Shown: positions 1-64,000 of the stretch, piece by piece | Layout of the letters: every line of letters starts with the position of its first letter | Numbering within the stretch: position 1 is the stretch's first letter | Program-made: the position numbers and the translations under genes | Source: Escherichia coli | GTDB taxonomy: Bacteria; Pseudomonadota; Gammaproteobacteria; Enterobacterales; Enterobacteriaceae | Assembly (NCBI RefSeq): GCF_024700885.2 | Contig: NZ_CP117016.1 | DNA length: 64,000 nt | Reading direction: 5' to 3' (one strand) | Notes under the pieces: model-generated | The model's input: the letters and a program-made list of their open reading frames with translations, nothing else | The model's database searches: none | Told to the model about the DNA's origin: nothing

Positions 1-1
1 T

Positions 2-670
2 AGCCCGGAGTTTGCGCTTAAGTTTAACCAGACCGTGCTGAAAGAGTCAGAGCGCTTTATCAATGAGATGTCACATCGCATCGCGCGTGACCAGCTTGCC
101 TTTGCAGAAACGGAGATGGAAAAGGCACGCCAGCGTCTGGACGCCAGCAAAGCGGAATTGCTCTCTTATCAGGACAACAACAACGTTCTGGATCCACAGG
201 CACAGGCACAGGCGGCGAGCACGTTAGTCAATACGCTGATGGGCCAGAAGATCCAGATGGAAGCGGATCTGCGTAACTTGCTGACGTATCTGCGTGAGGA
301 CGCCCCGCAAGTAGTGAGTGCGCGTAATGCGATTCAGTCATTGCAGGCACAAATCGATGAAGAACAAAGCAAAATCACTGCGCCACAGGGTGACAAGCTA
401 AACCGTATGGCAGTGGATTTTGAAGAAATCAAATCAAAAGTAGAGTTCAACACCGAGCTGTACAAACTGACCCTGACCTCCATTGAAAAGACCCGTGTAG
501 AAGCGGCTCGTAAGCTCAAGGTGCTGTCAGTGATCAGTTCGCCACAGTTGCCGCAGGAATCGTCTTTTCCAAATATCCCTTATTTGATCGCCTGCTGGTT
601 ACTGGTGTGCTGCCTGCTGTTCGGCACCCTGAAACTGTTGCTGGCTGTTATTGAAGATCACCGAGACTAA
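2..670 (+). CDS. kpsE: Capsule export inner-membrane protein KpsE (polysaccharide co-polymerase family), C-terminal part; 5' end lies outside the window
   Basis: Open frame runs from the window edge; translation has a coiled-coil-rich periplasmic region and a C-terminal hydrophobic segment, and sits directly upstream of kpsD-kpsU-kpsC-kpsS in the conserved region 1 order. Confidence 0.85.
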   Translation, partial: SPEFALKFNQTVLKESERFINEMSHRIARDQLAFAETEMEKARQRLDASKAELLSYQDNNNVLDPQAQAQAASTLVNTLMGQKIQMEADLRNLLTYLREDAPQVVSARNAIQSLQAQIDEEQSKITAPQGDKLNRMAVDFEEIKSKVEFNTELYKLTLTSIEKTRVEAARKLKVLSVISSPQLPQESSFPNIPYLIACWLLVCCLLFGTLKLLLAVIEDHRD

Positions 671-690
671 CGCTGTCGCTGAATGAGTTT

Positions 691-2370
691 GTGATGAAAT
701 TATTTAAATCAATTTTACTGATTGCCGCCTGTCACGCGGCGCAGGCCAGCGCGGCCATTGATATTAACGCTGACCCAAACCTTACAGGAGCCGCGCCGCT
801 TACCGGTATTCTGAACGGGCAACAGTCGGATACGCAAAACATGAGCGGCTTCGACAATACCCCGCCGCCCTCACCGCCGGTGGTAATGAGCCGTATGTTT
901 GGTGCTCAACTTTTCAACGGCACCAGCGCGGATAGCGGTGCGACGGTAGGATTCAACCCTGACTATATTCTGAATCCGGGTGATAGCATTCAGGTTCGCT
1001 TGTGGGGTGCGTTCACCTTTGATGGTGCGTTACAGGTTGATCCCAAAGGTAATATTTTCCTGCCGAACGTTGGTCCGGTGAAAGTTGCTGGCGTCAGTAA
1101 TAGTCAGCTAAATGCCCTGGTCACATCCAAAGTGAAGGAAGTATACCAGTCCAACGTCAACGTCTACGCCTCCTTATTACAGGCGCAGCCAGTAAAAGTG
1201 TACGTGACCGGATTTGTGCGTAATCCTGGTCTGTATGGCGGTGTGACGTCTGATTCGTTACTCAATTATCTGATCAAGGCTGGCGGCGTTGATCCAGAGC
1301 GCGGAAGTTACGTTGATATTGTGGTCAAGCGCGGTAACCGCGTGCGCTCCAACGTCAACCTGTACGACTTCCTGCTGAACGGCAAACTGGGGCTTTCGCA
1401 GTTCGCCGATGGTGACACCATCATCGTCGGGCCGCGTCAGCATACTTTCAGCGTTCAGGGCGATGTCTTTAACAGCTACGACTTTGAGTTCCGCGAAAGC
1501 AGCATTCCCGTAACAGAAGCGTTGAGCTGGGCGCGCCCTAAGCCTGGCGCGACTCACATTACGATTATGCGTAAACAGGGGCTGCAAAAACGCAGCGAAT
1601 ACTATCCGATCAGTTCTGCACCAGGCCGTATGTTGCAAAATGGCGATACCTTAATCGTGAGCACTGACCGCTATGCCGGCACCATTCAGGTGCGGGTTGA
1701 AGGCGCGCACTCTGGTGAACATGCCATGGTACTGCCTTATGGTTCCACTATGCGTGCGGTTCTGGAAAAAGTCCGCCCGAACAGCATGTCGCAGATGAAC
1801 GCGGTTCAGCTTTATCGCCCATCAGTAGCTCAGCGTCAGAAAGAGATGCTGAATCTCTCGCTGCAAAAACTGGAGGAAGCCTCACTTTCTGCCCAGTCAT
1901 CCACCAAAGAAGAAGCCAGCCTGCGAATGCAGGAAGCACAACTGATCAGCCGCTTTGTGGCGAAAGCACGCACCGTGGTTCCGAAAGGTGAAGTGATCCT
2001 CAACGAATCCAATATTGATTCTGTTCTGCTTGAAGATGGCGACGTCATCAATATTCCGGAGAAAACATCGCTGGTTATGGTTCATGGCGAAGTGCTGTTC
2101 CCGAACGCGGTGAGCTGGCAGAAGGGTATGACCACCGAGGATTACATCGAGAAATGTGGTGGCCTGACGCAGAAATCGGGTAACGCCAGAATTATCGTCA
2201 TTCGTCAGAACGGTGCAGCCGTCAACGCAGAAGATGTGGATTCACTCAAACCGGGCGATGAGATTATGGTTCTGCCGAAATATGAATCGAAAAACATTGA
2301 AGTTACCCGTGGTATTTCCACCATCCTCTATCAGCTGGCGGTGGGTGCAAAAGTGATTCTGTCTTTGTAA
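691..2370 (+). CDS. kpsD: Capsule polysaccharide export outer-membrane/periplasmic protein KpsD (Wza/OPX family)
   Basis: About 558 aa with an N-terminal signal peptide (MKLFKSILLIAACHAAQA); position between kpsE and kpsU. Confidence 0.9.
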   Translation: MMKLFKSILLIAACHAAQASAAIDINADPNLTGAAPLTGILNGQQSDTQNMSGFDNTPPPSPPVVMSRMFGAQLFNGTSADSGATVGFNPDYILNPGDSIQVRLWGAFTFDGALQVDPKGNIFLPNVGPVKVAGVSNSQLNALVTSKVKEVYQSNVNVYASLLQAQPVKVYVTGFVRNPGLYGGVTSDSLLNYLIKAGGVDPERGSYVDIVVKRGNRVRSNVNLYDFLLNGKLGLSQFADGDTIIVGPRQHTFSVQGDVFNSYDFEFRESSIPVTEALSWARPKPGATHITIMRKQGLQKRSEYYPISSAPGRMLQNGDTLIVSTDRYAGTIQVRVEGAHSGEHAMVLPYGSTMRAVLEKVRPNSMSQMNAVQLYRPSVAQRQKEMLNLSLQKLEEASLSAQSSTKEEASLRMQEAQLISRFVAKARTVVPKGEVILNESNIDSVLLEDGDVINIPEKTSLVMVHGEVLFPNAVSWQKGMTTEDYIEKCGGLTQKSGNARIIVIRQNGAAVNAEDVDSLKPGDEIMVLPKYESKNIEVTRGISTILYQLAVGAKVILSL

Positions 2371-2379
2371 GGAGTTGAA

Positions 2380-3120
2380 ATGAGCAAAGCAGTTATTGTC
2401 ATTCCGGCTCGTTATGGCTCATCGCGCCTGCCGGGTAAGCCACTGCTCGATATTGTTGGTAAACCGATGATCCAGCATGTTTACGAGCGTGCGTTACAGG
2501 TGGCGGGCGTTGCGGAAGTTTGGGTGGCAACAGACGATCCGCGTGTTGAACAGGCCGTGCAGGCATTTGGCGGGAAAGCCATCATGACGCGCAACGATCA
2601 TGAATCCGGCACCGATCGGCTGGTCGAGGTGATGCATAAAGTCGAGGCAGATATCTACATTAACCTGCAGGGCGACGAACCAATGATTCGCCCGCGGGAT
2701 GTAGAAACGCTGTTACAAGGAATGCGTGATGACCCCGCGTTGCCAGTGGCAACGCTATGCCACGCGATTTCTGCCGAAGAAGCTGCTGAGCCAAGCACGG
2801 TAAAAGTGGTGGTAAATACCCGCCAGGATGCGCTTTATTTCAGCCGTTCGCCTATTCCGTATCCGCGTAATGCTGAAAAAGCGCGCTACCTGAAACACGT
2901 TGGTATTTACGCTTATCGTCGCGATGTGCTGCAAAACTACAGCCAGTTACCGGAGTCCATGCAGGAGCAGGCAGAATCACTGGAGCAGCTGCGGTTGATG
3001 AGCGCGGGGATCAACATCCGCACATTTGAGGTTGCCGCAACCGGTCCGGGCGTCGACACCCCAGCATGCCTGGAAAAAGTGCGCGCCCTGATGGCACAGG
3101 AACTGGCTGAAAACGCATGA
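2380..3120 (+). CDS. kpsU: CMP-Kdo synthetase (3-deoxy-manno-octulosonate cytidylyltransferase), capsule-specific paralogue
   Basis: 246 aa; N-terminal [16 protein letters not shown] nucleotidyltransferase motif typical of KdsB/KpsU; RBS GGAG upstream. Confidence 0.9.
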
Positions 3121-5144
3121 TTGGCATTTTCTCGTCCGGTATCTGGCGTATTCCGCATCTGGAGAAATTTCTGGCGCAACCGTGCCAGAAACTTTCTCTG
3201 CTGCGCCCTGTTCCGCAAGAAGTTGATGCTATCGCCGTGTGGGGACATCGTCCCAGCGCGGCGAAACCAGTCGCCATCGCCAAAGCAGCGGGAAAACCCG
3301 TCATTCGTCTGGAAGATGGATTTGTGCGTTCGCTGGATCTTGGCGTCAATGGCGAGCCGCCGCTTTCTCTGGTGGTGGATGATTGTGGCATTTACTACGA
3401 TGCCAGCAAGCCTTCAGCACTGGAGAAACTGGTACAGGATAAAGCCGGAAATACAGCTCTGATAAGTCTGGCCAGAGAAGCGATGCACACCATCGTGACC
3501 GGGGATTTGTCGAAATATAACCTGGCACCTGCGTTTGTGGCTGATGAGTCAGAACGTTCAGACATCGTTCTGGTTGTCGATCAGACATTTAATGATATGT
3601 CAGTGACGTATGGCAATGCTGGCCCGCATGAGTTTGCTGCCATGCTGGAAGCCGCGATGGCGGAAAATCCTCAAGCCGAAATTTGGGTGAAGGTGCACCC
3701 AGATGTACTGGAAGGAAAGAAAACAGGTTATTTCGCTGATCTGCGCGCCACGCAACGAGTACGTTTGATTGCTGAGAATGTCAGCCCGCAGTCGCTGTTG
3801 CGACACGTTTCCCGGGTTTACGTCGTGACCTCCCAGTATGGCTTTGAAGCCTTGCTGGCAGGAAAACCAGTAACATGTTTCGGCCAGCCCTGGTATTCAG
3901 GTTGGGGCTTAACCGACGATCGTCATCCACAGTCCGCTTTGTTATCTGCCCGACGCGGTTCTGCCACGCTGGAGGAACTTTTTGCCGCTGCATACCTGCG
4001 TTACTGTCGCTATATCGATCCGCAAACGGGAGAAGTAAGCGATATATTTACTGTGCTGCAATGGCTGCAATTACAACGTCGACATCTGCAACAGCGTAAT
4101 GGTTATTTATGGGCGCCAGGCTTAACGCTGTGGAAGTCAGCGATCCTGAAACCTTTCTTGCAAACGGCAACAAACCGGCTGAGTTTTTCACGTCGTTGTA
4201 CTGCGGCGAGCGCCTGCGTGGTATGGGGTGTAAAGGGAGAACAGCAATGGCGAGCCGAAGCGCAACGAAAATCACTGCCGTTATGGCGAATGGAAGATGG
4301 TTTTCTGCGTTCATCCGGACTTGGCTCTGACCTTTTGCCGCCGCTATCGTTGGTCCTGGATAAACGCGGGATCTACTATGACGCCACGCGCCCCAGCGAC
4401 CTGGAAGTGTTGCTTAATCACAGCCAGTTAACACTGGCGCAGCAGATGCGAGCTGAGAAGTTGCGGCAACGGGTGGTTGAAAGCAAACTGAGCAAATACA
4501 ACCTAGGGGCCGATTTCTCTCTGCCTGCCGAAGCCCAAGATAAAAAAATCATCCTGGTGCCGGGTCAGGTAGAAGACGATGCCTCAATTAAAACAGGCAC
4601 TGTGTCGATTAAGAGCAACCTTGAGTTATTACGCACAGTACGCGAGCGCAATCCGCACGCCTACATTGTTTATAAACCGCACCCGGATGTACTGGTGGGG
4701 AATCGCAAGGGCAATATTCCGACAGAACTAATTGCTGAACTCGCTGATTATCAGGCACTGGACGCAGATATTATTCAATGCATTCAGCGCGCAGATGAAG
4801 TGCACACCATGACATCATTGTCCGGGTTTGAAGCGTTATTACATGGCAAGCAAGTTCATTGTTACGGCCTGCCCTTCTATGCCGGTTGGGGTTTAACCGT
4901 TGATGAACATCACTGCCCGCGCCGCGAACAAAAATTAACGTTAGCAGATTTGATCTATCAGGCGTTGATTGTTTATCCAACCTATATCCACCCAACACGG
5001 CTACAACCTATTACGGTTGAAGAGGCGGCGGAATATTTGATCCAGACGCCGCGCAAGCCGATGTTTATTACCCGAAAAAAAGCGGGACGAGTCATACGCT
5101 ATTACCGCAAATTAATTATGTTCTGCAAGGTCAGATTTGGCTAA
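3117..5144 (+). CDS. kpsC: Capsule beta-Kdo transferase KpsC (tandem duplicated domains)
   Basis: 675 aa; internal duplication visible in the translation (two copies of ...GFVRS.GLG...PPLSLV.D..GIYYDA... and ...[12 protein letters not shown]...); start overlaps kpsU stop (ATGA). Confidence 0.9.
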
Positions 5145-5178
5145 ACAATTTCATAGTTGACTATTACACAAATTATTT

Positions 5179-6414
5179 ATGCAAGGTAATGCACTAACCG
5201 TTTTATTATCCGGTAAAAAATATCTGCTATTGCAGGGGCCAATGGGACCCTTTTTCAGTGATGTTGCCGAGTGGCTAGAGTCATTAGGTCGTAACGCTGT
5301 GAATGTAGTATTCAACGGCGGGGATCGTTTTTACTGCCGTCATCGACAATACCTGGCTTACTACCAAACGCCGAAAGAGTTTCCCGGATGGTTACGGGAT
5401 CTCCATCGGCAATATGACTTTGATACCATCCTCTGCTTTGGTGACTGCCGCCCATTGCACAAAGAAGCAAAACGCTGGGCAAAGTCGAAAGGGATCCGCT
5501 TTCTGGCATTTGAGGAAGGATATTTACGCCCGCAATTTATTACCGTTGAAGAAGGCGGAGTGAACGCATATTCATCGCTACCGCGCGATCCGGATTTTTA
5601 TCGTAAGTTACCAGATATGCCTGCGCCGCACGTTGAGAACTTAAAACCTTCAACGATGAAACGCATTGGCCATGCGATGTGGTATTACCTGATGGGCTGG
5701 CATTACCGTCATGAGTTCCCTCGCTACCGCCACCACAAATCATTTTCCCCCTGGTATGAAGCTCGTTGCTGGGTTCGTGCGTACTGGCGCAAGCAACTTT
5801 ACAAGGTAACACAGCGTAAAGTATTGCCGCGGTTAATGAATGAGCTGGATCAGCGTTATTATCTTGCCGTTTTGCAGGTGTATAACGATAGCCAGATTCG
5901 TAACCACAGCAATTATAACGATGTGCGAGATTATATTAATGAAGTCATGTACTCATTTTCGCGTAAAGCGCCAAAAGAAAGTTATTTGGTGATCAAGCAC
6001 CATCCAATGGATCGTGGTCACAGACTCTATCGACCATTAATTAAACGGTTGAGTAAGGAATATGGCTTAGGTGAGCGCGTCATTTATGTGCACGATCTCC
6101 CGATGCCGGAATTGTTACGCCACGCAAAAGCGGTGGTGACAATTAACAGTACGGCGGGGATATCTGCGCTGATTCACAACAAACCACTCAAAGTGATGGG
6201 CAATGCCCTGTACGACATCAAAGGCTTGACGTATCAAGGGCATTTGCACCAGTTCTGGCAGGCCGATTTTAAACCGGATATGAAACTGTTTAAGAAGTTT
6301 CGGGGGTATTTATTGGTGAGGACGCAGATTAATGGGGTTTATTATGGTGATAGATGTTTTGAACATGATATTAAGGTGGATAAGGATTCTTGGAGTCTTA
6401 CACGTCAAGTTTGA
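5179..6414 (+). CDS. kpsS: Capsule beta-Kdo transferase KpsS
   Basis: About 400 aa, same fold family as the KpsC domains; last gene of region 1; the precise start codon is uncertain. Confidence 0.85.
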   Translation: MQGNALTVLLSGKKYLLLQGPMGPFFSDVAEWLESLGRNAVNVVFNGGDRFYCRHRQYLAYYQTPKEFPGWLRDLHRQYDFDTILCFGDCRPLHKEAKRWAKSKGIRFLAFEEGYLRPQFITVEEGGVNAYSSLPRDPDFYRKLPDMPAPHVENLKPSTMKRIGHAMWYYLMGWHYRHEFPRYRHHKSFSPWYEARCWVRAYWRKQLYKVTQRKVLPRLMNELDQRYYLAVLQVYNDSQIRNHSNYNDVRDYINEVMYSFSRKAPKESYLVIKHHPMDRGHRLYRPLIKRLSKEYGLGERVIYVHDLPMPELLRHAKAVVTINSTAGISALIHNKPLKVMGNALYDIKGLTYQGHLHQFWQADFKPDMKLFKKFRGYLLVRTQINGVYYGDRCFEHDIKVDKDSWSLTRQV

Positions 6415-6574
6415 AGATTAATATTTTTTAACAAAAATGGCTAATCATTACTTGTTAACCATTTAGTAAACTGCAAAAACACGAAATTATCAATTATACA
6501 AAACTTCAAGATTATTAATTAAATAACAAAAAAACGAACATATCTTAACTTTATGAAAAATAAATAATAATATA

Positions 6575-7711
6575 TTAATACAAACTCTCTAACTTATCTT
6601 TTTTAATTTTTGTATCTTCTTTTAAATACTCACACAGCCAGCGAATACGTTGCTTAAAACTCATATTTTCAAGCGATGAAAATGAATATGACAAAATGTA
6701 TTTTTGAATATACTCAGGACAAGACTCAATATTTAATATGTCATCGCCAACGTGAAATAAATTATGTTTATAATAAGATAATATCTTTTTAGGAATAAAA
6801 ACATTTTCTTTGCAATTACCATTGACTATAACACCGCATGGTATTTTACGAGAATGAAACTGAACTTCCATTGCTGATATATCTGTTAATGCATATGATA
6901 CTTTTATATTATTAGTTATCTTTCTTCGTAATTTAATTAGGGGGAATCGAGTTCCTTCAATGAATCCATTTGTTATTTTATAAACAATTAAACCAGCTTT
7001 CGTGAAAAGCCTAATACTCTCATTAAGAATGGCTTTGTATTTATGATCTCGATGACCTATGTTTGGATGTGCTTGTATATAAAGAATATTTATTTTTTTG
7101 ATTTTACAAAATTTTATTATCTTATGTGTGGTTTCATTATTTATCGAACTATAATTTTCTTCTGGGATTCCCCCCTCCCATGTTGGAGCATATACAGCAG
7201 AACGAGAATTTACATCAAACTGAAAATAATTATGTCCAATGAAAGTATTTCCTAATTTAATTACTTTCCCATTTCTAATATCGAATGGTGTAAAAATTCC
7301 GGACTTAAGGTATCTATCAATACCTACATCTCCAGAAGTGACTACGTAATCATAAATTTTTATAATCGGTTTTACAGAAGCAAGTTTATGGCTTTCACCA
7401 TGTGTAACAAAAACGTGAATCAGGTTTCTATTTGCCACAATACGACAATTTGATTGAGCGTTGAATAAATAGAAAACAATTTTACCATTATTAAAAACCA
7501 AGTCTGAATTTTTCTTAATAAATTTAAATGAAATATTATGTTTATTAAACTCCTCAGTAAATTTTTTTTCTATTTCTTTATAGTACTTACAATACACACT
7601 TATGCAATCCTCCACATTGAATACTTGTGCCTGAAAATAACGAATTAACTGTTCCAAAGCTCCTTCAATTTTTGTATCAATATATAAATAGTATAGGTTA
7701 TTAACAGACAC
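6575..7711 (-). CDS. Region 2 TagF-like CDP-polyol phosphotransferase (teichoic-acid-type)
   Basis: 378 aa; contains the YAPTWEG motif characteristic of CDP-glycerol/ribitol phosphotransferases (TagF/TagB family); AT-rich codon usage. Confidence 0.6.
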   Translation of the reverse strand: MSVNNLYYLYIDTKIEGALEQLIRYFQAQVFNVEDCISVYCKYYKEIEKKFTEEFNKHNISFKFIKKNSDLVFNNGKIVFYLFNAQSNCRIVANRNLIHVFVTHGESHKLASVKPIIKIYDYVVTSGDVGIDRYLKSGIFTPFDIRNGKVIKLGNTFIGHNYFQFDVNSRSAVYAPTWEGGIPEENYSSINNETTHKIIKFCKIKKINILYIQAHPNIGHRDHKYKAILNESIRLFTKAGLIVYKITNGFIEGTRFPLIKLRRKITNNIKVSYALTDISAMEVQFHSRKIPCGVIVNGNCKENVFIPKKILSYYKHNLFHVGDDILNIESCPEYIQKYILSYSFSSLENMSFKQRIRWLCEYLKEDTKIKKDKLESLY

Positions 7712-7727
7712 AATATATACCTTTTAT

Positions 7728-9101
7728 TTATCGCCCATCTTTTCTAACGTCTATAATAAGACCCGTGCTATTAGCTCCTAATACTTTGAGGCTTGTCAGG
7801 GCAACATCTCTAGGATCTAATAATAACTCTGCAGGTTCAATGCCAAAGTTGATGGTACGCATTGGAGTTGCAGTTCGTTCAGGGTTAATACAGTTTACTT
7901 TAATATTTTCAGATGACCATTCCTCAGCTATTGCTTGTGTAAAGTTTACGATAGCAGCTTTTGATGAGGAATAAAGAGCATAATATGAACGGCCACGCGT
8001 GTATGAACTTGAAGTAAAATTAAGTAGCATCCCTGAAGATTTCTTCAAATATTGCTTGGATGCCATCGCTATATTTACAGCCCCAATAAAATTTATATTT
8101 ATTAGAGTATGAACTTCTTCATTTGTTAACATATCAATAGGTTTTTTTATCAAAACCCCAGCAGTATTAATGATATAATCGATGCAACCTAACTTTTTCT
8201 CCATTTGAGCAAGATAGTTTTTTACACACTCAATATCAACAATATCAACATTATTGAAGCTACGGCTAGCAATTTCAACATTCGCGCCTAATAAAATAGC
8301 TGCTTTCTTTATCTCAAGACCAATCCCGCTGTTTCCACCAAATATAATTATATTTTTACCTTTGATATAATCGAGATTATCACCAGTGTTAAATGAAATT
8401 TTATTTGCTTCCTGAAGAAGCTTCTCAGCAATAAAAAGATCAATTGGGTGTGTAACTTTCATGTTTGATTCAGCACCAACCACAGTTGCTACACGTACAC
8501 CAGGTACCATTGAGCGTACAACACCACAATCACAAGTAAAACTAAATCGCTGAGCATTGATGGCACGTTGATAGGCCTGTTTCAGCGTCCCTAATTTAAA
8601 TGCCTGAGGGGTCTGGCCCCGGCGCATTACAGCCCTGTTTGGAATATTAGAAATACATCCATCGTCATACACTTCGACGAGCGTATCAGCGGATGGAATT
8701 ACAACATCTACAGCCTCAAAATTTCTTAAAGCATCAATGCAATTATTAATAATTGATTCATTAATTAATGGTCTTACTGCATCATGAAGTAAAATATTAG
8801 AATTGTTATCTTCTCCCTCAAGACCTTGTAATGCAGAATAGGTTGAATCAAATCGCTCTTTTCCACCATTAAAAACTTTTGTAACTTTTTTCCATTGATT
8901 TTTTTTTACAAATTTCCAAATTAGGTCCACATAACTTGGGTGAGATACGATAATAATTTCATCAATATTCAATGATTTTTCAAAAGCTTCTACTGTGTAC
9001 TCAATTACAGCCTTACCTGCTAATTTTGTAAATTGTTTCGGAAGTGTACCGCCAAATCTTGCCCCCATACCCCCCGATAGAATAACAGCAATATTTTTCA
9101 T
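7728..9101 (-). CDS. Bifunctional CDP-polyol synthase: N-terminal IspD/TarI-like cytidylyltransferase fused to C-terminal short-chain dehydrogenase/reductase (Haemophilus Bcs1-like CDP-ribitol synthase architecture)
   Basis: N-terminus MKNIAVILSGGMGARFG..LPKQF (cytidylyltransferase); C-terminal half has the SDR glycine-rich NAD(P) motif IIIFGGNSGIGLE. The track ORF begins 30 codons upstream, but the ATG at 9101 is preceded by a GGTGGA RBS and matches the family N-terminus. Confidence 0.7.
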   Translation of the reverse strand: MKNIAVILSGGMGARFGGTLPKQFTKLAGKAVIEYTVEAFEKSLNIDEIIIVSHPSYVDLIWKFVKKNQWKKVTKVFNGGKERFDSTYSALQGLEGEDNNSNILLHDAVRPLINESIINNCIDALRNFEAVDVVIPSADTLVEVYDDGCISNIPNRAVMRRGQTPQAFKLGTLKQAYQRAINAQRFSFTCDCGVVRSMVPGVRVATVVGAESNMKVTHPIDLFIAEKLLQEANKISFNTGDNLDYIKGKNIIIFGGNSGIGLEIKKAAILLGANVEIASRSFNNVDIVDIECVKNYLAQMEKKLGCIDYIINTAGVLIKKPIDMLTNEEVHTLININFIGAVNIAMASKQYLKKSSGMLLNFTSSSYTRGRSYYALYSSSKAAIVNFTQAIAEEWSSENIKVNCINPERTATPMRTINFGIEPAELLLDPRDVALTSLKVLGANSTGLIIDVRKDGR

Positions 9102-9201
9102 TTTTCCACCATATAATTTTATAAATGCAATAAATATAAGAATCATTAAATATGACACAACATGATATTTAAAATGTTGTGTCATACACAAACAAATAAA
9201 A

Positions 9202-12200
9202 TTAATGAATAATCTTCTTAGATAGCTTAATTATTACATTACCCAGCACTGGCTTTAATATTGGATTAAATGCCGTTTTGCCAGCAAGTCTAACAATTTT
9301 TTTATTTGAATCAGAGAAGAACATTTCAGGATTTCGTTCAAGTTTATTGAGAAGTCTTATCTTTCTGCTGTCAGAAGTTTGTGCTGCTAAATGTTGATTA
9401 ATTTTAGCCGGTTCTTTTATCTTTACTTTTGAAGTATTAGTTGGTAGTACTTTTTGCTTGGCGTTACTAGGTTTAGCAGATAAGGCTTTAGGGTTTTTAA
9501 GATATTCTTGATATTCTTTTTTTATCGAAGGTGTTGATCTTGCTAAACTCATTTTAATAGATCTTGTAAAAGCACCAACTGGTTTTCCTTGTTTTAATAA
9601 GGCTAAAGATTCTGAAGTGATTGCTGGTGCAAATTCCCTTAATGCTCCCAGAGATGCTTCAGAGTATAACAAATGAGCCATTGAGTTTACTAATACCGGA
9701 TCATCTTGATGATCTCTATACCATTCAAAAGCAAAGCTTGAGAAGTGACGCTCAATTGTGCTTACATCAGATGTGAAGGGTAAGCTATAAAATTCGTTCA
9801 CGAAATTTTTCAAGTACTTACCTAGAGACCAATAGAGTTCAGCATCAAACCTAGCCCGAGCAATAACAGGTACAATTTTTTTTAATTCTCGCTTATAGCC
9901 CGTGACAGTACCATGTGGACAATTAGCAAATATAGCCTCGACAGGAATGAGTGATATATTATTAGTGCTATAATTTATTCTAATATCATTATCAATGGAT
10001 GGGAGAATACTTCGATAATAATAGAATACGCATTCGGAAGGCTTATCAAAAGCATTATCTATAAGTTTTCTTAAACATGTCTGTGTATACCCTCTGGCCC
10101 AATATTCTACGAATGCATATTTTTCATCCGGATTGATTTCTTGTTTGATATAATCAATAACGATCTTTCTCTCTTCTTTAGCCTTCTCAATCAAATAATC
10201 ATGATACTTTGTGGATTTGCTAAAAAACTCTCTGAGTGCAACAAGTTCTGCAGGGCTAATTTTAGAGGATTTGTTGAGCCCAGTTTCTGGAAAAAGCTTT
10301 TGAAATAAATTATGACTGATACTTAATGAAGAAATTAACTTATCATAATTATCAACACCAACCAAATTACCAAAATTAGAGAAAAACTCATCATCAATAC
10401 TTTCAATCATTGCAGGAACACGCCATGCTCGACGAGAACCATAAAAATATTTCGTTTTGATATTCAGTTTTTTCAAACTAACATATGCGTCAGCAATTTC
10501 TTTAAGAAAATGTCCATCTCGCGACACAAAATATAATGTTTCAATCCCTCTATCAATGGCATCCCTAATACACCAAGCAACATATGGAACCATATAACCT
10601 GAGACATGCGCGTAACAGAAATAATCTTTTTCATTAATGCTATTAAAACGCATTCGAGATAACAGACCGGTCAGAAGATAAGAATTGTAATTTCGTATTT
10701 TATTAATCAAAGCAGTTTCATAAGCATTGATTTTCGGTATTTTATGTATTTGAGGTTTTATTCCTAATTCCTTAGCTTTTGTTCCATCTGATGTAGCATT
10801 ATCACCATAATGAATCCATTCTTTAAAGCGCCAAGGAGAATGGTCTTTATAAACCCTAAGATATAACTGCTGGCTTGCTTTTTGCACACCATACTCAGAG
10901 GATAGATACAACGGCAACTTATTTAATAAAGGACTTACGTGAGCCAGCATATTCGAAATAACTTCTTTAGGTAGATACATGTCCGATATTAATACAACCG
11001 TTTCATTCTCTTTAACCAGTTGCTCGGCTTTTTTCACCATCTCATCTATGGGAATTACGTTTTCATATTCAGCCTGTACTTCCCAATCCATTAGCTTAGT
11101 AATTTGACTGTCATTTAGATTATATACTGATTGTATTCTTGAGAATATGTCTCGATAGCTAATTTCATAATGTCCAATGGTCTTGATCAATAACTCTCGG
11201 CAATTTGCTTCTGCTTGCATCCTGATATTAACATAATCAGTATGGAAGATTTCAGGGAACCCCTCATCAGAAGCTTTTATTAATTCCATAACCTTATAGA
11301 AAATACCTTTTGGAATTAAGCATTTACGTCCAATAAGAGTATCAAAAACATCAAAACTATAAAACGTTGGCAAAACCCCTTTATTACCAATTTTAAATTG
11401 ATTCGTTTGATTAATTATATTTTCAAATGTATTTTCATCATCATACGACCAAAATAACTCTTTTATTTTTTCAAGATTATTATCAGAATAAGTTTGATAT
11501 TCATCAATAGCATTAATTAACTCACCAAAACTTTGACACATTTTTCCTGATGTGTGCGATTGATAATCATAAAGCATGATGTGTTTTTCATCGTCAAAAT
11601 CAAAAATATATCTAATGAAATTCTTAACACCTGCAGATACCAAATCATAATAAATTGACGAATAATCTATTATTGCCAGATCAATTTTATTGAAAATTTC
11701 ATATATATCATTCTTATTATCCCAGAAAATAATATTTCTATATTGACCCACCTGTTTTTGAAGTGTTTTAAAATAAAAATCATTAGATATTTCAGGATGC
11801 AATTTAATAATTAGGCATAAATTATTTTTCTCTAGTGTTTTAGATAAAATATTTATATCCTTAATCGCCAAATAGAGGAAATTCTTAGGATTTTTCTCTC
11901 TAAATGTCGGCGCGTACAATGCTAGCTTCGTATCTTTAGGCAACCCAGCCTGAGAAATAATATCATGATTATAAGTAACTACAGGCTCGTATAATGATTG
12001 ATAAATGCAACGTGGGTAACCACCTCTTATAATTTGGTCATCAGTTAAATCCAGCTGTTCTTTAAAATGTTTCTCCATAAATGGAGACGTTACCAAAAAA
12101 CACATATTATTGCTGAATTGCTCATTATATGTTATGTGCTTTTTAGCGATTCTTTGATATAAATATTCTCTATCAGCCTTCTTCTCTATTTGCTTTAATC

Positions 12201-12525
12201 CAACACCATGATACAAATTTAATATTTTAGTATTTAACAACTCTTTTGGGTATATTTCCTTACAATGCTCATTTACATAAACACCAGCAGCATTTAATAA
12301 TTGAGCACCTTCTTTTGATTTAAAATGACATGCATTAAAACCTAACGATTTAATATAGTCTACATTTTTCTGATCACCACTGATATAACAAGCAAAAATA
12401 TCAGGTCGATAGTTTGAAATATATATAAACAGATATTTCACATTCCCTGTAAATAGACCGGCACTATTAAATAACCAGATGTTATCTTTAGTATAATTAT
12501 TAATTACATAGTTAATATCTTGCAT
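9202..12525 (-). CDS. Multi-domain capsule polymerase: TagF-like polyol-phosphate transferase domain, HAD-like phosphatase domain, a further C-terminal domain and a lysine-rich tail
   Basis: 1107 aa; LYAPTFR motif (TagF family) in the N-terminal third; FDVFDTLIGRK (HAD motif I) and HYGDNATSDG (HAD motif III/IV-like) mid-protein; basic Lys-rich C-terminus; AT-rich. Confidence 0.6.
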   Translation of the reverse strand: MQDINYVINNYTKDNIWLFNSAGLFTGNVKYLFIYISNYRPDIFACYISGDQKNVDYIKSLGFNACHFKSKEGAQLLNAAGVYVNEHCKEIYPKELLNTKILNLYHGVGLKQIEKKADREYLYQRIAKKHITYNEQFSNNMCFLVTSPFMEKHFKEQLDLTDDQIIRGGYPRCIYQSLYEPVVTYNHDIISQAGLPKDTKLALYAPTFREKNPKNFLYLAIKDINILSKTLEKNNLCLIIKLHPEISNDFYFKTLQKQVGQYRNIIFWDNKNDIYEIFNKIDLAIIDYSSIYYDLVSAGVKNFIRYIFDFDDEKHIMLYDYQSHTSGKMCQSFGELINAIDEYQTYSDNNLEKIKELFWSYDDENTFENIINQTNQFKIGNKGVLPTFYSFDVFDTLIGRKCLIPKGIFYKVMELIKASDEGFPEIFHTDYVNIRMQAEANCRELLIKTIGHYEISYRDIFSRIQSVYNLNDSQITKLMDWEVQAEYENVIPIDEMVKKAEQLVKENETVVLISDMYLPKEVISNMLAHVSPLLNKLPLYLSSEYGVQKASQQLYLRVYKDHSPWRFKEWIHYGDNATSDGTKAKELGIKPQIHKIPKINAYETALINKIRNYNSYLLTGLLSRMRFNSINEKDYFCYAHVSGYMVPYVAWCIRDAIDRGIETLYFVSRDGHFLKEIADAYVSLKKLNIKTKYFYGSRRAWRVPAMIESIDDEFFSNFGNLVGVDNYDKLISSLSISHNLFQKLFPETGLNKSSKISPAELVALREFFSKSTKYHDYLIEKAKEERKIVIDYIKQEINPDEKYAFVEYWARGYTQTCLRKLIDNAFDKPSECVFYYYRSILPSIDNDIRINYSTNNISLIPVEAIFANCPHGTVTGYKRELKKIVPVIARARFDAELYWSLGKYLKNFVNEFYSLPFTSDVSTIERHFSSFAFEWYRDHQDDPVLVNSMAHLLYSEASLGALREFAPAITSESLALLKQGKPVGAFTRSIKMSLARSTPSIKKEYQEYLKNPKALSAKPSNAKQKVLPTNTSKVKIKEPAKINQHLAAQTSDSRKIRLLNKLERNPEMFFSDSNKKIVRLAGKTAFNPILKPVLGNVIIKLSKKIIH

Positions 12526-12784
12526 TTATAAAACGCTCTCTGAATTTTTTACTTATGATAAACACCACATAATTGTGGTAATATTATATTTAACTAAAAG
12601 TGTGAATATTTATAGTGGAGTTTATAATTCAAATCATGACTTATAGCCTATTATCTTATTTATTTAAATCTGAATCATGTACGCATATAAAAGACAAACG
12701 ATTTATTTTAAAGAAAAAACAAATAAAGGAAATTATAACTTACAGTAATTAGAAGACTATTTAGTCTGATTGTTATATAAAATC

Positions 12785-13441
12785 TTATTCTTGTTTATAC
12801 TCATCGATCCCCTCCTGAACATCCTCATAAAAACTAACCACATTGTCATCCTTAAACACAATCGCCACATCACAAAACTCTTTCAATGAATTCAAACTAT
12901 GTGAAACCATTAAAAAACTAGATTCTTTATGCCTTTCTTTAAACAATTGAGCGCATTTTTCTTTAAACCTGGCATCACCGACTGCAGTTACTTCATCGAC
13001 GATATAATAATCAAACTTAAATGCCATGCTTAAACCAAAGCCTAAACGCGATCGCATACCAGATGAGTAAGTTTTAATCGGCATATCGAAGTACTTACCG
13101 AGTTCGGCAAATTCTTCGACAAACTCAATTTTCTCTTTCAGCTCTTCTTGCTTCGCGTATAACCGCGCAACAAATTTTACGTTTTCGCGTCCGGTTAAAC
13201 TTCCCTGAAATCCACCTGCGAGGCCGACTGGCCATGATATTGTTTTATTAGTGATGATCTTTCCACTGTCGGGGCGGTCAATGCCGCCAATCATTCTCAG
13301 TAACGTTGATTTACCCGCTCCGTTGCGACCAATAAAGGCAACACTTTTTCCTGAAGGGATTTCAATATTTAAATCCTTAAAGACATAATGTCGACCCGCT
13401 GGCGTGCGATATGACTTCGTCAAATTTTCAATCTTAATCAT
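12785..13441 (-). CDS. kpsT: Capsule export ABC transporter ATP-binding protein KpsT
   Basis: 218 aa; Walker A GRNGAGKST, ABC signature YSSGMRSRL, Walker B YYIVDE; overlaps the kpsM stop. Confidence 0.92.
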   Translation of the reverse strand: MIKIENLTKSYRTPAGRHYVFKDLNIEIPSGKSVAFIGRNGAGKSTLLRMIGGIDRPDSGKIITNKTISWPVGLAGGFQGSLTGRENVKFVARLYAKQEELKEKIEFVEEFAELGKYFDMPIKTYSSGMRSRLGFGLSMAFKFDYYIVDEVTAVGDARFKEKCAQLFKERHKESSFLMVSHSLNSLKEFCDVAIVFKDDNVVSFYEDVQEGIDEYKQE

Positions 13442-14214
13442 GATGTCAGCATTGCCTCTTCACGCGTTCGGTATAAAGCCAGACCGATGAACAGGGTGAC
13501 CAGAGTGAACATTGCAAGGTAGTTCAGACTAACGCCTTCGCTGATATAGCCAGGCATAACTGCCTCGCGGCTTAACTCTACGACATGCACTAATGGGTTC
13601 CAGAGTAGATATGACCAGTATTGCTTTGGAATTGAGTGCAGAGGGAACATGATGCAGGAGATGAAATACAGCGGCTTAAGCAGTATCGGCAGGACCTTTT
13701 GCATTTCAGGGAAAGTCTTACCAACGACCATGAATATTAAGCCGACGCCACATGAAAGAATGATTAACAAACTCCAGGTGAGCACAAGTTGTAAAAAATT
13801 TGTTATCTCGAAATATTCGCCTGCCATCCTGACAATGAGCATAAGCAGAATATAAACAGCAACGTAAATCAGCGTCTCAAGCAGGGCGCGCGCAATGATC
13901 GTATCGATGGGTTTTACTGGGCGATAATTAAACAGCCCCAGGTTCGCTTCAATAGCACTTACAGAACGTTTGCTGATACTGCTAAAGATAAAAAAGGGAA
14001 TCAGGCCATTAAGTAAAAACACCGGGAATGAGATGTCTGGCATCGTGCGGTGCATAATGTAACCAAAAATGCCCAACAGTATCAGCAAATGCGCAGAGGG
14101 TTCGAGAATCGCCCACAGATATCCCAGACGGAACTTACCAAAGCGTGTTCGTATTTCTCGTAGAAATAATGCCTCTACGGTGACTTTCTGGACTTCAAAT
14201 CCACTTCTTGCCAT
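13438..14214 (-). CDS. kpsM: Capsule export ABC transporter permease KpsM
   Basis: Polytopic ABC-2 type permease; start chosen at MARSGFEVQK (about 258 aa) rather than the longer track ORF, because an ops-like element lies inside the longer ORF. Confidence 0.88.
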   Translation of the reverse strand: MARSGFEVQKVTVEALFLREIRTRFGKFRLGYLWAILEPSAHLLILLGIFGYIMHRTMPDISFPVFLLNGLIPFFIFSSISKRSVSAIEANLGLFNYRPVKPIDTIIARALLETLIYVAVYILLMLIVRMAGEYFEITNFLQLVLTWSLLIILSCGVGLIFMVVGKTFPEMQKVLPILLKPLYFISCIMFPLHSIPKQYWSYLLWNPLVHVVELSREAVMPGYISEGVSLNYLAMFTLVTLFIGLALYRTREEAMLTS

Positions 14215-14243
14215 TTGATGATGTGATCCTAATCTCTTCAGGT

Positions 14244-14255
14244 ACGCTACCGCCC
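14244..14255 (-). promoter_or_regulatory. ops-like element (RfaH recruitment site, JUMPstart) in the region 3 leader about 30 nt upstream of the kpsM start
   Basis: Minus strand reads GGCGGTAGCGTA, matching the ops core GGCGGTAG at the position expected ahead of kpsM. Confidence 0.65.
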
Positions 14256-14349
14256 TTGGCTTAACAGCTACCAATACACTGGAGGTAATGCTTATTTGTA
14301 ACTGGATAAAATTTACTCAGACGGTTTGACCTTTTTAATAGCCGCAAAA

Positions 14350-14616
14350 AATTTCAGCAGAAATTATTTCCGCAGGGATAAATAGATCTATTTCCGTCTC
14401 GTTTCTTCTAATCCATTCTTCAGGCATGAATGTATTCGGTCTTCTGGTAATTTCAGAAAACTGGCCGTTTTAGAATGTAAAGTTAATTTCTCAGGAAATT
14501 ATTTCTACCTCTTTTTGCTTAACCAATATGGCTTGAAAAAGACGTAAAGCAGCATGCGTTCTGGATTACTCCGGAACACACTTATTCAAAATGGGCTGCT
14601 AATTTCGCAAGAAATT
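14350..14616. repeat. Three copies of a palindrome AATTTC-N4-GAAATT, each followed by ATTT(C/T), in the kps region 3 upstream/leader region; degenerate half-copies continue to about 15070
   Basis: Read directly: aatttcagcagaaatt (about 14350), aatttctcaggaaatt (about 14485), aatttcgcaagaaatt (about 14601); half-sites near 14449, 15000 and 15058. Confidence 0.7.
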
Positions 14617-15386
14617 ATTTTTTACTATTACTGTTAACTACTTGATTATAATACCACCTATGAATTTTATGCGTAACAATACCTGCAATCTGTTTCAAAC
14701 CAGAACACACGCGATTGATTACCAATAAATTGTTCACCGAGAAACTATTTCCCTATTTAAAATTCACTCGTGTACTTCTTATTTATATCTACAGCCCCCT
14801 CTTTACAGCCATATTTGTGATTTATATCACATTTAAATGGTGTTATTTAAGTTGCATCAATAATCCCGAAGGTAATTATTTTCGTCGATTAAAATATACA
14901 TCTTGATTATTTTGTGTATTTATTTTAACCAGTGTTACAACCAACACCATCCCTCAGTAGATATACCTGAGCAGACATTTCTTAAAATTGACGAATAGTT
15001 TCCCTGGAAATTATTATGCTTATTTGAAATTCCCTTTCTGATTATCTCCAGTAATTTTACTAATTTCCAGGCTACACAAAATACAGATCACATAAGAATT
15101 ATCCTATATGTTTTGACCTATCAATTGTTACTCAATGATTTATTACAACTATTAATAATCATAATGTGTCAAAACACTTAAGCATCTTTACAGTCTTAGA
15201 AAGGTGTCGATTAACGAAGGCTACATGGTGAAAAACAGGTTCCTTCAGTGTTACCGAATATTCCGTGGTGGGCTGGAGGGAGATAATTCTTGCTACATCG
15301 AAACTCAGCCCGGTGAGCGGGTTTGACAGTTCCGCACTCACCATTGGGCTAAGGGTTATCAGGTGGGGTTAAGGAAATGGCAATAC

Positions 15387-15923
15387 CTACCCCCGTCCAA
15401 ACTCCAGCCGCTGCACATTCACCATCCCAGGCTTCTCAGCAGCACTGACATCAATTTGTGTCACCCGCAGCGCATATTTTTCATCCAGCGCGTTTAACCA
15501 GTTCAGCAGATCATTAAATACCACAGGATCTATCCAGACCTGGATATTCTCCCCGCGCTCGGCTATTCGCTTAATGACCACTGAATGCGCCGAAGCACTG
15601 TCGCTGATGACCCGCGATACCTGTGCTGGCGTTGTCGTGCCGGATTTTCGCGCCGCAATAATATCCGGCGCGGCGCTCTTCAGTCGCGCGTTCATCGCCA
15701 CCAGCTGCTGCAACATCGTCTCCTGTTGCTCAATCCGTTCGCTCAACGGCTGCCAGATGAGAACGTAATATCCGGCGCTAAACAGGAACACTACCGCTGC
15801 CAGTAACATGCCTTTTTCACGCGGAGAACGCCCCGCCAGGTGTTGTGTCAGCCAGTGTTCGCCACGGCTTAACTGGCGTTCACGCCATTGCTGAAAATAG
15901 TGAATAAATTTATCGCGTAACAT
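15387..15923 (-). CDS. gspM: Type II secretion system protein M
   Basis: 178 aa, single N-terminal TM segment; last gene of the gsp operon; I recall the matching 178-aa YghD in K-12. Confidence 0.8.
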   Translation of the reverse strand: MLRDKFIHYFQQWRERQLSRGEHWLTQHLAGRSPREKGMLLAAVVFLFSAGYYVLIWQPLSERIEQQETMLQQLVAMNARLKSAAPDIIAARKSGTTTPAQVSRVISDSASAHSVVIKRIAERGENIQVWIDPVVFNDLLNWLNALDEKYALRVTQIDVSAAEKPGMVNVQRLEFGRG

Positions 15924-15924
15924 G

Positions 15925-17103
15925 TTATTTCCTCCGCAACGTTACGCCGCCGGAAACCGCATCACCCTCTTTCTGTAACGCGTCCTGTTGCACAACATAA
16001 TCTGCCGCCAGTGCGCTACGCAGTTTGTCGAAGCTGGCAAAGTTCGCAGCCCGTAGCTGAAGGTGAAGCGTCTGGCGTTTTTGATCAAAGGTGAAACCAC
16101 GCATTTCGATGTCGGAAAGTGACGCTGATTTCAGGGTACTGGCGATCGCTGACAATTCTGCGAGCAGCCGGGTATCGTCGGCCTGTGGGCGATATTTTTT
16201 CAGCGCCATCGTCACCTGAGAGCGTAAATTCACAATCCGCTTCTGCTCCGGGAATAGCGTTAAGAACTGTTTCTCCGCCTGGGTGCGGCTTTGCGCCACC
16301 TGTTCGCTGACGCTCCATAACGTCACGCCCCGTTCCACTACCAGCGCAACCAGAATCAGCAATATCGGCAGAATCATCACCCGCCAGCGCGCCCACTGTT
16401 TTCGGTAGCTGACACGAGGCTGCCACGGCCCTGTTAGCAGGTTCCCTTCCGGTTCGCCATAAGTGATAATGGCTGGCAGAGCCGTAACGGTCAGGCGTTC
16501 GGCGTCCGCACCAGCCCATGCAGACAGTTCTTCCGGTGCAATGCCGACCACGGTTAGTGAAAGCGGTATATCCTGCTCATTGAGCTGTGCGCGGAACATG
16601 ACCGGAGCCAGCGCCCGCCCGGCGCTCCATCCCCGGCATTCATCGATGCGGCAGATAACCCGTTGCGCATCGCCAGCCATAAACCCACAAGGAATAGACA
16701 TCCAGTCCGGCGCGACGGTAGCGCGGGTGATGCCGTTTGCCTGCAACCACTGCGCAATGTTGCGCATATGCTGCTGGTGAATCACAGCTACGGTTGCCAG
16801 TTGCTGGTCGATTTTCAACGGGGCGAAATGCAGTTCATCGATATCCTGGTTCAGCTCTTCTTCCAGCAAGGCGGGCAGAATCGTCGGTATCTGCTTGCGG
16901 GGCACATCAGGCAGTTCAACCTGCCAGACGCTGATCCATTCGCCGGGAATGTAGAGTCGAATCGCATCAGTTTGCAGCCATTGCTGGAGACATTCATCAG
17001 CAACGTCAGGCCAGATGCCGCACTCCACGTCGGCGGTACGACGCTGCCAACGGATGGGAGCGGAAGCGCAAAGCGGGAAAAAAATCTCAAGCATGGAACT
17101 CAC
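15925..17103 (-). CDS. gspL: Type II secretion system protein L
   Basis: 392 aa, bitopic with central TM; position between gspK and gspM. Confidence 0.8.
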   Translation of the reverse strand: MSSMLEIFFPLCASAPIRWQRRTADVECGIWPDVADECLQQWLQTDAIRLYIPGEWISVWQVELPDVPRKQIPTILPALLEEELNQDIDELHFAPLKIDQQLATVAVIHQQHMRNIAQWLQANGITRATVAPDWMSIPCGFMAGDAQRVICRIDECRGWSAGRALAPVMFRAQLNEQDIPLSLTVVGIAPEELSAWAGADAERLTVTALPAIITYGEPEGNLLTGPWQPRVSYRKQWARWRVMILPILLILVALVVERGVTLWSVSEQVAQSRTQAEKQFLTLFPEQKRIVNLRSQVTMALKKYRPQADDTRLLAELSAIASTLKSASLSDIEMRGFTFDQKRQTLHLQLRAANFASFDKLRSALAADYVVQQDALQKEGDAVSGGVTLRRK

Positions 17104-18077
17104 TCACTTTCTCCTGTCTGATGCCAGAGAACAGAAAAGTGTTGTGGGCCCATGCGGACAATTAACGAATTCATCGTCAGTTCAATCTCATTCACGGTGA
17201 TATCTGAACGCAGCCAGAAGTAATTGCTGTCCACGCTCAGGACGGTTTTTAGCTGTTTTTTAGTACGCTCATCGACGTCTGCAAGTAGCGGCTGAGCAAG
17301 AAACTGATCGACATCTTCCCAGCCCTTCGCCGGACGTTGTTGTAATAACGCCCGCGCCTGAACAGGGCTTAACCACGGGTCAAACAGCGCCTCAAGAATC
17401 ACACTTTGCGTGACATCTAATGTATTGATGTTGATTTGCTGGCGGGTCATCGGCAGCGCACAGACCAGCGGTTTCAGTTTTTGATAAAGTCCGGCGTCCA
17501 TTCCCTGCACCACGCGCATCTCGCTGATATCAGCCAGCGGTTGATTAGCGGCGTAAAACGGCACCGAACGGGCGAGATACTCGCTGTCTTCACGGCCCAG
17601 ACGCGTCTGCACGCTGCGGTCTTCGTCAATAAACTCCCACAGGCTTTCGGCTATCAGTTCGGCCCGATAAGCAGGCACATCGAGGCGCGAGATCAGGGCA
17701 ATCAGTTGTTGTACCGCGAGCGGACGCGACGCCGTCGTCGGCTGAGCGAGGGCATTCAGGTTAAAGCAGGTCTGTGCGTCACGCAGAGTGACGGCGATTT
17801 GCCCCTGCGGCAGTGGGAAAAAACGCGGGCCGGAAGCCCACGGCTGCGCCAGATGCACGCGCTTTTCATTTTTCAGGCTCAGACTGAGTGCGCTCAACGC
17901 CAGGCTTTCCGCACTGGCGCTGTACCACAGCGCCTGCTGGTACTCCTGCTGGCTGCGCGTTCGCCCAAGTTGTTGCTGCATTCGCCCGGAAAGCGTGATG
18001 GTCACCAGCATCATAACCGCCAGCAATACCAGCACCACGACCAATGCCATTCCGCGTTTTGGTGGTGAGGTGATCAT
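17100..18077 (-). CDS. gspK: Type II secretion minor pseudopilin K
   Basis: 325 aa; N-terminal hydrophobic pseudopilin-like segment (GMALVVVLVLLAVMMLV); operon position. Confidence 0.8.
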   Translation of the reverse strand: MITSPPKRGMALVVVLVLLAVMMLVTITLSGRMQQQLGRTRSQQEYQQALWYSASAESLALSALSLSLKNEKRVHLAQPWASGPRFFPLPQGQIAVTLRDAQTCFNLNALAQPTTASRPLAVQQLIALISRLDVPAYRAELIAESLWEFIDEDRSVQTRLGREDSEYLARSVPFYAANQPLADISEMRVVQGMDAGLYQKLKPLVCALPMTRQQININTLDVTQSVILEALFDPWLSPVQARALLQQRPAKGWEDVDQFLAQPLLADVDERTKKQLKTVLSVDSNYFWLRSDITVNEIELTMNSLIVRMGPQHFSVLWHQTGESE

Positions 18078-18679
18078 GATAATTGCGGCCCGCGTAACAA
18101 CCAGATGCGTTCAATCTCGCCCCATTGCGGCAAATGCAGGGTTATGCGTACTGCCACAGGAATCGCCTGCACTGATGACCAGCTCTCCTGCCAGCGCGTG
18201 CCGTCGTAGAACTGCAAACGGAGCGAATCCGCCGGGATTAATTTTTGCGTTGTTGGCTTCACGCTGCCTGCCGCATCGGTCAGTGGCCAGGCTAACCGTT
18301 CGAGATAACCACCATGAATGCGGTAACCGACGGTGAGCAGATTACTGCGCGGCAGACGCATCAACGGATTAACCACGCCGCCGCGCACAAAACGCATCCC
18401 TTCACTCTCAGACGCCAGCACGCCAGCGCCCGCCAGTAACGCTGGTTCACGCTGGCCCTGATCGCCTCTTACCGGACGCGGCATCATTTGTGTCAGATCG
18501 TGGTTCAAAAAACTCATCGTTTGCTGCATGAGGTTTAGTTTTTGATCGTGTCCGGCGACGGCGCTATTCACGCGTGTAACGCCGTTTGTCACCTGCTGCG
18601 CCATCAGTGCCAGTGAGGCAAAAATGGCTATCGCCACCAGCATTTCCAGTAACGTGAAACCAGCGCTAGCTCTTCTCAC
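18074..18679 (-). CDS. gspJ: Type II secretion minor pseudopilin J
   Basis: 201 aa; prepilin-type N-terminus GFTLLEMLVAIAIF. Confidence 0.85.
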   Translation of the reverse strand: MRRASAGFTLLEMLVAIAIFASLALMAQQVTNGVTRVNSAVAGHDQKLNLMQQTMSFLNHDLTQMMPRPVRGDQGQREPALLAGAGVLASESEGMRFVRGGVVNPLMRLPRSNLLTVGYRIHGGYLERLAWPLTDAAGSVKPTTQKLIPADSLRLQFYDGTRWQESWSSVQAIPVAVRITLHLPQWGEIERIWLLRGPQLS

Positions 18680-19047
18680 TGTTGGCCTCCCACGGCGCTA
18701 AACCAGGCGCGTCGTGACTGAATCACCGACGAAAAGTCTTCGTGACGGCTGACTTCAATATCCACCGCCTGAAGTAGCGCGTTACCGGTATTCAGCGGTG
18801 TGGTTCGCCAGTACCAGCGGCTTCCTGCCATATCACTCTCGCCCTGGTGCCTGACCGCTCGTTGTTCACGGGTCATCAGGTAAAGCAGCGCAGTCTGGTT
18901 TTCAGCTACCCAGCCCGCTACCGTTTTCTCCTCAAGGATTTGCTGATTACTCAGCGCACCGCTGGCAATCTGTAACACCGCCGTGGCAGCCAGCGCAAAA
19001 ATCGCCAGCGCGAGCATCACTTCCAGCAAGGTAAATCCGCGCTTCAT
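18676..19047 (-). CDS. gspI: Type II secretion minor pseudopilin I
   Basis: 123 aa; prepilin-type N-terminus MKRGFTLLEVMLALAIF. Confidence 0.85.
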   Translation of the reverse strand: MKRGFTLLEVMLALAIFALAATAVLQIASGALSNQQILEEKTVAGWVAENQTALLYLMTREQRAVRHQGESDMAGSRWYWRTTPLNTGNALLQAVDIEVSRHEDFSSVIQSRRAWFSAVGGQQ

Positions 19048-19607
19048 GGCATCCTCTCATCACATTGATTGAGGGATAACGCGCCATCGTGCGCCAGCTT
19101 TACCGCCCAACATGCGTTTTGCGCCGCCGAGTAGAAGCGCAGCGTAAACGGCGTGGCAGGTTCAAAAGGCGAAAAACGGATCTGCGGCGTCTTCTTTTTC
19201 GCCTCTTTTTGCAGCTCCAGTTCAATATCGTGCAGCGTCAGGCGACGGCGTTGCAGCTCCAGCGCATATTCCTTCTGCCAGATATCACTTCCGGGTTGTA
19301 ACAGCATTTGCACCTGTTTCGGCACCGTAACCTGTGCCGATAACCGGGTCGCAGAAACGGGCAACCATTGCCCGTGACGACGCTGCATAAACTGGTAACC
19401 TGGCGGGTCGATTAGCACACCGAGTGTTTGCCCTTCGATCACTGCCCTGTCCTTAAACTGCGCAAAGCGAGTCAGAAAATCCTGCGCCGCTTTTTTCGCA
19501 GGCGGCTCTGAAGCGGTCGCAAACGTCTGTACCACGCCCGCACTGGCAAGGCCGATAAGGAAAATCACCAGCATGATTTCCAGAAGTGTGAATCCGCGTT
19601 CAGGCAC
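19044..19607 (-). CDS. gspH: Type II secretion minor pseudopilin H
   Basis: 187 aa; prepilin-type N-terminus RGFTLLEIMLVIFLIG. Confidence 0.85.
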   Translation of the reverse strand: MPERGFTLLEIMLVIFLIGLASAGVVQTFATASEPPAKKAAQDFLTRFAQFKDRAVIEGQTLGVLIDPPGYQFMQRRHGQWLPVSATRLSAQVTVPKQVQMLLQPGSDIWQKEYALELQRRRLTLHDIELELQKEAKKKTPQIRFSPFEPATPFTLRFYSAAQNACWAVKLAHDGALSLNQCDERMP

Positions 19608-19610
19608 TGA

Positions 19611-20066
19611 TTACTGAAACTCCTGCAAATTCCAGTTACCGATATCTGCGCCAGCGCCCTCCCCGTTTTCCTGACCATCTGCTCCCAGGGTATAAACATC
19701 AAACAGCCCTTTTTCACCCGGGCTGAGATACTGATAATCATTGCCCCACGGATCTTTTGGCAGTCGTTTAATGTACCCACCGGTACGGTAGTTACGGGAA
19801 TCCGCCATATTGGCCGGTTGCTGGATCAGCGCCTCAAGCCCCTGTTCTGTGGTCGGATAACGCCCGTTATCCAGTCGGTACATATCCAGCGCATTCTCCA
19901 GCGCCACGATATCGCTGATGGCTTTTTGCCGATCCGCTTTCTCTTTATTGCCCAACAGGTTAGGCACCACCAGACTTGCCAGGACGCCAAGAATAACAAT
20001 CACCACCATCACTTCCAGCAGGGTAAAACCTGCCCGTGGTTTTTGTGTGCGGGATAACGAATTCAT
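19611..20066 (-). CDS. gspG: Type II secretion major pseudopilin G
   Basis: Prepilin N-terminus AGFTLLEVMVVIVILGVLASLVVPNL; start placed at MNSLSRTQK (the track ORF is 9 codons longer). Confidence 0.85.
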   Translation of the reverse strand: MNSLSRTQKPRAGFTLLEVMVVIVILGVLASLVVPNLLGNKEKADRQKAISDIVALENALDMYRLDNGRYPTTEQGLEALIQQPANMADSRNYRTGGYIKRLPKDPWGNDYQYLSPGEKGLFDVYTLGADGQENGEGAGADIGNWNLQEFQ

Positions 20067-20082
20067 GTGATAACTCCGTAAA

Positions 20083-31524: not shown

Positions 31525-31947
31525 TTATTTCGCCAACACCGCTGCTGCCGCTTTCGCGACCTGCGCATCCTGTGCTCCGGTTAAACCAGAAACGCCCACG
31601 GCACCAATAATTTGCCCATCCACAACAACCGGTACGCCGCCTTCCAGCGACGTCAGTAACGGCGCAGTCACGAACGCGGTACGTCCGTTGTTCACCATCT
31701 CTTCATAGCCCTTAGTTTCACGACGCCCCAGCGCGGCGGTACGCGCTTTCTCCTGGGAGATGTAAGCCGCAATCGGCGCGCAATCGTCCATGCGACTTAA
31801 CGCCAGCAGATGACCGCCGTCATCGGCAACAGCAATGGAAACTGACCAGTTGTTTTTCTGAGCCTCTTCCTGACCTGCGGCAATAATTGCACTCGCCATT
31901 TGCTGGCTAAGAATGACTTTAGTTTTCATTTTGTTATTCCTTTTCAA
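31525..31947 (-). CDS. glcG: GlcG (DUF336 family, possible haem-binding) protein
   Basis: Small ORF between glcF and glcB; the start is probably at an internal Met giving about 134 aa. Confidence 0.8.
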   Translation of the reverse strand: MKRNNKMKTKVILSQQMASAIIAAGQEEAQKNNWSVSIAVADDGGHLLALSRMDDCAPIAAYISQEKARTAALGRRETKGYEEMVNNGRTAFVTAPLLTSLEGGVPVVVDGQIIGAVGVSGLTGAQDAQVAKAAAAVLAK

Positions 31948-33157
31948 GGGCTTGTTCTACAATTTCAATCCAGTGACGCACAGAGGTACGACCGGCGCTC
32001 GCCAGATGCGTCTGGCAACCAATGTTGGCGGTGACGATCATTTCCGGTTTGCCGCTTTCCAGCGCATTCATTTTGTTATCCCGCAGCTGGCGCGCCAGAT
32101 CGGGATGCGTTAACGCATATGTTCCCGCTGAACCGCAGCACAGATGGCTGTCGGGAACGTCCGTTAAGGTAAATCCAAGACGAAGTAACACTTTTTCCAC
32201 TTCGCCGTTCAGCTTTTGCGCATGTTGCAGGGTACACGGGCAGTGGAAGGCCAGTTTTTTATCGCCGCGAATTGCCAGTTTTTCCAGCGGTTCCTCGCGC
32301 AGAAGTTCGACTAAATCGACCGCCAGCTCACTGACCTGACGCGCTTTATCGGCATACAACGCATCGTTTTTCAGCATCTGCCCATACTCTTTGACAAACG
32401 CGCCACAACCGCTGGCGGTTTGCAAAATTGCCTCGGCACCTGCTTCAATCGCGGGCCACCAGGCATCAATATTATTGCGCGCCCGCGCCAGCCCTTTCTC
32501 TTGCGCATTAAGATGATAGTCCACCGCGCCACAACAGCCTGCTTCGTTAGCTGGCATGACGCTGATCCCCAGACGATCCAGCACTCGCGCAGTTGCCGCG
32601 TTGGTGTTGGGCGAAAGCGTAGGCTGGGCGCAGCCTTCCAGCATTAAAACCCGACGCTTATGGCGCAGCGGTGGACGCGGTTTAGCTTTCACGGTTTCAG
32701 CAGGCAGTTTTGCTCTGACCTGTTCCGGTAAAAACGGTCGCAGCACCAGCCCTACCTGCGTCAGCGCACGGAAGACCGCCGGACGCGGCACTACCTGGCG
32801 CAATCCTTCGCGCAGCATTCGCTCCGGCAGTGGGCGTTTCACTTTCTGCTCGACAATATCACGCCCGATATCCAGCAAATTGTGATAGCGCACACCAGAA
32901 GGACAGGTGGTTTCACAATTGCGGCAAGTGAGACAGCGATCGAGATGCTCCTGTGTTTTAAGCGTGACTTCGTTGCCTTCCAGCACCTGTTTAATCAGAT
33001 AGATGCGCCCGCGCGGCCCGTCCAGTTCATCGCCCAGGAGCTGATAGGTTGGGCAGGTTGCGGTACAAAATCCGCAGTGAACACAGGCGCGCAGGATGCT
33101 GTCGGCTTCCAGCGCCCGCGCGTTCTGCCGCATCTCTTCGGTTAATTGGGTTTGCAT
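31934..33157 (-). CDS. glcF: Glycolate oxidase iron-sulfur subunit
   Basis: Two 4Fe-4S ferredoxin-type cysteine clusters (CVHCGFCTATCP, CLTCRNCETTCP) plus CCG-type cysteine-rich domains; start placed at MQTQLTEEM (about 407 aa), the track ORF being over-extended. Confidence 0.88.
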   Translation of the reverse strand: MQTQLTEEMRQNARALEADSILRACVHCGFCTATCPTYQLLGDELDGPRGRIYLIKQVLEGNEVTLKTQEHLDRCLTCRNCETTCPSGVRYHNLLDIGRDIVEQKVKRPLPERMLREGLRQVVPRPAVFRALTQVGLVLRPFLPEQVRAKLPAETVKAKPRPPLRHKRRVLMLEGCAQPTLSPNTNAATARVLDRLGISVMPANEAGCCGAVDYHLNAQEKGLARARNNIDAWWPAIEAGAEAILQTASGCGAFVKEYGQMLKNDALYADKARQVSELAVDLVELLREEPLEKLAIRGDKKLAFHCPCTLQHAQKLNGEVEKVLLRLGFTLTDVPDSHLCCGSAGTYALTHPDLARQLRDNKMNALESGKPEMIVTANIGCQTHLASAGRTSVRHWIEIVEQALEKE

Positions 33158-33167
33158 AGCCTGCTCC

Positions 33168-34220
33168 TTAAAGCTCCGCGTACATGCGACCGGGATTAAA
33201 CACGCCGCAAGGGTCGAGCTGCTGTTTAAGCTGCTGGTGATAGCGGAATAAAGGAGCCGGTAGCGGGGCAAAACCACCATCTCCGGCACTAAAGCGGGTC
33301 GCATGACCGCCAGCGTTGCGGGCGATGCGATGGATTTGATTGTCATCGGCTGTCGATTTCAGCCAGCGTAGCGCCCCGCCCCAGTCGATCAGTTGCTCGC
33401 CGGGTAAATCTATCATCGGCGCATCGCTGGGTAAGGAAATGCGCCATAAGGTACCTGGTAACGAGAAGAACGGCAGTTGTTGTTCACGCAATTGCTGCCA
33501 GAACTGACCCGCAACCTCTTCGCCCCCCAGCAGTTCACGCGCTGCTTTTACCGATCCTTCGCCGCCCTCAAGGCGGATCCACAACGCATTGTCGAAGTAA
33601 CATAAGCCACTAATGGGTAATGGCTGGAGTTGCCACTGGGCGATTTCATTCATGGCTTCTTGCAGGCTGATTTCCCGACGCAGGCTCAGGGAGGCGCGCG
33701 GTCGCGGTAACACTTTCATCGAGATTTCAGTGAGCACGCCAAGACAACCGTAGCTTCCGGCCATTAACCGTGAGAGATCGTATCCGGCAACGTTTTTCAT
33801 CACTTCGCCACCAAAACGCAGATGTTTTCCAGTGCCGGTAATGATGCGCGTGCCGAGGACAAAATCGCGGACCGAACCGCTCCACGGGCGACGCGGCCCC
33901 GCCAGCCCGCAGGCGATCATCCCGCCCCAGGTGGCTTCTTCACCATAATGCGGCGGCTCGCAGGGGAGCATTTGCCCGGCGCTCTCCAGCGCCGCTTCAA
34001 TCGCCACCAGCGGCGTTCCGGCACGCGCGGTTATCACCAGCTCGGTCGGGTCGTAATTAACAATGCCTCGATGACAACGCACATCCAGCGTTTGCCCGGT
34101 GACAGGGCGACCTAAAAAGGCTTTGCTATTGCTGCCCTGAATCACCAGCGGCGTTTTATCGCTAATCGCCTGATTCACCTGGTCCAGCAGCGCCTGGCTG
34201 TAATCACACTCGCGTAGCAT
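33168..34220 (-). CDS. glcE: Glycolate oxidase FAD-binding subunit
   Basis: 350 aa FAD-binding PCMH-type domain protein; operon position. Confidence 0.88.
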   Translation of the reverse strand: MLRECDYSQALLDQVNQAISDKTPLVIQGSNSKAFLGRPVTGQTLDVRCHRGIVNYDPTELVITARAGTPLVAIEAALESAGQMLPCEPPHYGEEATWGGMIACGLAGPRRPWSGSVRDFVLGTRIITGTGKHLRFGGEVMKNVAGYDLSRLMAGSYGCLGVLTEISMKVLPRPRASLSLRREISLQEAMNEIAQWQLQPLPISGLCYFDNALWIRLEGGEGSVKAARELLGGEEVAGQFWQQLREQQLPFFSLPGTLWRISLPSDAPMIDLPGEQLIDWGGALRWLKSTADDNQIHRIARNAGGHATRFSAGDGGFAPLPAPLFRYHQQLKQQLDPCGVFNPGRMYAEL

Positions 34221-35719
34221 CAGAAACGCTCCAGTTCAGGGAAAGGTAAATGACCGTGATGCACATGCATGGCACCAAATTCAGCACAGCGGTGTAGCGT
34301 GGGAATGTTTTTCCCAGGGTTCAGCAAACCATCGGGGTCAAACGCCGCCTTGACCGCATGGAAGGTCGTGATTTCATCGCTGTTGAACTGGGCGCACATT
34401 TGATTGATTTTTTCGCGCCCGATGCCATGTTCCCCACTGATGCTGCCGCCAACTTCAACGCAGAGTTCGAGGATCTTCCCGCCCAGCTCTTCCGCGCGGG
34501 CAAATTCACCGGGTTCGTTGGCATCGAAAAGGATTAACGGGTGCATGTTGCCGTCTCCGGCATGAAAGACGTTGGCAACGCGTAAATCATATTGCTGCGA
34601 TAAACGGGCAATGCCTTCCAGTACGCCAGGCAGAGCGCGGCGCGGGATGGTGCCATCCATGCAGTAGTAATCCGGGGAGATTCGTCCTACCGCCGGGAAC
34701 GCATTTTTGCGACCGGCCCAGAAACGTACGCGCTCTGCTTCGTCCTGTGCCAGACGGACGTCAGTCGCGCCCGCTTTCAACAAGATGTCGTTAACCCGCT
34801 CGCAGTCTTCCTGTACGTCAGACTCCACGCCGTCCAGCTCGCATAACAAAATCGCTTCGGCGTCGACCGGATAACCGGCATGAATAAAATCTTCCGCCGC
34901 GCGGATCGACAGGTTATCCATCATCTCCAGCCCGCCGGGGATAATGCCATTGGCGATGATGTCACCAACCGCAAGTCCGGCTTTTTCTACCGAGTCAAAG
35001 CTGGCTAACAGAACCCGCGCCACGGGCGGCTTCGGCAACAGCTTCACCGTTACTTCGGTGGTCACGCCGAGCATACCTTCCGATCCGGTGAACAGCGCCA
35101 GCAGGTCAAAACCAGGCGAATCCAGCGCGTCCGATCCCAGCGTCAGCGCCTCGCCGTCCAGAGTTTGAACTTCAATTTTCAGCAGGTTATGTACGGTCAG
35201 ACCATATTTCAGGCAGTGAACGCCACCGGCATTTTCCGCCACATTGCCGCCAATCGAACAGGCGATTTGTGAGGAAGGATCCGGCGCGTAATAGAGATTA
35301 TGCGGCGCAACGGCTTGGGAGATCGCCAGGTTACGCACGCCCGGCTGCACGCGCGCGCGGCGGCCAATGGGGTTAATGTCGAGGATCTCTTTAAAGCGCG
35401 CCATCACCAACAACACACCTTTTTCCAGCGGCAGCGCGCCACCAGAAAGCCCGGTGCCTGCACCACGGGTCACCACCGGTACACGCAGGCGGTGGCAGAC
35501 AGCCAGAATCGCCGTCACCTGTTCCATCTGCTTTGGCAAAACAACCAGTAATGGACGCGTGCGATACGCGCTCAACCCGTCACACTCGTAAGGAATGATC
35601 TCCTCATCGGTATGCAGGATCTCCAGTCCAGGGACATGCTCACGCAGTGCCATCAGTACCGATGTGCGGTCGACATCGGGTAAAGCGCCATCAAGACGCT
35701 CTTCGTACAAGATGCTCAT
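34220..35719 (-). CDS. glcD: Glycolate oxidase subunit GlcD (FAD-linked oxidase)
   Basis: 499 aa; FAD-binding domain plus C-terminal FAD-oxidase domain; first gene of glcDEFGBA. Confidence 0.9.
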   Translation of the reverse strand: MSILYEERLDGALPDVDRTSVLMALREHVPGLEILHTDEEIIPYECDGLSAYRTRPLLVVLPKQMEQVTAILAVCHRLRVPVVTRGAGTGLSGGALPLEKGVLLVMARFKEILDINPIGRRARVQPGVRNLAISQAVAPHNLYYAPDPSSQIACSIGGNVAENAGGVHCLKYGLTVHNLLKIEVQTLDGEALTLGSDALDSPGFDLLALFTGSEGMLGVTTEVTVKLLPKPPVARVLLASFDSVEKAGLAVGDIIANGIIPGGLEMMDNLSIRAAEDFIHAGYPVDAEAILLCELDGVESDVQEDCERVNDILLKAGATDVRLAQDEAERVRFWAGRKNAFPAVGRISPDYYCMDGTIPRRALPGVLEGIARLSQQYDLRVANVFHAGDGNMHPLILFDANEPGEFARAEELGGKILELCVEVGGSISGEHGIGREKINQMCAQFNSDEITTFHAVKAAFDPDGLLNPGKNIPTLHRCAEFGAMHVHHGHLPFPELERF

Positions 35720-35969
35720 GAGTAGGCTTCGCTTTGTTGTGTTGTGTGGCAGCTGATTTTTGCGCGCTGCTTCTGTGAACAGTTATTAAGCGGGCTTTTC
35801 GTTTTCGTCTATCTCTTTAGCTACCGGTCAGACCATTTTTTTTCCAGCTCTGTGACCTTGTCTTGGTTAACTTAATGTTAAATTGATGTAACATAATCAC
35901 TTACGTGATGTGCGTGTTTTGCGAGTTAAGAACAGAAAAATTGGTCCTACCTGTGCACGAGGTCCGGGA

Positions 35970-36734
35970 ATGAAAGATGAACGTCGCCCTATTTGCGAAG
36001 TGGTTGCAGAGAGTATCGAACGGTTAATTATCGACGGCGTACTGAAGGTCGGTCAGCCGCTTCCCTCGGAACGTCGACTGTGTGAAAAGCTCGGCTTCTC
36101 ACGCTCCGCACTGCGTGAAGGGCTGACCGTGCTGCGCGGGCGCGGGATTATTGAAACAGCGCAGGGTCGCGATTCTCGTGTCGCACGGCTTAATCGGGTG
36201 CAGGACACCAGCCCGCTGATCCATCTGTTCAGTACGCAGCCGCGAACGCTGTATGATCTGCTCGACGTTCGCGCATTACTGGAGGGCGAATCGGCAAGGC
36301 TGGCGGCAACGCTGGGAACCCAGGCTGATTTTGTTGTGATAACCCGCTGTTATGAAAAAATGCTCGCCGCCAGTGAGAACAACAAAGAGATTTCGCTGAT
36401 CGAACATGCGCAGTTGGATCACGCTTTCCATCTCGCCATTTGTCAGGCTTCTCACAATCAGGTGCTGGTGTTTACACTGCAATCATTGACCGACTTGATG
36501 TTTAATTCAGTGTTTGCCAGCGTAAATAATCTCTACCATCGACCACAGCAAAAAAAGCAGATCGATCGCCAGCATGCGCGGATCTACAACGCGGTGTTGC
36601 AGCGGCTGCCGCACGTCGCCCAGCGCGCAGCACGCGATCATGTGCGGACCGTGAAAAAGAATCTCCACGATATCGAGCTGGAAGGTCACCATTTGATTCG
36701 CTCGGCGGTGCCGCTGGAGATGAACCAGAGTTAG
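35970..36734 (+). CDS. glcC: Glycolate operon transcriptional activator (GntR/FadR family)
   Basis: N-terminal winged HTH (RLCEKLGFSRSALREGLTVL); divergent from glcD; start taken at MKDERRPI (about 254 aa). Confidence 0.88.
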   Translation: MKDERRPICEVVAESIERLIIDGVLKVGQPLPSERRLCEKLGFSRSALREGLTVLRGRGIIETAQGRDSRVARLNRVQDTSPLIHLFSTQPRTLYDLLDVRALLEGESARLAATLGTQADFVVITRCYEKMLAASENNKEISLIEHAQLDHAFHLAICQASHNQVLVFTLQSLTDLMFNSVFASVNNLYHRPQQKKQIDRQHARIYNAVLQRLPHVAQRAARDHVRTVKKNLHDIELEGHHLIRSAVPLEMNQS

Positions 36735-36740
36735 CTGGTA

Positions 36741-37883
36741 TTAAATCTGCTTTTCATACAATCGGTAACGCTTGTACGGCTCCGCCCCAATGCGTTCCAG
36801 CATGTTATTCATGCCTGTATTGGTTTCGAGGATCCATGACATTTCCAGCGCATCGATCTTCCGGCGGGCAAACGGATCGCGTAAGGCTTCAATCAATAAC
36901 AGCGCAATCACCGGGCCGATGCGGCTAAACTGATACTCGTCCCGCACGCCCATCAGCGGTACTCGCGCAGTTCGCACACCGCTGACTTTTAAACGCCACA
37001 GCAATTTTGCCCAGCCGAAGGGAAAGAGCGATCCGTTCAGATCGGCAATCGCCTCGTTGATGTTTGGCAAGCCGACAATAAACGCGCAGGGTGCAGAATC
37101 AATCTCAGCGATGTAGATCATATCGTCCGGCACCAGATATTTAAGTTGATCGCCCATGGTCGCGAATTCATGTTCGGTAAACGGCACAAATCCCCAGTTG
37201 TGCTGCCAGCCAGAGTTGAAAATCTCACGCAGGATCTGCATCTCTTCGGCAAACCGCTGGCGATTGATGCAGCGAATGGTCACCTTCTTACGCACCTGAT
37301 CCATCAGTTTTTTTAGCGCCGGAGAGAAAGTGAGATCGGTTCGCTGCATCCACCACGCCAGTAAATCAATGCCTTTGTGATAACCCAATTGTTCAATATG
37401 CGCGGCATACCACGGTTTGCCATGTGGCATCATCGCACAGGGTGGTGTGTCAAAACCTTCAATCAGTAATCCGCTTTCCTGATTGATATTCAGGCTGAAA
37501 GGCCCGCTGATCTTACTTGCACCTTGTGACTTCAACCACGCTTCCGCTGCGCCAAACAACGCGGCAAAAACCTGCGGATCATCAATGGCGTCAATCATGC
37601 CGAAATGACCGGTATCTTCGCCGTAACGCTCACGGTGCAAGGTATCGATTTGCGCGGTAATTCGCCCAACTATCTGCCCGGCTTTTTTTGCCACCCACGC
37701 CTGCCAGATGATATGGTCCGTCCCCGGATTCTTCGTAGACAAATGCTCGCTGCGTTCAATGAATAAAGGGGGTATCCAGTTTGGATCATCGGGATAAAGT
37801 GATGACGGAAAAGCGATAAATGCCTTAAGGTCATTTTTATTAATTACTTTTTCAATTTTAATCATCAGCAGATCGCATTCCAT
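36741..37883 (-). CDS. yghO: YghO-family protein, candidate acyl-CoA N-acyltransferase (GNAT-like fold); possible lipid N-acyltransferase
   Basis: About 375-380 aa soluble protein divergent from the lipid operon; family assignment from memory; function inferred from genomic context only. Confidence 0.5.
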   Translation of the reverse strand: MECDLLMIKIEKVINKNDLKAFIAFPSSLYPDDPNWIPPLFIERSEHLSTKNPGTDHIIWQAWVAKKAGQIVGRITAQIDTLHRERYGEDTGHFGMIDAIDDPQVFAALFGAAEAWLKSQGASKISGPFSLNINQESGLLIEGFDTPPCAMMPHGKPWYAAHIEQLGYHKGIDLLAWWMQRTDLTFSPALKKLMDQVRKKVTIRCINRQRFAEEMQILREIFNSGWQHNWGFVPFTEHEFATMGDQLKYLVPDDMIYIAEIDSAPCAFIVGLPNINEAIADLNGSLFPFGWAKLLWRLKVSGVRTARVPLMGVRDEYQFSRIGPVIALLLIEALRDPFARRKIDALEMSWILETNTGMNNMLERIGAEPYKRYRLYEKQI

Positions 37884-38159
37884 ATCTCTGTGGATAACAA
37901 ATAATTAACGGTGACAAACAGATTGCAACAGCAACGAACGGCACCTTAATAATCAACCCAATGAATACAAACGACGAATAAATAGTATTTATTAATGATT
38001 ACGATAAGGTTAGAGACTACACAGAAGCGCCACAATGCCTTTTGTCGATTTAAGGCGACCGGACAAGGCTTCTTCTTAATATATTCACAAATTAAATATC
38101 ATTCACAATAAAAACAAAAAAACTCAAACTCATTATTTAAATCAATGTTCATTTTCACA

Positions 38160-38227
38160 CTGATGAAAATACTATCTCATTTATCTTTTATGCCTATATA
38201 ATCCACCGCATTATTGTCATTTTATTT
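38160..38227 (+). promoter_or_regulatory. Candidate promoter for the lipid-biosynthesis operon in the AT-rich yghO-divergent intergenic region
   Basis: TATAAT hexamer at about 38197-38202, some 25-55 nt upstream of the candidate start codons; AT-rich upstream tract. Confidence 0.3.
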
Positions 38228-39979
38228 TTGATATCCAATTTTTTCGTGGTGTATATGTCTAATAAAATCTTTACGCATTCCCTACCTATGCGCTATGCCG
38301 ATTTTCCAACGCTGGTTGATGCTTTGGACTACGCCGCTCTGAGTAGCGCCGGAATGAATTTTTATGACAGACGTTGCCAACTTGAAGATCAACTGGAATA
38401 TCAGACGTTAAAAGCGCGTGCCGAAGCTGGTGCGAAGCGGTTGTTATCGCTGAACCTGAAAAAAGGCGATCGCGTGGCGCTGATTGCCGAAACCAGTAGC
38501 GGGTTCGTAGAGGCTTTTTTTTCCTGCCAGTATGCCGGCTTAGTCGCCGTCCCGTTGGCGATTCCAATGGGCGTCGGTCAGCGGGATTCCTGGAGCGCCA
38601 AACTGCAGGGTTTACTGGCAAGTTGCCAGCCCGCAGCCATTATCACTGGTGATGAGTGGTTACCGCTGGTCAATGCCGCGACGCATAACAACAACCCCGA
38701 ATTACATGTTTTAAGCCACGCCTGGTTTAAGACATTACCGGAAGCCGATGTTGCGCTCCAGCGTCCAGTTCCGAACGATATCGCCTACCTCCAGTACACT
38801 TCCGGCAGCACCCGTTTTCCCCGTGGCGTCATTATCACCCATCGCGAAGTGATGGCTAATCTACGTGCTATAAGCCACGATGGCATTAAATTACGCCCTG
38901 GCGACCGCTGCGTCTCCTGGCTGCCTTTCTACCATGATATGGGACTGGTCGGCTTTCTCCTGACCCCCGTCGCCACGCAGCTTTCAGTAGATTATTTGCG
39001 CACTCAGGATTTTGCCATGCGTCCTCTGCAATGGCTTAAATTGATCAGTAAAAATCGCGGCACCGTTTCCGTTGCGCCGCCGTTTGGCTATGAATTGTGC
39101 CAGCGCCGCGTGAATGAAAAAGATCTCGCTGAACTGGATCTTTCCTGCTGGCGCGTCGCTGGTATTGGTGCAGAACCCATCTCCGCAGAACAACTCCATC
39201 AATTCGCTGAATGTTTCCGTCAGGTCAACTTTGACGATAAAACTTTCATGCCGTGCTACGGACTGGCAGAAAATGCGCTGGCTGTCAGCTTCTCTGATGA
39301 AGCTTCCGGGGTTGTGGTTAACGAAGTGGATCGCGACATCCTCGAATATCAGGGCAAAGCCGTCGCGCCGGATGCTGAAACACGCGCCGTATCGACTTTC
39401 GTCAACTGCGGTAAAGCGTTGCCGGAACATGGCATTGAAATCCGCAATGAAGCAGGTATGCCGGTCGCGGAACGTGTGGTAGGCCATATTTGCATCTCCG
39501 GCCCCAGCCTGATGAGCGGTTACTTTGGCGACCAGATTTCACAAGACGAGATTGCCGCGACGGGCTGGTTAGACACCGGCGACCTCGGTTATCTGCTGGA
39601 CGGTTATCTGTATGTCACCGGACGCATTAAAGATCTGATTATTATTCGTGGCCGTAATATCTGGCCGCAGGATATTGAATATATTGCGGAACAGGAACCG
39701 GAAATTCATTCTGGCGATGCGATTGCTTTTGTTACCGCCCAGGAAAAAATCATTTTGCAGATCCAGTGTCGGATCAGCGATGAAGAACGTCGCGGGCAGC
39801 TTATCCACGCGCTGGCAGCACGGATCCAAAGCGAATTTGGCGTGACCGCGGCTATCGATCTGTTGCCGCCCCACAGTATTCCCCGAACGTCCTCCGGCAA
39901 GCCTGCCCGTGCGGAAGCGAAAAAACGTTATCAGAAGGCTTATGCTGCAAGCCTTCATGTGCAGGAATCCCTGGCATGA
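38228..39979 (+). CDS. Fatty acyl-AMP ligase / acyl-ACP synthetase (adenylate-forming enzyme)
   Basis: About 575-583 aa; AMP-binding signature LQYTSGSTRFPRGV; C-terminal lysine region; the true start may be the ATG at 38255. Confidence 0.8.
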   Translation: MISNFFVVYMSNKIFTHSLPMRYADFPTLVDALDYAALSSAGMNFYDRRCQLEDQLEYQTLKARAEAGAKRLLSLNLKKGDRVALIAETSSGFVEAFFSCQYAGLVAVPLAIPMGVGQRDSWSAKLQGLLASCQPAAIITGDEWLPLVNAATHNNNPELHVLSHAWFKTLPEADVALQRPVPNDIAYLQYTSGSTRFPRGVIITHREVMANLRAISHDGIKLRPGDRCVSWLPFYHDMGLVGFLLTPVATQLSVDYLRTQDFAMRPLQWLKLISKNRGTVSVAPPFGYELCQRRVNEKDLAELDLSCWRVAGIGAEPISAEQLHQFAECFRQVNFDDKTFMPCYGLAENALAVSFSDEASGVVVNEVDRDILEYQGKAVAPDAETRAVSTFVNCGKALPEHGIEIRNEAGMPVAERVVGHICISGPSLMSGYFGDQISQDEIAATGWLDTGDLGYLLDGYLYVTGRIKDLIIIRGRNIWPQDIEYIAEQEPEIHSGDAIAFVTAQEKIILQIQCRISDEERRGQLIHALAARIQSEFGVTAAIDLLPPHSIPRTSSGKPARAEAKKRYQKAYAASLHVQESLA

Positions 39980-40890
39980 ATCAAACTGTCGCGGTGACGG
40001 GCGCTACCGGGTTTATCGGTAAATATATTATCGATAACCTGCTCGCCCGCGGCTTTCACGTTCGCGCATTGACGCGTACTGCCCGCGCTCACGTCAATGA
40101 CAATCTCATCTGGGTGCGCGGTTCTCTGGAAGATACTCATTCACTTAGCGAACTGGTTGCCGGAGCCAGCGCGGTGGTCCATTGCGCCGGACAAGTGCGC
40201 GGGCACAAAGAAGAGATTTTTACCCGCTGTAACGTTGACGGCAGCCTGCGACTGATGCAAGCGGCAAAAGAGAGCGGCTTTTGCCAACGTTTTCTGTTTA
40301 TCTCTTCGCTGGCGGCGCGCCATCCCGAACTCTCCTGGTACGCAAATTCCAAACACGTCGCCGAACAACGGCTGACCGCAATGGCTGACGAAATTACGCT
40401 GGGCATTTTTCGCCCGACAGCCGTGTATGGTCCCGGCGATAAAGAGTTAAAACCGCTGTTTGACTGGATGCTGCGCGGCCTACTGCCACGACTTGGTGCG
40501 CCAGATACACAGCTCTCTTTCCTGCACGTCACCGATTTCGCGCAAGCCGTGGGGCAGTGGTTAAGCGCCGAAACTGTACAGACGCAAACCTATGAATTAT
40601 GCGATGGCGTCGCCGGCGGCTATGACTGGCAACGCGTAAGACAGCTTGCCGCCGACGCCCGTTGCGGTTCCGTTCGAATGGTTGGTATTCCTCTGTCGGT
40701 ACTCACCTGCCTTGCGGATATCAGTACTGCGTTGAGTCGCCTGGCAGGTAAAGAACCTATGCTGACCCGCTCGAAAATTCGTGAATTAACCCACGCCGAC
40801 TGGTCGGCAAATAATAACCGTATTTCTGAAGATATTAATTGGTTTCCCGGGATTAGCCTGGAACACGCATTACGCAACGGGCTATTTTGA
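39976..40890 (+). CDS. NAD(P)-dependent epimerase/dehydratase-family reductase (extended SDR), candidate 3-keto reductase
   Basis: 304 aa; Rossmann motif VTGATGFIGKYI; YxxxK catalytic motif (YANSK); start overlaps upstream stop (ATGA). Confidence 0.75.
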   Translation: MNQTVAVTGATGFIGKYIIDNLLARGFHVRALTRTARAHVNDNLIWVRGSLEDTHSLSELVAGASAVVHCAGQVRGHKEEIFTRCNVDGSLRLMQAAKESGFCQRFLFISSLAARHPELSWYANSKHVAEQRLTAMADEITLGIFRPTAVYGPGDKELKPLFDWMLRGLLPRLGAPDTQLSFLHVTDFAQAVGQWLSAETVQTQTYELCDGVAGGYDWQRVRQLAADARCGSVRMVGIPLSVLTCLADISTALSRLAGKEPMLTRSKIRELTHADWSANNNRISEDINWFPGISLEHALRNGLF

Positions 40891-40921
40891 TTGTCTTGTT
40901 TAAAGGTGTGTTAACGTTTCT

Positions 40922-41170
40922 ATGGTAAATCGTGAAATAGTAATGGATTACATCCTTTCCTGTTTACAGGATTTGGTCGAAAACGGTGTGGAAATTAAGC
41001 CCGACAGCGATCTCGTCAACGATCTTGGCCTGGAGTCGATCAAAGTGATGGATCTCTTAATGATGCTGGAAGACAGATTCGATATTTCCATTCCTATTAA
41101 TATTCTGCTGGATGTCAAAACCCCTGCGCAATTAATGGAAACACTACTTCCATGGCTGGAGAATAAATAA
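40922..41170 (+). CDS. Dedicated acyl carrier protein
   Basis: 82 aa acidic protein with the phosphopantetheine attachment motif DLGLESIKVMDL. Confidence 0.75.
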   Translation: MVNREIVMDYILSCLQDLVENGVEIKPDSDLVNDLGLESIKVMDLLMMLEDRFDISIPINILLDVKTPAQLMETLLPWLENK

Positions 41171-42342
41171 TGGGGCTATACGATAAATATGCGCGCCTTG
41201 CTGGCGAGCGACTGCAATTTAGTGACAACGGGTTAACACCGTTTGGCACCTGTATTGATGAAGTGTATTCCGCCACCGAAGGTCGGATTGGCAATAAAAA
41301 AGTGATTCTGGCCGGGACCAATAATTATCTCGGTTTAACCTTTAATCATGATGCCATCGCCGAAGGTCAGGCAGCGTTAGCGGCCCAAGGCACCGGCACC
41401 ACCGGTTCTCGTATGGCAAACGGCAGTTATGCGCCGCATCTGGCGTTAGAGAAAGAGATCGCCGAGTTTTTTAATCGCCCTACCGCTATCGTTTTTTCAA
41501 CCGGTTATACCGCTAATTTAGGCGTCATCAGCGCACTTGCCGACCATAACGCCGTGGTGTTACTGGATGCCGACAGCCACGCCAGTATTTATGACGCCTG
41601 TTCTCTCGGTGGCGCGGAAATTATTCGTTTCCGCCATAACGATGCTAAAGATCTGGAACGGCGCATGGTTCGCCTCGGTGAACGGGCAAAAGAGGCGATT
41701 ATCATCGTTGAAGGCATCTACAGTATGCTCGGTGACGTTGCGCCGCTGGCGGAAATTGTTGATATCAAACGTCGTCTCGGTGGTTATTTGATTGTCGATG
41801 AAGCGCATTCGTTTGGCGTGTTAGGCGCAACGGGGCGCGGACTGGCTGAAGCCGTTGGCGTTGAAGATGATGTGGATATTATCGTTGGTACCTTCAGTAA
41901 AAGTCTGGCCTCGATTGGCGGTTTTGCTGTCGGTTCGGAAGCGATGGAAGTGTTGCGCTACGGCAGCCGCCCGTATATTTTTACCGCCTCTCCTTCTCCG
42001 TCCTGCATTGCGACCGTGCGCTCGTCGTTAAGAACCATTGCCTCACAACCAGAGTTGCGGCAAAAGCTGATGGATAATGCCAACCATCTGTATGACGGTC
42101 TGCAAAAACTGGATTATGAGTTAAGTTCACATATTAGCCCGGTAGTGCCAGTAATAATCGGTTCGAAAGAGGAAGGTTTACGCATCTGGCGCGAGCTTAT
42201 TTCGCTGGGCGTTTATGTGAATCTTATCCTGCCACCTGCCGCGCCTGCAGGCATCACGCTGCTGCGCTGTAGCGTAAACGCTGCCCACAGTCGTGAGCAA
42301 ATTGATGCCATCATTCAAGCGTTCGCTACTCTGAAGCAGTAA
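41170..42342 (+). CDS. PLP-dependent alpha-oxoamine synthase (serine palmitoyltransferase / 8-amino-7-oxononanoate synthase family)
   Basis: 390 aa; PLP-lysine motif GTFSKSLASIGGF and DEAHSFG motif typical of the AOS family; start overlaps the ACP stop. Confidence 0.8.
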   Translation: MGLYDKYARLAGERLQFSDNGLTPFGTCIDEVYSATEGRIGNKKVILAGTNNYLGLTFNHDAIAEGQAALAAQGTGTTGSRMANGSYAPHLALEKEIAEFFNRPTAIVFSTGYTANLGVISALADHNAVVLLDADSHASIYDACSLGGAEIIRFRHNDAKDLERRMVRLGERAKEAIIIVEGIYSMLGDVAPLAEIVDIKRRLGGYLIVDEAHSFGVLGATGRGLAEAVGVEDDVDIIVGTFSKSLASIGGFAVGSEAMEVLRYGSRPYIFTASPSPSCIATVRSSLRTIASQPELRQKLMDNANHLYDGLQKLDYELSSHISPVVPVIIGSKEEGLRIWRELISLGVYVNLILPPAAPAGITLLRCSVNAAHSREQIDAIIQAFATLKQ

Positions 42343-42348
42343 TGTGAG

Positions 42349-42378
42349 CCCGCTGTGGTGTTGCGCCACGGCGGGTTT
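42349..42378 (+). terminator. Rho-independent terminator at the end of the + strand biosynthetic operon, overlapping the 3' end of the convergent permease gene
   Basis: GC-rich inverted repeat cccgctgtgg-N7-ccacggcggg followed by TTT. Confidence 0.55.
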
Positions 42379-43456
42379 AATGTTGTCTGTCATACCAATA
42401 CACCAGGCTCAACGCCACCAGCACAAACGCTACCGGTAAACCGAGCGCGGTAACAGGTGCGCTCAACGCAAATAGCAATCCCAGATTGACCATGATTTGA
42501 TAGCTGATCCAGGTAAGTAAGCCCACGATGACGCCTACAGCGAGACGGCTACCCATCCCAGGCGAACGCGGGGCACTAAAGGTAAACGGCACAGCCAGCA
42601 AAATCATCGCCAGGGTCAGGATGGGTTGTCCCAGTTTTTCCCACAGTGCAAGGCGGTATTCGCTGCTGGGTTGCCCAGTTTCCTGCAAATAATGGATGTA
42701 ATGATTAAGTTGACGGACAGAAAAAGTATTTCCCGGCATCGATAACTCTTCAAGATTCATACTGGTGAAGGCCGATTGCCAGGCAAGATTATCTGATGTT
42801 TCCAGCGTTTCTTTGCCATTCAACCATTTTTTATGATTCACACCATGCAGGATCCATGTTTTGTCGTCTTCAATGGAGGCACTGCGTGCAAAAATGTAGG
42901 ATTCGAGCGAGAGATCGTCGCGATAATGAAATATCTCCACGCCCACAGGCTGGCCCTGCTCGTTCAGCGATTTCACCGTCACAAATTCATTACCGCGCCT
43001 GGCCCAAAGCATATTGCCGGTAATGTCATCGTCCTCCCCCAACGCGGTGGCAGTCGATTTGATTTGCAGCGCCTGTTGCTGCAATGGCGACGCCACCCAC
43101 TCATCTATCGCGCCTAACGAAACAGTCCACAATATCCCGGCAACCAGCGCCACCAGTGCAATACGGAAGATAGAAAACCCAGTGCTGCGAATGGCGGTAA
43201 GCTCACTGTTTTTCGATAACTGCCCCAGGCCAACAATCCCTCCCAATAATGCGATAAACGGCGAAAGTTCGACCAGTGTACGCGGTAAGGTCATCAGCAC
43301 CACCAGCACCGCCTGAGTCCAGCGATAACCGCCCGGGCTGACATCATCCAGTTCGTTAATCAGGTTGAAGGTGGTAAAAAGCGGCAGCAATAGCCCTGCG
43401 GCGGCGGCAAAACCGAGAAAGAGATGACGGATTAAATAGCGACTGAAAACATTCAT
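42377..43456 (-). CDS. LptG-like permease (YjgP/YjgQ family) paralogue
   Basis: About 359 aa from MNVFSRYLIRHLF; six-TM permease architecture with a periplasmic domain, as in LptF/LptG; start overlaps the upstream gene stop (ATGA). Confidence 0.7.
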   Translation of the reverse strand: MNVFSRYLIRHLFLGFAAAAGLLLPLFTTFNLINELDDVSPGGYRWTQAVLVVLMTLPRTLVELSPFIALLGGIVGLGQLSKNSELTAIRSTGFSIFRIALVALVAGILWTVSLGAIDEWVASPLQQQALQIKSTATALGEDDDITGNMLWARRGNEFVTVKSLNEQGQPVGVEIFHYRDDLSLESYIFARSASIEDDKTWILHGVNHKKWLNGKETLETSDNLAWQSAFTSMNLEELSMPGNTFSVRQLNHYIHYLQETGQPSSEYRLALWEKLGQPILTLAMILLAVPFTFSAPRSPGMGSRLAVGVIVGLLTWISYQIMVNLGLLFALSAPVTALGLPVAFVLVALSLVYWYDRQH

Positions 43457-44523
43457 CGGGAAAATTTCTGCAGCAAAGAGAAGTCGCGTGCGACCAGCAT
43501 CAGCAGGCCCATTAGCATGAGTCCGGGTACTAACCACAAACCAGGAATGAGGGGAATCGCGCCGTTAGCCACCAGCGTACGGCAGACGTCGCCGCCATAA
43601 AAAATGGCAATAAACAGCAACGTCAGTGGCAATAATGTTGAAAATCGCCCTTGCCGCGGTTTTACCCGACTTAATGAAATGGCCAGCAGCGCCATCAACA
43701 ATGCTGTCAGGCCACGGCTTTGTCGCCATTGCAGTTCGGCATGATCGGCTGGAAAGACGGAGCGCGCCAGCTCCGTGACCGATTTCGCTTTGCGTTTGAC
43801 GTTAGGGCTTTGATCCAGCGGATTCAGATGTAATTGCAGATTACGGTAGATCTGTTCGTTGTCGTCACGCCCCTGATGATCGAGAAGATAGGCAGTGCCG
43901 TTGTGCAACATAACAGTCGGTTTCTCAGGTGATGGGTCAACCACATCAACCGAACGGGCGCGGAAAATGCGGGTTCGATTGGCAGTAGAAGTATAAATCA
44001 GCGCGTCAGTCAGGCGATTATTATCCTGATCAACCGTCTGCGAAAGGATCATTCGTCCGTTATCGTTAGTGTTAAATTTCTTTGCCCGCAACTGGCGAAC
44101 ATCCAGCTCCGACTGTGACTGTTGCTCCAGTTGATAAATCTGCGCATAAGCCCACGGACGACCATACATCGACAGAAGGGTGACAAAAATACTTAGCGGT
44201 ATCGCCAGATAAAGAACGGCTTTGTACAAGCGTCCCGGACTGCCCCCCGCCGCGGAGATAGCGGTAATTTCCGAGTCGGTATACATTTGCCCTAGCGTCA
44301 CGCCAACTGAAGCATATAGTCCAACAGGTAACAGCATCTCCAGTGCAATCAGCACTTTGTAGAAAACGATATCCAGCACAACATCAAGAGCTAATGTCCC
44401 ATTTGCCGCTTCGGTCAGATAACGCTGTGCGGAGTAGCTGGCGAAAATAAAGATCAGAAACCCGACGATAATCAGCACCAGACGGCGCGTACCACGCATG
44501 ATGTAGTGTTCAACCAGCTTCAT
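43453..44523 (-). CDS. LptF-like permease (YjgP/YjgQ family) paralogue
   Basis: 356 aa; N-terminus MKLVEHYIMRGTRRLVLIIVGFLIF resembles LptF/LptG N-termini; paired with the downstream LptG-like gene. Confidence 0.7.
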   Translation of the reverse strand: MKLVEHYIMRGTRRLVLIIVGFLIFIFASYSAQRYLTEAANGTLALDVVLDIVFYKVLIALEMLLPVGLYASVGVTLGQMYTDSEITAISAAGGSPGRLYKAVLYLAIPLSIFVTLLSMYGRPWAYAQIYQLEQQSQSELDVRQLRAKKFNTNDNGRMILSQTVDQDNNRLTDALIYTSTANRTRIFRARSVDVVDPSPEKPTVMLHNGTAYLLDHQGRDDNEQIYRNLQLHLNPLDQSPNVKRKAKSVTELARSVFPADHAELQWRQSRGLTALLMALLAISLSRVKPRQGRFSTLLPLTLLFIAIFYGGDVCRTLVANGAIPLIPGLWLVPGLMLMGLLMLVARDFSLLQKFSR

Positions 44524-44553
44524 CTCGCTAACGCCCTAAATCCTTTGAATTTT

Positions 44554-45117
44554 TTATTCATTGATCAGTTTCTGCGCCAGCGCAATGACATGATCTACCT
44601 CTTCCGGCGTCAGGCTGCCGTCCTTTGCCCACTGAATTTGCCCGTCTTTATTCAGCACCAGAATGGTTGAACTCTGCTCCGGCAACCGCCAGGCAACGCG
44701 TCCCAGTCCATTGCCGTCAATAACGAATTGCGCCCACGGATAGCGGCGTTTATTTTTTTCGATTTTGCCAACGACAAAATAGCCAGTACCAAAGATGGCA
44801 TCATCGGTGTTCACAATGGTGGTGGGCTGAAAACGATCCTGCGGAAAGTTTGCCGCTTCAACCGCTTTAATTAACAGTGAGTTCTTTTTCTTCGCCGACT
44901 TACGCCCGGCGATATACTGAATAATGCGGACTTTTCCCGCCAGCTGTGTGCTGTTCCACTTTTGGTAGTGAATTTCGTCGTCGCTATTCAGAAGCAACTC
45001 ACCGCCTTCCTGGATATAAACAGGGGTAACCGTTTTGCCAGTGACGAAATTGTGTGCCTGCACACCCGGGGCTAAGAGCATGATAATCAGCGCAATAATC
45101 AAACGAGATGACATCAT
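44554..45117 (-). CDS. Periplasmic protein with signal peptide (possibly YtfJ-like family)
   Basis: 187 aa; cleavable signal MMSSRLIIALIIMLLAPGVQA; family assignment tentative. Confidence 0.5.
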   Translation of the reverse strand: MMSSRLIIALIIMLLAPGVQAHNFVTGKTVTPVYIQEGGELLLNSDDEIHYQKWNSTQLAGKVRIIQYIAGRKSAKKKNSLLIKAVEAANFPQDRFQPTTIVNTDDAIFGTGYFVVGKIEKNKRRYPWAQFVIDGNGLGRVAWRLPEQSSTILVLNKDGQIQWAKDGSLTPEEVDHVIALAQKLINE

Positions 45118-45125
45118 TGCTCCGG

Positions 45126-45950
45126 TTATAGCGGAAAACGCGAAATCAGCAGCTCTAAGCGCTGGCGAATATCGCTATCCAGCGCCACCGGTGCATCATA
45201 CGACTGGCGGTTTTCCATATCATCCGCCACCATGTCGTCGTGTTTATCCCCCATCAGGCCATTAATGGCGGCGAGGAAGCGGGAAATCTGTAACGCTTCT
45301 TTATTTTCAGGATCAAGCGATCTTAAGGTGTCGTAATAAGAAACCTGCTGGCTGATGATTTTTCGCACATCATGAAATTCCCTGCCGGTTAGTCGCGGTT
45401 TGGCAATTATCTCTTTCAGGGTATGCATTTGCTTTTGCCGATAGGCAATAAAACCGCTTACGCTTTCTAACTGGCTATGGCGTAATGAATAGTTCACCAA
45501 CGACCAGACCGGAGAGCTTAAATAAACCCGTAACAGGTTGCCGTAATACGACACAATATTTTTCTTACCGTTACGAAAGCCGTCCTGAAAACGCCCCAAA
45601 AAAACGGTCGTTTTGCCGAATAAAAATCCGGCCTGATGCTTCTTTAAATACAGCCGTTGCGCAAAGCGCAGATGCTTGTAGCGCGCTCGCATGTATTTAT
45701 ACTTTTTGCGCTCGTCTGTCGTCAGTTCATCGCCTTTCGCCTGTTTGCGGATTAAACGCAGTAGCTCCTGACGATTAACACCATCCAGCCAGAATTTCAG
45801 GCATAACGCGTAATTATCATGGATGATTTCGGTGGTACAACTTAGTGCGATAGTCGGCGGCAAACTGACCTGTGCATCAACGACATCATCTTCTTCAATC
45901 GCAACAAATAGACGCTCGCTAGCCTCAAGCGGGAAATATTTTCTCATCAT
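45126..45950 (-). CDS. Hypothetical cytoplasmic protein, basic and Lys/Arg-rich
   Basis: 274-aa ORF tightly packed between the flippase gene and the periplasmic protein gene; no motif recognised by eye. Confidence 0.5.
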   Translation of the reverse strand: MMRKYFPLEASERLFVAIEEDDVVDAQVSLPPTIALSCTTEIIHDNYALCLKFWLDGVNRQELLRLIRKQAKGDELTTDERKKYKYMRARYKHLRFAQRLYLKKHQAGFLFGKTTVFLGRFQDGFRNGKKNIVSYYGNLLRVYLSSPVWSLVNYSLRHSQLESVSGFIAYRQKQMHTLKEIIAKPRLTGREFHDVRKIISQQVSYYDTLRSLDPENKEALQISRFLAAINGLMGDKHDDMVADDMENRQSYDAPVALDSDIRQRLELLISRFPL

Positions 45951-47299
45951 CAGGATTTCTCTCCGGCTGCGTTATAAAGCAAGGAATGGCGCTGAAAAAA
46001 TGCCTTTAAGGTTGGAATTAGCGAGAGCACCACATCCAGACATTGCCCAGCGAAGTAAGCAAATGCAGCCCCCAGCACGCCAAACAGATGACAGAACATG
46101 AACAGCAATACGATGTAGCCGATTGAGGCGATGGTTTGCGCCACGAGAAAAGCACGCTGTTTTCCCGCCATCAATAGCAATGACTCCTGTGGGAAGCCCA
46201 GCATTGAAATCACAATTGCGCCTAGCATCACCTGAATCAGGTCATACGCTTCGAGATACTTAACGCCAAACACCAGCGAAATGAGTGGCTTGCCGACGAT
46301 CAACACCACGAGCGCCACCAGAATACCGATTCCGCCCGCCAGTAAACCGGACTTCACGCCTAACAACCACGGCCTGGTGGTGCGCGGATCTAAACGCATC
46401 ACCTCTGGGTAAAAACTTTTACCCAGCAAACCCGCTGGCGTTCCGGCGGCGTCGAAGAATGTCATGGCGATTTTAAATAACCCGGCGGCAGCGGGTCCTA
46501 ACACGATCCCCACCAACACTGTGCTGCACGAGTTACGCGCCGACCAGATGGAGTGGGCAATGTTGGTTGACCAGACAAAACTCCACGCGCCTTTAATGTG
46601 TCGGGCAGACTCAAACAGATTCAATTTGAAGGCGTTATGGATATTTCTGCGGCGTAATTCGCGCGCGGCAAACCACCAGTACATGGTGCCGCCAACCAGA
46701 TTCGATGCGTACCAGGCAATAACAAAACCCGCAAAACCAAAATCAAAATACCAGGCTACGACGCTCCCCGCTGCGCGCAGAAAAGGTTTCGTCGCCTGCT
46801 GTACAGCAATCAAATCGAAGCGATCTACCGCACGCAGAATGCCGGTCGGCGTGGAGGAAGCCATTGAAGGAATGAGCGTGCAATACAGCGCTGCCAGCCA
46901 AAAGCTTTGGTCATCCAGACCTAATGAATGGGAAAGAAAAGGGAGTAAGGCAATGCCGCCGACAATCGCCACCGCGCCGCTGACGATATCCAGCGAGAAG
47001 GAAAATGAGACGACATTGCGGAATTGCTGCGGATTATTGTTGGTTAATGCTGGTGTTCCGTACTGCACCACCAACTGCCATGTCTGAAACTTAATAAAAT
47101 CGCTGATCGACTTGGCGTACGATTGCACAATCACCAGTACGCCAAACATGGCGGGCGTCATCCCTTTACCGGCACACGAGAGCGCCAACAGACCTAGCAA
47201 GGCGCTCACGACATTACTGGAGCCTAACCAGGCGCTATTGCGAATAATGGTGCGAAACGCGCCATCTGCAAACCAATGTTTGATGTTAAAACCCGCCAA
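45950..47299 (-). CDS. yghQ: MOP-superfamily (Wzx-like) polytopic flippase/exporter
   Basis: 449-aa ORF, highly hydrophobic with many predicted TM helices; I recall the K-12 counterpart as yghQ; start codon uncertain. Confidence 0.65.
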   Translation of the reverse strand: MAGFNIKHWFADGAFRTIIRNSAWLGSSNVVSALLGLLALSCAGKGMTPAMFGVLVIVQSYAKSISDFIKFQTWQLVVQYGTPALTNNNPQQFRNVVSFSFSLDIVSGAVAIVGGIALLPFLSHSLGLDDQSFWLAALYCTLIPSMASSTPTGILRAVDRFDLIAVQQATKPFLRAAGSVVAWYFDFGFAGFVIAWYASNLVGGTMYWWFAARELRRRNIHNAFKLNLFESARHIKGAWSFVWSTNIAHSIWSARNSCSTVLVGIVLGPAAAGLFKIAMTFFDAAGTPAGLLGKSFYPEVMRLDPRTTRPWLLGVKSGLLAGGIGILVALVVLIVGKPLISLVFGVKYLEAYDLIQVMLGAIVISMLGFPQESLLLMAGKQRAFLVAQTIASIGYIVLLFMFCHLFGVLGAAFAYFAGQCLDVVLSLIPTLKAFFQRHSLLYNAAGEKS

Positions 47300-47344
47300 T
47301 TCAGCCTGACCTTATCGTTGATAGTAAAAAGTATCCCGCCAGCC

Positions 47345-48103
47345 TTAAGTTAAACTTCGGCGGTCAGAAACGATGGCAACCAGAGAAACCGCCTTCTGTG
47401 CCTGTTCCAGCACTTCGCTGTAGGGCGCTCTGGAATCAATCTCAAGAATTTTTGTGCCGTTATAGCCAATCGTCGACATGACGCCGATTTTGTCCTGCAG
47501 CTCGGCATAGTCATGGTCAGGCTTGCGGGAGATGGCAGTATCAATATCAATCCCCAAACGAATGATTAATTCAGGACGGTATTGCGCCATTTTTTGGTAT
47601 AAACGCCGTTCGCGCTGCGCCAGAAACATGCTGATTTTCCCGGTCGCACGTTCGACGCCGATCCCCGGTCCGTCATAATAAAAGCCCGAAATTTCAGCCT
47701 GCGGGAAGCGATCGCTGACCACCAGAACGCCACTTTGCGCCAGTCGCTGAACCTTGCGTAGATTCGCCATTCTTCGCAGCGAGAAGCAGTACATAATCAC
47801 CGCCGCCCATAGCGCTGGAGATTTGGTTTTCATGCTTTGGGTTTTCGAGGATTTGGCCGCCAGTCGCCGTTCGAGCCAGACGCCAACCAACGGCAATCGT
47901 TTGATTGTGTCGCCGTCTTCGCCCGAGAGCAGCCCCAGATAGCGCCGCTCGGTTTGCCAGTGTTGTTGCAGCGATTTCACCAGGTCGGTGGTCAGTGTGG
48001 ATTTACCGGTGCCATCACACCCGACCACCGCAATCAGCCCCGGAATGTAGTTGGGCTGCGGCACGGTTGTACTATTAACAGTTTGTGTTTGTAGTGCATC
48101 CAT
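47345..48103 (-). CDS. yghR: P-loop NTPase, kinase-like (YghR/S/T family)
   Basis: 252 aa; N-proximal Walker A VVGCDGTGKST; DRF motif; no ABC signature motif seen. Confidence 0.7.
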   Translation of the reverse strand: MDALQTQTVNSTTVPQPNYIPGLIAVVGCDGTGKSTLTTDLVKSLQQHWQTERRYLGLLSGEDGDTIKRLPLVGVWLERRLAAKSSKTQSMKTKSPALWAAVIMYCFSLRRMANLRKVQRLAQSGVLVVSDRFPQAEISGFYYDGPGIGVERATGKISMFLAQRERRLYQKMAQYRPELIIRLGIDIDTAISRKPDHDYAELQDKIGVMSTIGYNGTKILEIDSRAPYSEVLEQAQKAVSLVAIVSDRRSLT

Positions 48104-48134
48104 TCGTTAAATCATCCCCTATCCATTTTGGTGA

Positions 48135-48848
48135 TCAGGAAAGCACGGCGTGAATTGCGCGTAGTGACGCTTGCATAATTTCATCGGCTGGTTGCCGACC
48201 ATCCAGTTCAAGGATCTTTGCGCCATTGAATGTCAGTTGCGGCGTAACGGCGATTTTTTCCTGTAACGCTGCCAGTTGGTGGTCAGGTTTACGCGAAAAC
48301 GCGGTTTGTTCATCAATGCCAAGACGAATCAACAATACGGGCAAATAAGACGCCATCCATTGGTACAGCTTCAGCTCGCGCTGCCTTAACATTTTTATCC
48401 AACCGTTACCGCCCGTGGTTTTTGCCAATTGCGGGCCATCAAAGCGAAAACCCGGCACTTCAACCTGCGGGTAGCGGTCGGTGATGAGCAGATAGCCTTG
48501 CTGGCTTTTACACAACATTTTGCGAAACTTATACGCCCGCCAGCAGGAAAGCAGATAGATAACCAGCGCAGTAATATTGCCAGGCGGTGTTGAGGGCTTT
48601 TCGTGCACATGTGCCGCTTTACTTCGCAGATAACGCCCAAAAGGTGCGCCAATAACAGGGAGCTGTGAAATCCATTCGCCAATTCGCCCGGACGATTGCC
48701 CGAGATAAATGTGTTCTGTTGGCATTCTTGCTGCCAGTTCATTTACCAGGCTTGCCGTGAGGGTCGATTTACCTGAACCATCACATCCTACAATGGCAAT
48801 AACACGCACTGGCGTGGAATTAATTATTGACATATTACGTTGATTCAC
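48135..48848 (-). CDS. yghS: P-loop NTPase, kinase-like (YghR/S/T family paralogue)
   Basis: 237 aa; Walker A IVGCDGSGKST; DRYP motif; same architecture as yghR. Confidence 0.7.
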   Translation of the reverse strand: MNQRNMSIINSTPVRVIAIVGCDGSGKSTLTASLVNELAARMPTEHIYLGQSSGRIGEWISQLPVIGAPFGRYLRSKAAHVHEKPSTPPGNITALVIYLLSCWRAYKFRKMLCKSQQGYLLITDRYPQVEVPGFRFDGPQLAKTTGGNGWIKMLRQRELKLYQWMASYLPVLLIRLGIDEQTAFSRKPDHQLAALQEKIAVTPQLTFNGAKILELDGRQPADEIMQASLRAIHAVLS

Positions 48849-49021
48849 GAAAAACCCGGCAGCAAATAATGTATTGAATATTACGTGGTCCGTGCTCAGA
48901 ATATCCGTTCAACCTTATTGTGACAATGGTTAATTGTGACATTGACCTGAATTACGCTTTCATAAAAACATATTAACCAAATAAATATTTTTAATGGATA
49001 TTCAAATTAAAGGATATATTC

Positions 49022-49714
49022 ATGCAGTCAATAACACCTCCATTAATTGCCGTTATTGGTAGCGATGGTTCAGGCAAGTCAACGGTGTGTGAACATCTCA
49101 TTACCGTTGTCGAAAAATATGGTGCTGCCGAAAGAGTTCATTTAGGAAAACAAGCCGGAAATGTCGGTCGTGCAGTGACAAAATTACCGTTGATGGGAAA
49201 ATCCTTACATAAAACAATTGAACGAAATCAGGTGAAAACAGCAAAAAAATTGCCTGGCCCTGTTCCGGCGCTGGTAATTACAGCGTTTGTCGCCCGTCGC
49301 TTACTGCGCTTTCGTCATATGCTTGCCTGTCGTCGTCGCGGGTTAATTGTTCTAACCGACCGTTATCCTCAGGACCAAATTCCTGGCGCTTACGATGGTA
49401 CAGTGTTCCCACCTAACGTTGAAGGCGGCCGGTTTGTCTCATGGCTGGCAAGCCAGGAACGTAAAGCATTTCACTGGATGGCGAGCCATAAGCCTGATCT
49501 GGTCATCAAACTCAATGTTGACCTTGAAGTTGCCTGCGCGCGTAAACCCGACCATAAACGGGAATCGCTGGCGAGGAAGATTGCAATAACGCCACAGTTA
49601 ACCTTTGGTGGTGCACAACTGGTTGATATCGATGCCAATCAGCCACTGGAAAAGGTGCTGGTTGATGCAGAAAAAGCGATTACGGATTTTATGACCGCGC
49701 GTGGTTATCACTAG
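49022..49714 (+). CDS. yghT: P-loop NTPase, kinase-like (YghR/S/T family paralogue)
   Basis: 230 aa; Walker [16 protein letters not shown] motif; divergent from yghS. Confidence 0.7.
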
Positions 49715-49727
49715 CCAAAAATGGAAA

Positions 49728-49754
49728 TGCCCGATCGCCAGGACCGGGCATTTT
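49728..49754. terminator. Bidirectional stem-loop terminator between convergent yghT and pitB
   Basis: tgcccg-N11-cgggca followed by TTTT on + and by a T-rich tract on -. Confidence 0.5.
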
Positions 49755-49762
49755 CAGGAAGG

Positions 49763-51262
49763 TTAAATCAACTGCAATGCTATCCAGTACAACCCACCAG
49801 ACAGAAAAATCGCCGCTGGTAAAGTAAACACCCACGCCATCAGGATGCTGGTTACCGTTTTACGCTGTAACCCACCGCCGTCCACCACCATCGTCCCTGC
49901 TACCGCAGATGAGAGGACGTGTGTTGTGGAAACAGGCATCCCAATATAACTGGCAAGGCCGATAGATACCGCCGCCGTCATCTGCGCCGCCATCCCTTGC
50001 GCATACGTCATGCCGCGCTTACCAATCTTCTCACCGATGGTCATCGCTACACGACGCCAGCCAATCATGGTGCCAATGCCGAGCGCCAGTGCTACCGCCA
50101 TGATGATCCACACCGGAGCGTACTCAATGGTGCTTAACATATCGCTGCGCAATTTTTTCAGCAGGTTCTGATCTTCTTTACTGACACCTGGCAGTTTCGC
50201 CAGCTTCGCAGAGGTATCAGAGATGCACAGCATAATGCGGCGCAGCTGGCTGCGCTGACTCACGCTTAACGGCTCGTAGCTTTCCATATTACCTGGCAAC
50301 ATCGTTTTAACGCGCGCAATCGCATCAAAGGTATTTGCCGGATGACAATGAAACTCCGTTACTTGCGTGCCATCAGTCGATGCCGCAGGCAATGGAGGTT
50401 CCATCGCAATCAACTTCTGCGGCAGTTCAGGATGCTGTTGCAGATAGTGTTCAAAGTTGGTGACGGCATCGCGAGTACGGGTAATTTCATAGCCGGACGC
50501 ATTCATATTGACGACGAAACCAGCAGGGGCAATCCCCACCAGTACCAACATCACCAGGCCGATCCCTTTCTGCCCGTCGTTCGCGCCGTGCGAAAACGCC
50601 ACGCCCGCAGCGGAAACAATCAGCGCAATACGCGTCCAGAATGGTGGCTTACGTTTGCCTTTTTTCTTTTTGCGATCTTCCGGAATGCGGTGAATACGGT
50701 CACGCTTTTTCGTCCCGCTCCAGTAGCGGCGCAGCAGGAATATCAGGCCTCCCGCAATGACCAGGCCGACGATAGGGGAAACAATCAGCGAGGAGAAAAT
50801 TTTGGTCACTTCACGCAGGTTTAACGCATCCATCACCGATGAGCCGGTTAACAGCGCGTTGGTTAAACCGATGCCGATAATCGCACCAATCAAGGTATGC
50901 GAACTGGAGGCCGGTAAACCAAAGAACCACGTTCCCAGGTTCCAGATAATCGCCGCCAGCAGCATGGAAAAGACCATCGCCAGGCCGTGAGTTGACCCCA
51001 TATTCAGCAACAAATCGGTTGGCAACATATGGACAATGGCATAGGCAACGCTAAGTCCGCCTAGCAATACGCCAAAAAAGTTAAAAAATGCCGCCATCAC
51101 CACGGCAAGCTGTGGCTGCATGGCACGAGTATAAATAACGGTTGCCACCGCATTCGCCGTGTCATGAAAACCATTGATTGCTTCGTAGAACAACACAAAT
51201 GCCAGAGCAAGTAATAACAAAAGCCCTGTGTATATATCAAGGCCAACAAATAAATTTAGCAT
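49763..51262 (-). CDS. pitB: Low-affinity inorganic phosphate transporter (PiT family)
   Basis: 499 aa polytopic PHO4-family transporter; position next to gss. Confidence 0.88.
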
Positions 51263-51503
51263 ATATTAGATTACGCCATTTTGAATTTACGAACGGACGC
51301 ATTATCAGTGACTTTAACGGCGTGGGCAAAGTGAAATATCATTTTTTAACGATAAAAAGAGTGTTATTTCTTGTGTATCAGATAATAAGCATTCATTCAA
51401 AACCTTTAGAAATAATCAAAACACAGGTATTCCACTGGTTAATACATTCACATATGAAATGAATAAATATTGGAATATATAAATATTGAATATTTTGATT
51501 AAT

Positions 51504-51538
51504 CCCTGCACTGATTATTCTTCATAATCAGTGCGGGG
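51504..51538 (-). terminator. Long stem-loop just downstream of the gss stop
   Basis: Near-perfect 15-bp inverted repeat ccctgcactgattat / ataatcagtgcgggg. Confidence 0.5.
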
Positions 51539-51553
51539 TTGCTACAACATGTA

Positions 51554-53413
51554 TTACTCTTTCACCACAATTAACGGTTCAATATCACTCTCTTTTTTAA
51601 TGACCAGTGATTCATCACCGCGCAAACACGTCCCACCGTAGTTGCCGCCAACGGTGAAGGTACATACCTGAATGTATTTACCGTCCACTTTCGGCAAACA
51701 CCACAGTTGCTGATAGATGTTTTTCTGCTCGGCAAATTTACCGCTGGTTTTGTCCAGCACCTCTTCATGATGGCTGACGAGGTCGATGTTACTGCCACAG
51801 CGACCGGCGATCGGTTTCACTGCGTAACCTGTTTTTACCAGTTCATCATTAACAGTGAAATCGGTATCCAGCAGGTAACGATGGTGCGGGAACAGCGACC
51901 AGAGGATCGGCAGAATCGCTTTGTTGCCGGGGATCACTGTCCACAGAGGTTCAAAGACCAGCACTTCCGGGCGCAGCAATACGTCGATAAGACGCACTTC
52001 ATTTTGCGGATGACCGGTACGGATCGGCACCGCAGCAAACTCACGGTCGCTAACTTCACGAATCTGATCAAACGCGGTTTCCCACGCCCAGGTTTTCCAC
52101 ACGCAGTTAACCAGTCGCCCTTCCCCATCAATCAGTTGCCCGGCAGCATCCCAGCCCAGTTCATCCAGCCCGCGCAAGATACGCGTTTCAAAGCCCGCCT
52201 GGTGCAGCGCCTGCTCCATAAACTGCGCGTGATAGTTTTCCTCGATATCTTTGTCCTGCATGATATGGACAAACGGACGTGCACGACTGTGTTTCCAGGC
52301 ACCAGCCAGTTCGTTAATCAGCCCTTCCGCCGGATTGAAGCCGTTGCCTTTATAGCCATGCTCCGCCCAACGTTCGAGGATCAAGCCAGCTTCGGTATGA
52401 CAGGAGGCGGAGTCGGCGTTGTATTCGTAAACCTTCAGACCACGCTCATCCATGCAGAAATCCATACGACCGGTGATCATATGGTGACGGCGACGCTGCC
52501 AGGAGAGACGCAAACGTGGCCAGAGGATTTTCGGAATGTCGAACAGCGCCAGCAGGTTGTCATCTTTCAGCACCTTGTCGGTTGCGTGAAGATACATCAG
52601 GTGCAGCTCGTTGGTGGCTTTAATCAGCTCCTGCTCGGCGCTCTCGGTAATGGTGTAGTAATGATACGGATCCTGATTGATCACCTGACCGTTGGCCTGC
52701 ACATAGGCGTTTTGCAGCGGATCTTTTTCATCCAGCCATTTACCGTCAAACTGGCCTTTGTTTTCCAGACGCGCTCCGCTGATTTTCAGCAGCTCGCCTG
52801 CAATTTCCGGCTGCGGTAAGCTGTATTCAGTATCTTCCGTCTGGATCATCCAGCCCAGAATGGTGGTGTCATCAAAAGTGTCTTTAAGGGTATAGCAGCC
52901 GTTTTCGACCACCATCTCCAGTTCGCGCGTCCACTGTTGCCCTTGCGGCAACGGGGAATGAATCACGTTCTGTTCCGCAATACGGACTTTGTTGCCATGT
53001 AATTGGGTAATGATGGCGACATGGCCAGTGTCTTTAAATTCACCGCCTTTATCCCAGATAAGAAGCGCACCCGCGACCGGTGCACGCGGCGAGCCATTAG
53101 GAAATGCCTGCAATGGCAGGATGTTGTCATTAACCACTTCACGCAGGAAGCGCAGCGAGAAAATCTCCCACGCCATACCCACGTCAGTAAAGACCACACC
53201 GTAATTCAGAAAGAGAAAACGGCGAGCAAATTCAACGCATTGCCATTTGTGGCCCATATATTCGTCGTCGATATAGCTACGGAATACGGCGTCATCTTCG
53301 TATTCCTGCGGATCGAGAGAACTGTAATCTGAAGAGTAGATTGCTACCCCACCTGGGGCGTAGCCCAATAATGTCCCGAACGGGGCATCCTGGCTGGTCG
53401 TTCCTTTGCTCAT
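51554..53413 (-). CDS. gss: Bifunctional glutathionylspermidine synthetase/amidase
   Basis: About 619 aa; N-terminal CHAP amidase region and C-terminal ATP-grasp synthetase; sequence MSKGTTSQDAPFGTLLGYAPGG. Confidence 0.92.
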   Translation of the reverse strand: MSKGTTSQDAPFGTLLGYAPGGVAIYSSDYSSLDPQEYEDDAVFRSYIDDEYMGHKWQCVEFARRFLFLNYGVVFTDVGMAWEIFSLRFLREVVNDNILPLQAFPNGSPRAPVAGALLIWDKGGEFKDTGHVAIITQLHGNKVRIAEQNVIHSPLPQGQQWTRELEMVVENGCYTLKDTFDDTTILGWMIQTEDTEYSLPQPEIAGELLKISGARLENKGQFDGKWLDEKDPLQNAYVQANGQVINQDPYHYYTITESAEQELIKATNELHLMYLHATDKVLKDDNLLALFDIPKILWPRLRLSWQRRRHHMITGRMDFCMDERGLKVYEYNADSASCHTEAGLILERWAEHGYKGNGFNPAEGLINELAGAWKHSRARPFVHIMQDKDIEENYHAQFMEQALHQAGFETRILRGLDELGWDAAGQLIDGEGRLVNCVWKTWAWETAFDQIREVSDREFAAVPIRTGHPQNEVRLIDVLLRPEVLVFEPLWTVIPGNKAILPILWSLFPHHRYLLDTDFTVNDELVKTGYAVKPIAGRCGSNIDLVSHHEEVLDKTSGKFAEQKNIYQQLWCLPKVDGKYIQVCTFTVGGNYGGTCLRGDESLVIKKESDIEPLIVVKE

Positions 53414-53617
53414 CACTTTACCTTTAACAATACAACCTAAGCAGTTGGCGTAATTGTTGTGCTCTGATTACCTGCTCAGCGACATTAACCGGACAGAGGT
53501 CAGACTAATCATACACCTCATCGCAGCGGCTGGCGCAAAGGGTTAAAAAATTCACATTCTGTACAGCAAGTGACCTGCTACACTGCTTCAACACTACCAC
53601 TGAGAAGGCAACTCACT

Positions 53618-54484
53618 ATGACAGACAATACTTATCAGCCCGCGAAAGTCTGGACGTGGGATAAATCCGCTGGCGGCGCGTTCGCCAATATCAATCGCCC
53701 GGTTTCTGGTCCGACGCATGAAAAAACGCTGCCGGTGGGCAAACATCCGCTGCAACTCTATTCGCTGGGAACGCCGAACGGTCAGAAAGTAACGATTATG
53801 CTTGAGGAGCTGCTGGAGCTGGGCGTTACTGGCGCAGAGTACGATGCCTGGCTGATACGCATAGGCGATGGCGATCAATTCTCCAGCGGCTTTGTCGAAG
53901 TGAACCCGAATTCGAAGATTCCGGCATTGCGCGATCATACTCATAATCCACCGATCCGCGTGTTTGAGTCTGGATCGATTCTGCTTTATCTGGCGGAGAA
54001 ATTTGGCTACTTCCTGCCGCAGGATCTGGCAAAGCGTACTGAAACGATGAACTGGCTGTTCTGGCTACAGGGGGCTGCACCGTTCCTCGGCGGTGGTTTT
54101 GGTCACTTTTACCATTACGCGCCGGTGAAAATTGAGTACGCCATCAATCGCTTTACCATGGAAGCCAAGCGCCTGCTCGACGTGCTGGATAAGCAACTGG
54201 CGCAGCATAAGTTTGTTGCAGGCGATGAGTACACCATTGCGGATATGGCGATTTGGCCGTGGTTTGGCAACGTGGTGTTAGGCGGCGTGTATGATGCCGC
54301 AGAGTTTCTGGATGCGGGAAGTTATAAACACGTACAACGCTGGGCGAAAGAATTGGGCGAACGTCCGGCAGTGAAGCGTGGGCGTATTGTTAACCGCATC
54401 AACGGACCGCTGAACGAGCAGTTGCATGAACGCCATGACGCCAGTGATTTCGAGACGAATACGGAAGATAAGCGTCAGGGGTAA
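53618..54484 (+). CDS. yghU: Glutathione S-transferase-like protein (nu class)
   Basis: About 288 aa from MTDNTYQPAKVWTWD; GST N- and C-terminal domains. Confidence 0.85.
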   Translation: MTDNTYQPAKVWTWDKSAGGAFANINRPVSGPTHEKTLPVGKHPLQLYSLGTPNGQKVTIMLEELLELGVTGAEYDAWLIRIGDGDQFSSGFVEVNPNSKIPALRDHTHNPPIRVFESGSILLYLAEKFGYFLPQDLAKRTETMNWLFWLQGAAPFLGGGFGHFYHYAPVKIEYAINRFTMEAKRLLDVLDKQLAQHKFVAGDEYTIADMAIWPWFGNVVLGGVYDAAEFLDAGSYKHVQRWAKELGERPAVKRGRIVNRINGPLNEQLHERHDASDFETNTEDKRQG

Positions 54485-54514
54485 GTCGCAACATTGGCAG
54501 GCTTATCGCTATGT

Positions 54515-54546
54515 AGCCGGATAAAGCATTTACGCCGCATCCGGCT
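54515..54546. repeat. REP element between convergent yghU and hybG
   Basis: agccggataaagcatttacgccgcatccggct matches the REP palindrome pattern. Confidence 0.7.
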
Positions 54547-54553
54547 TTAATCA

Positions 54554-54802
54554 TCACGCGCTGGTAATGTCGTAATCCATTTGGCGCAGTGCGTCTAATG
54601 TGGCTTTGGCTTCATCTTCGTCGATGATACTCATGGCAAATCCGACGTGTACCAGTACCCACTGGCCCAGCAGATCGGCAGGGTTACCTTCACAAATCAG
54701 GGCGATATTCACGTCGCGCTTGATACCACATACTTCAACCTGCGCAAGCTGGTGAATATCTTCACCGACAGCCAGCACCTGGCCTGGAACGCCAATACAC
54801 AT
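54554..54802 (-). CDS. hybG: Hydrogenase maturation chaperone (HypC family)
   Basis: 82 aa; N-terminal MCIGVPGQV motif. Confidence 0.9.
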
Positions 54803-54814
54803 TGTTAACTCCGG

Positions 54815-55156
54815 TTATTCAACTTCAATACTTTTGACGATCAGCGAATCGCCGGTATCGACACGCAACCGCTCGCCATGACAGATCGGACACTGCGCAT
54901 CGTGCTGATGAATCTCCACCACCTGGCTGCAATCCCAGCACCAGGCCTGGGCGGGTTTATAGACGATATGTAAATCGCACCCTTGCGCCACCGTTCCGTG
55001 GCAGACAATTTCAAAACTAAAACGGACGGCGCTCTCCTCAACGCAGGAGAGCGCGCCAATTTCCAGCCACACGGCGGTGACGCGCTTAACATCGTGCTGC
55101 TCCGCCTGCCGTTGGATAATTTCAACGGCGCTCTGGCAAAGCGACAACTCATGCAT
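54815..55156 (-). CDS. hybF: Hydrogenase nickel-incorporation protein (HypA family)
   Basis: 113 aa from MHELSLCQSAVEII; zinc-finger cysteines CWDC...CPICHG. Confidence 0.9.
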   Translation of the reverse strand: MHELSLCQSAVEIIQRQAEQHDVKRVTAVWLEIGALSCVEESAVRFSFEIVCHGTVAQGCDLHIVYKPAQAWCWDCSQVVEIHQHDAQCPICHGERLRVDTGDSLIVKSIEVE

Positions 55157-55637
55157 TTTCGCCACTCCTGCGGCCAAACAGCAGGGCGCGACGCCCTGCG
55201 TGTGGTACATCCGGATTCGTGACTGGCAGCGAAAGGATCATTCGTGCGCAGTCATCCGTCAGGCGTTGGCCCTCTTCAATCGACATGCTGTGCGAAAGCG
55301 GTGACATCAGCGAACAGGAGAGATATTGAGAAACACCGTCCAGTTCGCCAACGGTAAAGGTCATAGTGCCATACGGCAGTTGCAGACCAATTTTTTCACT
55401 CACTTTGCGCAGCGGCCAGAGTTGATCCGGGCCGGGGAAGATAACTGCACTCAGCATCCACGGGGTGATCACACACCCCGTCCACTGACCTTCGAACAGC
55501 GTAAAGTCAGAAACATACACCGGCATTGAAGGATGCAGAAAAGAGAGAGCATGCATCGAACGCCGGGCAATTTCTTCAAAAGCTGCCTGTACTTGCGCCT
55601 TCGGGGAGGTCTGGAAACCTGCTATCTCTTCAGTCAT
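55149..55637 (-). CDS. hybE: Hydrogenase-2 operon chaperone
   Basis: About 162 aa from MTEEIAGFQ; operon position. Confidence 0.85.
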   Translation of the reverse strand: MTEEIAGFQTSPKAQVQAAFEEIARRSMHALSFLHPSMPVYVSDFTLFEGQWTGCVITPWMLSAVIFPGPDQLWPLRKVSEKIGLQLPYGTMTFTVGELDGVSQYLSCSLMSPLSHSMSIEEGQRLTDDCARMILSLPVTNPDVPHAGRRALLFGRRSGENA

Positions 55638-56124
55638 GAGTCGCCTCCCGTGGGATGGCTTCCACGCCTGATTCGCGCAGCGCAGCCAGAACCTGCTCAA
55701 GCGCAGGTTCAATCATCGCTTCGACCGTCGGCGTTAAGCCGATGTGTGGCTCCAGCGATTCCGGGATCACGCCGACCAGCGTCAGCTTTTTCGGAAACTC
55801 ACCGGTGAAGTGCAGGGCCGACAATACGTCGGCCAAGCCAAGCTGATGCGGAGAGATTTTGTTGGTAAACAACGCCGGAACTTCTTCATCCCGCAGGATC
55901 ATCATCGTTCCCGGCGCGTTCTTTTTCGACACAATGGCATCCGCAATAATCAGATGATCGCGATTTGCCATGTCGCCAAGCAGCTCCATTCCCGCCGTGC
56001 CGCCATCGAGGATCTCAACATAATCCGGCAGAATGTATCGTTGCTCTAACGCTTCGACAATCCGCACACCGATGGCTTCATCGGTCAGCAAAATATTGCC
56101 AACCCCTAAGACTAAAATACGCAT
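55630..56124 (-). CDS. hybD: Hydrogenase-2 maturation endopeptidase
   Basis: About 164 aa from MRILVLGVGNILLTDE (HycI/HyaD/HybD family); TAATG overlap with the hybC stop. Confidence 0.88.
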   Translation of the reverse strand: MRILVLGVGNILLTDEAIGVRIVEALEQRYILPDYVEILDGGTAGMELLGDMANRDHLIIADAIVSKKNAPGTMMILRDEEVPALFTNKISPHQLGLADVLSALHFTGEFPKKLTLVGVIPESLEPHIGLTPTVEAMIEPALEQVLAALRESGVEAIPREATHD

Positions 56125-57827
56125 TACAGAACCTTCACTGAAACCACTTCGTTGCCGTCGGCATCCACTACGTGTACCGCACAGGCCATGCACGGGTCGA
56201 AGGAGTGAATGGTACGCACCACTTCCAGCGGTTTATTCGGATCAGCAACCGGTGTACCCACCAGCGACTGCTCGTAAGGACCGACGTCATCATTGAAGTT
56301 ACGCGGGCCAGAGTTCCAGGTTGATGGAACAACTGCCTGGTAGTTGCTGATGATACCGTCTTTGATCACCATCCAGTGAGAGAGCATACCGCGCGGCGCT
56401 TCGAGGAAGCCAACACCTTTGAACTCACCCGTTGCCGGAATGTTCGGTTTCACGAAGGTGGTGTGATCGCCTTTGCCGATATTGGTGATCAGTGCACTGT
56501 ATTGATTTTGCAGGATATCCTGCAATTCGCAGCAGTGAACGGTACGACCAATAATACGGCCCAACGTGGAGTGCAGCTGTGCCACTTCCAGCGTATTGCC
56601 AGTCAGTTTCTGATAAATCGCAACGATTTCATTCAGTTTGTTCTGGGTAGACTCGCGTCCTGCCGCCAGTTTCACCAGCATGTTAGCCAGCGGACCCACT
56701 TCTACCGTTTTGCCGTAGAAAGTCGGTGATTTCACCCAGGAATATTTACCGTCGTCAGACCAACCATCATAAGCCGGAATGGTGGTACCTTCCCACGGTG
56801 CCTGCGGCGCTTCGTCTTTATACCAGGAGTGCTTCGCGCTCTCCTGAATGCCTTTAATCAGGTATTCATCGGAGTGGGAAGTGATCGGGCGATACGAGGA
56901 CAGATCCGCATTCTCAATGTAGCCGCCCGGGAACAGGAAGCTGCCGTTTTTGCTGTCGGTCGGGAATTCCGGCACGCTCAGGTAGTTCACCGCACCTTTA
57001 CCACGCGTCAGCCATTCCGGGTAGAACGCGGCGATAACCGCGGTATCAACCTTGTAAACCTGCTCAACAAAGTCACTCAGCTTGTCGATGAAGGACTTGA
57101 TGTACATCAGGCGCTCAAGGTTCAGCACGCCCAGACCGTCGAGGTTGATTGGGTTCGCGACCCCACCTACCGCCAGGTTCTGAATATGCGGCGTTTTACC
57201 GCCCAGCAGCGCCACAACGCGGTTAGCGTCACGCTGGCACTCCAGCGCCTGCAGGTAGTGCGCTACAGCAATCAGGTTCACTTCCGGCGGCAGTTTCATT
57301 GCCGGGTGACCCCAGTAGCCATTGGCGAAAATGCCCAACTGACCGCTGGCAACCAGATCTTTGATCTTGTTCTGAACTTTGGTGAACTCTTCCGGGCTGT
57401 TCAGATGCCAGGTCGAAACACCTTTCAGCATTTCGGAGGCTTTGGTTGGATCAGCTTGCAGTGCAGAAGTGATGTCCACCCAGTCCAGCGCCGAAAGCTG
57501 ATAGAAATGAACAATATGGTCATGCGTGGTGTGCGCAGCCAGAATGATGTTACGGATGTATTGCGCGTTAACCGGAACGTCGATATTCAGCGCACTTTCT
57601 GCCGCACGAACGGAAGACAGCGCGTGAGTGGTTGTACATACGCCACAGATACGTTGCACAATCATCCATGCATCGCGCGGATCGCGGTTTTTCACGATCT
57701 CTTCCATGCCGCGCCACATGGTACCGGAAGCCCATGCTTTCGAAACGACGCCATTTTCGATTTCGCAATCGATGCGTAAATGCCCCTCAATACGGGTTAC
57801 CGGATCAATAGTAATTCTCTGGCTCAT
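56124..57827 (-). CDS. hybC: [NiFe] hydrogenase-2 large subunit
   Basis: 567 aa; N-terminal RICGVCTTTH and C-terminal DPCMACAVH nickel-binding motifs. Confidence 0.95.
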   Translation of the reverse strand: MSQRITIDPVTRIEGHLRIDCEIENGVVSKAWASGTMWRGMEEIVKNRDPRDAWMIVQRICGVCTTTHALSSVRAAESALNIDVPVNAQYIRNIILAAHTTHDHIVHFYQLSALDWVDITSALQADPTKASEMLKGVSTWHLNSPEEFTKVQNKIKDLVASGQLGIFANGYWGHPAMKLPPEVNLIAVAHYLQALECQRDANRVVALLGGKTPHIQNLAVGGVANPINLDGLGVLNLERLMYIKSFIDKLSDFVEQVYKVDTAVIAAFYPEWLTRGKGAVNYLSVPEFPTDSKNGSFLFPGGYIENADLSSYRPITSHSDEYLIKGIQESAKHSWYKDEAPQAPWEGTTIPAYDGWSDDGKYSWVKSPTFYGKTVEVGPLANMLVKLAAGRESTQNKLNEIVAIYQKLTGNTLEVAQLHSTLGRIIGRTVHCCELQDILQNQYSALITNIGKGDHTTFVKPNIPATGEFKGVGFLEAPRGMLSHWMVIKDGIISNYQAVVPSTWNSGPRNFNDDVGPYEQSLVGTPVADPNKPLEVVRTIHSFDPCMACAVHVVDADGNEVVSVKVL

Positions 57828-59002
57828 GCTTTGCTCGCCTCATGACGATTATGATCGTTTTGTTTTAAAGGAGGAAGTATCGGCAGTAGACGAATGAGTA
57901 CGATGTAAGCGCAAATCTCAATAGCCACAAAACCAATAGAAATCAACAGTTCTTCCCAGGTCGGGAAGTAGGCGTAACCGCCGCCCGGGTTGAATGCCAC
58001 CAGCGAATAGGTCAGACGCCAGGTTGCACAACCTAACAGCGCGCTCAGTGCTGACAGGAACAGCATGCGGGAATCATTACGCAGCTTCGCCACACGCAGA
58101 ACGACCAGCGGGAAGAGCATCAGCAGGACTTCAATCCAGAACATCACGGAATAGAAGTCACCGGCAAACGCTAACGACAGCTTGTCGCGATAGATAAGCT
58201 CGCCAAAGCGCAGCACGATGAAAATCGCCAGCAACACACTGATGGTGTTGGTCAGCTTGACGAACAGGCTCTTTTCATCTGGACCGTTGCCACGCAGACC
58301 CGCCTGCACCAGCGAACCTTCAAAGATGACAATCGAGAAGCCCATGATGAACGCCGTCAGCAGCGAGAACAGCGGCAACATTTCATAGCTCTGCCACAAC
58401 GGATGCACCTTGTAGCCCGCCGAGATCATCAGCGACCCCATTGAAGACTGGTGCATGGTCGGCAACAGCGCGCCAAGTGCAATGATGAAGAACATCACCT
58501 TGTTCAGACGCTTGAGAGAAACCTTCCAGCCCAGACGTTCAAACAGTGCCGGAGCAAACTCCAGTGCCATCACACCGATGTAGATGGTCATACAGACCGC
58601 CGTCTCGAACAGTACCGAGTTCACGTTGAAGTGACCCGGAATGTAGAAGTACGGCAGGTTCCAGTAGCGACCCACGTCGATAGTGATCGACAAGCCACCC
58701 AGTGAGTAACCAAACAGACTCGCCAACAGTGCCGGACGCACCAGCGGATGGTATTGCCCACGGTTAAAGACGTATACCGCCCACGCCAGCGCCCAGCCGC
58801 CACAGGCAAAGCCGGTGCCAATCAGCAGGTCAAACGCGATCCACACGCCCCACGGGAAGCCGCCGTTCAGGTCAGAGACAGAGCCCAGACCGAACACCAG
58901 ACGCTTCACAATCAGGAGCATACAGATGACGATTAACGGTCCAAAAATCATGACCGGTTTACTGATGATTTTGCCGCCCAGCGGTTGTGGATCATGACTC
59001 AT
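57824..59002 (-). CDS. hybB: Hydrogenase-2 integral membrane subunit (NrfD/PsrC family)
   Basis: 392 aa polytopic membrane protein; operon position. Confidence 0.9.
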
Positions 59003-59978
59003 GATCGTCTCCTCCGTCGTGATGGTCGTTTTTGGTGTTGCGACGAACCAGCACGGTTAAGCCCGCCAGCACAGCCAGTGGTAGCATCATGCCTTTATAC
59101 AGGGTGTGTTGAATATTTTCGGAACGCGCACCGGTAGAAAGATCGTCCAGTTTCGGCAGGTCGAGATTTTCATAAGGCACACCCGTCAGTACCAGAACCT
59201 GAGTACCGCCGCCCTCTTTCTCGCCGTACAGATGCGGATAATATTTCGGCACCGTATGCAGGTAAGTGTCGCCAGATTTCAGCGTCTGACGCGGATAGTG
59301 GTATTCGCTGCCTGGCTTCAGCGCCAGACGTTTTTTCGCCTCAGCCATCAGCTCTTCACGCGTACCAAAAATCACCGCGCCCGCCGGGCACACTTCTACG
59401 CAGCCAGGCAGACCGCCTTTATCAAGACGTTCCACACCTTTCTGGTTGCACAGTTCACACTTATGCAGCGCACCAAATGGGTTGTTGTAGTCGTACTTCG
59501 GCACGTTGTATGGGCAGGCGACCATGCAGTAACGGCAGCCAGTGCACACATCTTTGTCGTAATGGACAATGCCGGTTTTCGGATCTTTTTTCAGCGCAGA
59601 GACCGGGCACACAGAGACACAATTCGGATCGACGCAGTGCATACACTGTTTCTTAATGTACGCGTAGCCGTTCTCCTCCTGGTCTTTGTTGACCCCCGAG
59701 CCGCTGGTCCACACCTGAATGATGTTATTGGTGTACGGCGACAGTTTGTCGTTGTTCGACCAGGTCTGTTCCCCTTGTGGGTTACGTTCAGGGAAGTTGA
59801 TATCCTGACACTTGGTGACGCAAGCCTGGCAGCCTACGCACAAAGTCGAGTCGTACAACATCCCCAGCGATCCCGGAATTGGCGGGCGGTTTTCGGCAGC
59901 CGCATGGCTAACAGACGGCAGTGCGCCCGTCAGCAATGCCCCGCAGGAGGCTGCTTTAATAAAATTACGTCTGTTCAC
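58992..59978 (-). CDS. hybA: Hydrogenase-2 ferredoxin-type 4Fe-4S subunit
   Basis: 328 aa; Tat-type signal (NRRNFIKAA); multiple CxxCxxCxxxCP clusters; C-terminal TM anchor. Confidence 0.92.
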
Positions 59979-59980
59979 GG

Positions 59981-61099
59981 TTATTCTCCCCGTGAGTCAG
60001 CGTTATCTTTCTTTTGCTGACGACCCAGTTCACGCACCGCCATCACGCTGACACCGGCAACCAGCCCAACCACACCGCCGAGCAAACCAATAGCGCCCGC
60101 AGAGACGTTGCCGCCTTCTTTAGCGTTAACATCCGGTTTCTGTGAACGCGGAGTCTGGTTTTCGACGTTGGCAAGCTGATGGATGCCTTTATGGAAGCCG
60201 ATACCTTCTTCGTTACAGCCATAGCACGGGTGACCAATCGCCACCGGCCACACACCGCCAACGTCACAGAATTGCAGCGTTGAGCAGTTGCCGTAAGTTT
60301 CTGGCCCTTTACAGCCGAGGTGGTACAGGCACCAGCCTTCGCGGTGGCCTTCATCACCGAACTCTTTGGCAAAACGACCAGCATCGAAGTGCGGGCGACG
60401 TTCGCAGTGTTCATGAATCAGACGACCGTAGGCGAAAGTCGGACGGTTTTTATCATCCAGCTTCGGTGGTTTGCCGTAAGTGATGATGTGCGCAACGGTC
60501 GCGAGGAAGTTGTGCGGGTTCGGCGGGCAGCCCGGAATATTGATAACGGTTTTGCCTGGCAGAACTTCTTGCAGGCTGACTGCGCCAGTTGGGTTAACTC
60601 CAGCTGCGGCAACACCGCCCCACGCAGAGCAGGAACCGATAGCGATAATGGCTGCTGCGCCTTCCGCCGCTTTGCGGATGTGATCCACAATCGGCTCACC
60701 GGCAACCATGCAATAAATACCATTATCTTTTAATGGGATGGAACCATCCACCACTAACACATACTGCCCTTTGTACTTCTCGAGAGCGTTATGTTTGTTC
60801 TCTTCGACCTGATGACCGAAGGCGGCGGAAAGCACTTCGTGATACTCCAGAGAGATAGTCTCCAGCACGAGATTTTCTACCGTTGGATGCGTTGCACGAA
60901 GCAGAGATTCCGTACAACCGGTACACTCCTGCGCGCCAATCCAGATAACTGGCGGACGCTGCGGGTTAGTAACCGATTCGGCCATCTCTGCAGCGGCTTT
61001 GCTACTTAACCCCATGGTGGCGGCTAATGCTGCACAAAGCTTCATGAAATCACGACGGTTAATGCCGTGAGAATGGATGAGGGTGTTATCTCCAGTCAT
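59981..61099 (-). CDS. hybO: [NiFe] hydrogenase-2 small subunit
   Basis: 372 aa; twin-arginine signal ([13 protein letters not shown]); Fe-S cysteine ligands. Confidence 0.95.
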
Positions 61100-61287
61100 T
61101 TATAGTTATTCCGTTGCGAAGACCTGGCATATATTTTGCCTCAATCGCAAAATCAATAATGCGATCGATGCGCCATTTACCACACATTTATTATGGTTAT
61201 CGATATCATGATACTGCGGCGGGGCGCTAAAACGAAGGGAAGAAGCATTAGTGTAATTAATTAAAGCAAGATAATACGTATGTTTGA

Positions 61288-61575
61288 TCAATTTTCGAGG
61301 CGATAACCGGCCATAAAAAAGCGCAACGTAGAACAGGAATTATTCTCACGAAAGAAATCCATTACCATCTCTTTATCCAGTCCATAGCGGCGCGTCAGAA
61401 TACCCGCTTCCCAGGCGCTAAGCTGGCGATCTCCGGTCTTTTCGTACATCCGGTGTGAGTAGCCTAATACAAAACCGCGTTTATAATCGGCACAGTATTT
61501 TGTCACATTAACCGCACTGTCGGCATGCGTTGCTTTTAATCCCGCCATTAAGCCTTTACCAAAATGGTTATTCAT
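61288..61575 (-). CDS. yghW: Small conserved protein YghW (DUF2623)
   Basis: 95-aa ORF upstream of the hyb operon, matching the K-12 neighbourhood as I recall it. Confidence 0.7.
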
Positions 61576-61693
61576 CGTTCACCTCATTCGCTATATATTG
61601 TCATATATAGCGATATTTTAGGCAAAGAACGACTTTTGCGCACGCTATTTTTTCATGCTTGTTTAAGACGTAATCCCGTAAGAGATAAACCTA

Positions 61694-64000: not shown

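Follow-up and report, generated by a model that had tools for sequence, protein, structure and literature searches.

The window, a 64,000-nucleotide segment of the Escherichia coli chromosome flanked by glcC and pitB, contains four plus-strand open reading frames that encode a fatty acyl-AMP ligase/acyl-ACP synthetase (aasR, 38255..39979), an NAD(P)-dependent extended-SDR reductase (cerR, also called epi, 39976..40890), a specialized 82-amino-acid acyl carrier protein (acpR, 40922..41170), and a PLP-dependent alpha-oxoamine synthase, serine palmitoyltransferase (spt, 41170..42342). An earlier sequence-only reading correctly recognized these four genes, their domain families, and two overlapping junctions, but it missed a fifth pathway gene, the divergent yghO (36741..37883, minus strand). 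It also began the operon at 38228, where a TTG does form the mechanical start of the open reading frame. The gene itself starts at the ATG at 38255, which PGAP uses in a strain that matches window positions 36700-44600 with 100% DNA identity, and which corresponds to the first residue of the crystallized construct 3PBK. The PGAP start of aasR in BL21 lies 11 codons further in.

Gene junctions and flanking signals

The aasR stop codon (TGA, 39977-39979) and the cerR start codon (ATG, 39976-39978) form a 4-nt ATGA overlap at 39976..39979 (context GGC ATG A), and the last base of the acpR stop codon (TAA, 41168-41170) is also the first base of the spt start codon (ATG, 41170-41172), giving the sequence TAATG at 41168..41172 (context AAA TAA TGG). 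The cerR and acpR genes do not overlap and are separated by a 31-nt spacer (40891-40921). The ATGA overlap is kept in Serratia liquefaciens and Pluralibacter gergoviae, where the ACP and SPT gene calls overlap by 14 nt. Overlaps of this kind would permit translational coupling within each pair. They are, however, ordinary operon anatomy since the genome has many gene pairs that overlap by 1 or 4 nt; in the 30-kb BL21 locus this is the case for 5 of the 19 same-strand neighbor pairs (glcE/D, ligase/SDR, ACP/spt, lptG/F, and hyp/yghQ). The claim of fixed-stoichiometry co-translation was thus an over-reading, because such overlaps are common and the second and third genes are 31 nt apart.

The 371-bp region between yghO and aasR (37884..38254) is AT rich (31% GC compared to 52% in the operon) and presumably holds the promoters and regulatory sites of both genes. 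A scan of this region for the sigma-70 consensus gave no convincing promoter, the best site having 9 of 12 matches, which is the chance level. Downstream, spt and lptG2 converge and are separated by 34 nt, where a terminator-like scan found a GC-rich 16-bp hairpin (42345..42379). The hairpin is likely a bidirectional terminator, a role that is inferred only since it lacks a strong T-run.

Enzymes of the locus

The operon has already been characterized and is named in RefSeq, so it is not new. In BL21(DE3), studied by Padilla-Gomez et al. 2022 (Front Microbiol 13:961041; PMC9386255), the genes ECD_02850-ECD_02854 lie at the same chromosomal locus, bounded by glcC and the lptG/lptF paralogues, and agree in gene order and junctions. 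The products of yghO/aca (ECD_02850), aasR (ECD_02851), epi (ECD_02852), acpR (ECD_02853), and spt (ECD_02854) are 99.2, 98.0, 96.4, 100, and 99.0% identical, respectively, to those of the window, with solely allelic variation between them (a few substitutions and, in aasR, an indel of one codon). The window derives from a strain other than BL21(DE3), and its best match is strain 1190 (100% identity across window positions 36700-44600).

AasR scores 871.5 bits against the FAAL profile NF006624 (cut-off 600) in an NCBIfam profile search and is about 99% identical over its full length (1286 bits) to EcFAAL, whose crystal structure is PDB 3PBK ('Fatty Acyl-Adenylate Ligase'). EcFAAL loads C12 onto holo-EcACP (PMC8460268). 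AasR adenylates free fatty acid and hands the acyl group to holo-AcpR rather than to CoA. The carrier protein itself has only weak ACP family matches under the housekeeping cut-offs (35.6 compared to 71), and its orthologues in Serratia and Pluralibacter carry PF00550. Ser39, within a 'GLES' motif, is the predicted site of phosphopantetheine attachment. AcpR and ECD_02853 share one protein accession (WP_000248097.1), and the BL21 protein (AcpR_Ec) was labeled by beta-[3H]alanine in vivo and hence carries 4'-phosphopantetheine (PMC9386255), a modification on which the sequence-only reading had depended.

Spt scores 595.8 bits against NF047599, above the NCBIfam equivalog cut-off of 500, and matches the Sphingomonas paucimobilis SPT (SpSPT, 2JG2) with E=2.7e-110. 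Its residues H137, D210, H213, K244, and R366 align with H159, D231, H234, K265, and R390 of SpSPT. One active-site position differs, as Arg378 of SpSPT is Leu354 in Spt; the active BL21 enzyme also has Leu. PGAP names the gene spt, and it is annotated so in thousands of genomes. In an in-vitro [14C]serine assay, palmitoyl-AcpR was a far better substrate for SPT_Ec than palmitoyl-CoA or acyl-AcpP, the preference being measured with Caulobacter rather than E. coli acyl-AcpR, and AasR_Ec, AcpR_Ec, and SPT_Ec together make 3-oxo-sphinganine in vivo (PMC9386255). Spt forms 3-oxo-sphinganine from L-serine and acyl-AcpR. The proposals that acyl-ACP rather than acyl-CoA is the donor and that the genes serve sphingoid-base synthesis are therefore borne out by the BL21(DE3) orthologues, which are 96.4-100% identical.

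The assignments of the two remaining enzymes are predictions. CerR contains GATGFIG at residues 9-15 and Y122-A-N-S-K126 (Y122-x3-K126). No NCBIfam equivalog model is above its cut-off for CerR (best HpnA, 92.8 compared to 367), and its best PDB matches include NDUFA9 subunits of complex I and SDRs of the NAD-dependent epimerase/dehydratase type. Its BL21 counterpart is named as a pathway gene, 'epi ECD_02852', in PMC9386255, and CerR is predicted to be the 3-keto reductase of the pathway in E. coli. YghO, entered as 'aca: yghO ECD_02850' in the same work (PMC9386255), has no Pfam or NCBIfam match of its own, and PF00583 is matched by 7 of 67 members of its family. Its AF2 model (pLDDT 96.3) has tandem GNATs as top PDB folds (2WPW, 5KF1, 7Q3A, and MshD), and in Serratia and Pluralibacter the gene is likewise divergent and adjoins the operon. 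YghO is homologous to the bacterial ceramide synthase, known as bCerS or 'aca' (CC_1154 in Caulobacter), and has a predicted N-acyltransferase role in E. coli.

Caulobacter crescentus possesses the same five enzymes, encoded by CC_1165-CC_1162 (aasR, cerR, acpR, and spt) and CC_1154 (cerS/bCerS) within the 17-gene sphingolipid cluster CC_1168-CC_1152. The aasR-cerR-acpR-spt order is the same as judged by locus-tag numbering. Caulobacter Spt likewise prefers acyl-AcpR, yet AasR_Ec fails to acylate AcpR_Cc (PMC9386255). The SPTs of S. paucimobilis and S. wittichii (2JG2 and 2X8U; E ~1e-110) are of the soluble homodimer type (~390-420 amino acids) and have the His/Asp/His/Lys/Arg catalytic set in common with Spt. 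An ACP gene lies just upstream of SPT in S. wittichii, as here, whereas aasR is distant from acpR-spt in sphingomonads. The SPTs of Bacteroidetes and eukaryotes, the latter a membrane heteromer, likewise join serine to a fatty acyl thioester by a PLP-dependent decarboxylative Claisen condensation, but use acyl-CoA and have no dedicated ACP or FAAL; Spt scores 262 bits against the S. multivorum type and 372 against the Sphingomonas type. The mycobacterial FAAL-ACP/PKS systems (FadD32-Pks13 and relatives) use the same ligase family to adenylate fatty acids for transfer to a phosphopantetheine arm and not to CoA. Their acceptor is the ACP domain of a PKS, while that in the window is a stand-alone ACP feeding a PLP enzyme.

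Proposed pathway and competing explanations

The region is very probably the E. coli sphingolipid (dihydroceramide) operon aasR-cerR-acpR-spt with its divergent gene yghO. In the proposed pathway, AasR, with its CoA pocket blocked, would adenylate a free fatty acid and transfer the acyl group to 4'-phosphopantetheine on Ser39 of AcpR. Spt, with PLP at Lys244, would then join L-serine and acyl-AcpR in a decarboxylative condensation yielding 3-oxo-sphinganine. YghO, a tandem-GNAT N-acyltransferase, would attach a second acyl chain, and CerR, an NDUFA9-like SDR, would reduce the 3-keto group to give dihydroceramide; the order of these last two steps is unsettled. Experiments have demonstrated loading by AasR and condensation by Spt with proteins that are 98-100% identical to those of the window. 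The YghO and CerR steps in E. coli are suggested by Caulobacter homology and conserved synteny, and the E. coli proteins 'might' explain sphinganine- and ceramide-like spots (PMC9386255). The reconstitution proposed in the sequence-only reading has largely been done, because labeling of AcpR, formation of 3-oxo-sphinganine in vivo, and the preference for acyl-AcpR are published (PMC9386255). That reading of the locus is real, correctly interpreted, and already known.

The synthase could in principle have another alpha-oxoamine synthase (AOS) chemistry (BioF, Kbl, CqsA-type, or cysteate-, glycine-, or alanine-condensing) and make a non-sphingoid amino-ketone lipid, as the family is broad, SPTs have a relaxed substrate range, and Leu354 replaces Arg378 of SpSPT. 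This is highly improbable. Only the SPT equivalog passes its cut-off, with the BioF (333 compared to 426), Kbl (294 compared to 460), CqsA-type (219 compared to 428), and ALAS models of NCBIfam all failing, in keeping with the earlier exclusion of biotin and threonine metabolism, and the 99%-identical enzyme put L-[14C]serine into a product co-migrating with 3-oxo-sphinganine (PMC9386255). FAALs typically adjoin PKS/NRPS genes, and among the PDB relatives of AasR are PKS loading domains as well as saframycin Mx1 synthetase B, the latter echoed in an old style of annotation. A loading module for a lipopeptide or polyketide pathway would fit these relatives, but the neighborhood contains no PKS or NRPS gene, the ACP stop codon overlaps the start of the SPT gene, and the reconstituted product is 3-oxo-sphinganine (PMC9386255), leaving that assignment with next to no likelihood.

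A dihydroceramide pathway could follow the eukaryote-like step order, as proposed by the Geiger laboratory, rather than one in which acylation comes first and 3-oxo-ceramide is then reduced. E. coli CerR starts with its Rossmann motif at residue 4 and has no N-terminal signal peptide, and so is compatible with a cytoplasmic enzyme beside Spt; a further argument is the putative translational coupling of cerR with the gene of the cytoplasmic ligase. In Caulobacter, on the other hand, oxidized ceramide builds up when cerR is deleted, and CerR shows the behavior of a peripheral membrane protein of the periplasm, in line with a model in which the reductase acts on N-acylated 3-oxo-ceramide and not on the free 3-keto base (PMC11087976). 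The step order implied by the sequence-only reading is disputed for this reason, and the eukaryote-like order is a credible option with somewhat less than an even chance. It is also conceivable, though unlikely, that the enzymes are competent but that the cluster forms a cryptic island without transcription in E. coli, with no natural lipid and no physiological role. No native E. coli sphingolipid has been reported in the literature. The chromosomal operon appears silent in the laboratory, because no 3-oxo-sphinganine is detectable in BL21(DE3) carrying empty vectors and expression of Spt alone is insufficient (PMC9386255). The low-GC upstream region has no clear sigma-70 promoter, about a quarter of complete E. 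coli genomes lack the operon, and K-12, which lost it next to an IS5, is viable. Against silence, 4067 of 5426 complete E. coli genomes carry the operon with all open reading frames intact, and all ten genes tested have dN/dS values of 0.04-0.15 relative to BL21, which indicates purifying selection at the protein level. Other enterobacterial genera preserve the cluster too, in differing chromosomal contexts: in Serratia and Pluralibacter the genes are arranged alike, yghO is again divergent, and the proteins are 70-85% identical in amino-acid sequence.

Neighboring genes

Two minus-strand genes downstream of spt encode second copies of LptG- and LptF-type permeases (lptG2, 42377..43456 with the PGAP start, TIGR04408, 304 bits; lptF2, 43453..44523, TIGR04407, 317 bits, with synteny). 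In Serratia and Pluralibacter the operon is likewise accompanied by both, and the Caulobacter sphingolipid cluster likewise contains LptF2/LptG2 (PMC11324152) along with a flippase. Beyond them on the same strand are a YtfJ-family gene (44554..45117; TIGR01626, 215 bits, and synteny), a gene for a hypothetical 274-amino-acid protein (45126..45950) that has no NCBIfam or PADLOC match and adjoins yghQ in Serratia and Pluralibacter too, and yghQ (45950..47299), which encodes a full-length MOP/Polysacc_synt-type flippase (NF007773; PF01943 in orthologues). The K-12 yghQ is truncated beside the IS5. The permeases, the flippase, and the other neighbors may process and export the lipid, as suggested by their co-travel only.

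Caulobacter also has cpgABC-type head-group genes for ceramide phosphoglycerate (CpgB being a ceramide kinase of the LCB5/DAG-kinase family) and LptC2, none of which is found among the 13 E. coli genes from yghO to yghT. E. coli instead has the YtfJ-family protein, the 274-amino-acid protein, and three dTMP-kinase-like P-loop proteins. The latter are encoded by yghR (47345..48103, minus strand), an ATP-binding protein assigned by a sub-cut-off TIGR00041 match (31.5 bits) and synteny, and by yghS (48135..48848, minus strand) and yghT (49022..49714, plus strand), both assigned from the open reading frame, PGAP name, and synteny.

The four-gene system and its junctions

The sphingoid-base system encoded by the four-gene operon is already known. 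The locus is annotated identically in BL21(DE3), and Padilla-Gomez et al. 2022 (PMC9386255) studied the genes ECD_02850-02854 of that strain under the names aca/yghO, aasR, epi, acpR and spt. With a ligase structure deposited as 3PBK, a reconstitution with the ACP, ligase and Spt of a near-identical strain and the name spt in RefSeq, there is nothing new in the finding of the four genes themselves. The sequence-only reading of the operon is supported except for its claim on stoichiometry and for a fifth gene that it missed, and the extended module is the sole part with some remaining novelty.

The operon lies on the + strand and begins with the ORF for the fatty acyl-AMP ligase AasR, which runs from 38228 (TTG) or 38255 (ATG) to 39979. 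The ATG at 38255 is the likely start: PGAP uses it in a strain that is identical over window positions 36700-44600, and the crystallised construct starts at the same point. The ligase gene is followed by ORFs for an SDR reductase (CerR, 39976-40890), an acyl carrier protein of 82 aa (AcpR, 40922-41170) and an alpha-oxoamine synthase of 390 aa (Spt, 41170-42342), all on the + strand. Both overlapping junctions that had been described are confirmed along with the four ORFs: read from the sequence, the ligase stop overlaps the reductase start in an ATGA at 39976-39979 (+), and the ACP stop and synthase start have one base in common in a TAATG at 41168-41172 (+). The middle junction, between reductase and ACP, is a 31-nt spacer. 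A 16-bp hairpin (42345-42379) occupies the gap between spt and the convergent lptG paralogue.

The overlaps had also been taken to indicate co-translation at a fixed stoichiometry, and this part of the reading is not supported. Overlaps of 1 and 4 bases occur in 5 of the 19 same-strand neighbour pairs of the annotated BL21 locus; being routine there, they mark an operon but carry no particular information on stoichiometry. The overlaps are nonetheless conserved: Serratia liquefaciens and Pluralibacter gergoviae also have ATGA where the ligase and reductase genes meet, and their ACP and synthase genes overlap by 14 nt.

Acyl activation and condensation with serine

AasR is assigned to the fatty acyl-AMP ligases (FAALs) by NCBIfam profile comparison, in which it passes the FAAL model NF006624 (871.5 bits, cut-off 600) and falls below the cut-off of all CoA-ligase models (FadD, 100.6 bits against 884). 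The protein matches PDB 3PBK, an E. coli "Fatty Acyl-Adenylate Ligase", over its full length (1286 bits) and by that match is the same protein, whose structure defines it as a FAAL with its CoA pocket blocked. It is 98.0% identical to the BL21 ligase ECD_02851. Compared with BL21 and 3PBK, aasR has an indel of one codon at residues ~144-147, reading HNNNPE here and HD-NPE there (18834-20522 of the BL21 locus, L004), and the BL21 gene is called 11 codons shorter at its 5' end than the gene of the best-matching genome, strain 1190 (PGAP).

Using radio-CS-PAGE, Patil et al. 2021 (PMC8460268) found that EcFAAL transfers lauric acid to holo-EcACP and that mutations of the pocket abolish this step. 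Their EcACP is UniProt A0A2X1NC35, whose identity with the ACP at 40922-41170 is not confirmable from the paper text, and transfer from AasR to its ACP therefore rests mainly on PMC9386255. In that study the E. coli ligase AasR_Ec functions in vivo with AcpR_Ec, not with the Caulobacter carrier AcpR_Cc; the enzyme used in its CoA-rejection assay was the Caulobacter ligase. Transfer of the acyl group to holo-ACP is thus published for a near-identical E. coli protein, and rejection of CoA for the Caulobacter enzyme.

The carrier protein AcpR is divergent. Its matches to ACP models span residues 4-75 and all lie under the housekeeping cut-offs. Ser39, within the motif DLGLES of a small PP-binding fold, is the conserved serine predicted to bear the 4'-phosphopantetheine, and AcpR orthologues carry PF00550. 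The protein is 100% identical to ECD_02853, and Padilla-Gomez et al. 2022 (PMC9386255) found that this AcpR_Ec incorporates beta-[3H]alanine, indicating that it carries 4'-phosphopantetheine.

Spt passes the serine palmitoyltransferase equivalog NF047599 (rhodobacterial type) with 595.8 bits against a cut-off of 500. Membership of the BioF or Kbl families, which would place the enzyme in biotin or threonine metabolism, is rejected as both equivalog cut-offs are failed (BioF, 333.3 against 426.45; Kbl, 294.4 against 460), and the models for ALAS (217 against 339) and CqsA-type enzymes (219 against 428) are failed as well. Spt aligns with the Sphingomonas paucimobilis SPT (SpSPT) at E=2.7e-110, and its residues H137, D210, H213, K244 and R366 align to the catalytic set H159, D231, H234, K265 and R390 of that enzyme, K265 being the PLP Schiff-base lysine. 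SpSPT Arg378 is replaced by Leu354 in Spt, while Arg390 is retained as R366. The active BL21 enzyme is identical at position 354, so an arginine there is dispensable for activity.

Spt is 99.0% identical to ECD_02854, for which the reaction is published: serine and an acyl thioester yield 3-oxo-sphinganine, with acyl-AcpR preferred. In a [14C]serine assay, palmitoyl-AcpR was a far better substrate for SPT_Ec than either palmitoyl-CoA or acyl-AcpP (PMC9386255), and coexpression of AasR_Ec, AcpR_Ec and SPT_Ec gave 3-oxo-sphinganine on TLC in vivo, with the ligase requiring its own ACP (PMC9386255). The sequence-only reading had proposed acyl-ACP instead of acyl-CoA as the donor, and the preference of the BL21 SPT_Ec for palmitoyl-AcpR (PMC9386255) bears this out. 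It was also right to choose sphingoid-base chemistry over biotin or threonine metabolism, given the SPT model passed, the BioF and Kbl models failed and the published 3-oxo-sphinganine. The in vitro reconstitution that it suggested has largely been published already, as ACP loading and serine condensation are both on record (PMC9386255, PMC8460268).

Proposed reduction and acylation, and the divergent gene yghO

CerR, whose gene lies between aasR and acpR, belongs to the extended SDRs, with the NAD(P) Rossmann motif GATGFIG at residues 9-15 and the catalytic pair Y122xxxK126, and it is 96.4% identical to the BL21 reductase ECD_02852. Its relatives in the PDB include NDUFA9 subunits of complex I and other SDRs of the epimerase/reductase type, and the position of the gene is kept in three genera (E. 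coli, Serratia and Pluralibacter). In the wording of PMC9386255, E. coli epi "might" reduce the 3-keto group, and CerR is accordingly a candidate that might act on 3-oxo-sphinganine or 3-oxo-ceramide. The Rossmann motif of CerR starts at residue 4, no signal peptide is obvious, and the start codon overlaps the stop of the gene for a cytoplasmic ligase.

Two orders have been put forward for the reduction and acylation steps, and the matter is in dispute. In the scheme of the Geiger laboratory, reduction precedes acylation (PMC9386255). The Klein laboratory proposes that acylation comes first and that the oxidised ceramide is then reduced by a periplasmic CerR (PMC11087976), the Caulobacter CerR being reported as periplasmic in the same work (PMC11087976).

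The pathway had been described as one of four genes; these are present as described, and the fifth that was missed is yghO (36741-37883, - strand), which is divergent from the operon across a 371-bp intergenic region. This divergent arrangement is found in E. coli, Serratia and Pluralibacter and links the gene genetically to spt. YghO is 99.2% identical to the BL21 protein and was named a homologue of the Caulobacter ceramide synthase CC_1154 (PMC9386255). The protein has no match in Pfam or NCBIfam. Its family numbers 6513 representatives at E<=1e-3, and GNAT PF00583 is matched by 7 of 67 family members. The AlphaFold model (pLDDT 96.3) is a tandem GNAT, with 2WPW, 5KF1, 7Q3A and MshD as top PDB neighbours. 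This predicted fold fits the published assignment of YghO as a bacterial ceramide synthase (bCerS, "aca"), for which the likeness to CC_1154 is taken from the paper. Three distant homologues (P0124, P0170 and P0247) lie on contigs of 1.5-2.6 kb, where gene context is uninformative. The K-12 annotation of YghO, "putative DNA-binding transcriptional regulator", is at odds with the tandem-GNAT fold.

Distribution, expression and a possible wider module

Of 5426 complete E. coli genomes, 4608 match a 7.9-kb query around the operon, strain 1190 at 100% identity, and the operon by itself is found at >=80% coverage in 4067. All operon matches are chromosomal with one exception. The locus is flanked by glcDEF-glcC on one side and by yghR/S/T-pitB-gss-hyb on the other. 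K-12 MG1655 lacks the whole operon together with lptG2, lptF2, ytfJ and hyp274, and carries IS5 (insH9) between truncated copies of yghO and yghQ (MG1655 positions 3129043-3132408). Relative to BL21, dN/dS is 0.04-0.15 for each of the ten genes yghO to yghQ (for aasR from a codon-threaded alignment, owing to the one-codon indel), indicating that the genes are kept by purifying selection. An intact ceramide pathway that selection maintains is thus present in about three quarters of the complete E. coli genomes, though not in K-12, a fact that is little appreciated.

In the laboratory, 3-oxo-sphinganine was not detectable in BL21 carrying empty vectors (PMC9386255). The region between yghO and aasR (37884-38254) has 31% GC against 52% for the operon, and a sigma-70 promoter scan of it returned chance-level matches only, none of them convincing. 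The low GC content and the absence of a clear promoter may relate to the fact that the cluster appears silent in BL21 in the laboratory, for instance through silencing of the H-NS type.

Beyond spt, the stretch 42377-49714 holds second copies of lptG and lptF (lptG2 and lptF2), a YtfJ-family gene, a gene for a hypothetical protein of 274 aa (hyp274, 45126-45950), the MOP flippase gene yghQ and the P-loop genes yghR, yghS and yghT. In Serratia liquefaciens all 13 genes occur together in another chromosomal context, with the block from yghS to lptG2 inverted. Pluralibacter gergoviae has at least 10 of the 13, those from yghQ to yghO, in a third context, the yghR/S/T side not having been retrieved. 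The sphingolipid cluster of Caulobacter contains LptF2, LptG2 and LptC2 with a flippase, for which sphingolipid transport has been proposed (PMC11324152), and the E. coli arrangement of LptF2/LptG2 and a flippase is analogous.

Co-travel of the genes, purifying selection and the analogy with Caulobacter make it conceivable, though somewhat short of probable, that a single 13-gene module is present, namely yghO / aasR-cerR-acpR-spt / lptG2-lptF2-ytfJ-hyp274-yghQ-yghR-yghS / yghT. The operon could tentatively be seen as the core of this enterobacterial module, which would make and modify a ceramide-based lipid and export it to the outer membrane. Its hosts would possibly be most natural E. coli, plus Serratia, Pluralibacter and relatives. 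If so, the K-12 orphans yghO, yghQ, yghR, yghS and yghT would be what is left of the module in that strain, and the second LptF/LptG pair would serve specifically to extract sphingolipids. Sphingolipids of gut bacteria influence their hosts, and for this reason a sphingolipid of commensal or pathogenic E. coli with a dedicated LptF/LptG exporter would be of real interest. That interest concerns the surroundings and physiology of the operon, not the four genes as described.

In the literature searched, no paper linking yghQRST to sphingolipids was found. Two other roles for the neighbours were considered and rejected. CpgB, the ceramide kinase of Caulobacter, is a member of the LCB5/DAG-kinase family with a GGDG motif; YghR has only a weak match to P-loop dTMP kinases, and a CpgB-type ceramide kinase role for yghR/S/T was set aside. 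Anti-phage defence was likewise dismissed, as PADLOC returned no meaningful matches.

Two further regions of the window differ from related strains. In the type II secretion (gsp/yghD) cluster, at 21306-22260, ~5.2 kb present in strains 1190 and BL21 is missing, comprising part of gspE together with gspD, gspC, gspS2 and pppA; the gspE ORF is shortened to 267 aa, with REP-like repeats between it and sslE. By comparison with strain 1190, positions 1-14500 hold a group-2 capsule (kps-type) cluster. Within it, a stretch of low GC (0.31-0.36) at ~6350-12793 has no close match to the strain 1190 capsule region and therefore looks like a serotype-specific region 2.

Follow-up and report, generated by a model that had tools for sequence, protein, structure and literature searches.

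An accessory LptF/LptG-type permease pair in the sphingolipid island of Escherichia coli

The 64-kb window studied here, meaning the whole stretch of E. coli DNA that was analysed, does contain a second, diverged LptF/LptG permease pair. These accessory paralogues, lptF2 and lptG2, lie among ceramide synthesis genes. From sequence, predicted fold, gene linkage and published work, we consider it probable that their products form the membrane-spanning part of an additional extractor of the LptB2FG type, belonging to the E. coli sphingolipid island. The LptF2/LptG2 concept is already known: the name dates from 2024, and a 2026 preprint that characterised such a pair also draws the E. coli locus. 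We add linkage in about 40 genera, invariance of the glutamates expected to dock LptB, and a signature of strong purifying selection.

The gene pair and its island

An earlier note on this DNA had described two adjacent, translationally coupled YjgP/YjgQ-family permeases, and both minus-strand open reading frames were confirmed (Table 1), with the stop codon of lptF2 and the start codon of lptG2 sharing the motif ATGA. The longest lptG2 frame spans 42377-43537 and opens with GTG; the RefSeq start is the ATG at 43456, which yields a protein of 359 aa. The two genes share a −4 overlap in 72 of the 81 related loci, which makes a conserved translational coupling plausible. Only 34 bp separate the spt stop from lptG2, and the hairpin found between these convergent stops is likely a bidirectional terminator, judged from its match to the terminator consensus.

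The same note had placed the pair inside a lipid cluster, and so it lies: the five ceramide genes (yghO, aasR, cerR/epi, acpR and spt) are on one side, and ytfJ', the gene for a 274-aa protein and yghQ, yghR, yghS and yghT are on the other. The Spt, AcpR and AasR proteins of E. coli BL21 are active enzymes, the Spt orthologue ECD_02854 being active with acyl-AcpR (PMC9386255). Neither the yghO product nor the 274-aa protein had a Pfam or NCBIfam match; yghO co-occurs with lptF2/lptG2 in most related loci, and the dN/dS of the 274-aa protein gene is 0.06. The ytfJ' product has a hydrophobic, signal-peptide-like N-terminus, as read by eye from its translation, and its gene is kept in Enterobacterales-type loci. 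In K-12, yghQ is truncated by IS5.

A CpgB-type ceramide kinase function for YghR, YghS and YghT was weighed and rejected: these are P-loop proteins, whereas CpgB reportedly has sphingosine-kinase conserved domains and a GGDG motif (the DAG/ceramide-kinase type).

Table 1. Features of the lptF2/lptG2 region, in window coordinates
Feature	Coordinates	Strand	Basis
yghO, presumptive ceramide N-acyltransferase (aca / bCerS homologue)	36741..37883	-	named aca 'yghO ECD_02850' in PMC9386255 Fig. 9
aasR, fatty acyl-AMP ligase / acyl-AcpR synthetase (FAAL)	38228..39979 (RefSeq start 38255)	+	NF006624, 871.5 bits; ECD_02851 in PMC9386255
cerR / epi, SDR/epimerase-family reductase	39976..40890	+	NAD-dependent epimerase family matches; ECD_02852 'epi' in PMC9386255
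acpR, specialised acyl carrier protein	40922..41170	+	ACP profiles; ECD_02853 in PMC9386255
spt, serine palmitoyltransferase	41170..42342	+	NF047599, 595.8 bits (cut-off 500)
Hairpin, 16-bp stem, between convergent spt and lptG2 stops	42345..42379	+	terminator-like scan, consensus match only
lptG2, LptG paralogue (359 aa)	42377..43456	-	TIGR04408 profile; AF2 fold; ATG at 43456
ATGA overlap, lptF2 stop / lptG2 start	43453..43456	-	read directly from sequence
lptF2, LptF paralogue (356 aa)	43453..44523	-	TIGR04407 profile; AF2 fold
ytfJ', YtfJ-family paralogue	44554..45117	-	TIGR01626, 215 bits; 30 bp upstream of lptF2
274-aa protein, no assigned family	45126..45950	-	neighbour of ytfJ'/yghQ, conserved in Enterobacterales loci
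yghQ, MOP-superfamily flippase-like membrane protein	45950..47299	-	weak MOP flippase matches; K-12 annotation
yghR, P-loop kinase-like	47345..48103	-	Thymidylate_kin, E 3e-4; Walker A
yghS, P-loop kinase-like paralogue	48135..48848	-	profiles; Walker A
yghT, third P-loop kinase-like paralogue	49022..49714	+	profiles; Walker A

Family, fold and partner ATPase

Both proteins are matched nearly full-length by the NCBIfam profiles of the core permeases. LptF2 scored 316.9 bits against TIGR04407 (LptF; curated cut-off 230) and LptG2 scored 304.3 bits against TIGR04408 (LptG; curated cut-off 240); PF03739, the YjgP/YjgQ permease superfamily, is on record for LptF2. The AF2 models (pLDDT 86.5 for LptF2, 84.6 for LptG2) each have six TM helices, a coupling helix (residues 85-91 in LptF2) and a beta-jellyroll (~150-232 in LptF2, ~150-227 in LptG2). 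In both, the jellyroll is periplasmic and lies between TM3 and TM4, the layout of the superfamily; its absence was one of the outcomes that the earlier note had named as fatal to its reading. With Foldseek, in alignments spanning about 357-366 columns, the best matches of LptF2 were LptF chains (TM 0.77 to 9dok_F), and LptG2 reached TM 0.85 and an rmsd of 3.1 Å to 6mit_G. Solved LptF/LptG chains were the only strong matches, by sequence and fold, for either protein.

The pair is nonetheless distinct from the core lptF and lptG genes. LptF2 is 29% identical to K-12 LptF and LptG2 is 28% identical to K-12 LptG, and the core genes adjoin pepA elsewhere in the chromosome in 5425 of 5426 complete E. 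coli genomes. By identity, by location and by clade, lptF2 and lptG2 are thus not the b4261/b4262 genes of the pepA-lptF-lptG locus, as had been expected from the sequence alone. The phylogenetic comparison that had been proposed was run as neighbor-joining trees in which the core sequences of each family were the two from E. coli and P. aeruginosa: the F2 clade stood apart from core LptF in 40/40 bootstraps, and the G2 clade from core LptG in 23/40. The coupling-helix segments are identical to those of the core copies at 12/23 and 9/23 positions. In LptG2, N/D, D/E and D stand in place of the LptG lysines K34, K40 and K41, respectively. We examined this loss as a possible signature of a substrate switch, but it is not diagnostic, because the core LptG of P. 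aeruginosa lacks the same lysines.

No LptB-, LptC- or LptA-like gene was found near the pair. A tblastn search of the 64-kb window with LptB returned only kpsT (12785-13441), the sole ABC ATPase gene there, with 25% identity to LptB. We rejected kpsT as a partner: it belongs to kpsMT, in the capsule locus 30 kb away, and is paired with kpsM. The pair had been called an orphan for want of a neighbouring ATPase gene. That observation stands, but there is nothing peculiar in it, because the core lptFG of E. coli is likewise unlinked to lptB, lying 1.14 Mb from lptC-lptA-lptB.

The predicted docking residues for LptB are conserved in the permeases themselves. LptF E84 and LptG E88 are needed for LptB binding (PMC5082905); the residues aligned with them, E85 in F2 and E85 in G2, are invariant in 80/80 F2 and 78/78 G2 sequences. 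Four cationic cavity residues are also kept (F R34, F R315, G R59 and G K133), and on alignment these would fit an anionic lipid head group. One proposal of the earlier note was that an ATPase might be borrowed from elsewhere. It gains support from Caulobacter, whose LptF2 and LptG2 bind each other and the single LptB in pull-downs (bioRxiv 10.64898/2026.04.12.717747).

Distribution, proposed role and alternatives

The island was present in 4144 of 5426 complete E. coli genomes (76%) and absent from the other 24%; K-12 is without it through an IS5 deletion. The UTI89 locus has the same gene order as the window, with proteins 97-99% identical and LptF2 identical at 354 of 356 residues. Searching GTDB species genome contigs with an F2 profile built from a 12-sequence alignment led to 80 related loci, with relatives that were gamma-, beta- and deltaproteobacterial only. 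F2 and G2 genes were adjacent in all 80, representing about 40 genera. Within 10 kb, an spt gene was present in 62 of the 80, at least one ceramide gene in 68, and all five in 51; most loci without ceramide genes nearby have truncated flanks. The closest non-enterobacterial representatives (P0127 and P0129) are on contigs too short for gene context. Gene order differs between the Enterobacterales and Pseudomonas/Azotobacter, and the ceramide linkage persists in both. The most distant F2-like matches, from Geobacter and Methylothermaceae MAGs, lacked ceramide genes in their neighbourhood and could be the ordinary LptFG of those organisms. The suggestion of an accessory machine for a specialised lipid is strengthened by this linkage across genera of what are paralogues of LptFG. 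A DAGK_cat/YegS-like lipid kinase, possibly CpgB-like, was noted in Pseudomonas-type loci.

Measured against other Escherichia species, the dN/dS of lptF2 and lptG2 was 0.045-0.058 and that of the whole island ~0.05, values indicating that both genes are under strong purifying selection. The full-length 356-aa LptF2 dominates its protein clusters (5440 and 242 members). Truncated lptF2 variants occur, including forms of 238-270 aa in Shigella boydii.

We propose the following scheme. AasR, AcpR, Spt, YghO and the SDR reductase would make ceramide in the cytoplasm and inner leaflet, and its head group would probably be modified by the products of yghQRST, ytfJ' and the 274-aa gene. The lipid would be flipped across the inner membrane, for which the MOP-type YghQ is the candidate flippase. 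The LptF2-LptG2 heterodimer would take it laterally into the cavity and then up into the periplasmic beta-jellyrolls, with energy from what is presumed to be the sole LptB dimer of the cell, bound at the two conserved coupling helices; from there the lipid would probably cross the ordinary LptC/LptA/LptDE bridge. What we infer for E. coli is the substrate, the reliance on LptB and the Lpt bridge, and the role of YghQ as flippase. Extending this to cells in nature, we tentatively suggest, as a possibility to be taken seriously, that most natural E. coli strains, K-12 excepted, make a ceramide-derived lipid under some condition. This lipid would be exposed at the surface and probably anionic, and LptF2G2 would export it, time-sharing LptB and LptC/A/DE with the LPS exporter. 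A bolder variant would make the YtfJ paralogue (co-transcribed and probably periplasmic) and the 274-aa protein dedicated accessory factors of this export route in the Enterobacterales.

Two other readings keep the pair active and give it a different substrate or a different motor. It might be a spare or condition-specific LPS exporter, for a modified lipid A or an LPS glycoform, unrelated to the ceramide genes. Scores above the LptF and LptG 'equivalog' cut-offs of NCBIfam, the agreement of the RefSeq names, and the retention of several cationic positions that bind LPS phosphates would all suit such a role. However, the core lptFG is present in essentially all genomes, the pair forms a clade separate from core LptF/G, and it accompanies spt and the other ceramide genes in some 40 genera and under two gene orders. 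Moreover, deletion of LptF2/G2 in Caulobacter is lethal only when the anionic sphingolipid ceramide diphosphoglycerate is made (bioRxiv 10.64898/2026.04.12.717747), so that the requirement for the pair depends on sphingolipid synthesis; we judge an LPS role quite improbable. Still harder to credit is a pair energised by YghR, YghS or YghT in place of LptB, as the earlier note had allowed for the adjacent P-loop proteins. The shared minus-strand gene string and the Walker A motifs prompt the idea, but the three proteins have no ABC signature (LSGGQ) and no recognisable ABC nucleotide-binding domain; YghR had no match to PF00005 (ABC_tran), its best being Thymidylate_kin at E 3e-4. Even the thymidylate-kinase-like similarity is weak, with dTMP-kinase profile scores below the cut-offs. 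No YghR/S/T homologue lies near F2G2 in many of the Pseudomonas, Azotobacter and more distant loci, and both the invariant coupling-helix glutamates and the Caulobacter pull-downs point to LptB.

The remaining alternative is that the E. coli island is an evolutionary leftover, its genes intact but silent and the pair currently idle. K-12 is viable after losing the island. That IS5-mediated loss, the 24% of complete genomes without the island, and truncated lptF2 variants such as those of Shigella boydii are all consistent with this view, as is the lack, in the literature searched, of any chemical detection of an E. coli sphingolipid; the E. coli loci receive no mention in PMC11087976. In UTI89 TraDIS data (LB and other media), the 293 essential genes include the core yjgP/yjgQ and none of UTI89_C3396-C3403, and UTI89_C3401 (lptG2 by position) carries insertions. 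Being outside the essential list, the pair is not required by UTI89 for growth in LB, and with its absence from K-12 it does not share the essentiality of core lptFG. This may mean either that the island is silent in the laboratory or that the retained product is non-toxic. Yet dispensability in rich medium is expected of an accessory envelope lipid, and idleness is at odds with dN/dS near 0.05 for both genes and the entire island, with the dominance of 356-aa full-length forms, and with the catalytic activity of the BL21 enzymes. We therefore regard a leftover as unlikely, and favor the sphingolipid extractor.

If the proposed extractor role is true, wild-type E. coli possesses an additional route for exporting lipid to the outer membrane, one that draws on the LptB ATPase, and sphingolipid and LPS export would compete for one motor. 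Both LptB and the Lpt bridge are targeted by antibiotics, and zosurabalpin-bound LptB2FG structures were among the PDB matches. E. coli would then offer tractable genetics for studying how bacteria transport sphingolipids; K-12 is a deletion mutant for the envelope pathway of the island.

Comparison with known systems

The closest parallel is the Caulobacter crescentus pair CCNA_01214/CCNA_01213 (CC_1156/CC_1155), LptFG paralogues of a sphingolipid locus (PMC11324152; bioRxiv 10.64898/2026.04.12.717747). In both organisms a second F/G pair exists beside the core copies, lies in a sphingolipid locus (in E. coli, next to spt and the other ceramide genes), has the same predicted LptFG fold, and comes without a dedicated lptB in the locus. 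The preprint draws the E. coli UTI89 locus in its Fig. 2B, grouped with the Caulobacter pair; the grouping rests on that figure and the accompanying text (bioRxiv 10.64898/2026.04.12.717747). The two systems also differ. According to the preprint lptC2 is found in Caulobacter only, and E. coli is without it. The candidate head-group genes are yghQ, yghRST, ytfJ' and the 274-aa gene in E. coli, versus cpgABC and glycosyltransferases in Caulobacter, and by NCBIfam profile the Spt of E. coli belongs to the beta-proteobacterial, not the alpha, type. UTI89 can dispense with the pair in LB, whereas in sphingolipid-producing Caulobacter it is essential.

Canonical E. coli LptB2FGC (LptF b4261, LptG b4262, LptB b3201; PDB 6MHU, 6MI7 and 6MIT) resembles the pair in subunit fold: each subunit has six TM helices, a beta-jellyroll and a coupling helix, whose glutamate is conserved. 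The genes, too, are alike in their F-then-G order, their overlapping stop and start, and their lack of linkage to lptB. By contrast, core LptFG is universal, essential and encoded beside pepA, whereas the pair is accessory (76% of strains), non-essential and set amid ceramide genes.

A third comparison is with Sphingomonas wittichii, an LPS-free organism whose sole LptFG homologues adjoin the spt operon (bioRxiv 10.64898/2026.04.12.717747). There, as in E. coli, LptFG-type permeases are genetically linked to sphingolipid synthesis. Unlike that of Sphingomonas wittichii, the E. coli pair coexists with an LPS-dedicated LptFG, with which it would share LptB and the bridge.

A second lptF–lptG pair

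The window, a piece of E. coli chromosome, spans the kps capsule locus, T2SS-beta, sslE, glc, the yghO-yghT region, pitB, gss and hyb. An adjacent, translationally coupled pair of LptF/LptG-like permeases had been read from its sequence in the earlier note, and this was fully confirmed. The stop codon of lptF2 and the start codon of lptG2 share an ATGA, a 4-nt overlap that recurs in 72 of 81 related loci. The products scored 316.9 and 304.3 bits against the NCBIfam LptF and LptG equivalogs, above the curated cut-offs of 230 and 240, and RefSeq names the genes lptF and lptG.

Main features of the window (nucleotide positions; LptF-like and LptG-like paralogues are termed lptF2 and lptG2, and a YtfJ-family paralogue ytfJ')
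Feature	Coordinates	Strand	Description
lptF2	43453-44523	minus	ORF, 356 aa; LptF-like protein
lptG2	42377-43456	minus	ORF, 359 aa counted from ATG; LptG-like protein
yghO	36741-37883		divergent, upstream of the aasR-spt string
aasR, SDR/epimerase gene, acpR, spt		plus	string in this order; aasR encodes a fatty acyl-AMP ligase
ytfJ' and 274-aa gene	44554-45950	minus	packed immediately upstream of lptF2
yghR, yghS, yghT	47345-49714		three paralogous P-loop proteins; Walker A GCDGTGKS, GCDGSGKS, GSDGSGKS
Group-2 capsule locus	35-14274		partial kpsE, kpsD, kpsU, kpsC, kpsS, serotype region, kpsT, kpsM
Capsule serotype-specific region	6575-12525		low GC, 31-36%
T2SS-beta cluster	15387-21306		gspM to gspF
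gspE ORF	21306-22250		C-terminal half only, profile positions 241-486 of 486

These are not the ordinary core genes, which lie beside pepA (pepA-lptF-lptG, at 4.486 Mb in K-12) in DNA found in 5425 of 5426 complete E. coli genomes, and whose products share only 29% (F) and 28% (G) identity with the window pair. The 3-kb stretch carrying lptF2G2 was found in 4144 of the 5426 (76%). Phylogeny against LptF and LptG, the check suggested at the outset, also set the pair apart: in neighbor-joining trees with two core sequences per family, F2 split from the E. coli and P. aeruginosa core LptF in 40/40 bootstraps and G2 from core LptG in 23/40. Ratios of dN/dS for lptF2 and lptG2 were 0.045–0.058 (against two other Escherichia species), similar to spt.

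AlphaFold2 models (pLDDT 86.5 for LptF2, 84.6 for LptG2) contain the periplasmic beta-strands expected of a jellyroll, at residues 150-232 of LptF2 and 150-227 of LptG2; LptF2 also shows transmembrane helices and a short coupling helix at 85-91. LptF and LptG chains were the sole strong Foldseek matches in the PDB (LptF2 to 9dok_F, TM 0.77; LptG2 to 6mit_G, TM 0.85, rmsd 3.1 Å), with weak sub-matches of the periplasmic domains to LptA and LptC. Of the two findings that the earlier note named as refuting it, identity with the core genes and absence of the jellyroll, neither applies.

Linkage to ceramide synthesis genes

Placement of the pair inside a lipid cluster was borne out, since five ceramide-synthesis genes adjoin it: yghO and the plus-strand string, the dihydroceramide-synthesis set of E. 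coli BL21(DE3), from which Spt, AcpR and AasR have demonstrated activity (PMC9386255). The string and lptG2 converge, 34 bp apart, with a 16-bp-stem hairpin in the gap. YghO matched nothing in Pfam or NCBIfam, and its K-12 annotation reads 'putative DNA-binding transcriptional regulator'; the Geiger laboratory equates yghO with the ceramide N-acyltransferase gene (aca, CC_1154 homologue) (PMC9386255). Of the five ceramide genes, yghO is the one most frequently retained beside very distant F2G2 pairs, with 48–50% protein identity in deltaproteobacterial, Nitrosospira and Nitrospirales loci.

Going upstream from lptF2, the minus strand carries ytfJ', the 274-aa gene, yghQ (product MOP-flippase-like), yghR and yghS, with no gap exceeding 45 bp; yghT is divergent. 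The ytfJ' product has a signal-peptide-like N-terminus, while the 274-aa protein, charged and probably cytoplasmic, had no family match in Pfam or NCBIfam. Both genes are under purifying selection (dN/dS 0.06–0.10) and are conserved, confined to Enterobacterales-type loci. In K-12 (NC_000913.3 3130146-3131340 compared with window 37883-46230) an IS5 occupies the interval that in the window runs from the acyl-AMP ligase gene to the 5' part of yghQ, so that spt, lptG2, lptF2, ytfJ' and the 274-aa gene are missing and only yghO, yghRST and a truncated yghQ remain. This makes K-12 a naturally occurring deletion mutant for the ceramide-synthesis and transport genes.

Close homologues (62–79% identity), all called 'LptF' in the source annotation, occur in many Enterobacterales. 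A profile scan with F2 of one genome per GTDB species returned 80 loci, spanning Escherichia, Citrobacter, Hafnia, Serratia, Erwinia, Pantoea, Pseudomonas, Azotobacter, Nitrococcus, a betaproteobacterial MAG, Nitrosospira, Salinisphaera, deltaproteobacterial MAGs and others. G2 adjoined F2 in all 80. Within flanks of 10 kb or shorter, at least one ceramide gene was present in 68, spt in 62 and all five in 51; among the 12 loci lacking any, nine had a flank cut short on the relevant side. The farthest F2-like hits, where no ceramide gene was seen, could be ordinary LptFG.

Linkage persists despite changed architecture. Pseudomonas and Azotobacter loci (in our numbering L006 1682-14963, L034, L042-L043 and L049-L063) retain yghO, aasR, cerR, acpR, spt, lptF2 and lptG2 and lack ytfJ', the 274-aa gene and yghQ, in whose place are an MsbA/HepA-like fused ABC exporter, an NTP-transferase, a YegS/DAGK-like lipid kinase (possibly CpgB-like) and an OlsC-like acyl hydroxylase. 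This swap suggests another head group and another flippase feeding the same extractor. The separate clades, together with linkage kept across architectures, argue that lptF2G2 is an old paralogous lineage travelling with sphingolipid genes rather than a recent duplication.

Elsewhere in the window, the gspE ORF that ends the T2SS-beta cluster is followed directly by sslE, a junction covered by none of the 5426 complete E. coli genomes. Strain MLI114 matches the window at 100% identity in the neighbouring gspF-gspE stretch and throughout the lptFG region, and has about 5 kb between its gspE part and sslE, presumably holding pppA, yghG, gspC, gspD and the 5' portion of gspE, in canonical T2SS-beta order. 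Either a strain-specific deletion or an assembly join accounts for the break at about 22051/22052. The low-GC capsule region encodes a ribitol-5-phosphate cytidylyltransferase/SDR fusion and proteins of 378 and 1107 aa, both without an NCBIfam match.

Candidate ATPases and substrate

The earlier note called the pair an orphan, and indeed no LptB-, LptC- or LptA-like gene lies near lptF2G2 in the window, but this is no peculiarity, because core lptFG is likewise unlinked to lptB (lptC-lptA-lptB at 3.344 Mb, 1.14 Mb off in K-12). The window's sole ABC ATPase gene, kpsT, is 30 kb away, paired with kpsM, its product 25% identical to LptB. The suggestion that adjacent P-loop proteins power the pair did not hold up. 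YghR, YghS and YghT each contain a Walker A motif and no ABC signature, and their only profile matches are thymidylate-kinase-like and below cut-off; RefSeq labels YghS and YghT 'dTMP kinase', though all three fall far under the dTMP-kinase cut-offs. They are kinase-like proteins rather than transporter nucleotide-binding domains. Their conservation alongside the island, with weak occurrence in some Pseudomonas loci, makes a role as head-group kinases possible. Borrowing of the core LptB is better matched by the coupling helices, where glutamates LptF E84 and LptG E88 are required for assembly with LptB (PMC5082905): the equivalents, F2 E85 and G2 E85, are invariant in 80/80 F2 and 78/78 G2 sequences, and the segments are identical to core at 12/23 (F) and 9/23 (G) positions.

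We compared cavity residues with those contacting LPS in Shigella LptB2FG (PMC6744409). Four cationic positions are retained (F R34, F R315, G R59, G K133), a positive ring that would be compatible with an anionic head group. G2 replaces K34 with N/D, K40 with D/E and K41 with D. We dismissed this loss as a signature of substrate switching, because the three lysines are missing from P. aeruginosa core LptG as well.

Comparison with the Caulobacter system

The names LptC2/F2/G2 were given to proteins of the Caulobacter sphingolipid region, with selective sphingolipid transport as their proposed role (Olea-Ozuna et al. 2024, PMC11324152), and Caulobacter LptF2 and LptG2 co-purify mutually and with the single LptB (Uchendu, Isom, Klein, April 2026, bioRxiv 10.64898/2026.04.12.717747). 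Fig. 2B of the latter displays the sphingolipid operons of E. coli UTI89, whose gene order is exactly the window's and whose proteins match at 354/356 (F2) and 350/359 (G2) residues. Concept and this very locus are thus already in the literature, and the proposal of a dedicated extractor for a specialised lipid, right in the main given this precedent and the ceramide-gene linkage, is essentially the published model, arrived at independently. That the E. coli pair is likewise an LptB-dependent sphingolipid extractor seems to us quite probable. No report of an E. coli sphingolipid was found in the literature searched.

By TraDIS, the 293 essential genes of UTI89 include core yjgP/yjgQ and none of UTI89_C3396-C3403; C3401, by position lptG2, carries insertions. 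Growth in laboratory media thus does not require the pair. By contrast, the Caulobacter genes can be deleted only without spt or the ceramide kinase gene cpgB (bioRxiv 10.64898/2026.04.12.717747). Either the E. coli island is silent in laboratory media, or cells tolerate its product in the inner membrane.

What the first reader, a model, noticed from the sequence alone, without database searches (positions are those of the whole stretch)
44554..45950. Two uncharacterised proteins embedded in the lipid cluster
A signal-peptide-bearing periplasmic protein (187 aa) and a basic cytoplasmic protein (274 aa) sit between the permease pair and the flippase with minimal intergenic spacing, implying co-expression. 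They could be a periplasmic lipid-binding chaperone and a head-group-modifying enzyme, but I recognise no motif by eye.
Basis: inference. Interest (0 to 1): 0.5.

Follow-up and report, generated by a model that had tools for sequence, protein, structure and literature searches.

The report
Two helper proteins of sphingolipid operon
Both genes are real and conserved: one encodes a cysteine-free periplasmic copy of the unknown-function protein YtfJ. The other encodes a cytoplasmic relative of polyphosphate-binding CHAD domains that travels with a lipid flippase and three kinase-like proteins in sphingolipid-making bacteria, which hints that E. coli makes and exports a heavily phosphorylated sphingolipid nobody has yet seen.

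Summary
The window is E. coli chromosome. The two ORFs lie in the non-K-12 sphingolipid locus (yghO, aasR-cerR-acpR-spt, lptG2-lptF2, yghQ-yghR-yghS, yghT). Both ORFs are confirmed, tightly packed in one operon and under purifying selection.

The 187-aa protein is not unrecognisable. It is a YtfJ-family protein (TIGR01626, 215 bits against a cut-off of 151) and is 55% identical to K-12 YtfJ. It has a signal peptide and a DsbE/TlpA-type thioredoxin fold but no cysteine. An invariant basic loop sits where CxxC would be.

Across 78 genomes the 274-aa gene directly follows the MOP flippase gene yghQ (64 of 74 readable loci). It lies within 10 kb of dTMP-kinase-superfamily paralogues (69 of 78). 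This pairing of kinases with a CHAD protein is the one just described for the archaeal polyphosphate kinase PPK3 operon.

My inferred reading is that the two proteins help assemble and export a phosphate-rich ceramide head group: one binds (oligo)phosphate in the cytoplasm, the other is a periplasmic accessory found only in Enterobacterales.

The parts
45126..45950 (-). 274-aa cytoplasmic CHAD-like protein (RefSeq WP_000984965.1 'hypothetical protein'; UniProt 'Ybl138'); one of the two proteins of the finding
44554..45117 (-). 187-aa periplasmic YtfJ-family paralogue ('YtfJ2'), a thioredoxin fold without cysteine; the other protein of the finding
45950..47299 (-). yghQ, MOP-family flippase; its stop overlaps the start of the CHAD-like gene
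   Evidence: NCBIfam MOP flippase family, E 9.7e-9. Pfam Polysacc_synt in orthologues. Directly upstream of the CHAD-like gene in 64 of 74 readable loci. Junction read.
47345..48103 (-). yghR, a P-loop kinase of the dTMP-kinase superfamily (not a true dTMP kinase)
   Evidence: TIGR00041 31.5 bits against cut-off 83. Family profile A4 hits thymidylate kinases at E 1e-6. Walker A, DR(Y/F)PQ and RKPDH motifs are conserved.
48135..48848 (-). yghS, second dTMP-kinase-superfamily paralogue
49022..49714 (+). yghT, third dTMP-kinase-superfamily paralogue, divergently transcribed
   Evidence: Fused to a YghS-like domain in Bombella.
43453..44523 (-). lptF2, LptF-like permease of the sphingolipid locus
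   Evidence: TIGR04407 317 bits. Homologous role shown in Caulobacter (bioRxiv 10.64898/2026.04.12.717747).
42377..43456 (-). lptG2, LptG-like permease (RefSeq start; the longest ORF runs to 43537)
   Evidence: TIGR04408 304 bits. RefSeq coordinates.
38255..42342 (+). aasR-cerR-acpR-spt, ceramide backbone genes (acyl-ACP synthetase, reductase, dedicated ACP, serine palmitoyltransferase)
   Evidence: Annotation. Biochemistry of the E. coli BL21 orthologues ECD_02851-02854 in PMC9386255.
36741..37883 (-). yghO, homologue of the ceramide N-acyltransferase (aca/bCerS)
   Evidence: Listed as yghO ECD_02850 in PMC9386255.

Best explanation
Shown: the window carries the E. coli sphingolipid locus. 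The 274-aa protein is a cytoplasmic, divergent CHAD domain: two four-helix bundles that keep the basic H/K-x2-R-x3-K/R motif which binds polyphosphate in solved CHAD domains. The 187-aa protein is a secreted, cysteine-free thioredoxin-fold paralogue of YtfJ. Shown by comparative genomics: the CHAD-like gene forms a conserved module with the MOP flippase YghQ and two or three dTMP-kinase-superfamily kinases (YghR/S/T) in Enterobacterales, Xanthomonadales, Sphingomonadales and Acetobacteraceae. The YtfJ paralogue is an addition found only in Enterobacterales and always sits next to the CHAD-like gene. Inferred mechanism: YghO, AasR, CerR, AcpR and Spt make ceramide. The YghR/S/T kinases are the only head-group enzymes in the E. 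coli locus, and their superfamily forms phosphoanhydride bonds; they would build a phosphate-rich (mono- to oligophosphate) head group. The CHAD-like protein would bind that anionic head group on the cytoplasmic face, acting as a non-catalytic subunit or adaptor for the kinases and the flippase. YghQ would flip the lipid. The periplasmic YtfJ paralogue would bind or shield the anionic head group through the invariant basic loop (A70-G71-R72-x-S74-A75-K76) that replaces the CxxC site, between the flippase and LptB-LptF2G2. LptF2G2 would extract the lipid for delivery to the outer membrane.
Against: I found no report of an E. coli sphingolipid, phosphorylated or not. Sphingomonads are known for glycosphingolipids rather than phosphosphingolipids (own knowledge). 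Acetobacter loci add glycosyltransferases. The E. coli protein itself scores on no CHAD model, and profile-profile comparison with YgiF-type short CHAD domains finds nothing. The YghR/S/T profile is no closer to the solved PPK3-type kinase (2plr/5h70, E 0.018, P-loop only) than to ordinary thymidylate kinases (E 1e-6). No ppx, ppk or sixA gene lies nearby. The invariant acidic and His residues (D123, D238, H105, H237) are unexpected for a pure polyanion binder and could mark a metal or catalytic site. The YtfJ2 model is only moderately reliable (five models at 85.6, 80.1, 57.3, 56.7 and 45.3; the basic loop block has pLDDT 62). K-12 keeps the canonical YtfJ but lacks the sphingolipid genes, so the YtfJ fold is not intrinsically sphingolipid-specific.
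Confidence: 0.45

Rival explanations
1. The 274-aa protein is a catalytic derivative of the CHAD fold, a metal-dependent phosphotransferase or phosphatase that modifies the head group. The symmetric (Q/H)-D pairs and His residues would form the active site.
Against: The (L/M)GxxxD motif is also present in the solved, non-catalytic RcCHAD (LGRHND aligned). No metal site is conserved in solved CHAD domains (PMC6537752). No hit to any enzyme family.
Confidence: 0.2
2. YghR/S/T plus the CHAD-like protein form a soluble PPK3-like polyphosphate or nucleotide kinase system. Its linkage to the sphingolipid genes would be metabolic (phosphate or energy supply) or coincidental, and it would not touch the lipid.
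For: The pairing of dTMP-kinase paralogues with a CHAD protein matches the PPK3 operon. In Sphingomonadales the module is not next to spt. pitB, a phosphate transporter gene, is adjacent in E. coli.
Against: A MOP lipid flippase gene is directly upstream of the CHAD-like gene in 64 of 74 readable loci across four orders, which a soluble polyP system would not need. In Enterobacterales and Xanthomonadales the module is embedded among spt genes. No ppx or sixA nearby. No specific similarity to PPK3. The named genera carrying the module are mostly ones I know as sphingolipid producers or that carry spt in the same locus (the producer status is my own knowledge).
Confidence: 0.12
3. The YtfJ paralogue has the same unknown general envelope function as canonical YtfJ and is merely a duplicated passenger. 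Alternatively it is a periplasmic lipid chaperone that binds the acyl chains rather than the head group.
For: 55% identity to K-12 YtfJ, which exists without any sphingolipid genes. It is absent from the module outside Enterobacterales. Periplasmic carriers for bacterial sphingolipids are still unidentified.
Against: It is retained next to the CHAD-like gene in 44 of 44 Enterobacterales loci through several rearrangements, with dN/dS 0.11-0.15, so it is not a casual passenger. Its fold is DsbE/TlpA-type thioredoxin, not a known lipid-carrier fold. The family-invariant residues at the former active site are basic or polar rather than hydrophobic.
Confidence: 0.2
4. The two ORFs are decaying or non-functional remnants.
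For: K-12 lost them without obvious harm. No published phenotype was found.
Against: Strong purifying selection. Present in about 75% of complete E. coli genomes and across four bacterial orders. Very confident fold for the 274-aa protein.
Confidence: 0.03

Closest known systems
CHAD domains (PF05235): CtCHAD 3e0s/6qv7, RcCHAD 6qv5, Streptomyces PptA 6rn5, C-terminal domain of E. coli YgiF 5a61
   Different: The E. coli protein is below every Pfam threshold. Lys replaces the first-half His. About 75 extra N-terminal residues. No similarity to the short YgiF type. Partnered with a lipid flippase and sphingolipid genes instead of PPK1, PPK2, PPX or TTM enzymes. Ligand unknown.
PPK3 operon of Sulfolobus acidocaldarius (ppx, sixA, cPPK3 + rPPK3 dTMP-kinase paralogues, CHAD protein; PMC12995831)
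   Same: Multiple dTMP-kinase-superfamily paralogues encoded together with a CHAD-type protein. A natural fusion of two paralogues (Bombella) suggests a heteromer, as in PPK3.
   Different: No ppx or sixA. YghR/S/T are not specifically related to the solved PPK3-type kinase. All three paralogues keep the Walker A, DR(Y/F) and RKPDH motifs. The module includes a MOP flippase and sits in a lipid locus.
YtfJ/HI0045 family (TIGR01626, PF09695), including E. coli K-12 YtfJ (b4216)
   Same: A full-length match above the curated cut-off, 55% identity, same signal peptide and same conserved mature N-terminus H-(N/Q)-F.
   Different: A second copy that is locked into the sphingolipid operon in Enterobacterales. 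The function of the family itself is unknown, so membership explains little.
Periplasmic thiol:disulfide oxidoreductases and peroxiredoxins (DsbE/CcmG, TlpA, ResA, Bcp/AhpC)
   Different: No cysteine at all. The CxxC/Cp position carries the invariant A-G-R-x-S-A-K loop, so redox chemistry is excluded.
Caulobacter crescentus sphingolipid locus (Spt/AcpR/AasR/CerR/bCerS, CpgABC head-group enzymes, flippase CC_1166, LptF2/G2/C2)
   Same: The same backbone genes, a MOP-type flippase, and LptF/G paralogues that export an anionic phosphosphingolipid using LptB.
   Different: The published gene-by-gene description of the Caulobacter locus lists no CHAD-like protein, no YghR/S/T-type kinase and no YtfJ; I did not search the Caulobacter sequence itself. 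Its ceramide kinase CpgB is DAG-kinase-like. LptC2 is restricted to Caulobacter. E. coli therefore has a different, uncharacterised head-group module.

Membership tests
CHAD domain (PF05235) | Two four-helix bundles related by pseudo-two-fold symmetry | tested here: met
CHAD domain (PF05235) | Conserved basic helix motif H-x2-R-x3-R that contacts polyphosphate (CtCHAD H253/R256/R260; SsCHAD H29/R32/R36) | tested here: met
   A profile of divergent members aligns K85-R88-K92-R95 to RcCHAD H-QM-R-VGV-R-RL-R, and H193-R196 to the second-half H-RT-R. R88, H193 and R196 are invariant, and K92, R95 and K197 are >=90% conserved in 75 sequences. Lys replaces His in the first half.
CHAD domain (PF05235) | Significant match to the family's sequence model | tested here: not met
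   The E. coli protein has no CHAD hit even at E<=10. Among 75 family members, 2 reach E<=0.001 and 20 reach E<=0.1. P0250 scores E 0.0027. hhalign against YgiF-type CHAD gives probability 0.06%. More distant orthologues are named 'CHAD domain-containing protein' in UniProt.
CHAD domain (PF05235) | Binds inorganic polyphosphate | not testable with these tools
   Needs purified protein. Only the motif conservation above bears on it.
YtfJ/HI0045 family (TIGR01626, PF09695) | Full-length match above the curated cut-off | tested here: met
   215 bits against cut-off 151.1, residues 2-185 on profile 1-183/184. PF09695 E 1.9e-59. 55% identity to K-12 YtfJ.
Thiol:disulfide oxidoreductase / peroxiredoxin (thioredoxin-like) | Thioredoxin-like fold | tested here: met
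Thiol:disulfide oxidoreductase / peroxiredoxin (thioredoxin-like) | Redox-active cysteine(s) (CxxC or peroxidatic Cys) at the N-terminus of helix 1 | tested here: not met
   The protein has no cysteine. The position carries the invariant A70-G71-R72, S74-A75-K76. It is therefore not a member functionally.
PPK3-type polyphosphate kinase system | Two or more dTMP-kinase-superfamily paralogues encoded together with a CHAD protein | tested here: met
   YghR, YghS and YghT hit TIGR00041 at 25-31 bits, below the cut-off of 83. The family profile hits thymidylate kinases at E 1e-6. Kinases lie within 10 kb of the CHAD-like gene in 69 of 78 loci. Operon description in PMC12995831.
PPK3-type polyphosphate kinase system | Kinases belong to the PPK3 clade and sit with ppx/sixA/pst genes | tested here: not met
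   The solved PPK3-type homologue 2plr/5h70 scores E 0.018 on the P-loop only, worse than ordinary thymidylate kinases. No ppx or sixA in the locus. No phylogeny was run, so clade membership stays open.
Lpt-type periplasmic lipid carriers (LptA/LptC) | Beta-jellyroll fold with a hydrophobic groove | tested here: not met
   YtfJ2 is alpha/beta thioredoxin-like. No LptC/LptA family hit.
Bacterial sphingolipid locus (Spt/AcpR/AasR/CerR/bCerS + LptF2G2) | Both genes lie inside an operon of a locus with experimentally verified ceramide-backbone genes | tested here: met
   Gene order. The E. coli BL21 orthologues were characterised in PMC9386255. The same arrangement recurs in 39 of 44 Enterobacterales loci with spt within 10 kb.

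The most novel reading that the evidence does not exclude
The conserved module of YghR/S/T kinases, CHAD-like protein and YghQ flippase makes a ceramide carrying a phosphoanhydride chain (a pyro-, tri- or longer polyphosphate). This would be a lipid-anchored polyphosphate. The CHAD-like protein would hold the growing chain. YghQ, whose family normally flips polyprenyl-pyrophosphate-linked cargo, would flip it, and LptB-LptF2G2 would export it to the cell surface. In Enterobacterales the YtfJ paralogue would be its periplasmic handler. This would be a new class of bacterial surface lipid, and a new use of both the CHAD domain and the PPK3-like kinase idea.
Probability: 0.15. Interest if true: 0.9.

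Novelty: new variant of a known kind. Interest (0 to 1): 0.6.

Why it matters
About three quarters of complete E. coli genomes, though not K-12, carry a full sphingolipid locus. Its backbone enzymes work in vitro, but its final product, head group and transport route are unknown. The field has just shown that LptF2G2 export anionic sphingolipids in Caulobacter, and it states that the remaining components are missing. This analysis shows that the two unnamed genes are not random fillers. One ties the flippase to a CHAD-type phosphate-polymer binding module and to three dTMP-kinase-like kinases, in a module conserved from E. coli to Sphingomonas and Acetobacter. The other is a periplasmic component specific to Enterobacterales. 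That gives a concrete and cheap prediction to test: a 32P-labelled, spt-dependent, highly anionic ceramide. It also supplies candidate proteins for the missing steps. It further shows that RefSeq's 'dTMP kinase' names for YghS and YghT are over-annotations.

Tried and rejected
- **Direct sequence searches of the 274-aa protein.** Searches against Pfam, NCBIfam and PDB sequences gave only chance hits. The 75-sequence profile against PDB also failed. Only a profile restricted to the most divergent members reached solved CHAD domains.
- **Profile-profile comparison with YgiF-type CHAD.** The alignment was built from the last protein search. It found nothing, so the link is to the long CHAD type only.
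- **'TPR repeat protein' (SEED label) and 'GspM' (P0033 label).** Rejected: no TPR or GspM hit for the E. coli protein, and the fold is CHAD.
- **YghR/S/T as homologues of the Caulobacter ceramide kinase CpgB.** Rejected: CpgB is DAG-kinase-like with a GGDG motif.
- **YghR/S/T single-sequence searches of the PDB.** Uninformative.
- **Genomic contexts of three distant metagenomic family members.** The contigs were too short to help.
- **Literature searches.** Searches for yghO/Q/R/S/T, Ybl138, locus tags, and CHAD with sphingolipid found no functional study of either gene. yghQ appears only as a K-12 chlorhexidine-adaptation marker and in a strain list.
- **Hydrophobic cavity in the YtfJ2 model and electrostatics of the CHAD-like model.** I could not compute either, because model coordinates are not exposed to the scripting tool.
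Full report
**Where we are.** The window is Escherichia coli chromosome. Bases 42300-47400 are 100% identical to strain 1190 and several human isolates. The stretch is present at >=80% coverage in 4090 of 5426 complete E. coli genomes. The RefSeq annotation of the region reads as follows:
- glcC, then yghO on the minus strand.
- A fatty acyl-AMP ligase, an NAD-dependent epimerase-family protein, an ACP and spt on the plus strand.
- lptG-like, lptF-like, 'YtfJ family protein', 'hypothetical protein', 'lipopolysaccharide biosynthesis protein' (yghQ), yghR and yghS on the minus strand.
- yghT on the plus strand, then pitB and gss.

This is the E. coli sphingolipid locus. The BL21 orthologues ECD_02851-02854 were shown biochemically to be AasR, the reductase, AcpR and Spt, and yghO (ECD_02850) is the homologue of the ceramide N-acyltransferase (PMC9386255). 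K-12 lacks the two genes of the finding: an IS5-associated deletion removes everything from aasR to the 3' end of yghQ.

Both ORFs are at the stated coordinates. The yghQ stop overlaps the 274-aa start by one base (TGATG). Eight nt containing GGAG precede the 187-aa start. Thirty nt separate the 187-aa stop from the lptF-like start. No convincing terminator lies inside the run. The one strong hairpin sits between the convergent spt and lptG-like genes. The 187-aa protein has a Sec-type signal peptide and no cysteine. The 274-aa protein is basic (pI 9.4) and has no hydrophobic segment. dN/dS is 0.07-0.08 for the 274-aa gene and 0.11-0.15 for the 187-aa gene, comparable to the neighbouring yghQ and lptF2. 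Both are therefore functional genes.

**The 187-aa protein.**
- It is a clear YtfJ/HI0045 family member: TIGR01626 at 215 bits against a cut-off of 151, and PF09695 at E 2e-59. It is 55% identical to K-12 YtfJ, b4216. It is thus a second, locus-specific copy of a protein whose function is unknown.
- The family has no cysteine, so redox chemistry is excluded. At the position of the CxxC motif (the end of strand 63-70 and the start of helix 80-89), 22 sequences share the invariant A70-G71-R72 and K76 and the near-invariant S74, A75 and N79. This is a basic loop at a helix N-terminus, which I read as a possible anion site. That reading is inference.
- This is not a known lipid-carrier fold. I could not test for a hydrophobic cavity.

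**The 274-aa protein.**
- It matches no Pfam, NCBIfam or PDB sequence. It nevertheless belongs to a real family: 343 close relatives in Enterobacterales and 204 clusters at 50% identity in the large library.
- In 75 diverse members, R88, D123, H193 and R196 are invariant. K92, R95, H105, G119, K197, N230, M233, G234, H237, D238 and Y251 are >=90% conserved.
- The AlphaFold model is very confident (pLDDT 96.9, pTM 0.93) and all-helical.
- Sequence evidence agrees with the fold, weakly. Pfam CHAD hits 2 of 75 members at E<=0.001 and 20 at E<=0.1. More distant orthologues in Sphingomonas, Acetobacter, Zymomonas, Komagataeibacter and Pseudomonas veronii are called 'CHAD domain-containing protein' in UniProt. 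A profile of the most divergent members hits 6qv5 at E 0.0019 and 6qv7/3e0s at E 0.4.
- The alignment is informative. It places K85-R88-K92-R95 on the RcCHAD string H-x2-R-x3-R-x2-R. It places H193-R196...G234..D238 on the second-half H-x2-R...LGxxxD.
- The two halves of the family align to each other as FKxxR...MGxLQD against FHxxRK...MGxxHD. This is the pseudo-two-fold symmetry described for CHAD.
- In solved CHAD domains, H-x2-R-x3-R lines the central cavity and its mutation reduces polyphosphate binding. Those domains are non-catalytic polyP-binding modules (PMC6537752).
- Comparison with YgiF-type short CHAD domains found nothing.
- I conclude that this is a divergent subfamily of the long CHAD type, with the anion-binding signature retained. 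Its ligand is untested.

**What it travels with.** A scan of one genome per species returned 78 loci. I tabulated homologues of all thirteen locus genes by tblastn.
- The MOP flippase gene yghQ lies directly upstream of the CHAD-like gene in 64 of 74 loci where the upstream region is readable: Enterobacterales 41/41, Xanthomonadales 5/5, Sphingomonadales 16/18.
- YghR/S/T-type kinase genes lie within 10 kb in 69 of 78 loci.
- In Sphingopyxis the operon is ECF sigma, anti-sigma, yghS, yghR, yghT, yghQ and the CHAD-like gene, and nothing else related.
- In Acetobacter, glycosyltransferase genes join the module.
- spt and the LptF2G2 genes are in the same locus only in Enterobacterales, and spt also in Xanthomonadales.
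- The YtfJ paralogue is adjacent to the CHAD-like gene in 44 of 44 Enterobacterales loci and is absent from the other 34. It stays beside the CHAD-like gene even where lptG2-lptF2 have moved to the other side of yghQ (for example L015, L017, L025, L041).
- The named genera carrying the family are mostly ones I know as sphingolipid producers or that carry spt in the same locus.

**The kinases.**
- YghR, YghS and YghT are remote members of the dTMP-kinase superfamily. They score 25-31 bits on TIGR00041, whose cut-off is 83. Their family profile hits thymidylate kinases at E 1e-6.
- RefSeq's 'dTMP kinase' product names for YghS and YghT are therefore over-annotations.
- All three keep the Walker A motif, a DR(Y/F)PQ motif and a family-specific RKPDH motif.
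- In Bombella a YghT-like and a YghS-like domain are fused in one 480-aa protein, which suggests a heteromer.
- A distant CHAD-like family member (P0250) is fused to an APH/choline-kinase-type kinase domain and carries two CHAD-like copies. The association of this domain with kinases thus recurs with an unrelated kinase fold.

**A precedent.** A 2026 paper identified PPK3, the Sulfolobus polyphosphate kinase. It is a heteromer of two 'thymidylate kinase' paralogues encoded in an operon with ppx, sixA and a CHAD protein (PMC12995831). The E. coli module has the same pairing of dTMP-kinase paralogues with a CHAD-type protein. It differs in having no ppx or sixA and in having a lipid flippase. 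YghR/S/T show no specific similarity to the solved PPK3-type kinase 2plr/5h70 (E 0.018). The parallel is therefore one of architecture, not demonstrated orthology.

**Comparison with Caulobacter.** There the head group (ceramide diphosphoglycerate) is made by a DAG-kinase-like ceramide kinase CpgB, a Tam41-like enzyme, a CDP-alcohol transferase and nucleotidyltransferases. LptF2/LptG2 use LptB to export the anionic lipid. LptC2 is restricted to Caulobacter, and the periplasmic and outer-membrane steps are unknown. The published gene-by-gene description of that locus lists no CHAD-like protein, no YghR/S/T-type kinase and no YtfJ; I did not search the Caulobacter sequence itself. The E. coli locus has no glycosyltransferase, nucleotidyltransferase or CDP-alcohol transferase. 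Its only candidate head-group enzymes are the three kinases.

**Most likely mechanism (inferred).**
1. Ceramide is made by YghO, AasR, CerR, AcpR and Spt.
2. YghR/S/T phosphorylate it. Because their superfamily typically transfers phosphate onto a phosphate, they may extend the head group beyond a monophosphate.
3. The CHAD-like protein binds the anionic head group at the cytoplasmic face, serving the kinases and the flippase as a non-catalytic subunit.
4. YghQ flips the lipid.
5. In Enterobacterales the secreted YtfJ paralogue handles the head group in the periplasm.
6. LptB-LptF2G2 extract the lipid for delivery to the outer membrane.

I put about 0.9 on the two family and fold assignments. 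I put about 0.45 on the overall role in making and exporting a phosphorylated sphingolipid, and about 0.15 on a true lipid-linked oligo- or polyphosphate.

**Rivals.**
- A catalytic CHAD derivative: the conserved His/Asp residues are unexplained, although the (L/M)GxxxD motif is also present in non-catalytic CHAD.
- A soluble PPK3-like polyP system unrelated to the lipid. The near-universal flippase linkage argues against it.
- YtfJ2 acting as a general envelope protein or as an acyl-chain chaperone.

**Novelty.** The YtfJ assignment is already in RefSeq. The CHAD label exists in UniProt for distant orthologues but not for the E. coli protein. I found no paper that mentions CHAD together with sphingolipids, or that studies either gene. 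The new elements are a CHAD subfamily coupled to a lipid flippase, and a conserved kinase-CHAD-flippase module in sphingolipid-producing Proteobacteria. The mechanism remains a prediction.

Noticed in passing
window 47345-49714 (yghR, yghS, yghT): RefSeq names YghS and YghT 'dTMP kinase', yet they score only 25-31 bits on the dTMP-kinase models, whose cut-offs are 83-193 bits. They form their own family with a conserved RKPDH motif. The product names look like over-annotation.
   Followed up: partly
L087 (K-12 MG1655 3130146-3132408), equivalent to window ~37900-46240: In K-12 an IS5 element sits where aasR, cerR, acpR, spt, lptG2, lptF2, ytfJ2 and the CHAD-like gene lie in this window. yghQ is truncated there to 355 aa from 449 aa. 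This explains why the two genes never received K-12 names or Keio mutants.
   Followed up: partly
L085 (Bombella favorum), minus-strand ORF of 480 aa: A YghT-like and a YghS-like kinase domain are fused into one protein. This 'Rosetta stone' fusion suggests the paralogues work as a heteromer.
   Followed up: no
L046 and L051 (Luteibacter), L080 (gammaproteobacterial MAG); proteins P0123, P0250, P0257: The CHAD-like gene is tandemly duplicated in some Xanthomonadales. Two copies are fused in one chain in P0123. P0250 and P0257 carry an APH-type kinase domain plus two copies.
   Followed up: partly
proteins P0190, P0239, P0250 (metagenomic relatives of the 274-aa protein): Several distant members start with what looks like a signal peptide, for example MNRIYATIGIALLTLLSGLYAVAG in P0190. 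Part of the family may therefore be secreted, unlike the E. coli protein. Their source organisms are unknown.
   Followed up: no
window 45052-45060 (residues 21-24 of the 187-aa protein): The first residues of the predicted mature YtfJ-type protein, A|H-N-F, are nearly invariant. K-12 YtfJ has A|H-Q-F. A conserved N-terminal histidine on a secreted protein is unusual and unexplained.
   Followed up: no
window ~6000-16000: GC content drops to 31-42%. In strain 1190 this stretch carries capsule-type genes (ABC transporter permease and ATPase, galE, a beta-Kdo transferase, a glycosyltransferase, capsule biosynthesis proteins) next to the gsp type II secretion operon and yghD. It is probably a horizontally acquired group 2/3 capsule region.
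   Followed up: partly
window 42345-42379: A 16-bp-stem GC-rich hairpin lies between the convergent spt and lptG2 genes. It probably acts as a bidirectional terminator closing both operons.
   Followed up: no
L037 / L004 (record titled Martelella alba BGMRC 2031): A genome labelled as an alphaproteobacterium carries the complete Enterobacterales-type locus, including ytfJ2, at 60-78% identity to E. coli proteins. The assembly may be contaminated or misassigned.
   Followed up: no

What the first reader, a model, noticed from the sequence alone, without database searches (positions are those of the whole stretch)
47345..49714. Three tandem P-loop kinase-like paralogues (yghR, yghS, yghT)
Three 230-250 aa proteins share a Walker A of the form G(C/S)DG(T/S)GKST near residue 20 and a DR(F/Y)P motif, resembling small-molecule kinases rather than ABC ATPases. 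No ABC signature motif is visible. Triplication next to a lipid pathway suggests sequential or substrate-specific phosphorylation (for example lipid or head-group kinases), or ATPase subunits of an unusual transporter.
Basis: partly seen in the sequence, partly recalled or inferred. Interest (0 to 1): 0.65.

Follow-up and report, generated by a model that had tools for sequence, protein, structure and literature searches.

The report
Three kinase paralogues in E. coli's sphingolipid locus
YghR, YghS and YghT are three ancient thymidylate-kinase-shaped enzymes of unknown substrate that travel with the genes for a bacterial sphingolipid, a lipid flippase and a polyphosphate-binding-type protein, so they most likely add phosphate to that lipid's head group rather than make DNA precursors.

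Summary
Three intact ORFs of 252, 237 and 230 aa are clear paralogues (34-42% identity). All three carry G[CS]DG[ST]GKST and DR[FY]PQ. Two are tandem on the minus strand; yghT is divergent.

The triplication is ancient. Three orthogroups recur together in 54 of 78 loci from gamma-, beta- and alphaproteobacteria. All three keep every catalytic-type residue, and natural S-R and T-R fusions exist.

Forty of those 54 loci have serine palmitoyltransferase within 10 kb. 44 have the MOP-flippase-like YghQ and 43 an unannotated 274-aa protein, which I find has a CHAD (polyphosphate-binding) fold.

yghS-yghR probably head one operon with yghQ, the CHAD-like gene, ytfJ and lptF2/lptG2.

Best reading: a heteromeric or sequential phosphotransferase set that builds an anionic, possibly pyro- or oligophosphate, head group on E. 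coli's uncharacterised sphingolipid. The closest functional analogue is archaeal PPK3. In K-12 the pathway is broken by an IS5-linked deletion. The substrate is inferred, not shown.

The parts
47345..48103 (-). yghR, 252 aa, TMK-fold P-loop kinase, orthogroup R
   Evidence: ORF. RefSeq CDS WP_000339549.1. Motifs. Orthogroup R has 68 members.
48135..48848 (-). yghS, 237 aa (GTG start), TMK-fold P-loop kinase, orthogroup S; first gene of the minus-strand gene string
49022..49714 (+). yghT, 230 aa, TMK-fold P-loop kinase, orthogroup T, divergent from yghS
   Evidence: ORF. 34-36% identical to R and S. Orthogroup T has 62 members.
48849..49021 (.). 173-bp AT-rich divergent intergenic region between yghS and yghT (putative promoters)
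   Evidence: Sequence. One sigma-70-like match on the minus strand at 48926-48898. The total number of matches in the scan is not above the shuffled expectation, so this is weak.
45950..47299 (-). yghQ, 449 aa, MOP-flippase-like membrane protein, 45 bp downstream of yghR
   Evidence: NCBIfam MOP flippase family, E 1e-8, below cut-off. Present in 44 of 54 loci that hold all three kinases. Distant kinase relatives are fused to MOP flippases.
45126..45950 (-). 274-aa 'hypothetical protein', CHAD-fold; its start overlaps the yghQ stop
44554..45117 (-). YtfJ-family protein with an N-terminal hydrophobic stretch that I read as a signal peptide (no predictor was run)
   Evidence: TIGR01626, E 6.5e-64, above cut-off. 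Hydrophobic N-terminus.
43453..44523 (-). lptF2 (LptF paralogue)
   Evidence: RefSeq annotation. The role of the Caulobacter homologue in sphingolipid transport is described in bioRxiv 10.64898/2026.04.12.717747.
42377..43456 (-). lptG2 (LptG paralogue), last gene of the minus-strand string
   Evidence: RefSeq annotation. It overlaps lptF2 by 4 bases.
38255..42342 (+). aasR - cerR/epi - acpR - spt: 3-oxosphinganine/ceramide synthesis operon, convergent on lptG2
   Evidence: Annotation. The E. coli BL21 homologues ECD_02851-02854 were studied in PMC9386255 (spt, acpR and aasR assayed; epi assigned by homology). 4067 of 5426 complete E. coli genomes hold at least 80% of it.
36741..37883 (-). yghO, homologue of the bacterial ceramide synthase / N-acyltransferase (aca)
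   Evidence: Annotation. PMC9386255 lists yghO ECD_02850 as the aca homologue.
42345..42379 (.). 16-bp-stem hairpin between convergent spt and lptG2 (terminator-like)
49725..49753 (.). 12-bp-stem hairpin between convergent yghT and pitB (terminator-like)

Best explanation
YghR, YghS and YghT are three non-redundant, catalytically competent phosphotransferases of the thymidylate-kinase superfamily. They are not dTMP kinases. They belong to the head-group and export half of the proteobacterial sphingolipid locus.

Proposed working:
1. The spt operon and YghO make ceramide on the cytoplasmic side.
2. The three soluble, basic kinases use ATP to add phosphate to the lipid head group. They act either as a hetero-oligomer or one after another. 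Because the fold and the conserved DRx arginine clamp are those of enzymes that transfer phosphate onto a phosphate, a pyro- or oligophosphate product is plausible.
3. The co-conserved CHAD-fold protein binds the phosphate-rich product or chain.
4. YghQ, a MOP-type flippase, moves the lipid across the inner membrane.
5. LptF2G2, with LptB, extract it towards the outer membrane.

Shown here: paralogy, fold, conservation of catalytic-type residues, three ancient orthogroups, gene neighbourhood, fusions, and the CHAD fold of the neighbour. Inferred: ATP use, the lipid acceptor, the number and kind of phosphates, complex formation, and the operon.
For: - **Not TMK proper.** NCBIfam dTMP kinase scores are 25-31 bits against a cut-off of 83.
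- **Three orthogroups.** Groups R (68), S (70) and T (62) emerge from 214 domains. 54 of 78 loci hold all three. All groups keep G21, D23, G24, G26, K27, R104, D124, R125, P127, Q128, D137, E158, R186, K187, D189, H190 and K198 (YghS numbering).
- **Hetero-fusions.** S-R and T-R fusions occur naturally.
- **Neighbourhood.** The same layout recurs in Enterobacterales, Xanthomonadales, Halomonadaceae and Betaproteobacteria, with the kinase-flippase-CHAD module also in Sphingomonadales and Acetobacteraceae. Of the 54 three-kinase loci, 40 have Spt within 10 kb, 44 have YghQ and 43 have the CHAD-like gene.
- **Wider family.** Distant relatives are fused to MOP flippases or a GT4, or sit between Wzx and Wzy.
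- **CHAD fold of the 274-aa neighbour.**. CHAD domains are polyphosphate binders (PMC6537752).
- **Precedent.** In Sulfolobus two dTMPK paralogues, encoded in one operon with a CHAD protein, form polyphosphate kinase PPK3 (PMC12995831).
- **Physical properties.** YghR, YghS, YghT and the CHAD-like protein have no predicted TM segment and are net basic.
- **Gene layout.** The gaps and overlaps in yghS-yghR-yghQ-CHAD-ytfJ-lptF2-lptG2 are short, and strong hairpins occur only at the two ends.
Against: - No biochemical or lipidomic data exist for these proteins or for an E. coli sphingolipid head group in the literature I could search.
- Sphingomonads and Acetobacteraceae, which also carry the module, are (from my own knowledge, not checked here) known for glyco- rather than phosphosphingolipids. 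There the module sits with glycosyltransferases, so the acceptor could be a sugar or a soluble precursor.
- About 540 complete E. coli genomes, including K-12, keep intact yghRST without the spt operon. This could mean an independent function rather than a remnant.
- Ten loci show only R and S within 10 kb.
- The CHAD assignment rests on a predicted fold only.
- Flipping a highly charged phosphate chain through a MOP flippase is unprecedented.
Confidence: 0.5

Rival explanations
1. A bacterial PPK3-like soluble polyphosphate kinase (or polyP-dependent nucleotide kinase). YghR/S/T form a hetero-oligomer that makes or consumes free inorganic polyphosphate, and the CHAD-like protein binds that polymer. 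The link to the sphingolipid genes would be indirect, for example phosphate or energy supply, or polyP export.
Against: By profile, canonical TMKs are closer than cPPK3 (E 1e-12 against 6e-6, the latter a P-loop-only stretch). No PPX or SixA lies in the E. coli locus. All three paralogues keep the DRx arginine, whereas rPPK3 has lost it (PMC12995831). This reading does not explain the tight linkage to Spt, a MOP flippase and LptF2G2. From my own knowledge, E. coli already has PPK1.
Confidence: 0.15
2. Kinases of soluble head-group precursors. Each paralogue phosphorylates a small metabolite (a sugar, glycerate-like acid, amino alcohol or nucleotide) that is then transferred to the lipid or to a glycan. 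This would resemble the kinase-plus-nucleotidyltransferase logic of decoration pathways.
For: The wider family occurs in Wzx/Wzy polysaccharide clusters, fused to an N-terminal domain with a weak NTP_transf_5 signal (E 0.11), to a GT4 or to flippases. Acetobacteraceae loci hold glycosyltransferases next to the kinases. The TMK/NMP-kinase fold usually acts on soluble substrates.
Against: I recognised no transferase, nucleotidyltransferase or glycosyltransferase in the E. coli locus that could use such a precursor. Three paralogues with identical catalytic residues and hetero-fusions fit a complex better than three separate pathways. A CHAD-fold partner is not expected for this role.
Confidence: 0.2
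3. ATPase subunits that energise the neighbouring transporter (LptF2G2 or YghQ).
For: They are co-oriented with, and probably co-transcribed with, yghQ and lptF2/lptG2. The locus encodes no LptB paralogue.
Against: The fold is thymidylate kinase, not ABC, and there is no signature, Q-loop or H-loop. Many loci hold the kinases without lptF2/G2. Caulobacter LptF2G2 bind the housekeeping LptB (bioRxiv 10.64898/2026.04.12.717747). From established knowledge, MOP flippases are not ATP-driven.
Confidence: 0.03
4. Ordinary (redundant) dTMP or nucleotide kinases, as the RefSeq product names 'dTMP kinase' imply.
For: RefSeq names. There are weak Pfam Thymidylate_kin and TIGR00041 hits, and the P-loop Asp, DRx and lid Arg are conserved.
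Against: Scores of 25-31 bits fall well below the 83.25-bit equivalog cut-off. E. coli's own TMK (4tmk) matches the family profile only at E 1.4e-4. In the profile alignment, leucine stands at the position of the Phe in TMK's 'LLFSANR' segment, which (from my recollection of TMK structures) stacks on thymine, and the 'REPGG' arginine recalled from TMK sequences is absent. About 60 extra residues lie between the P-loop helix and DRx. The gene context is lipid and envelope, not nucleotide metabolism.
Confidence: 0.02

Closest known systems
Thymidylate kinase (dTMPK; PF02223 / TIGR00041)
   Different: Scores about one third of the curated cut-off. Has about 60 extra residues in the acceptor-binding half. 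The invariant blocks YLGxxxG, LPxxG, DRxPQ, DG and RKPDH are absent from the TMK segments aligned. Occurs as three co-conserved paralogues in a lipid/envelope locus. The substrate is unknown.
PPK3, heteromeric polyphosphate kinase of Sulfolobus (cPPK3 Saci_2019 + rPPK3 Saci_2020; PMC12995831)
   Same: Several dTMPK-fold paralogues encoded side by side with a CHAD-type protein. A hetero-oligomer is implied (here by S-R and T-R fusions). Phosphate-to-phosphate transfer chemistry.
   Different: No specific sequence affinity: TMKs are closer. There are three subunits rather than two, and none has lost the catalytic Arg. No PPX or SixA neighbours. Linked to spt, a MOP flippase and LptF2G2 instead of polyP catabolism.
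CpgB, ceramide kinase of Caulobacter crescentus (PMC10331486)
   Same: A kinase encoded inside a sphingolipid locus that also holds spt and lptF2/G2. It makes the first phosphorylated intermediate of an anionic head group, which is the same position in the pathway that I propose here.
   Different: Unrelated fold: LCB5/DAG-kinase domain with a GGDG motif, against a P-loop TMK fold here. Caulobacter's other head-group enzymes (CpgA, CpgC, CpgD) are not among the annotated products of the E. coli locus (I ran no sequence search for them). It is an analogue, not a homologue.
CHAD domain proteins (for the 274-aa neighbour; PMC6537752)
   Different: No Pfam CHAD hit and no sequence hit to any solved CHAD protein. 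PolyP binding is untested.

Membership tests
dTMP kinase (TIGR00041 / PF02223) | Score above the curated family cut-off | tested here: not met
   31.5, 24.7 and 25.4 bits against a cut-off of 83.25. Pfam Thymidylate_kin E 3e-4 at best.
dTMP kinase (TIGR00041 / PF02223) | TMK fold with P-loop, DRx motif and lid arginine | tested here: met
dTMP kinase (TIGR00041 / PF02223) | dTMP-binding residues (base-stacking Phe, 'REP' Arg) | tested here: inconclusive
   The profile-to-TMK alignment puts Leu opposite the Phe of TMK 'LLFSANR' and shows no Arg equivalent to 'REP'. No structural superposition of side chains was possible, and the residue roles are from my own recollection.
dTMP kinase (TIGR00041 / PF02223) | dTMP + ATP -> dTDP activity | not testable with these tools
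   Needs an enzyme assay or tmk complementation.
PPK3 (heteromeric dTMPK-like polyphosphate kinase) | Adjacent dTMPK-fold paralogues plus a CHAD protein in one operon | tested here: met
   yghS-yghR-yghQ-CHAD-like on one strand. CHAD is assigned by fold only.
PPK3 (heteromeric dTMPK-like polyphosphate kinase) | Membership of the PPK3 clade (closer to cPPK3/rPPK3 than to canonical TMK) | tested here: not met
   The profile hits TMKs at E 1e-12 but 2plr/5h70 only at 6e-6, over the P-loop stretch.
PPK3 (heteromeric dTMPK-like polyphosphate kinase) | A regulatory subunit that has lost the DRx arginine | tested here: not met
   R125 is 100% conserved in all three orthogroups.
PPK3 (heteromeric dTMPK-like polyphosphate kinase) | PPX / SixA / phosphate-metabolism neighbours | tested here: not met
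   None in the E. coli locus. pitB is adjacent in only 10 of 78 loci. One His_Phos_1 gene occurs in the Oecophyllibacter locus.
PPK3 (heteromeric dTMPK-like polyphosphate kinase) | PolyP synthesis, or polyP-dependent ADP phosphorylation | not testable with these tools
   Needs biochemistry.
ABC-transporter ATPase | ABC fold with signature motif, Q-loop and H-loop | tested here: not met
Bacterial ceramide kinase CpgB (LCB5/DAG-kinase family) | LCB5/DAG-kinase catalytic domain with GGDG motif | tested here: not met
   YghR/S/T are P-loop TMK-fold proteins. CpgB's domain is described in PMC10331486.
CHAD domain (for the 274-aa neighbour) | Two four-helix bundles, CHAD fold | tested here: met
CHAD domain (for the 274-aa neighbour) | Sequence match to Pfam CHAD or to solved CHAD proteins | tested here: not met
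   No Pfam hit. No PDB sequence hit with a 39-sequence profile. One UniRef cluster name says 'CHAD domain-containing protein'.
CHAD domain (for the 274-aa neighbour) | Binds polyphosphate through conserved basic residues | not testable with these tools
   Invariant R88, K92, H93, H105, H193, R196 and H237 are suggestive, but their position on the surface could not be inspected.

The most novel reading that the evidence does not exclude
YghR/S/T, together with the CHAD-fold protein, build a ceramide-anchored pyro-, oligo- or polyphosphate. This would be a new class of membrane lipid, a 'polyphosphosphingolipid'. It would be flipped by the MOP-type YghQ and exported by LptF2G2 to the outer membrane of most E. 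coli strains and many other proteobacteria. It would be a bacterial, lipid-directed offshoot of the PPK3 principle.
Probability: 0.2. Interest if true: 0.9.

Novelty: new variant of a known kind. Interest (0 to 1): 0.65.

Why it matters
- About three quarters of complete E. coli genomes carry a full sphingolipid locus whose product has, as far as I could find, never been described. The model strain K-12 has lost it, which probably explains why yghR, yghS and yghT have stayed 'uncharacterised ATP-binding proteins' for decades.
- Placing the three kinases, a hidden CHAD-fold protein and a flippase in one conserved module gives a concrete, testable route to the head group of that lipid.
- The module is an alternative to Caulobacter's CpgABCD head-group genes.
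- An anionic outer-membrane sphingolipid in pathogenic and commensal E. coli would bear on polymyxin binding, envelope robustness and host recognition.
- If the phosphate-chain reading is right, it would also extend the newly found PPK3 principle (TMK paralogues plus CHAD) from archaeal energy storage to bacterial envelope chemistry.

Tried and rejected
1. **Homology to the Caulobacter ceramide kinase CpgB.** This was my first idea. Rejected: CpgB is an LCB5/DAG-kinase-fold enzyme.
2. **ABC or transporter ATPase.** Rejected on fold and motifs.
3. **Defence system or phage origin.** PADLOC and PHROGs give only P-loop-level hits.
4. **The 274-aa neighbour related to the N-terminal domain of the ~500-aa relatives.** hhalign probability 2.6%. 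Rejected.
5. **Sequence-level identification of the 274-aa protein.** Pfam, NCBIfam, a PDB profile search and a 5.8-billion-protein search gave nothing beyond 'hypothetical protein'.
6. **Identity of the N-terminal domain of the ~500-aa relatives.** Only NTP_transf_5 at E 0.11 and no PDB hit. Left open.
7. **Literature on yghR/S/T function or an E. coli sphingolipid head group.** None found.
8. **Membrane anchoring of the kinases.** No TM segment.
9. **Promoter and terminator scan.** The number of matches does not exceed shuffled controls, so the operon structure rests on gene spacing and on the two strong terminal hairpins.
10. **Side-chain inspection.** Model coordinates could not be read, so no electrostatics or side-chain superposition on TMK or cPPK3 was possible.
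Full report
**What is there.** The window is an Escherichia coli chromosome; the 10 kb searched (window 42000-52000) is 100% identical to strain MLI114.
- yghR, 47345-48103, minus strand, 252 aa
- yghS, 48135-48848, minus strand, 237 aa
- yghT, 49022-49714, plus strand, 230 aa

They are unmistakable paralogues: 42%, 36% and 34% identity, E 1e-63 to 5e-47. All three carry G[CS]DG[ST]GKST, DR[FY]PQ and a third invariant block, RKPDH. Only yghS and yghR are tandem. yghT is divergent from yghS across 173 bp.

**What kind of protein.**
- Sequence libraries give only weak thymidylate-kinase matches. Pfam Thymidylate_kin reaches E 3e-4. NCBIfam dTMP kinase scores 25-31 bits against a cut-off of 83. 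Everything else is P-loop-only.
- A 78-sequence alignment gave a confident model of YghS, pLDDT 91.2.
- The deeper profile reaches TMKs at E 1e-12 to 1e-8. E. coli's own TMK (4tmk) reaches only 1.4e-4.
- The alignment shows the P-loop, DRx and lid region in register with TMK. It puts Leu at the position of a TMK Phe that I recall as the thymine-stacking residue, and there is no 'REP' arginine. About 60 extra residues lie in the acceptor-binding half.
- AFDB holds only uncharacterised relatives, auto-named 'thymidylate kinase', in Sphingobium, Novosphingobium, Zymomonas, Acetobacter, Gluconobacter, Commensalibacter, Azotobacter and Pseudomonas.

So these are members of the dTMPK superfamily but not dTMP kinases by the curated criterion. 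They have no TM segment and are net basic.

**The surroundings.** The genes sit at the end of a sphingolipid locus.
- Synthesis genes: yghO (bCerS/aca homologue) and aasR-cerR-acpR-spt on the plus strand.
- On the minus strand, in transcription order: yghS, yghR, yghQ (MOP-flippase-like), a 274-aa hypothetical protein, a YtfJ-family protein, lptF2 and lptG2.
- Gaps within this string are 11-45 bp or overlaps. Strong hairpins occur only at its end (42345-42379) and after yghT (49725-49753). The promoter and terminator counts are not above chance, so the operon is inferred.

The E. coli BL21 Spt, AcpR and AasR were studied experimentally, with epi (cerR) and yghO assigned by homology to the Caulobacter genes, in PMC9386255. 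LptF2/G2 were linked to sphingolipid export in Caulobacter, and the E. coli UTI89 locus is drawn there (bioRxiv 10.64898/2026.04.12.717747). None of the papers I could search assigns a role to yghQ, yghR, yghS, yghT or the 274-aa gene.

**Distribution within E. coli.** At least 80% of yghRST is present in 4604 of 5426 complete genomes. The aasR-spt operon is present in 4067. In K-12 (DH10B) an IS5 element lies between yghO and a truncated yghQ pseudogene, and aasR through the 274-aa gene are missing. There yghRST are remnants of a dismantled pathway. Some strains have lost nearly everything, down to a yghT stub.

**The triplication is ancient.**
- A profile search of 1.84 billion representatives found 2182 relatives.
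- A scan of one genome per species returned 78 loci from Enterobacterales, Xanthomonadales, Carnimonas, several Betaproteobacteria, Sphingomonadales, Acetobacteraceae, Myxococcales and others.
- Clustering the 214 kinase domains in the loci held at that point gives three main groups: R 68, S 70 and T 62.
- 54 of the 78 loci hold all three. Most show the E. coli arrangement: T divergent, then S and R.
- All three groups keep every catalytic-type residue, including the DRx arginine.
- Natural fusions join different groups: S-R in P0121, T-R in P0030 and P0122. None joins two copies of the same group.

This points to three non-redundant partners, probably in physical contact, rather than recent redundancy.

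**Guilt by association.**
- Of the 54 three-kinase loci, 40 have Spt within 10 kb, 44 have YghQ and 43 have the 274-aa gene.
- Among all 78 loci, 29 have LptF2/G2, 32 have YtfJ and only 10 have pitB.
- The module kinases + YghQ + 274-aa gene also stands alone. A Sphingopyxis locus has all three in one row; an Acetobacter locus has the kinases and YghQ but no detectable 274-aa gene.
- More distant relatives (E about 1e-40) are roughly 500-aa proteins with an unidentified N-terminal domain. They are encoded between a Wzx flippase and GT4/Wzy genes, or are fused to MOP flippases or a GT4.

The family as a whole is therefore tied to flippase-dependent envelope assembly, and the R/S/T subfamily to sphingolipid loci.

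**The hidden partner.** The 274-aa protein matches no Pfam or NCBIfam family and no solved-structure sequence, and nearly all of its relatives are named only 'hypothetical protein'.
- Its model is very confident (pLDDT 94.8, all-alpha).
- It has invariant His, Arg and Lys residues.
- CHAD domains are specific polyphosphate binders (PMC6537752).

YghR/S/T are nevertheless not members of that clade:
- TMKs are closer by profile.
- None of the three has lost the catalytic arginine, as rPPK3 has.
- There is no PPX or SixA in the locus.

The resemblance is one of working principle, not of membership.

**Most likely mechanism (inference).** The three soluble kinases act as a hetero-oligomer or in sequence. 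They use ATP to phosphorylate the head group of the ceramide made next door. The fold and the conserved arginine clamp are those of phosphate-to-phosphate transfer, and the partner has a phosphate-chain-binding fold. MOP flippases normally carry pyrophosphate-linked lipids (established knowledge). A pyro- or oligophosphate head group is therefore plausible. YghQ would flip the lipid, and LptF2G2 with LptB would export it.

I put 0.5 on the general claim (head-group phosphotransferases of the sphingolipid pathway) and about 0.2 on the specific phosphate-chain product.

**Rivals.**
- A soluble PPK3-like polyP enzyme (0.15).
- Kinases of soluble head-group precursors (0.2). This is favoured by the glycosyltransferase-rich contexts in Acetobacteraceae and the polysaccharide contexts of distant relatives.
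- Transporter ATPases (0.03).
- True dTMP kinases (0.02).

**Points against the best reading.** There are no experimental data. By my own knowledge, sphingomonads and acetic acid bacteria are known for glyco- rather than phosphosphingolipids. About 540 spt-less E. coli genomes keep intact yghRST. Ten loci show only R and S within 10 kb. The CHAD assignment rests on a predicted fold alone.

**Verdict.** The proteins are known by name but not by function. The new elements are:
- their assignment to a conserved kinase / CHAD-fold / flippase module of the sphingolipid locus,
- the antiquity of the triplet,
- the hetero-fusions,
- the parallel with PPK3.

I rate it a new variant of a known kind, with interest 0.65.

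Noticed in passing
window 45126-45950 (-): A 274-aa 'hypothetical protein' with no sequence-family match has a confidently predicted CHAD (polyphosphate-binding) fold. It is co-conserved with the three kinases in 43 of 54 loci.
   Followed up: yes
L084 (E. coli DH10B) 2761-4955; corresponds to window ~37900-47300: In K-12 an IS5 element sits between yghO and a truncated yghQ pseudogene. aasR, cerR, acpR, spt, lptG2, lptF2, ytfJ-like and the CHAD-like gene are all missing, so yghR/S/T are remnants there.
   Followed up: yes
L085 (E. coli LZHX12) 5996-6172: Some E. coli strains carry a larger deletion. It leaves only a 3' stub of yghT fused next to a truncated gspL, so the whole region from the T2SS genes to yghT is lost.
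   Followed up: partly
P0163, P0168, P0172 (about 500 aa); L003 7223-8731: Distant relatives carry an unidentified N-terminal domain of about 260 aa (motif HWKSN...G.TDLDLLV; Pfam NTP_transf_5 only at E 0.11). They are encoded between a Wzx flippase and a second small P-loop protein, a GT4 and Wzy. Other relatives are fused to MOP flippases (P0216, P0268) or a GT4 (P0255).
   Followed up: partly
L038 18016-19713 and L039 18052-19841 (Luteibacter): Two tandem copies of the CHAD-like gene lie next to YghQ.
   Followed up: no
L061 (Myxococcales MAG) 4888-12966: This locus has four kinase paralogues around a YghQ-like gene, plus a single 760-aa ORF that matches both LptF2 and LptG2 (apparently fused).
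   Followed up: no
L086 3105-4543: In a metagenomic contig a distant kinase relative directly follows a PEMT (phospholipid methyltransferase) gene and a Polysacc_synt-like gene. This is another lipid-modifying context.
   Followed up: no
L002 17706-18488 (Oecophyllibacter): A His_Phos_1 phosphatase gene lies next to the YghQ homologue, in a locus with a T-R fused kinase, a CHAD-like gene and several GT4 genes. SixA/PhoE-type phosphatases are typical polyP-operon neighbours according to PMC12995831.
   Followed up: no
window 42345-42379 and 49725-49753: Two long perfect hairpins sit between convergent gene pairs (spt/lptG2 and yghT/pitB). They look like bidirectional terminators that delimit the module.
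   Followed up: partly
P0047: A partial S-R fusion-like protein is labelled 'Lasius niger' (an ant). It is most likely bacterial contamination or a symbiont sequence in a eukaryotic assembly.
   Followed up: no

Follow-up and report, generated by a model that had tools for sequence, protein, structure and literature searches.

Is a short word that is repeated between two divergently transcribed genes the binding site of a regulator which both genes share, or does the repetition have another origin? This question is raised by the spacer between yghS and yghT in a 64,000-nucleotide stretch of DNA (the whole of it is called the window here), where the word TTGTGACA is found twice on the plus strand, as exact matches at 48918..48925 (copy 1) and at 48934..48941 (copy 2). 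A sequence-only reading had reported these copies, and they are indeed present as ttgtgacaatggttaattgtgacattgacc, 16 bp apart from start to start; it had also placed the element within the regulatory core of a divergent gene pair, which agrees with its position in the spacer.

Comparison of the open reading frames with annotation assigns the window to the chromosome of E. coli and the locus to yghS/yghT. The annotation was taken from a RefSeq genome with 100% identity over a 501-bp query; its collinearity with the window covers 24 kb to at least 58 kb. The intergenic spacer (48849-49021, 173 bp) lies between the divergent starts of yghS (minus strand, GTG start at 48848) and yghT (plus strand, ATG start at 49022, with pitB downstream), and its G+C content is 33.5%, compared with roughly 50% in the flanking genes. 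Strains that have the locus intact show six genes closely packed behind yghS in the same direction. According to the ORFs, the RefSeq annotation of the collinear genome and Pfam, the seven co-directional genes (42377..48848, minus strand) are arranged in the order yghS, yghR, yghQ (Wzx-like), a hypothetical gene, a YtfJ-family gene, an lptF-like gene and an lptG-like gene. This cluster, with its LptF/LptG paralogues, adjoins genes for serine palmitoyltransferase (spt), ACP and an acyl-AMP ligase. The divergent yghS/yghT pair is present in Escherichia, Citrobacter, Hafnia, Pseudocitrobacter, Shimwellia, Sodalis, Pluralibacter, Erwinia, Klebsiella, Serratia and Mangrovibacter, and the length of the spacer is steady, 171-173 bp, in Escherichia, Citrobacter, Hafnia and the locus L026.

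In the available literature the products of yghS and yghT are called uncharacterised or putative ATP-binding proteins, and no regulatory study of the two genes was found there; the other papers that mention yghS deal only with coding mutations or with a knockout screen. yghS is listed as H-NS-bound and is induced 3.1-fold by overproduction of SlyA (PMC5797941), both of which fit the 33.5% G+C of the spacer. A gSELEX peak of FlhDC is located at the spacer, with a marginal value of 11 against a cutoff of 10 (PMC9962212); the box derived from this peak by MEME lies inside the yghT coding sequence and is therefore unrelated to the repeat, so that FlhDC was rejected as its regulator. Searching the literature for the motif words TTGTGACA, TGTCACAA and ATTGTGACAAT returned essentially nothing other than primer and siRNA matches, none of them useful. 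The Rfam search gave no family at its gathering score, the two matches being at chance level (19-22 bits against gathering scores of 70-91).

The repeat within E. coli and across genera

The repetition can be extended to two 12-mers, ATTGTGACAATG and ATTGTGACATTG, which are identical at 11 of 12 positions with a period of 16 bp. As a word, TTGTGACA is not enriched: it occurs twice in the 64-kb window, where shuffles lead one to expect 2.34 occurrences. When the spacer itself is shuffled with its dinucleotides preserved, an exact direct repeat of at least 9 bp appears in 14% of the shuffles (4% if the copies have to be within 30 bp). Pairs of 12-mers with no more than one mismatch appear in 7.5% (1.9% within 30 bp). 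These figures correspond to p = 0.02-0.14 within one spacer. The window contains six comparable close 12-mer repeats, the TTGTGACA pair included; two of the five others share the 16-bp period, one of these being located near pitB. TRF called no tandem array at the repeat. The repetition of TTGTGACA is within chance expectation. A further close repeat is present inside the same yghS/yghT spacer.

The repeat unit is nearly its own reverse complement (ATTGT-G-ACAAT), and owing to this near self-complementarity the same bases can also be read as an inverted repeat. Over the same 23 bases TGTGACAAT and ATTGTGACA match at 8 of 9 positions, with a perfect core, ACAAT-N5-ATTGT. The description of the arrangement as direct rather than inverted is therefore right in so far as the direct copies exist, and incomplete in so far as the near-palindromic unit also yields the inverted repeat.

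A 50-bp segment with the repeat at its centre is carried by 4684 complete E. coli genomes, 4406 of which have it in identical form; the flanking 50-mers are identical in 1504 of 4669 and 2671 of 4687 genomes. This contrast among 50-bp segments (94% versus 32% and 57%) does not single out the repeat. A single tri-allelic SNP at 48863 largely accounts for the low figure of the left flank, polymorphism towards yghT also contributes, and the yghS-proximal half of the spacer varies hardly at all over its whole length, so that within-species data cannot discriminate the repeat from its surroundings. Three strains without a full-length identical segment were sampled: two of them have a G-to-A change at 48907, which is in the promoter spacer described below and not in the repeat, and in the third an IS1 has inserted immediately behind copy 2.

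Comparison between species and genera distinguishes the two copies clearly. Conservation was scored as the weighted identity to the E. coli base in a nine-species alignment. Copy 1 reaches 0.84, and across 6-7 genera its bases rank with the best-conserved non-coding ones in the spacer. The sequence-only reading had named absence of the repeat from orthologous loci as evidence against its own proposal; there the repeat is indeed not kept, and copy 2, at 0.61, equals the background given by the mean of the whole spacer (0.63). Neither copy is conserved uniformly. The core GTGACAAT at 48920-48927 has a score of 0.94 and the TT of copy 1 a score of 0.54, and the conserved part of copy 2 is contained in TAATTGT (48931-48937; 0.83) and not in GACA (48938-48941; 0.40). 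The core GTGACAAT is retained in Escherichia, Citrobacter, Hafnia, Pseudocitrobacter, Shimwellia and Sodalis. Copy 2 reads TTGTGGCA in E. albertii and E. whittamii, TTGTCGTT in C. freundii and C. farmeri, TTAGCGTT in C. amalonaticus, TTGTGGCT in Hafnia, ATGTCAGC in Pseudocitrobacter and TTGTGACT in Shimwellia, and it is unrecognisable in Sodalis. The two copies agree with each other fully in E. coli (8/8), at 7/8 positions in both E. albertii and E. whittamii (the single G/A difference at 48939 parts these two from E. coli), and at fewer in Shimwellia (5/8), Pseudocitrobacter (3/8), Pluralibacter and Erwinia (2/8 each); copy 2 of Citrobacter and Hafnia agrees with TTGTGACA at 3-6 of 8 positions. 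Judging by these alignments, the presence of both copies is confined to E. coli and its closest relatives, and it is copy 1 that has been kept in evolution.

Putative promoters of yghS and yghT

As the position and the pattern of the conserved bases suggest, the conserved and functional element under the repeat is in all likelihood a core sigma-70 promoter that serves yghS, designated P1 here. Read in the direction of yghS, copy 1 is ATTGTCACAA and includes TTGTCA (48926-48921), the reverse complement of the TGACAA in copy 1. This hexamer is the predicted -35 element (48921..48926, minus strand; conservation 0.92). It is followed by a 17-bp spacer (48904..48920; 0.59), the sequence of which varies and the length of which is kept (16 bp in Shimwellia), and by the predicted -10 element TATTCT (48898..48903; 0.97), which lies inside the invariant block CAGAATAT. 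The consensus hexamers of sigma-70 promoters are TTGACA and TATAAT, 17 ± 1 bp apart. TTGTCA-17-TATTCT agrees with them at 9 of 12 positions (5/6 in the -35 and 4/6 in the -10 element), and TATTCT has the A in position 2 and the T in position 6 of the -10 hexamer.

With hexamer frequencies from published compilations, P1 has a score of 11.74 and is the best minus-strand candidate in the E. coli spacer; in a consensus scan of 48700-49150 it was the only sigma-70-like site. On the one hand, 2.2 promoter-like sites are expected by chance in that scan and a score of at least 11.74 is reached in 13.5% of the shuffled spacers, which makes the sequence match weak when it is taken alone. On the other hand, the best sequence match coincides with the best conservation signature, and it is this coincidence, not the score by itself, that argues for P1. 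Of the 435 possible 6-(16-18)-6 placements in the spacer, the best 8 are all located at P1. The homologous site ranks first among the minus-strand candidates of E. whittamii, two Pseudocitrobacter species, Shimwellia (with its 16-bp spacer), L026 and Sodalis, and the same hexamers with 17-bp spacing were recognised by eye in E. albertii, C. freundii and C. farmeri, C. amalonaticus and Hafnia. In Pluralibacter the -10 block is kept and there is no -35 element. Sodalis retains the -35 and -10 elements although both copy 2 and the ACAAT-N5-ATTGT dyad are gone, which favours a promoter over any two-site model.

From the hexamers, their spacing and their conservation we infer that P1 is active in vivo. 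It would be recognised by the RNA polymerase holoenzyme, with initiation near 48891 (48889-48893), at about 3,133,998-3,134,002 in U00096.3, which would give a leader of about 42 nt up to the GTG at 48848, and the transcript would read into yghS, yghR, yghQ and the four further co-directional genes. P1, the presumed driver of all seven genes, probably serves an operon of about 6.5 kb. The available supplements of genome-wide E. coli maps of transcription start sites and transcript boundaries have no entry for yghS, for yghT or for the expected coordinates. In the predicted leader of yghS there is another block, TTG(A/T)ATATTA (48874..48883; conservation 0.88), which may represent an alternative -10 element or a second promoter; in Pseudocitrobacter a candidate P2, TTCTGA-17-TACAAT, has a score of 9.3.

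Copy 2 would be situated just upstream of the P1 -35 element, at about -40 to -50, and the completion of the second TTGTGACA word in E. coli hinges on a few lineage-specific bases. Therefore the direct repeat looks like a by-product and not like a functional unit. The repeat is thus real as a sequence and mostly ordinary as biology, its first copy being best explained as the -35 element of an unannotated yghS promoter of a conventional kind. Nevertheless, the conservation around copy 1 goes beyond the hexamer, as it covers GTGACAAT plus TAATTGT, about 10 bp upstream of the -35 element; to judge from the alignment, a bare -35 element does not fully explain it.

On the other side of the spacer, the predicted -10 element of yghT is TATTTT (48986..48991, plus strand; conservation 0.82), with a start site expected at about 48998. 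The bases TATTT (48986-48990) do not vary among the 12 sequences that make up alignment A1. At this position TTGAGG-17-TATTTT is present in Shimwellia, Pluralibacter and Erwinia, compared with a poor -35 element (TAAAAA) in E. coli. The lack of a recognisable -35 element suggests that the E. coli yghT promoter is weak or activator-dependent. A look-alike of a -35 element, TTGACC (48942..48947, plus strand), abuts copy 2; its conservation is 0.36 and it has no usable -10 element at 16-18 bp, so it was rejected as the -35 element of yghT and is probably not functional.

Alternative readings of the conserved bases

The proposal from which the analysis started, that tandem TTGTGACA sites 16 bp apart bind a regulator of both divergent genes, for example a response regulator, is very improbable after the cross-genus comparison. 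The 8-9-bp repeat is perfect in E. coli, it is unchanged in the 4406 identical genomes mentioned above, and Shimwellia has GTGAC twice at the same 16-bp spacing. However, the identity between the copies drops outside E. coli from 7/8 down to 2/8, the GACA of copy 2 and the TT of copy 1 are poorly conserved, the repetition is within chance, and high identity within E. coli is common to the whole yghS-proximal half. Tandem sites with a 16-bp period, which corresponds to some 1.5 helical turns, would lie on opposite faces of the DNA; factors of the OmpR/PhoB type have tandem sites at 10-11 bp, unlike those found here. The proposal did not hold, since orthologous loci lack the repeat; for what is conserved in copy 1, the yghS -35 element is the simpler explanation; a regulator site that overlaps the -35 element is possible as a dyad rather than as a direct repeat. 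To our knowledge, none of the consensuses of ArcA, RcsAB, CusR, the LacI half-site, SlyA, LexA, MarA, RutR, UvrY or Fis/IHF fits the repeat beyond a half-site. A relic of a 16-bp tandem duplication, or a coincidence, in which neither copy is functional, is also very improbable. It would account for the adjacent 16-bp units being identical at 11 of 16 positions, for the five other comparable close repeats in the window, two of them with a 16-bp period, and for the unremarkable shuffle p-values; yet copy 1 is strongly conserved across 6-7 genera and must be under constraint, and because the spacer keeps its length of 171-173 bp in four genera, any duplication would have to be ancient. TRF finds no array either. 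Binding of CRP to one or both TGTGA half-sites, which would make the divergent promoters cAMP-dependent, can be given hardly any credence. The pentamers at 48919-23 and 48935-39 are perfect, and the first candidate is centred at 48926.5, about -71.5 from the predicted yghT start site, but the partner half-sites TTAAT and CCTGA match at only 2/5 each. The sequence-only reading had not been convinced by CRP either, and rightly so: both candidates agree with TGTGA-N6-TCACA at 7 of 10 positions, which is chance frequency (the window has 193 matches of this quality, where 222 are expected), the second TGTGA is not conserved, being replaced by TGTGG, TGTCG or TAGCG among E. albertii, Citrobacter and Hafnia, and a true CRP consensus site is found elsewhere in the window (14816-14831). 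A PhoB site has practically no probability. It is brought to mind by the minus strand, which reads TGTCAC...TGTCAC, TGTCA being the core of the Pho-box heptamer, and by the genes on the downstream side of yghT, where pitB encodes a phosphate transporter; with a few exceptions the other genera examined also have phosphate-related genes there, among them one for a PstS-like binding protein (in Shimwellia, at a distance of about 2.9 kb) and one for a class-B acid phosphatase (at about 2 kb in the Erwinia locus L010, adjacent in L027). However, a Pho box consists of two 7-bp direct repeats (CTGTCAT) with 11-bp periodicity, and here the period is 16 bp, neither TGTCAC has a second heptamer at a distance of 11 bp, copy 2 lacks conservation, and the spacer has no match to CTGTCATNNNNCTGTCAY within 3 mismatches.

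The alternative that deserves more weight, although it is itself not likely, is a palindromic operator for a dimeric helix-turn-helix regulator that overlaps the yghS -35 element. The candidate operator is the dyad ACAAT-N5-ATTGT at 48923..48937. Its centre at 48930 is about -39 from the predicted yghS start site and about -68 from that of yghT; a regulator bound there could occlude yghS or act as a class II activator from about -39, and an influence on yghT from about -68 is possible. Such an operator is compatible with P1 as the promoter. In its favour, what has survived of the two copies forms complementary halves (GTGACAAT, 0.94, and TAATTGT, 0.83), and in the nine species the arms are conserved at 0.90 and 0.83 and the N5 at only 0.57. 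Perfect arms enclose four different spacers, GGTTA, GCCTA, GGGTA and GACTA, among E. coli, E. albertii, C. freundii and Hafnia, and the pair in Pseudocitrobacter, TGACA-N9-TGTCA, is inverted and not direct. However, one arm is largely the -35 element itself, so its conservation needs no second explanation; the arms match at 4/5 in Pseudocitrobacter, Shimwellia and L026 and at 3/5 in C. amalonaticus, and in Sodalis the dyad is absent and the promoter hexamers are kept. The dyad is also single in the window, a search with one mismatch giving 1 site against 2.95 expected. ORFs, annotation and Pfam reveal no regulator gene in the conserved cluster, and a cognate factor for the dyad was not found. 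Two candidates were rejected: YghO, formerly annotated as a putative regulator, has no Pfam or HTH match, and GlcC, a GntR-family protein encoded about 13 kb away, has GGT-N3-ACC boxes in its own spacer, TTGTNACAA being found 25 times in the window against 30 expected. A more specific version, in which the dyad is the operator of a regulator that switches on a cryptic, H-NS-silenced island for lipid synthesis and export, co-ordinated with yghT, is rather unlikely.

Relation to known regulatory regions

The outcome is a concrete promoter model for yghS and yghT, the practical value of which is modest. Of more general use is the trap that it exposes: a near-palindromic word that contains a -35-like hexamer can mimic a direct-repeat regulator site as long as one genome is inspected, and comparison across genera then reveals constraint on the promoter hexamer only, perhaps also on the dyad. 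The putative operator reading of the dyad is the only one with some novelty, and if the operator were real it would provide a handle on the induction of a silent lipid-related island.

Several known systems share single traits with this spacer. With CRP sites it has perfect TGTGA pentamers in common, but there is no inverted partner and the second pentamer is not conserved. The Pho box and other repeats of the OmpR/PhoB family resemble it in being direct repeats with TGTCA on the yghS strand, at or upstream of the -35 element, and differ from it in their period, which is 11 bp in the Pho box instead of 16 bp, and in that the second repeat is not conserved here. The AT-rich promoter regions that are silenced by H-NS and respond to SlyA are similar in base composition, and yghS is both H-NS-bound and SlyA-induced; this evidence concerns the whole region and not the TTGTGACA repeat, which is unlike the SlyA consensus TTAGCAAGCTAA.

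Operators that overlap a -35 element, such as those of dimeric HTH repressors or of class II activators centred near -41.5, resemble it in the 15-bp dyad with conserved 5-bp arms, a variable spacer and a centre at about -39. They differ in that the present dyad is without a second site in the window and is lost in Sodalis, where the promoter persists. Compared with a canonical divergent pair of sigma-70 promoters, yghT is without a recognisable -35 element in E. coli and the conservation extends beyond the yghS -35 element. Nonetheless, the region has the back-to-back arrangement of such a pair, with the opposite -10 element (TATTTT, for yghT) about 85 bp away, and the putative yghS promoter has the mark of a canonical sigma-70 promoter, with hexamers that are conserved across genera around a spacer that is variable in sequence and fixed in length.

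Variation within the yghS/yghT spacer

Within the predicted yghS leader, the block TTG(A/T)ATATTA (48874-48883) lies between the predicted start of P1, the putative sigma-70 promoter of yghS, and the yghS start codon, and it is strongly conserved (0.88). This block could serve as an alternative -10 element (minus-strand TAATAT), belong to a second promoter or be a leader element; in Pseudocitrobacter the candidate for such a second promoter is TTCTGA-17-TACAAT. The same predicted leader carries a tri-allelic SNP (C/T/A) at position 48863. When E. coli genomes are compared across the population, the left flank seems poorly conserved, and this SNP explains most of that effect.

In E. coli PCP06171 (locus L015), an IS1 is inserted immediately past copy 2 of the 8-mer direct repeat (48934-48941), at the equivalent of 48944/48945, and stands between yghT and the conserved yghS promoter block. 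This locus is a natural 'mutant' of the yghS/yghT spacer.

The spacer also contains a second direct repeat with a 16-bp period, TTAATGGATAT / TTAAAGGATAT (48991-49001 and 49007-49017), which overlaps the Shine-Dalgarno region of yghT and is located in a stretch that is polymorphic between E. coli strains. An imperfect inverted repeat of 14 nt, GAATATCCGTTCAA / TTTAATGGATATTC (48899-48912 and 48990-49003), is 86% complementary with 77 nt between its arms; it pairs the yghS -10 region with bases that directly follow the predicted yghT -10. Outside the spacer, the direct repeat ATAAATATTGGA / ATAAATATTGAA upstream of pitB (51463-51490) likewise has a 16-bp period, and the region that holds it is very AT-rich (29-33% G+C). 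The only perfect CRP consensus core (0 mismatches) within the 64-kb window is TGTGATTTATATCACA at 14816-14831, in a part where the genome that served as annotation reference lacks collinearity with the window.

The 262-bp contig L012, which belongs to a Nocardioides malaquae assembly, has a coverage of 0.79 and 99% protein-level identity to E. coli yghT, and it is almost certainly a contaminant there. The window and NZ_CP117013.1 (strain MLI114) differ in length by about 5 kb somewhere in 22000-24000, near sslE and the T2SS-beta genes, and are otherwise collinear.

Phosphate-related genes downstream of yghT

In most of the genera examined, a phosphate-related gene is found downstream of yghT, although its identity varies and the adjacency is not constant. 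This gene is pitB in Escherichia (49763-51262 in the window), Citrobacter, Hafnia and Pseudocitrobacter; in Shimwellia a PstS-like binding protein is encoded about 2.9 kb from yghT (L007, 7622-8662). The two Erwinia-like loci carry a class-B acid phosphatase gene, which is about 2 kb from yghT in one (L010, 6706-7425) and adjacent to it in the other (L027, 2010-2729). Sodalis, Klebsiella, Serratia and Mangrovibacter are exceptions to this pattern.

A putative lipid gene island beside yghS

On the other side of the spacer, within 38228-48848, yghS-yghR-yghQ are followed in this strain by a hypothetical gene, a YtfJ-family gene and lptF/lptG paralogues. Adjoining this cluster are spt (serine palmitoyltransferase), the genes for an acyl carrier protein (ACP), an NAD-epimerase-family protein and a fatty-acyl-AMP ligase, and yghO. 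The whole region looks like an island for the synthesis and export of a sphingolipid- or ceramide-like lipid. The spt and ACP genes directly adjoin yghT in Klebsiella and Serratia, and in Mangrovibacter an spt-type aminotransferase gene adjoins yghT, the locus sequence stopping ahead of any ACP gene. These adjacencies suggest that the P-loop 'kinases' YghR, YghS and YghT are members of the lipid pathway. In K-12, the island is cut off at an IS5.
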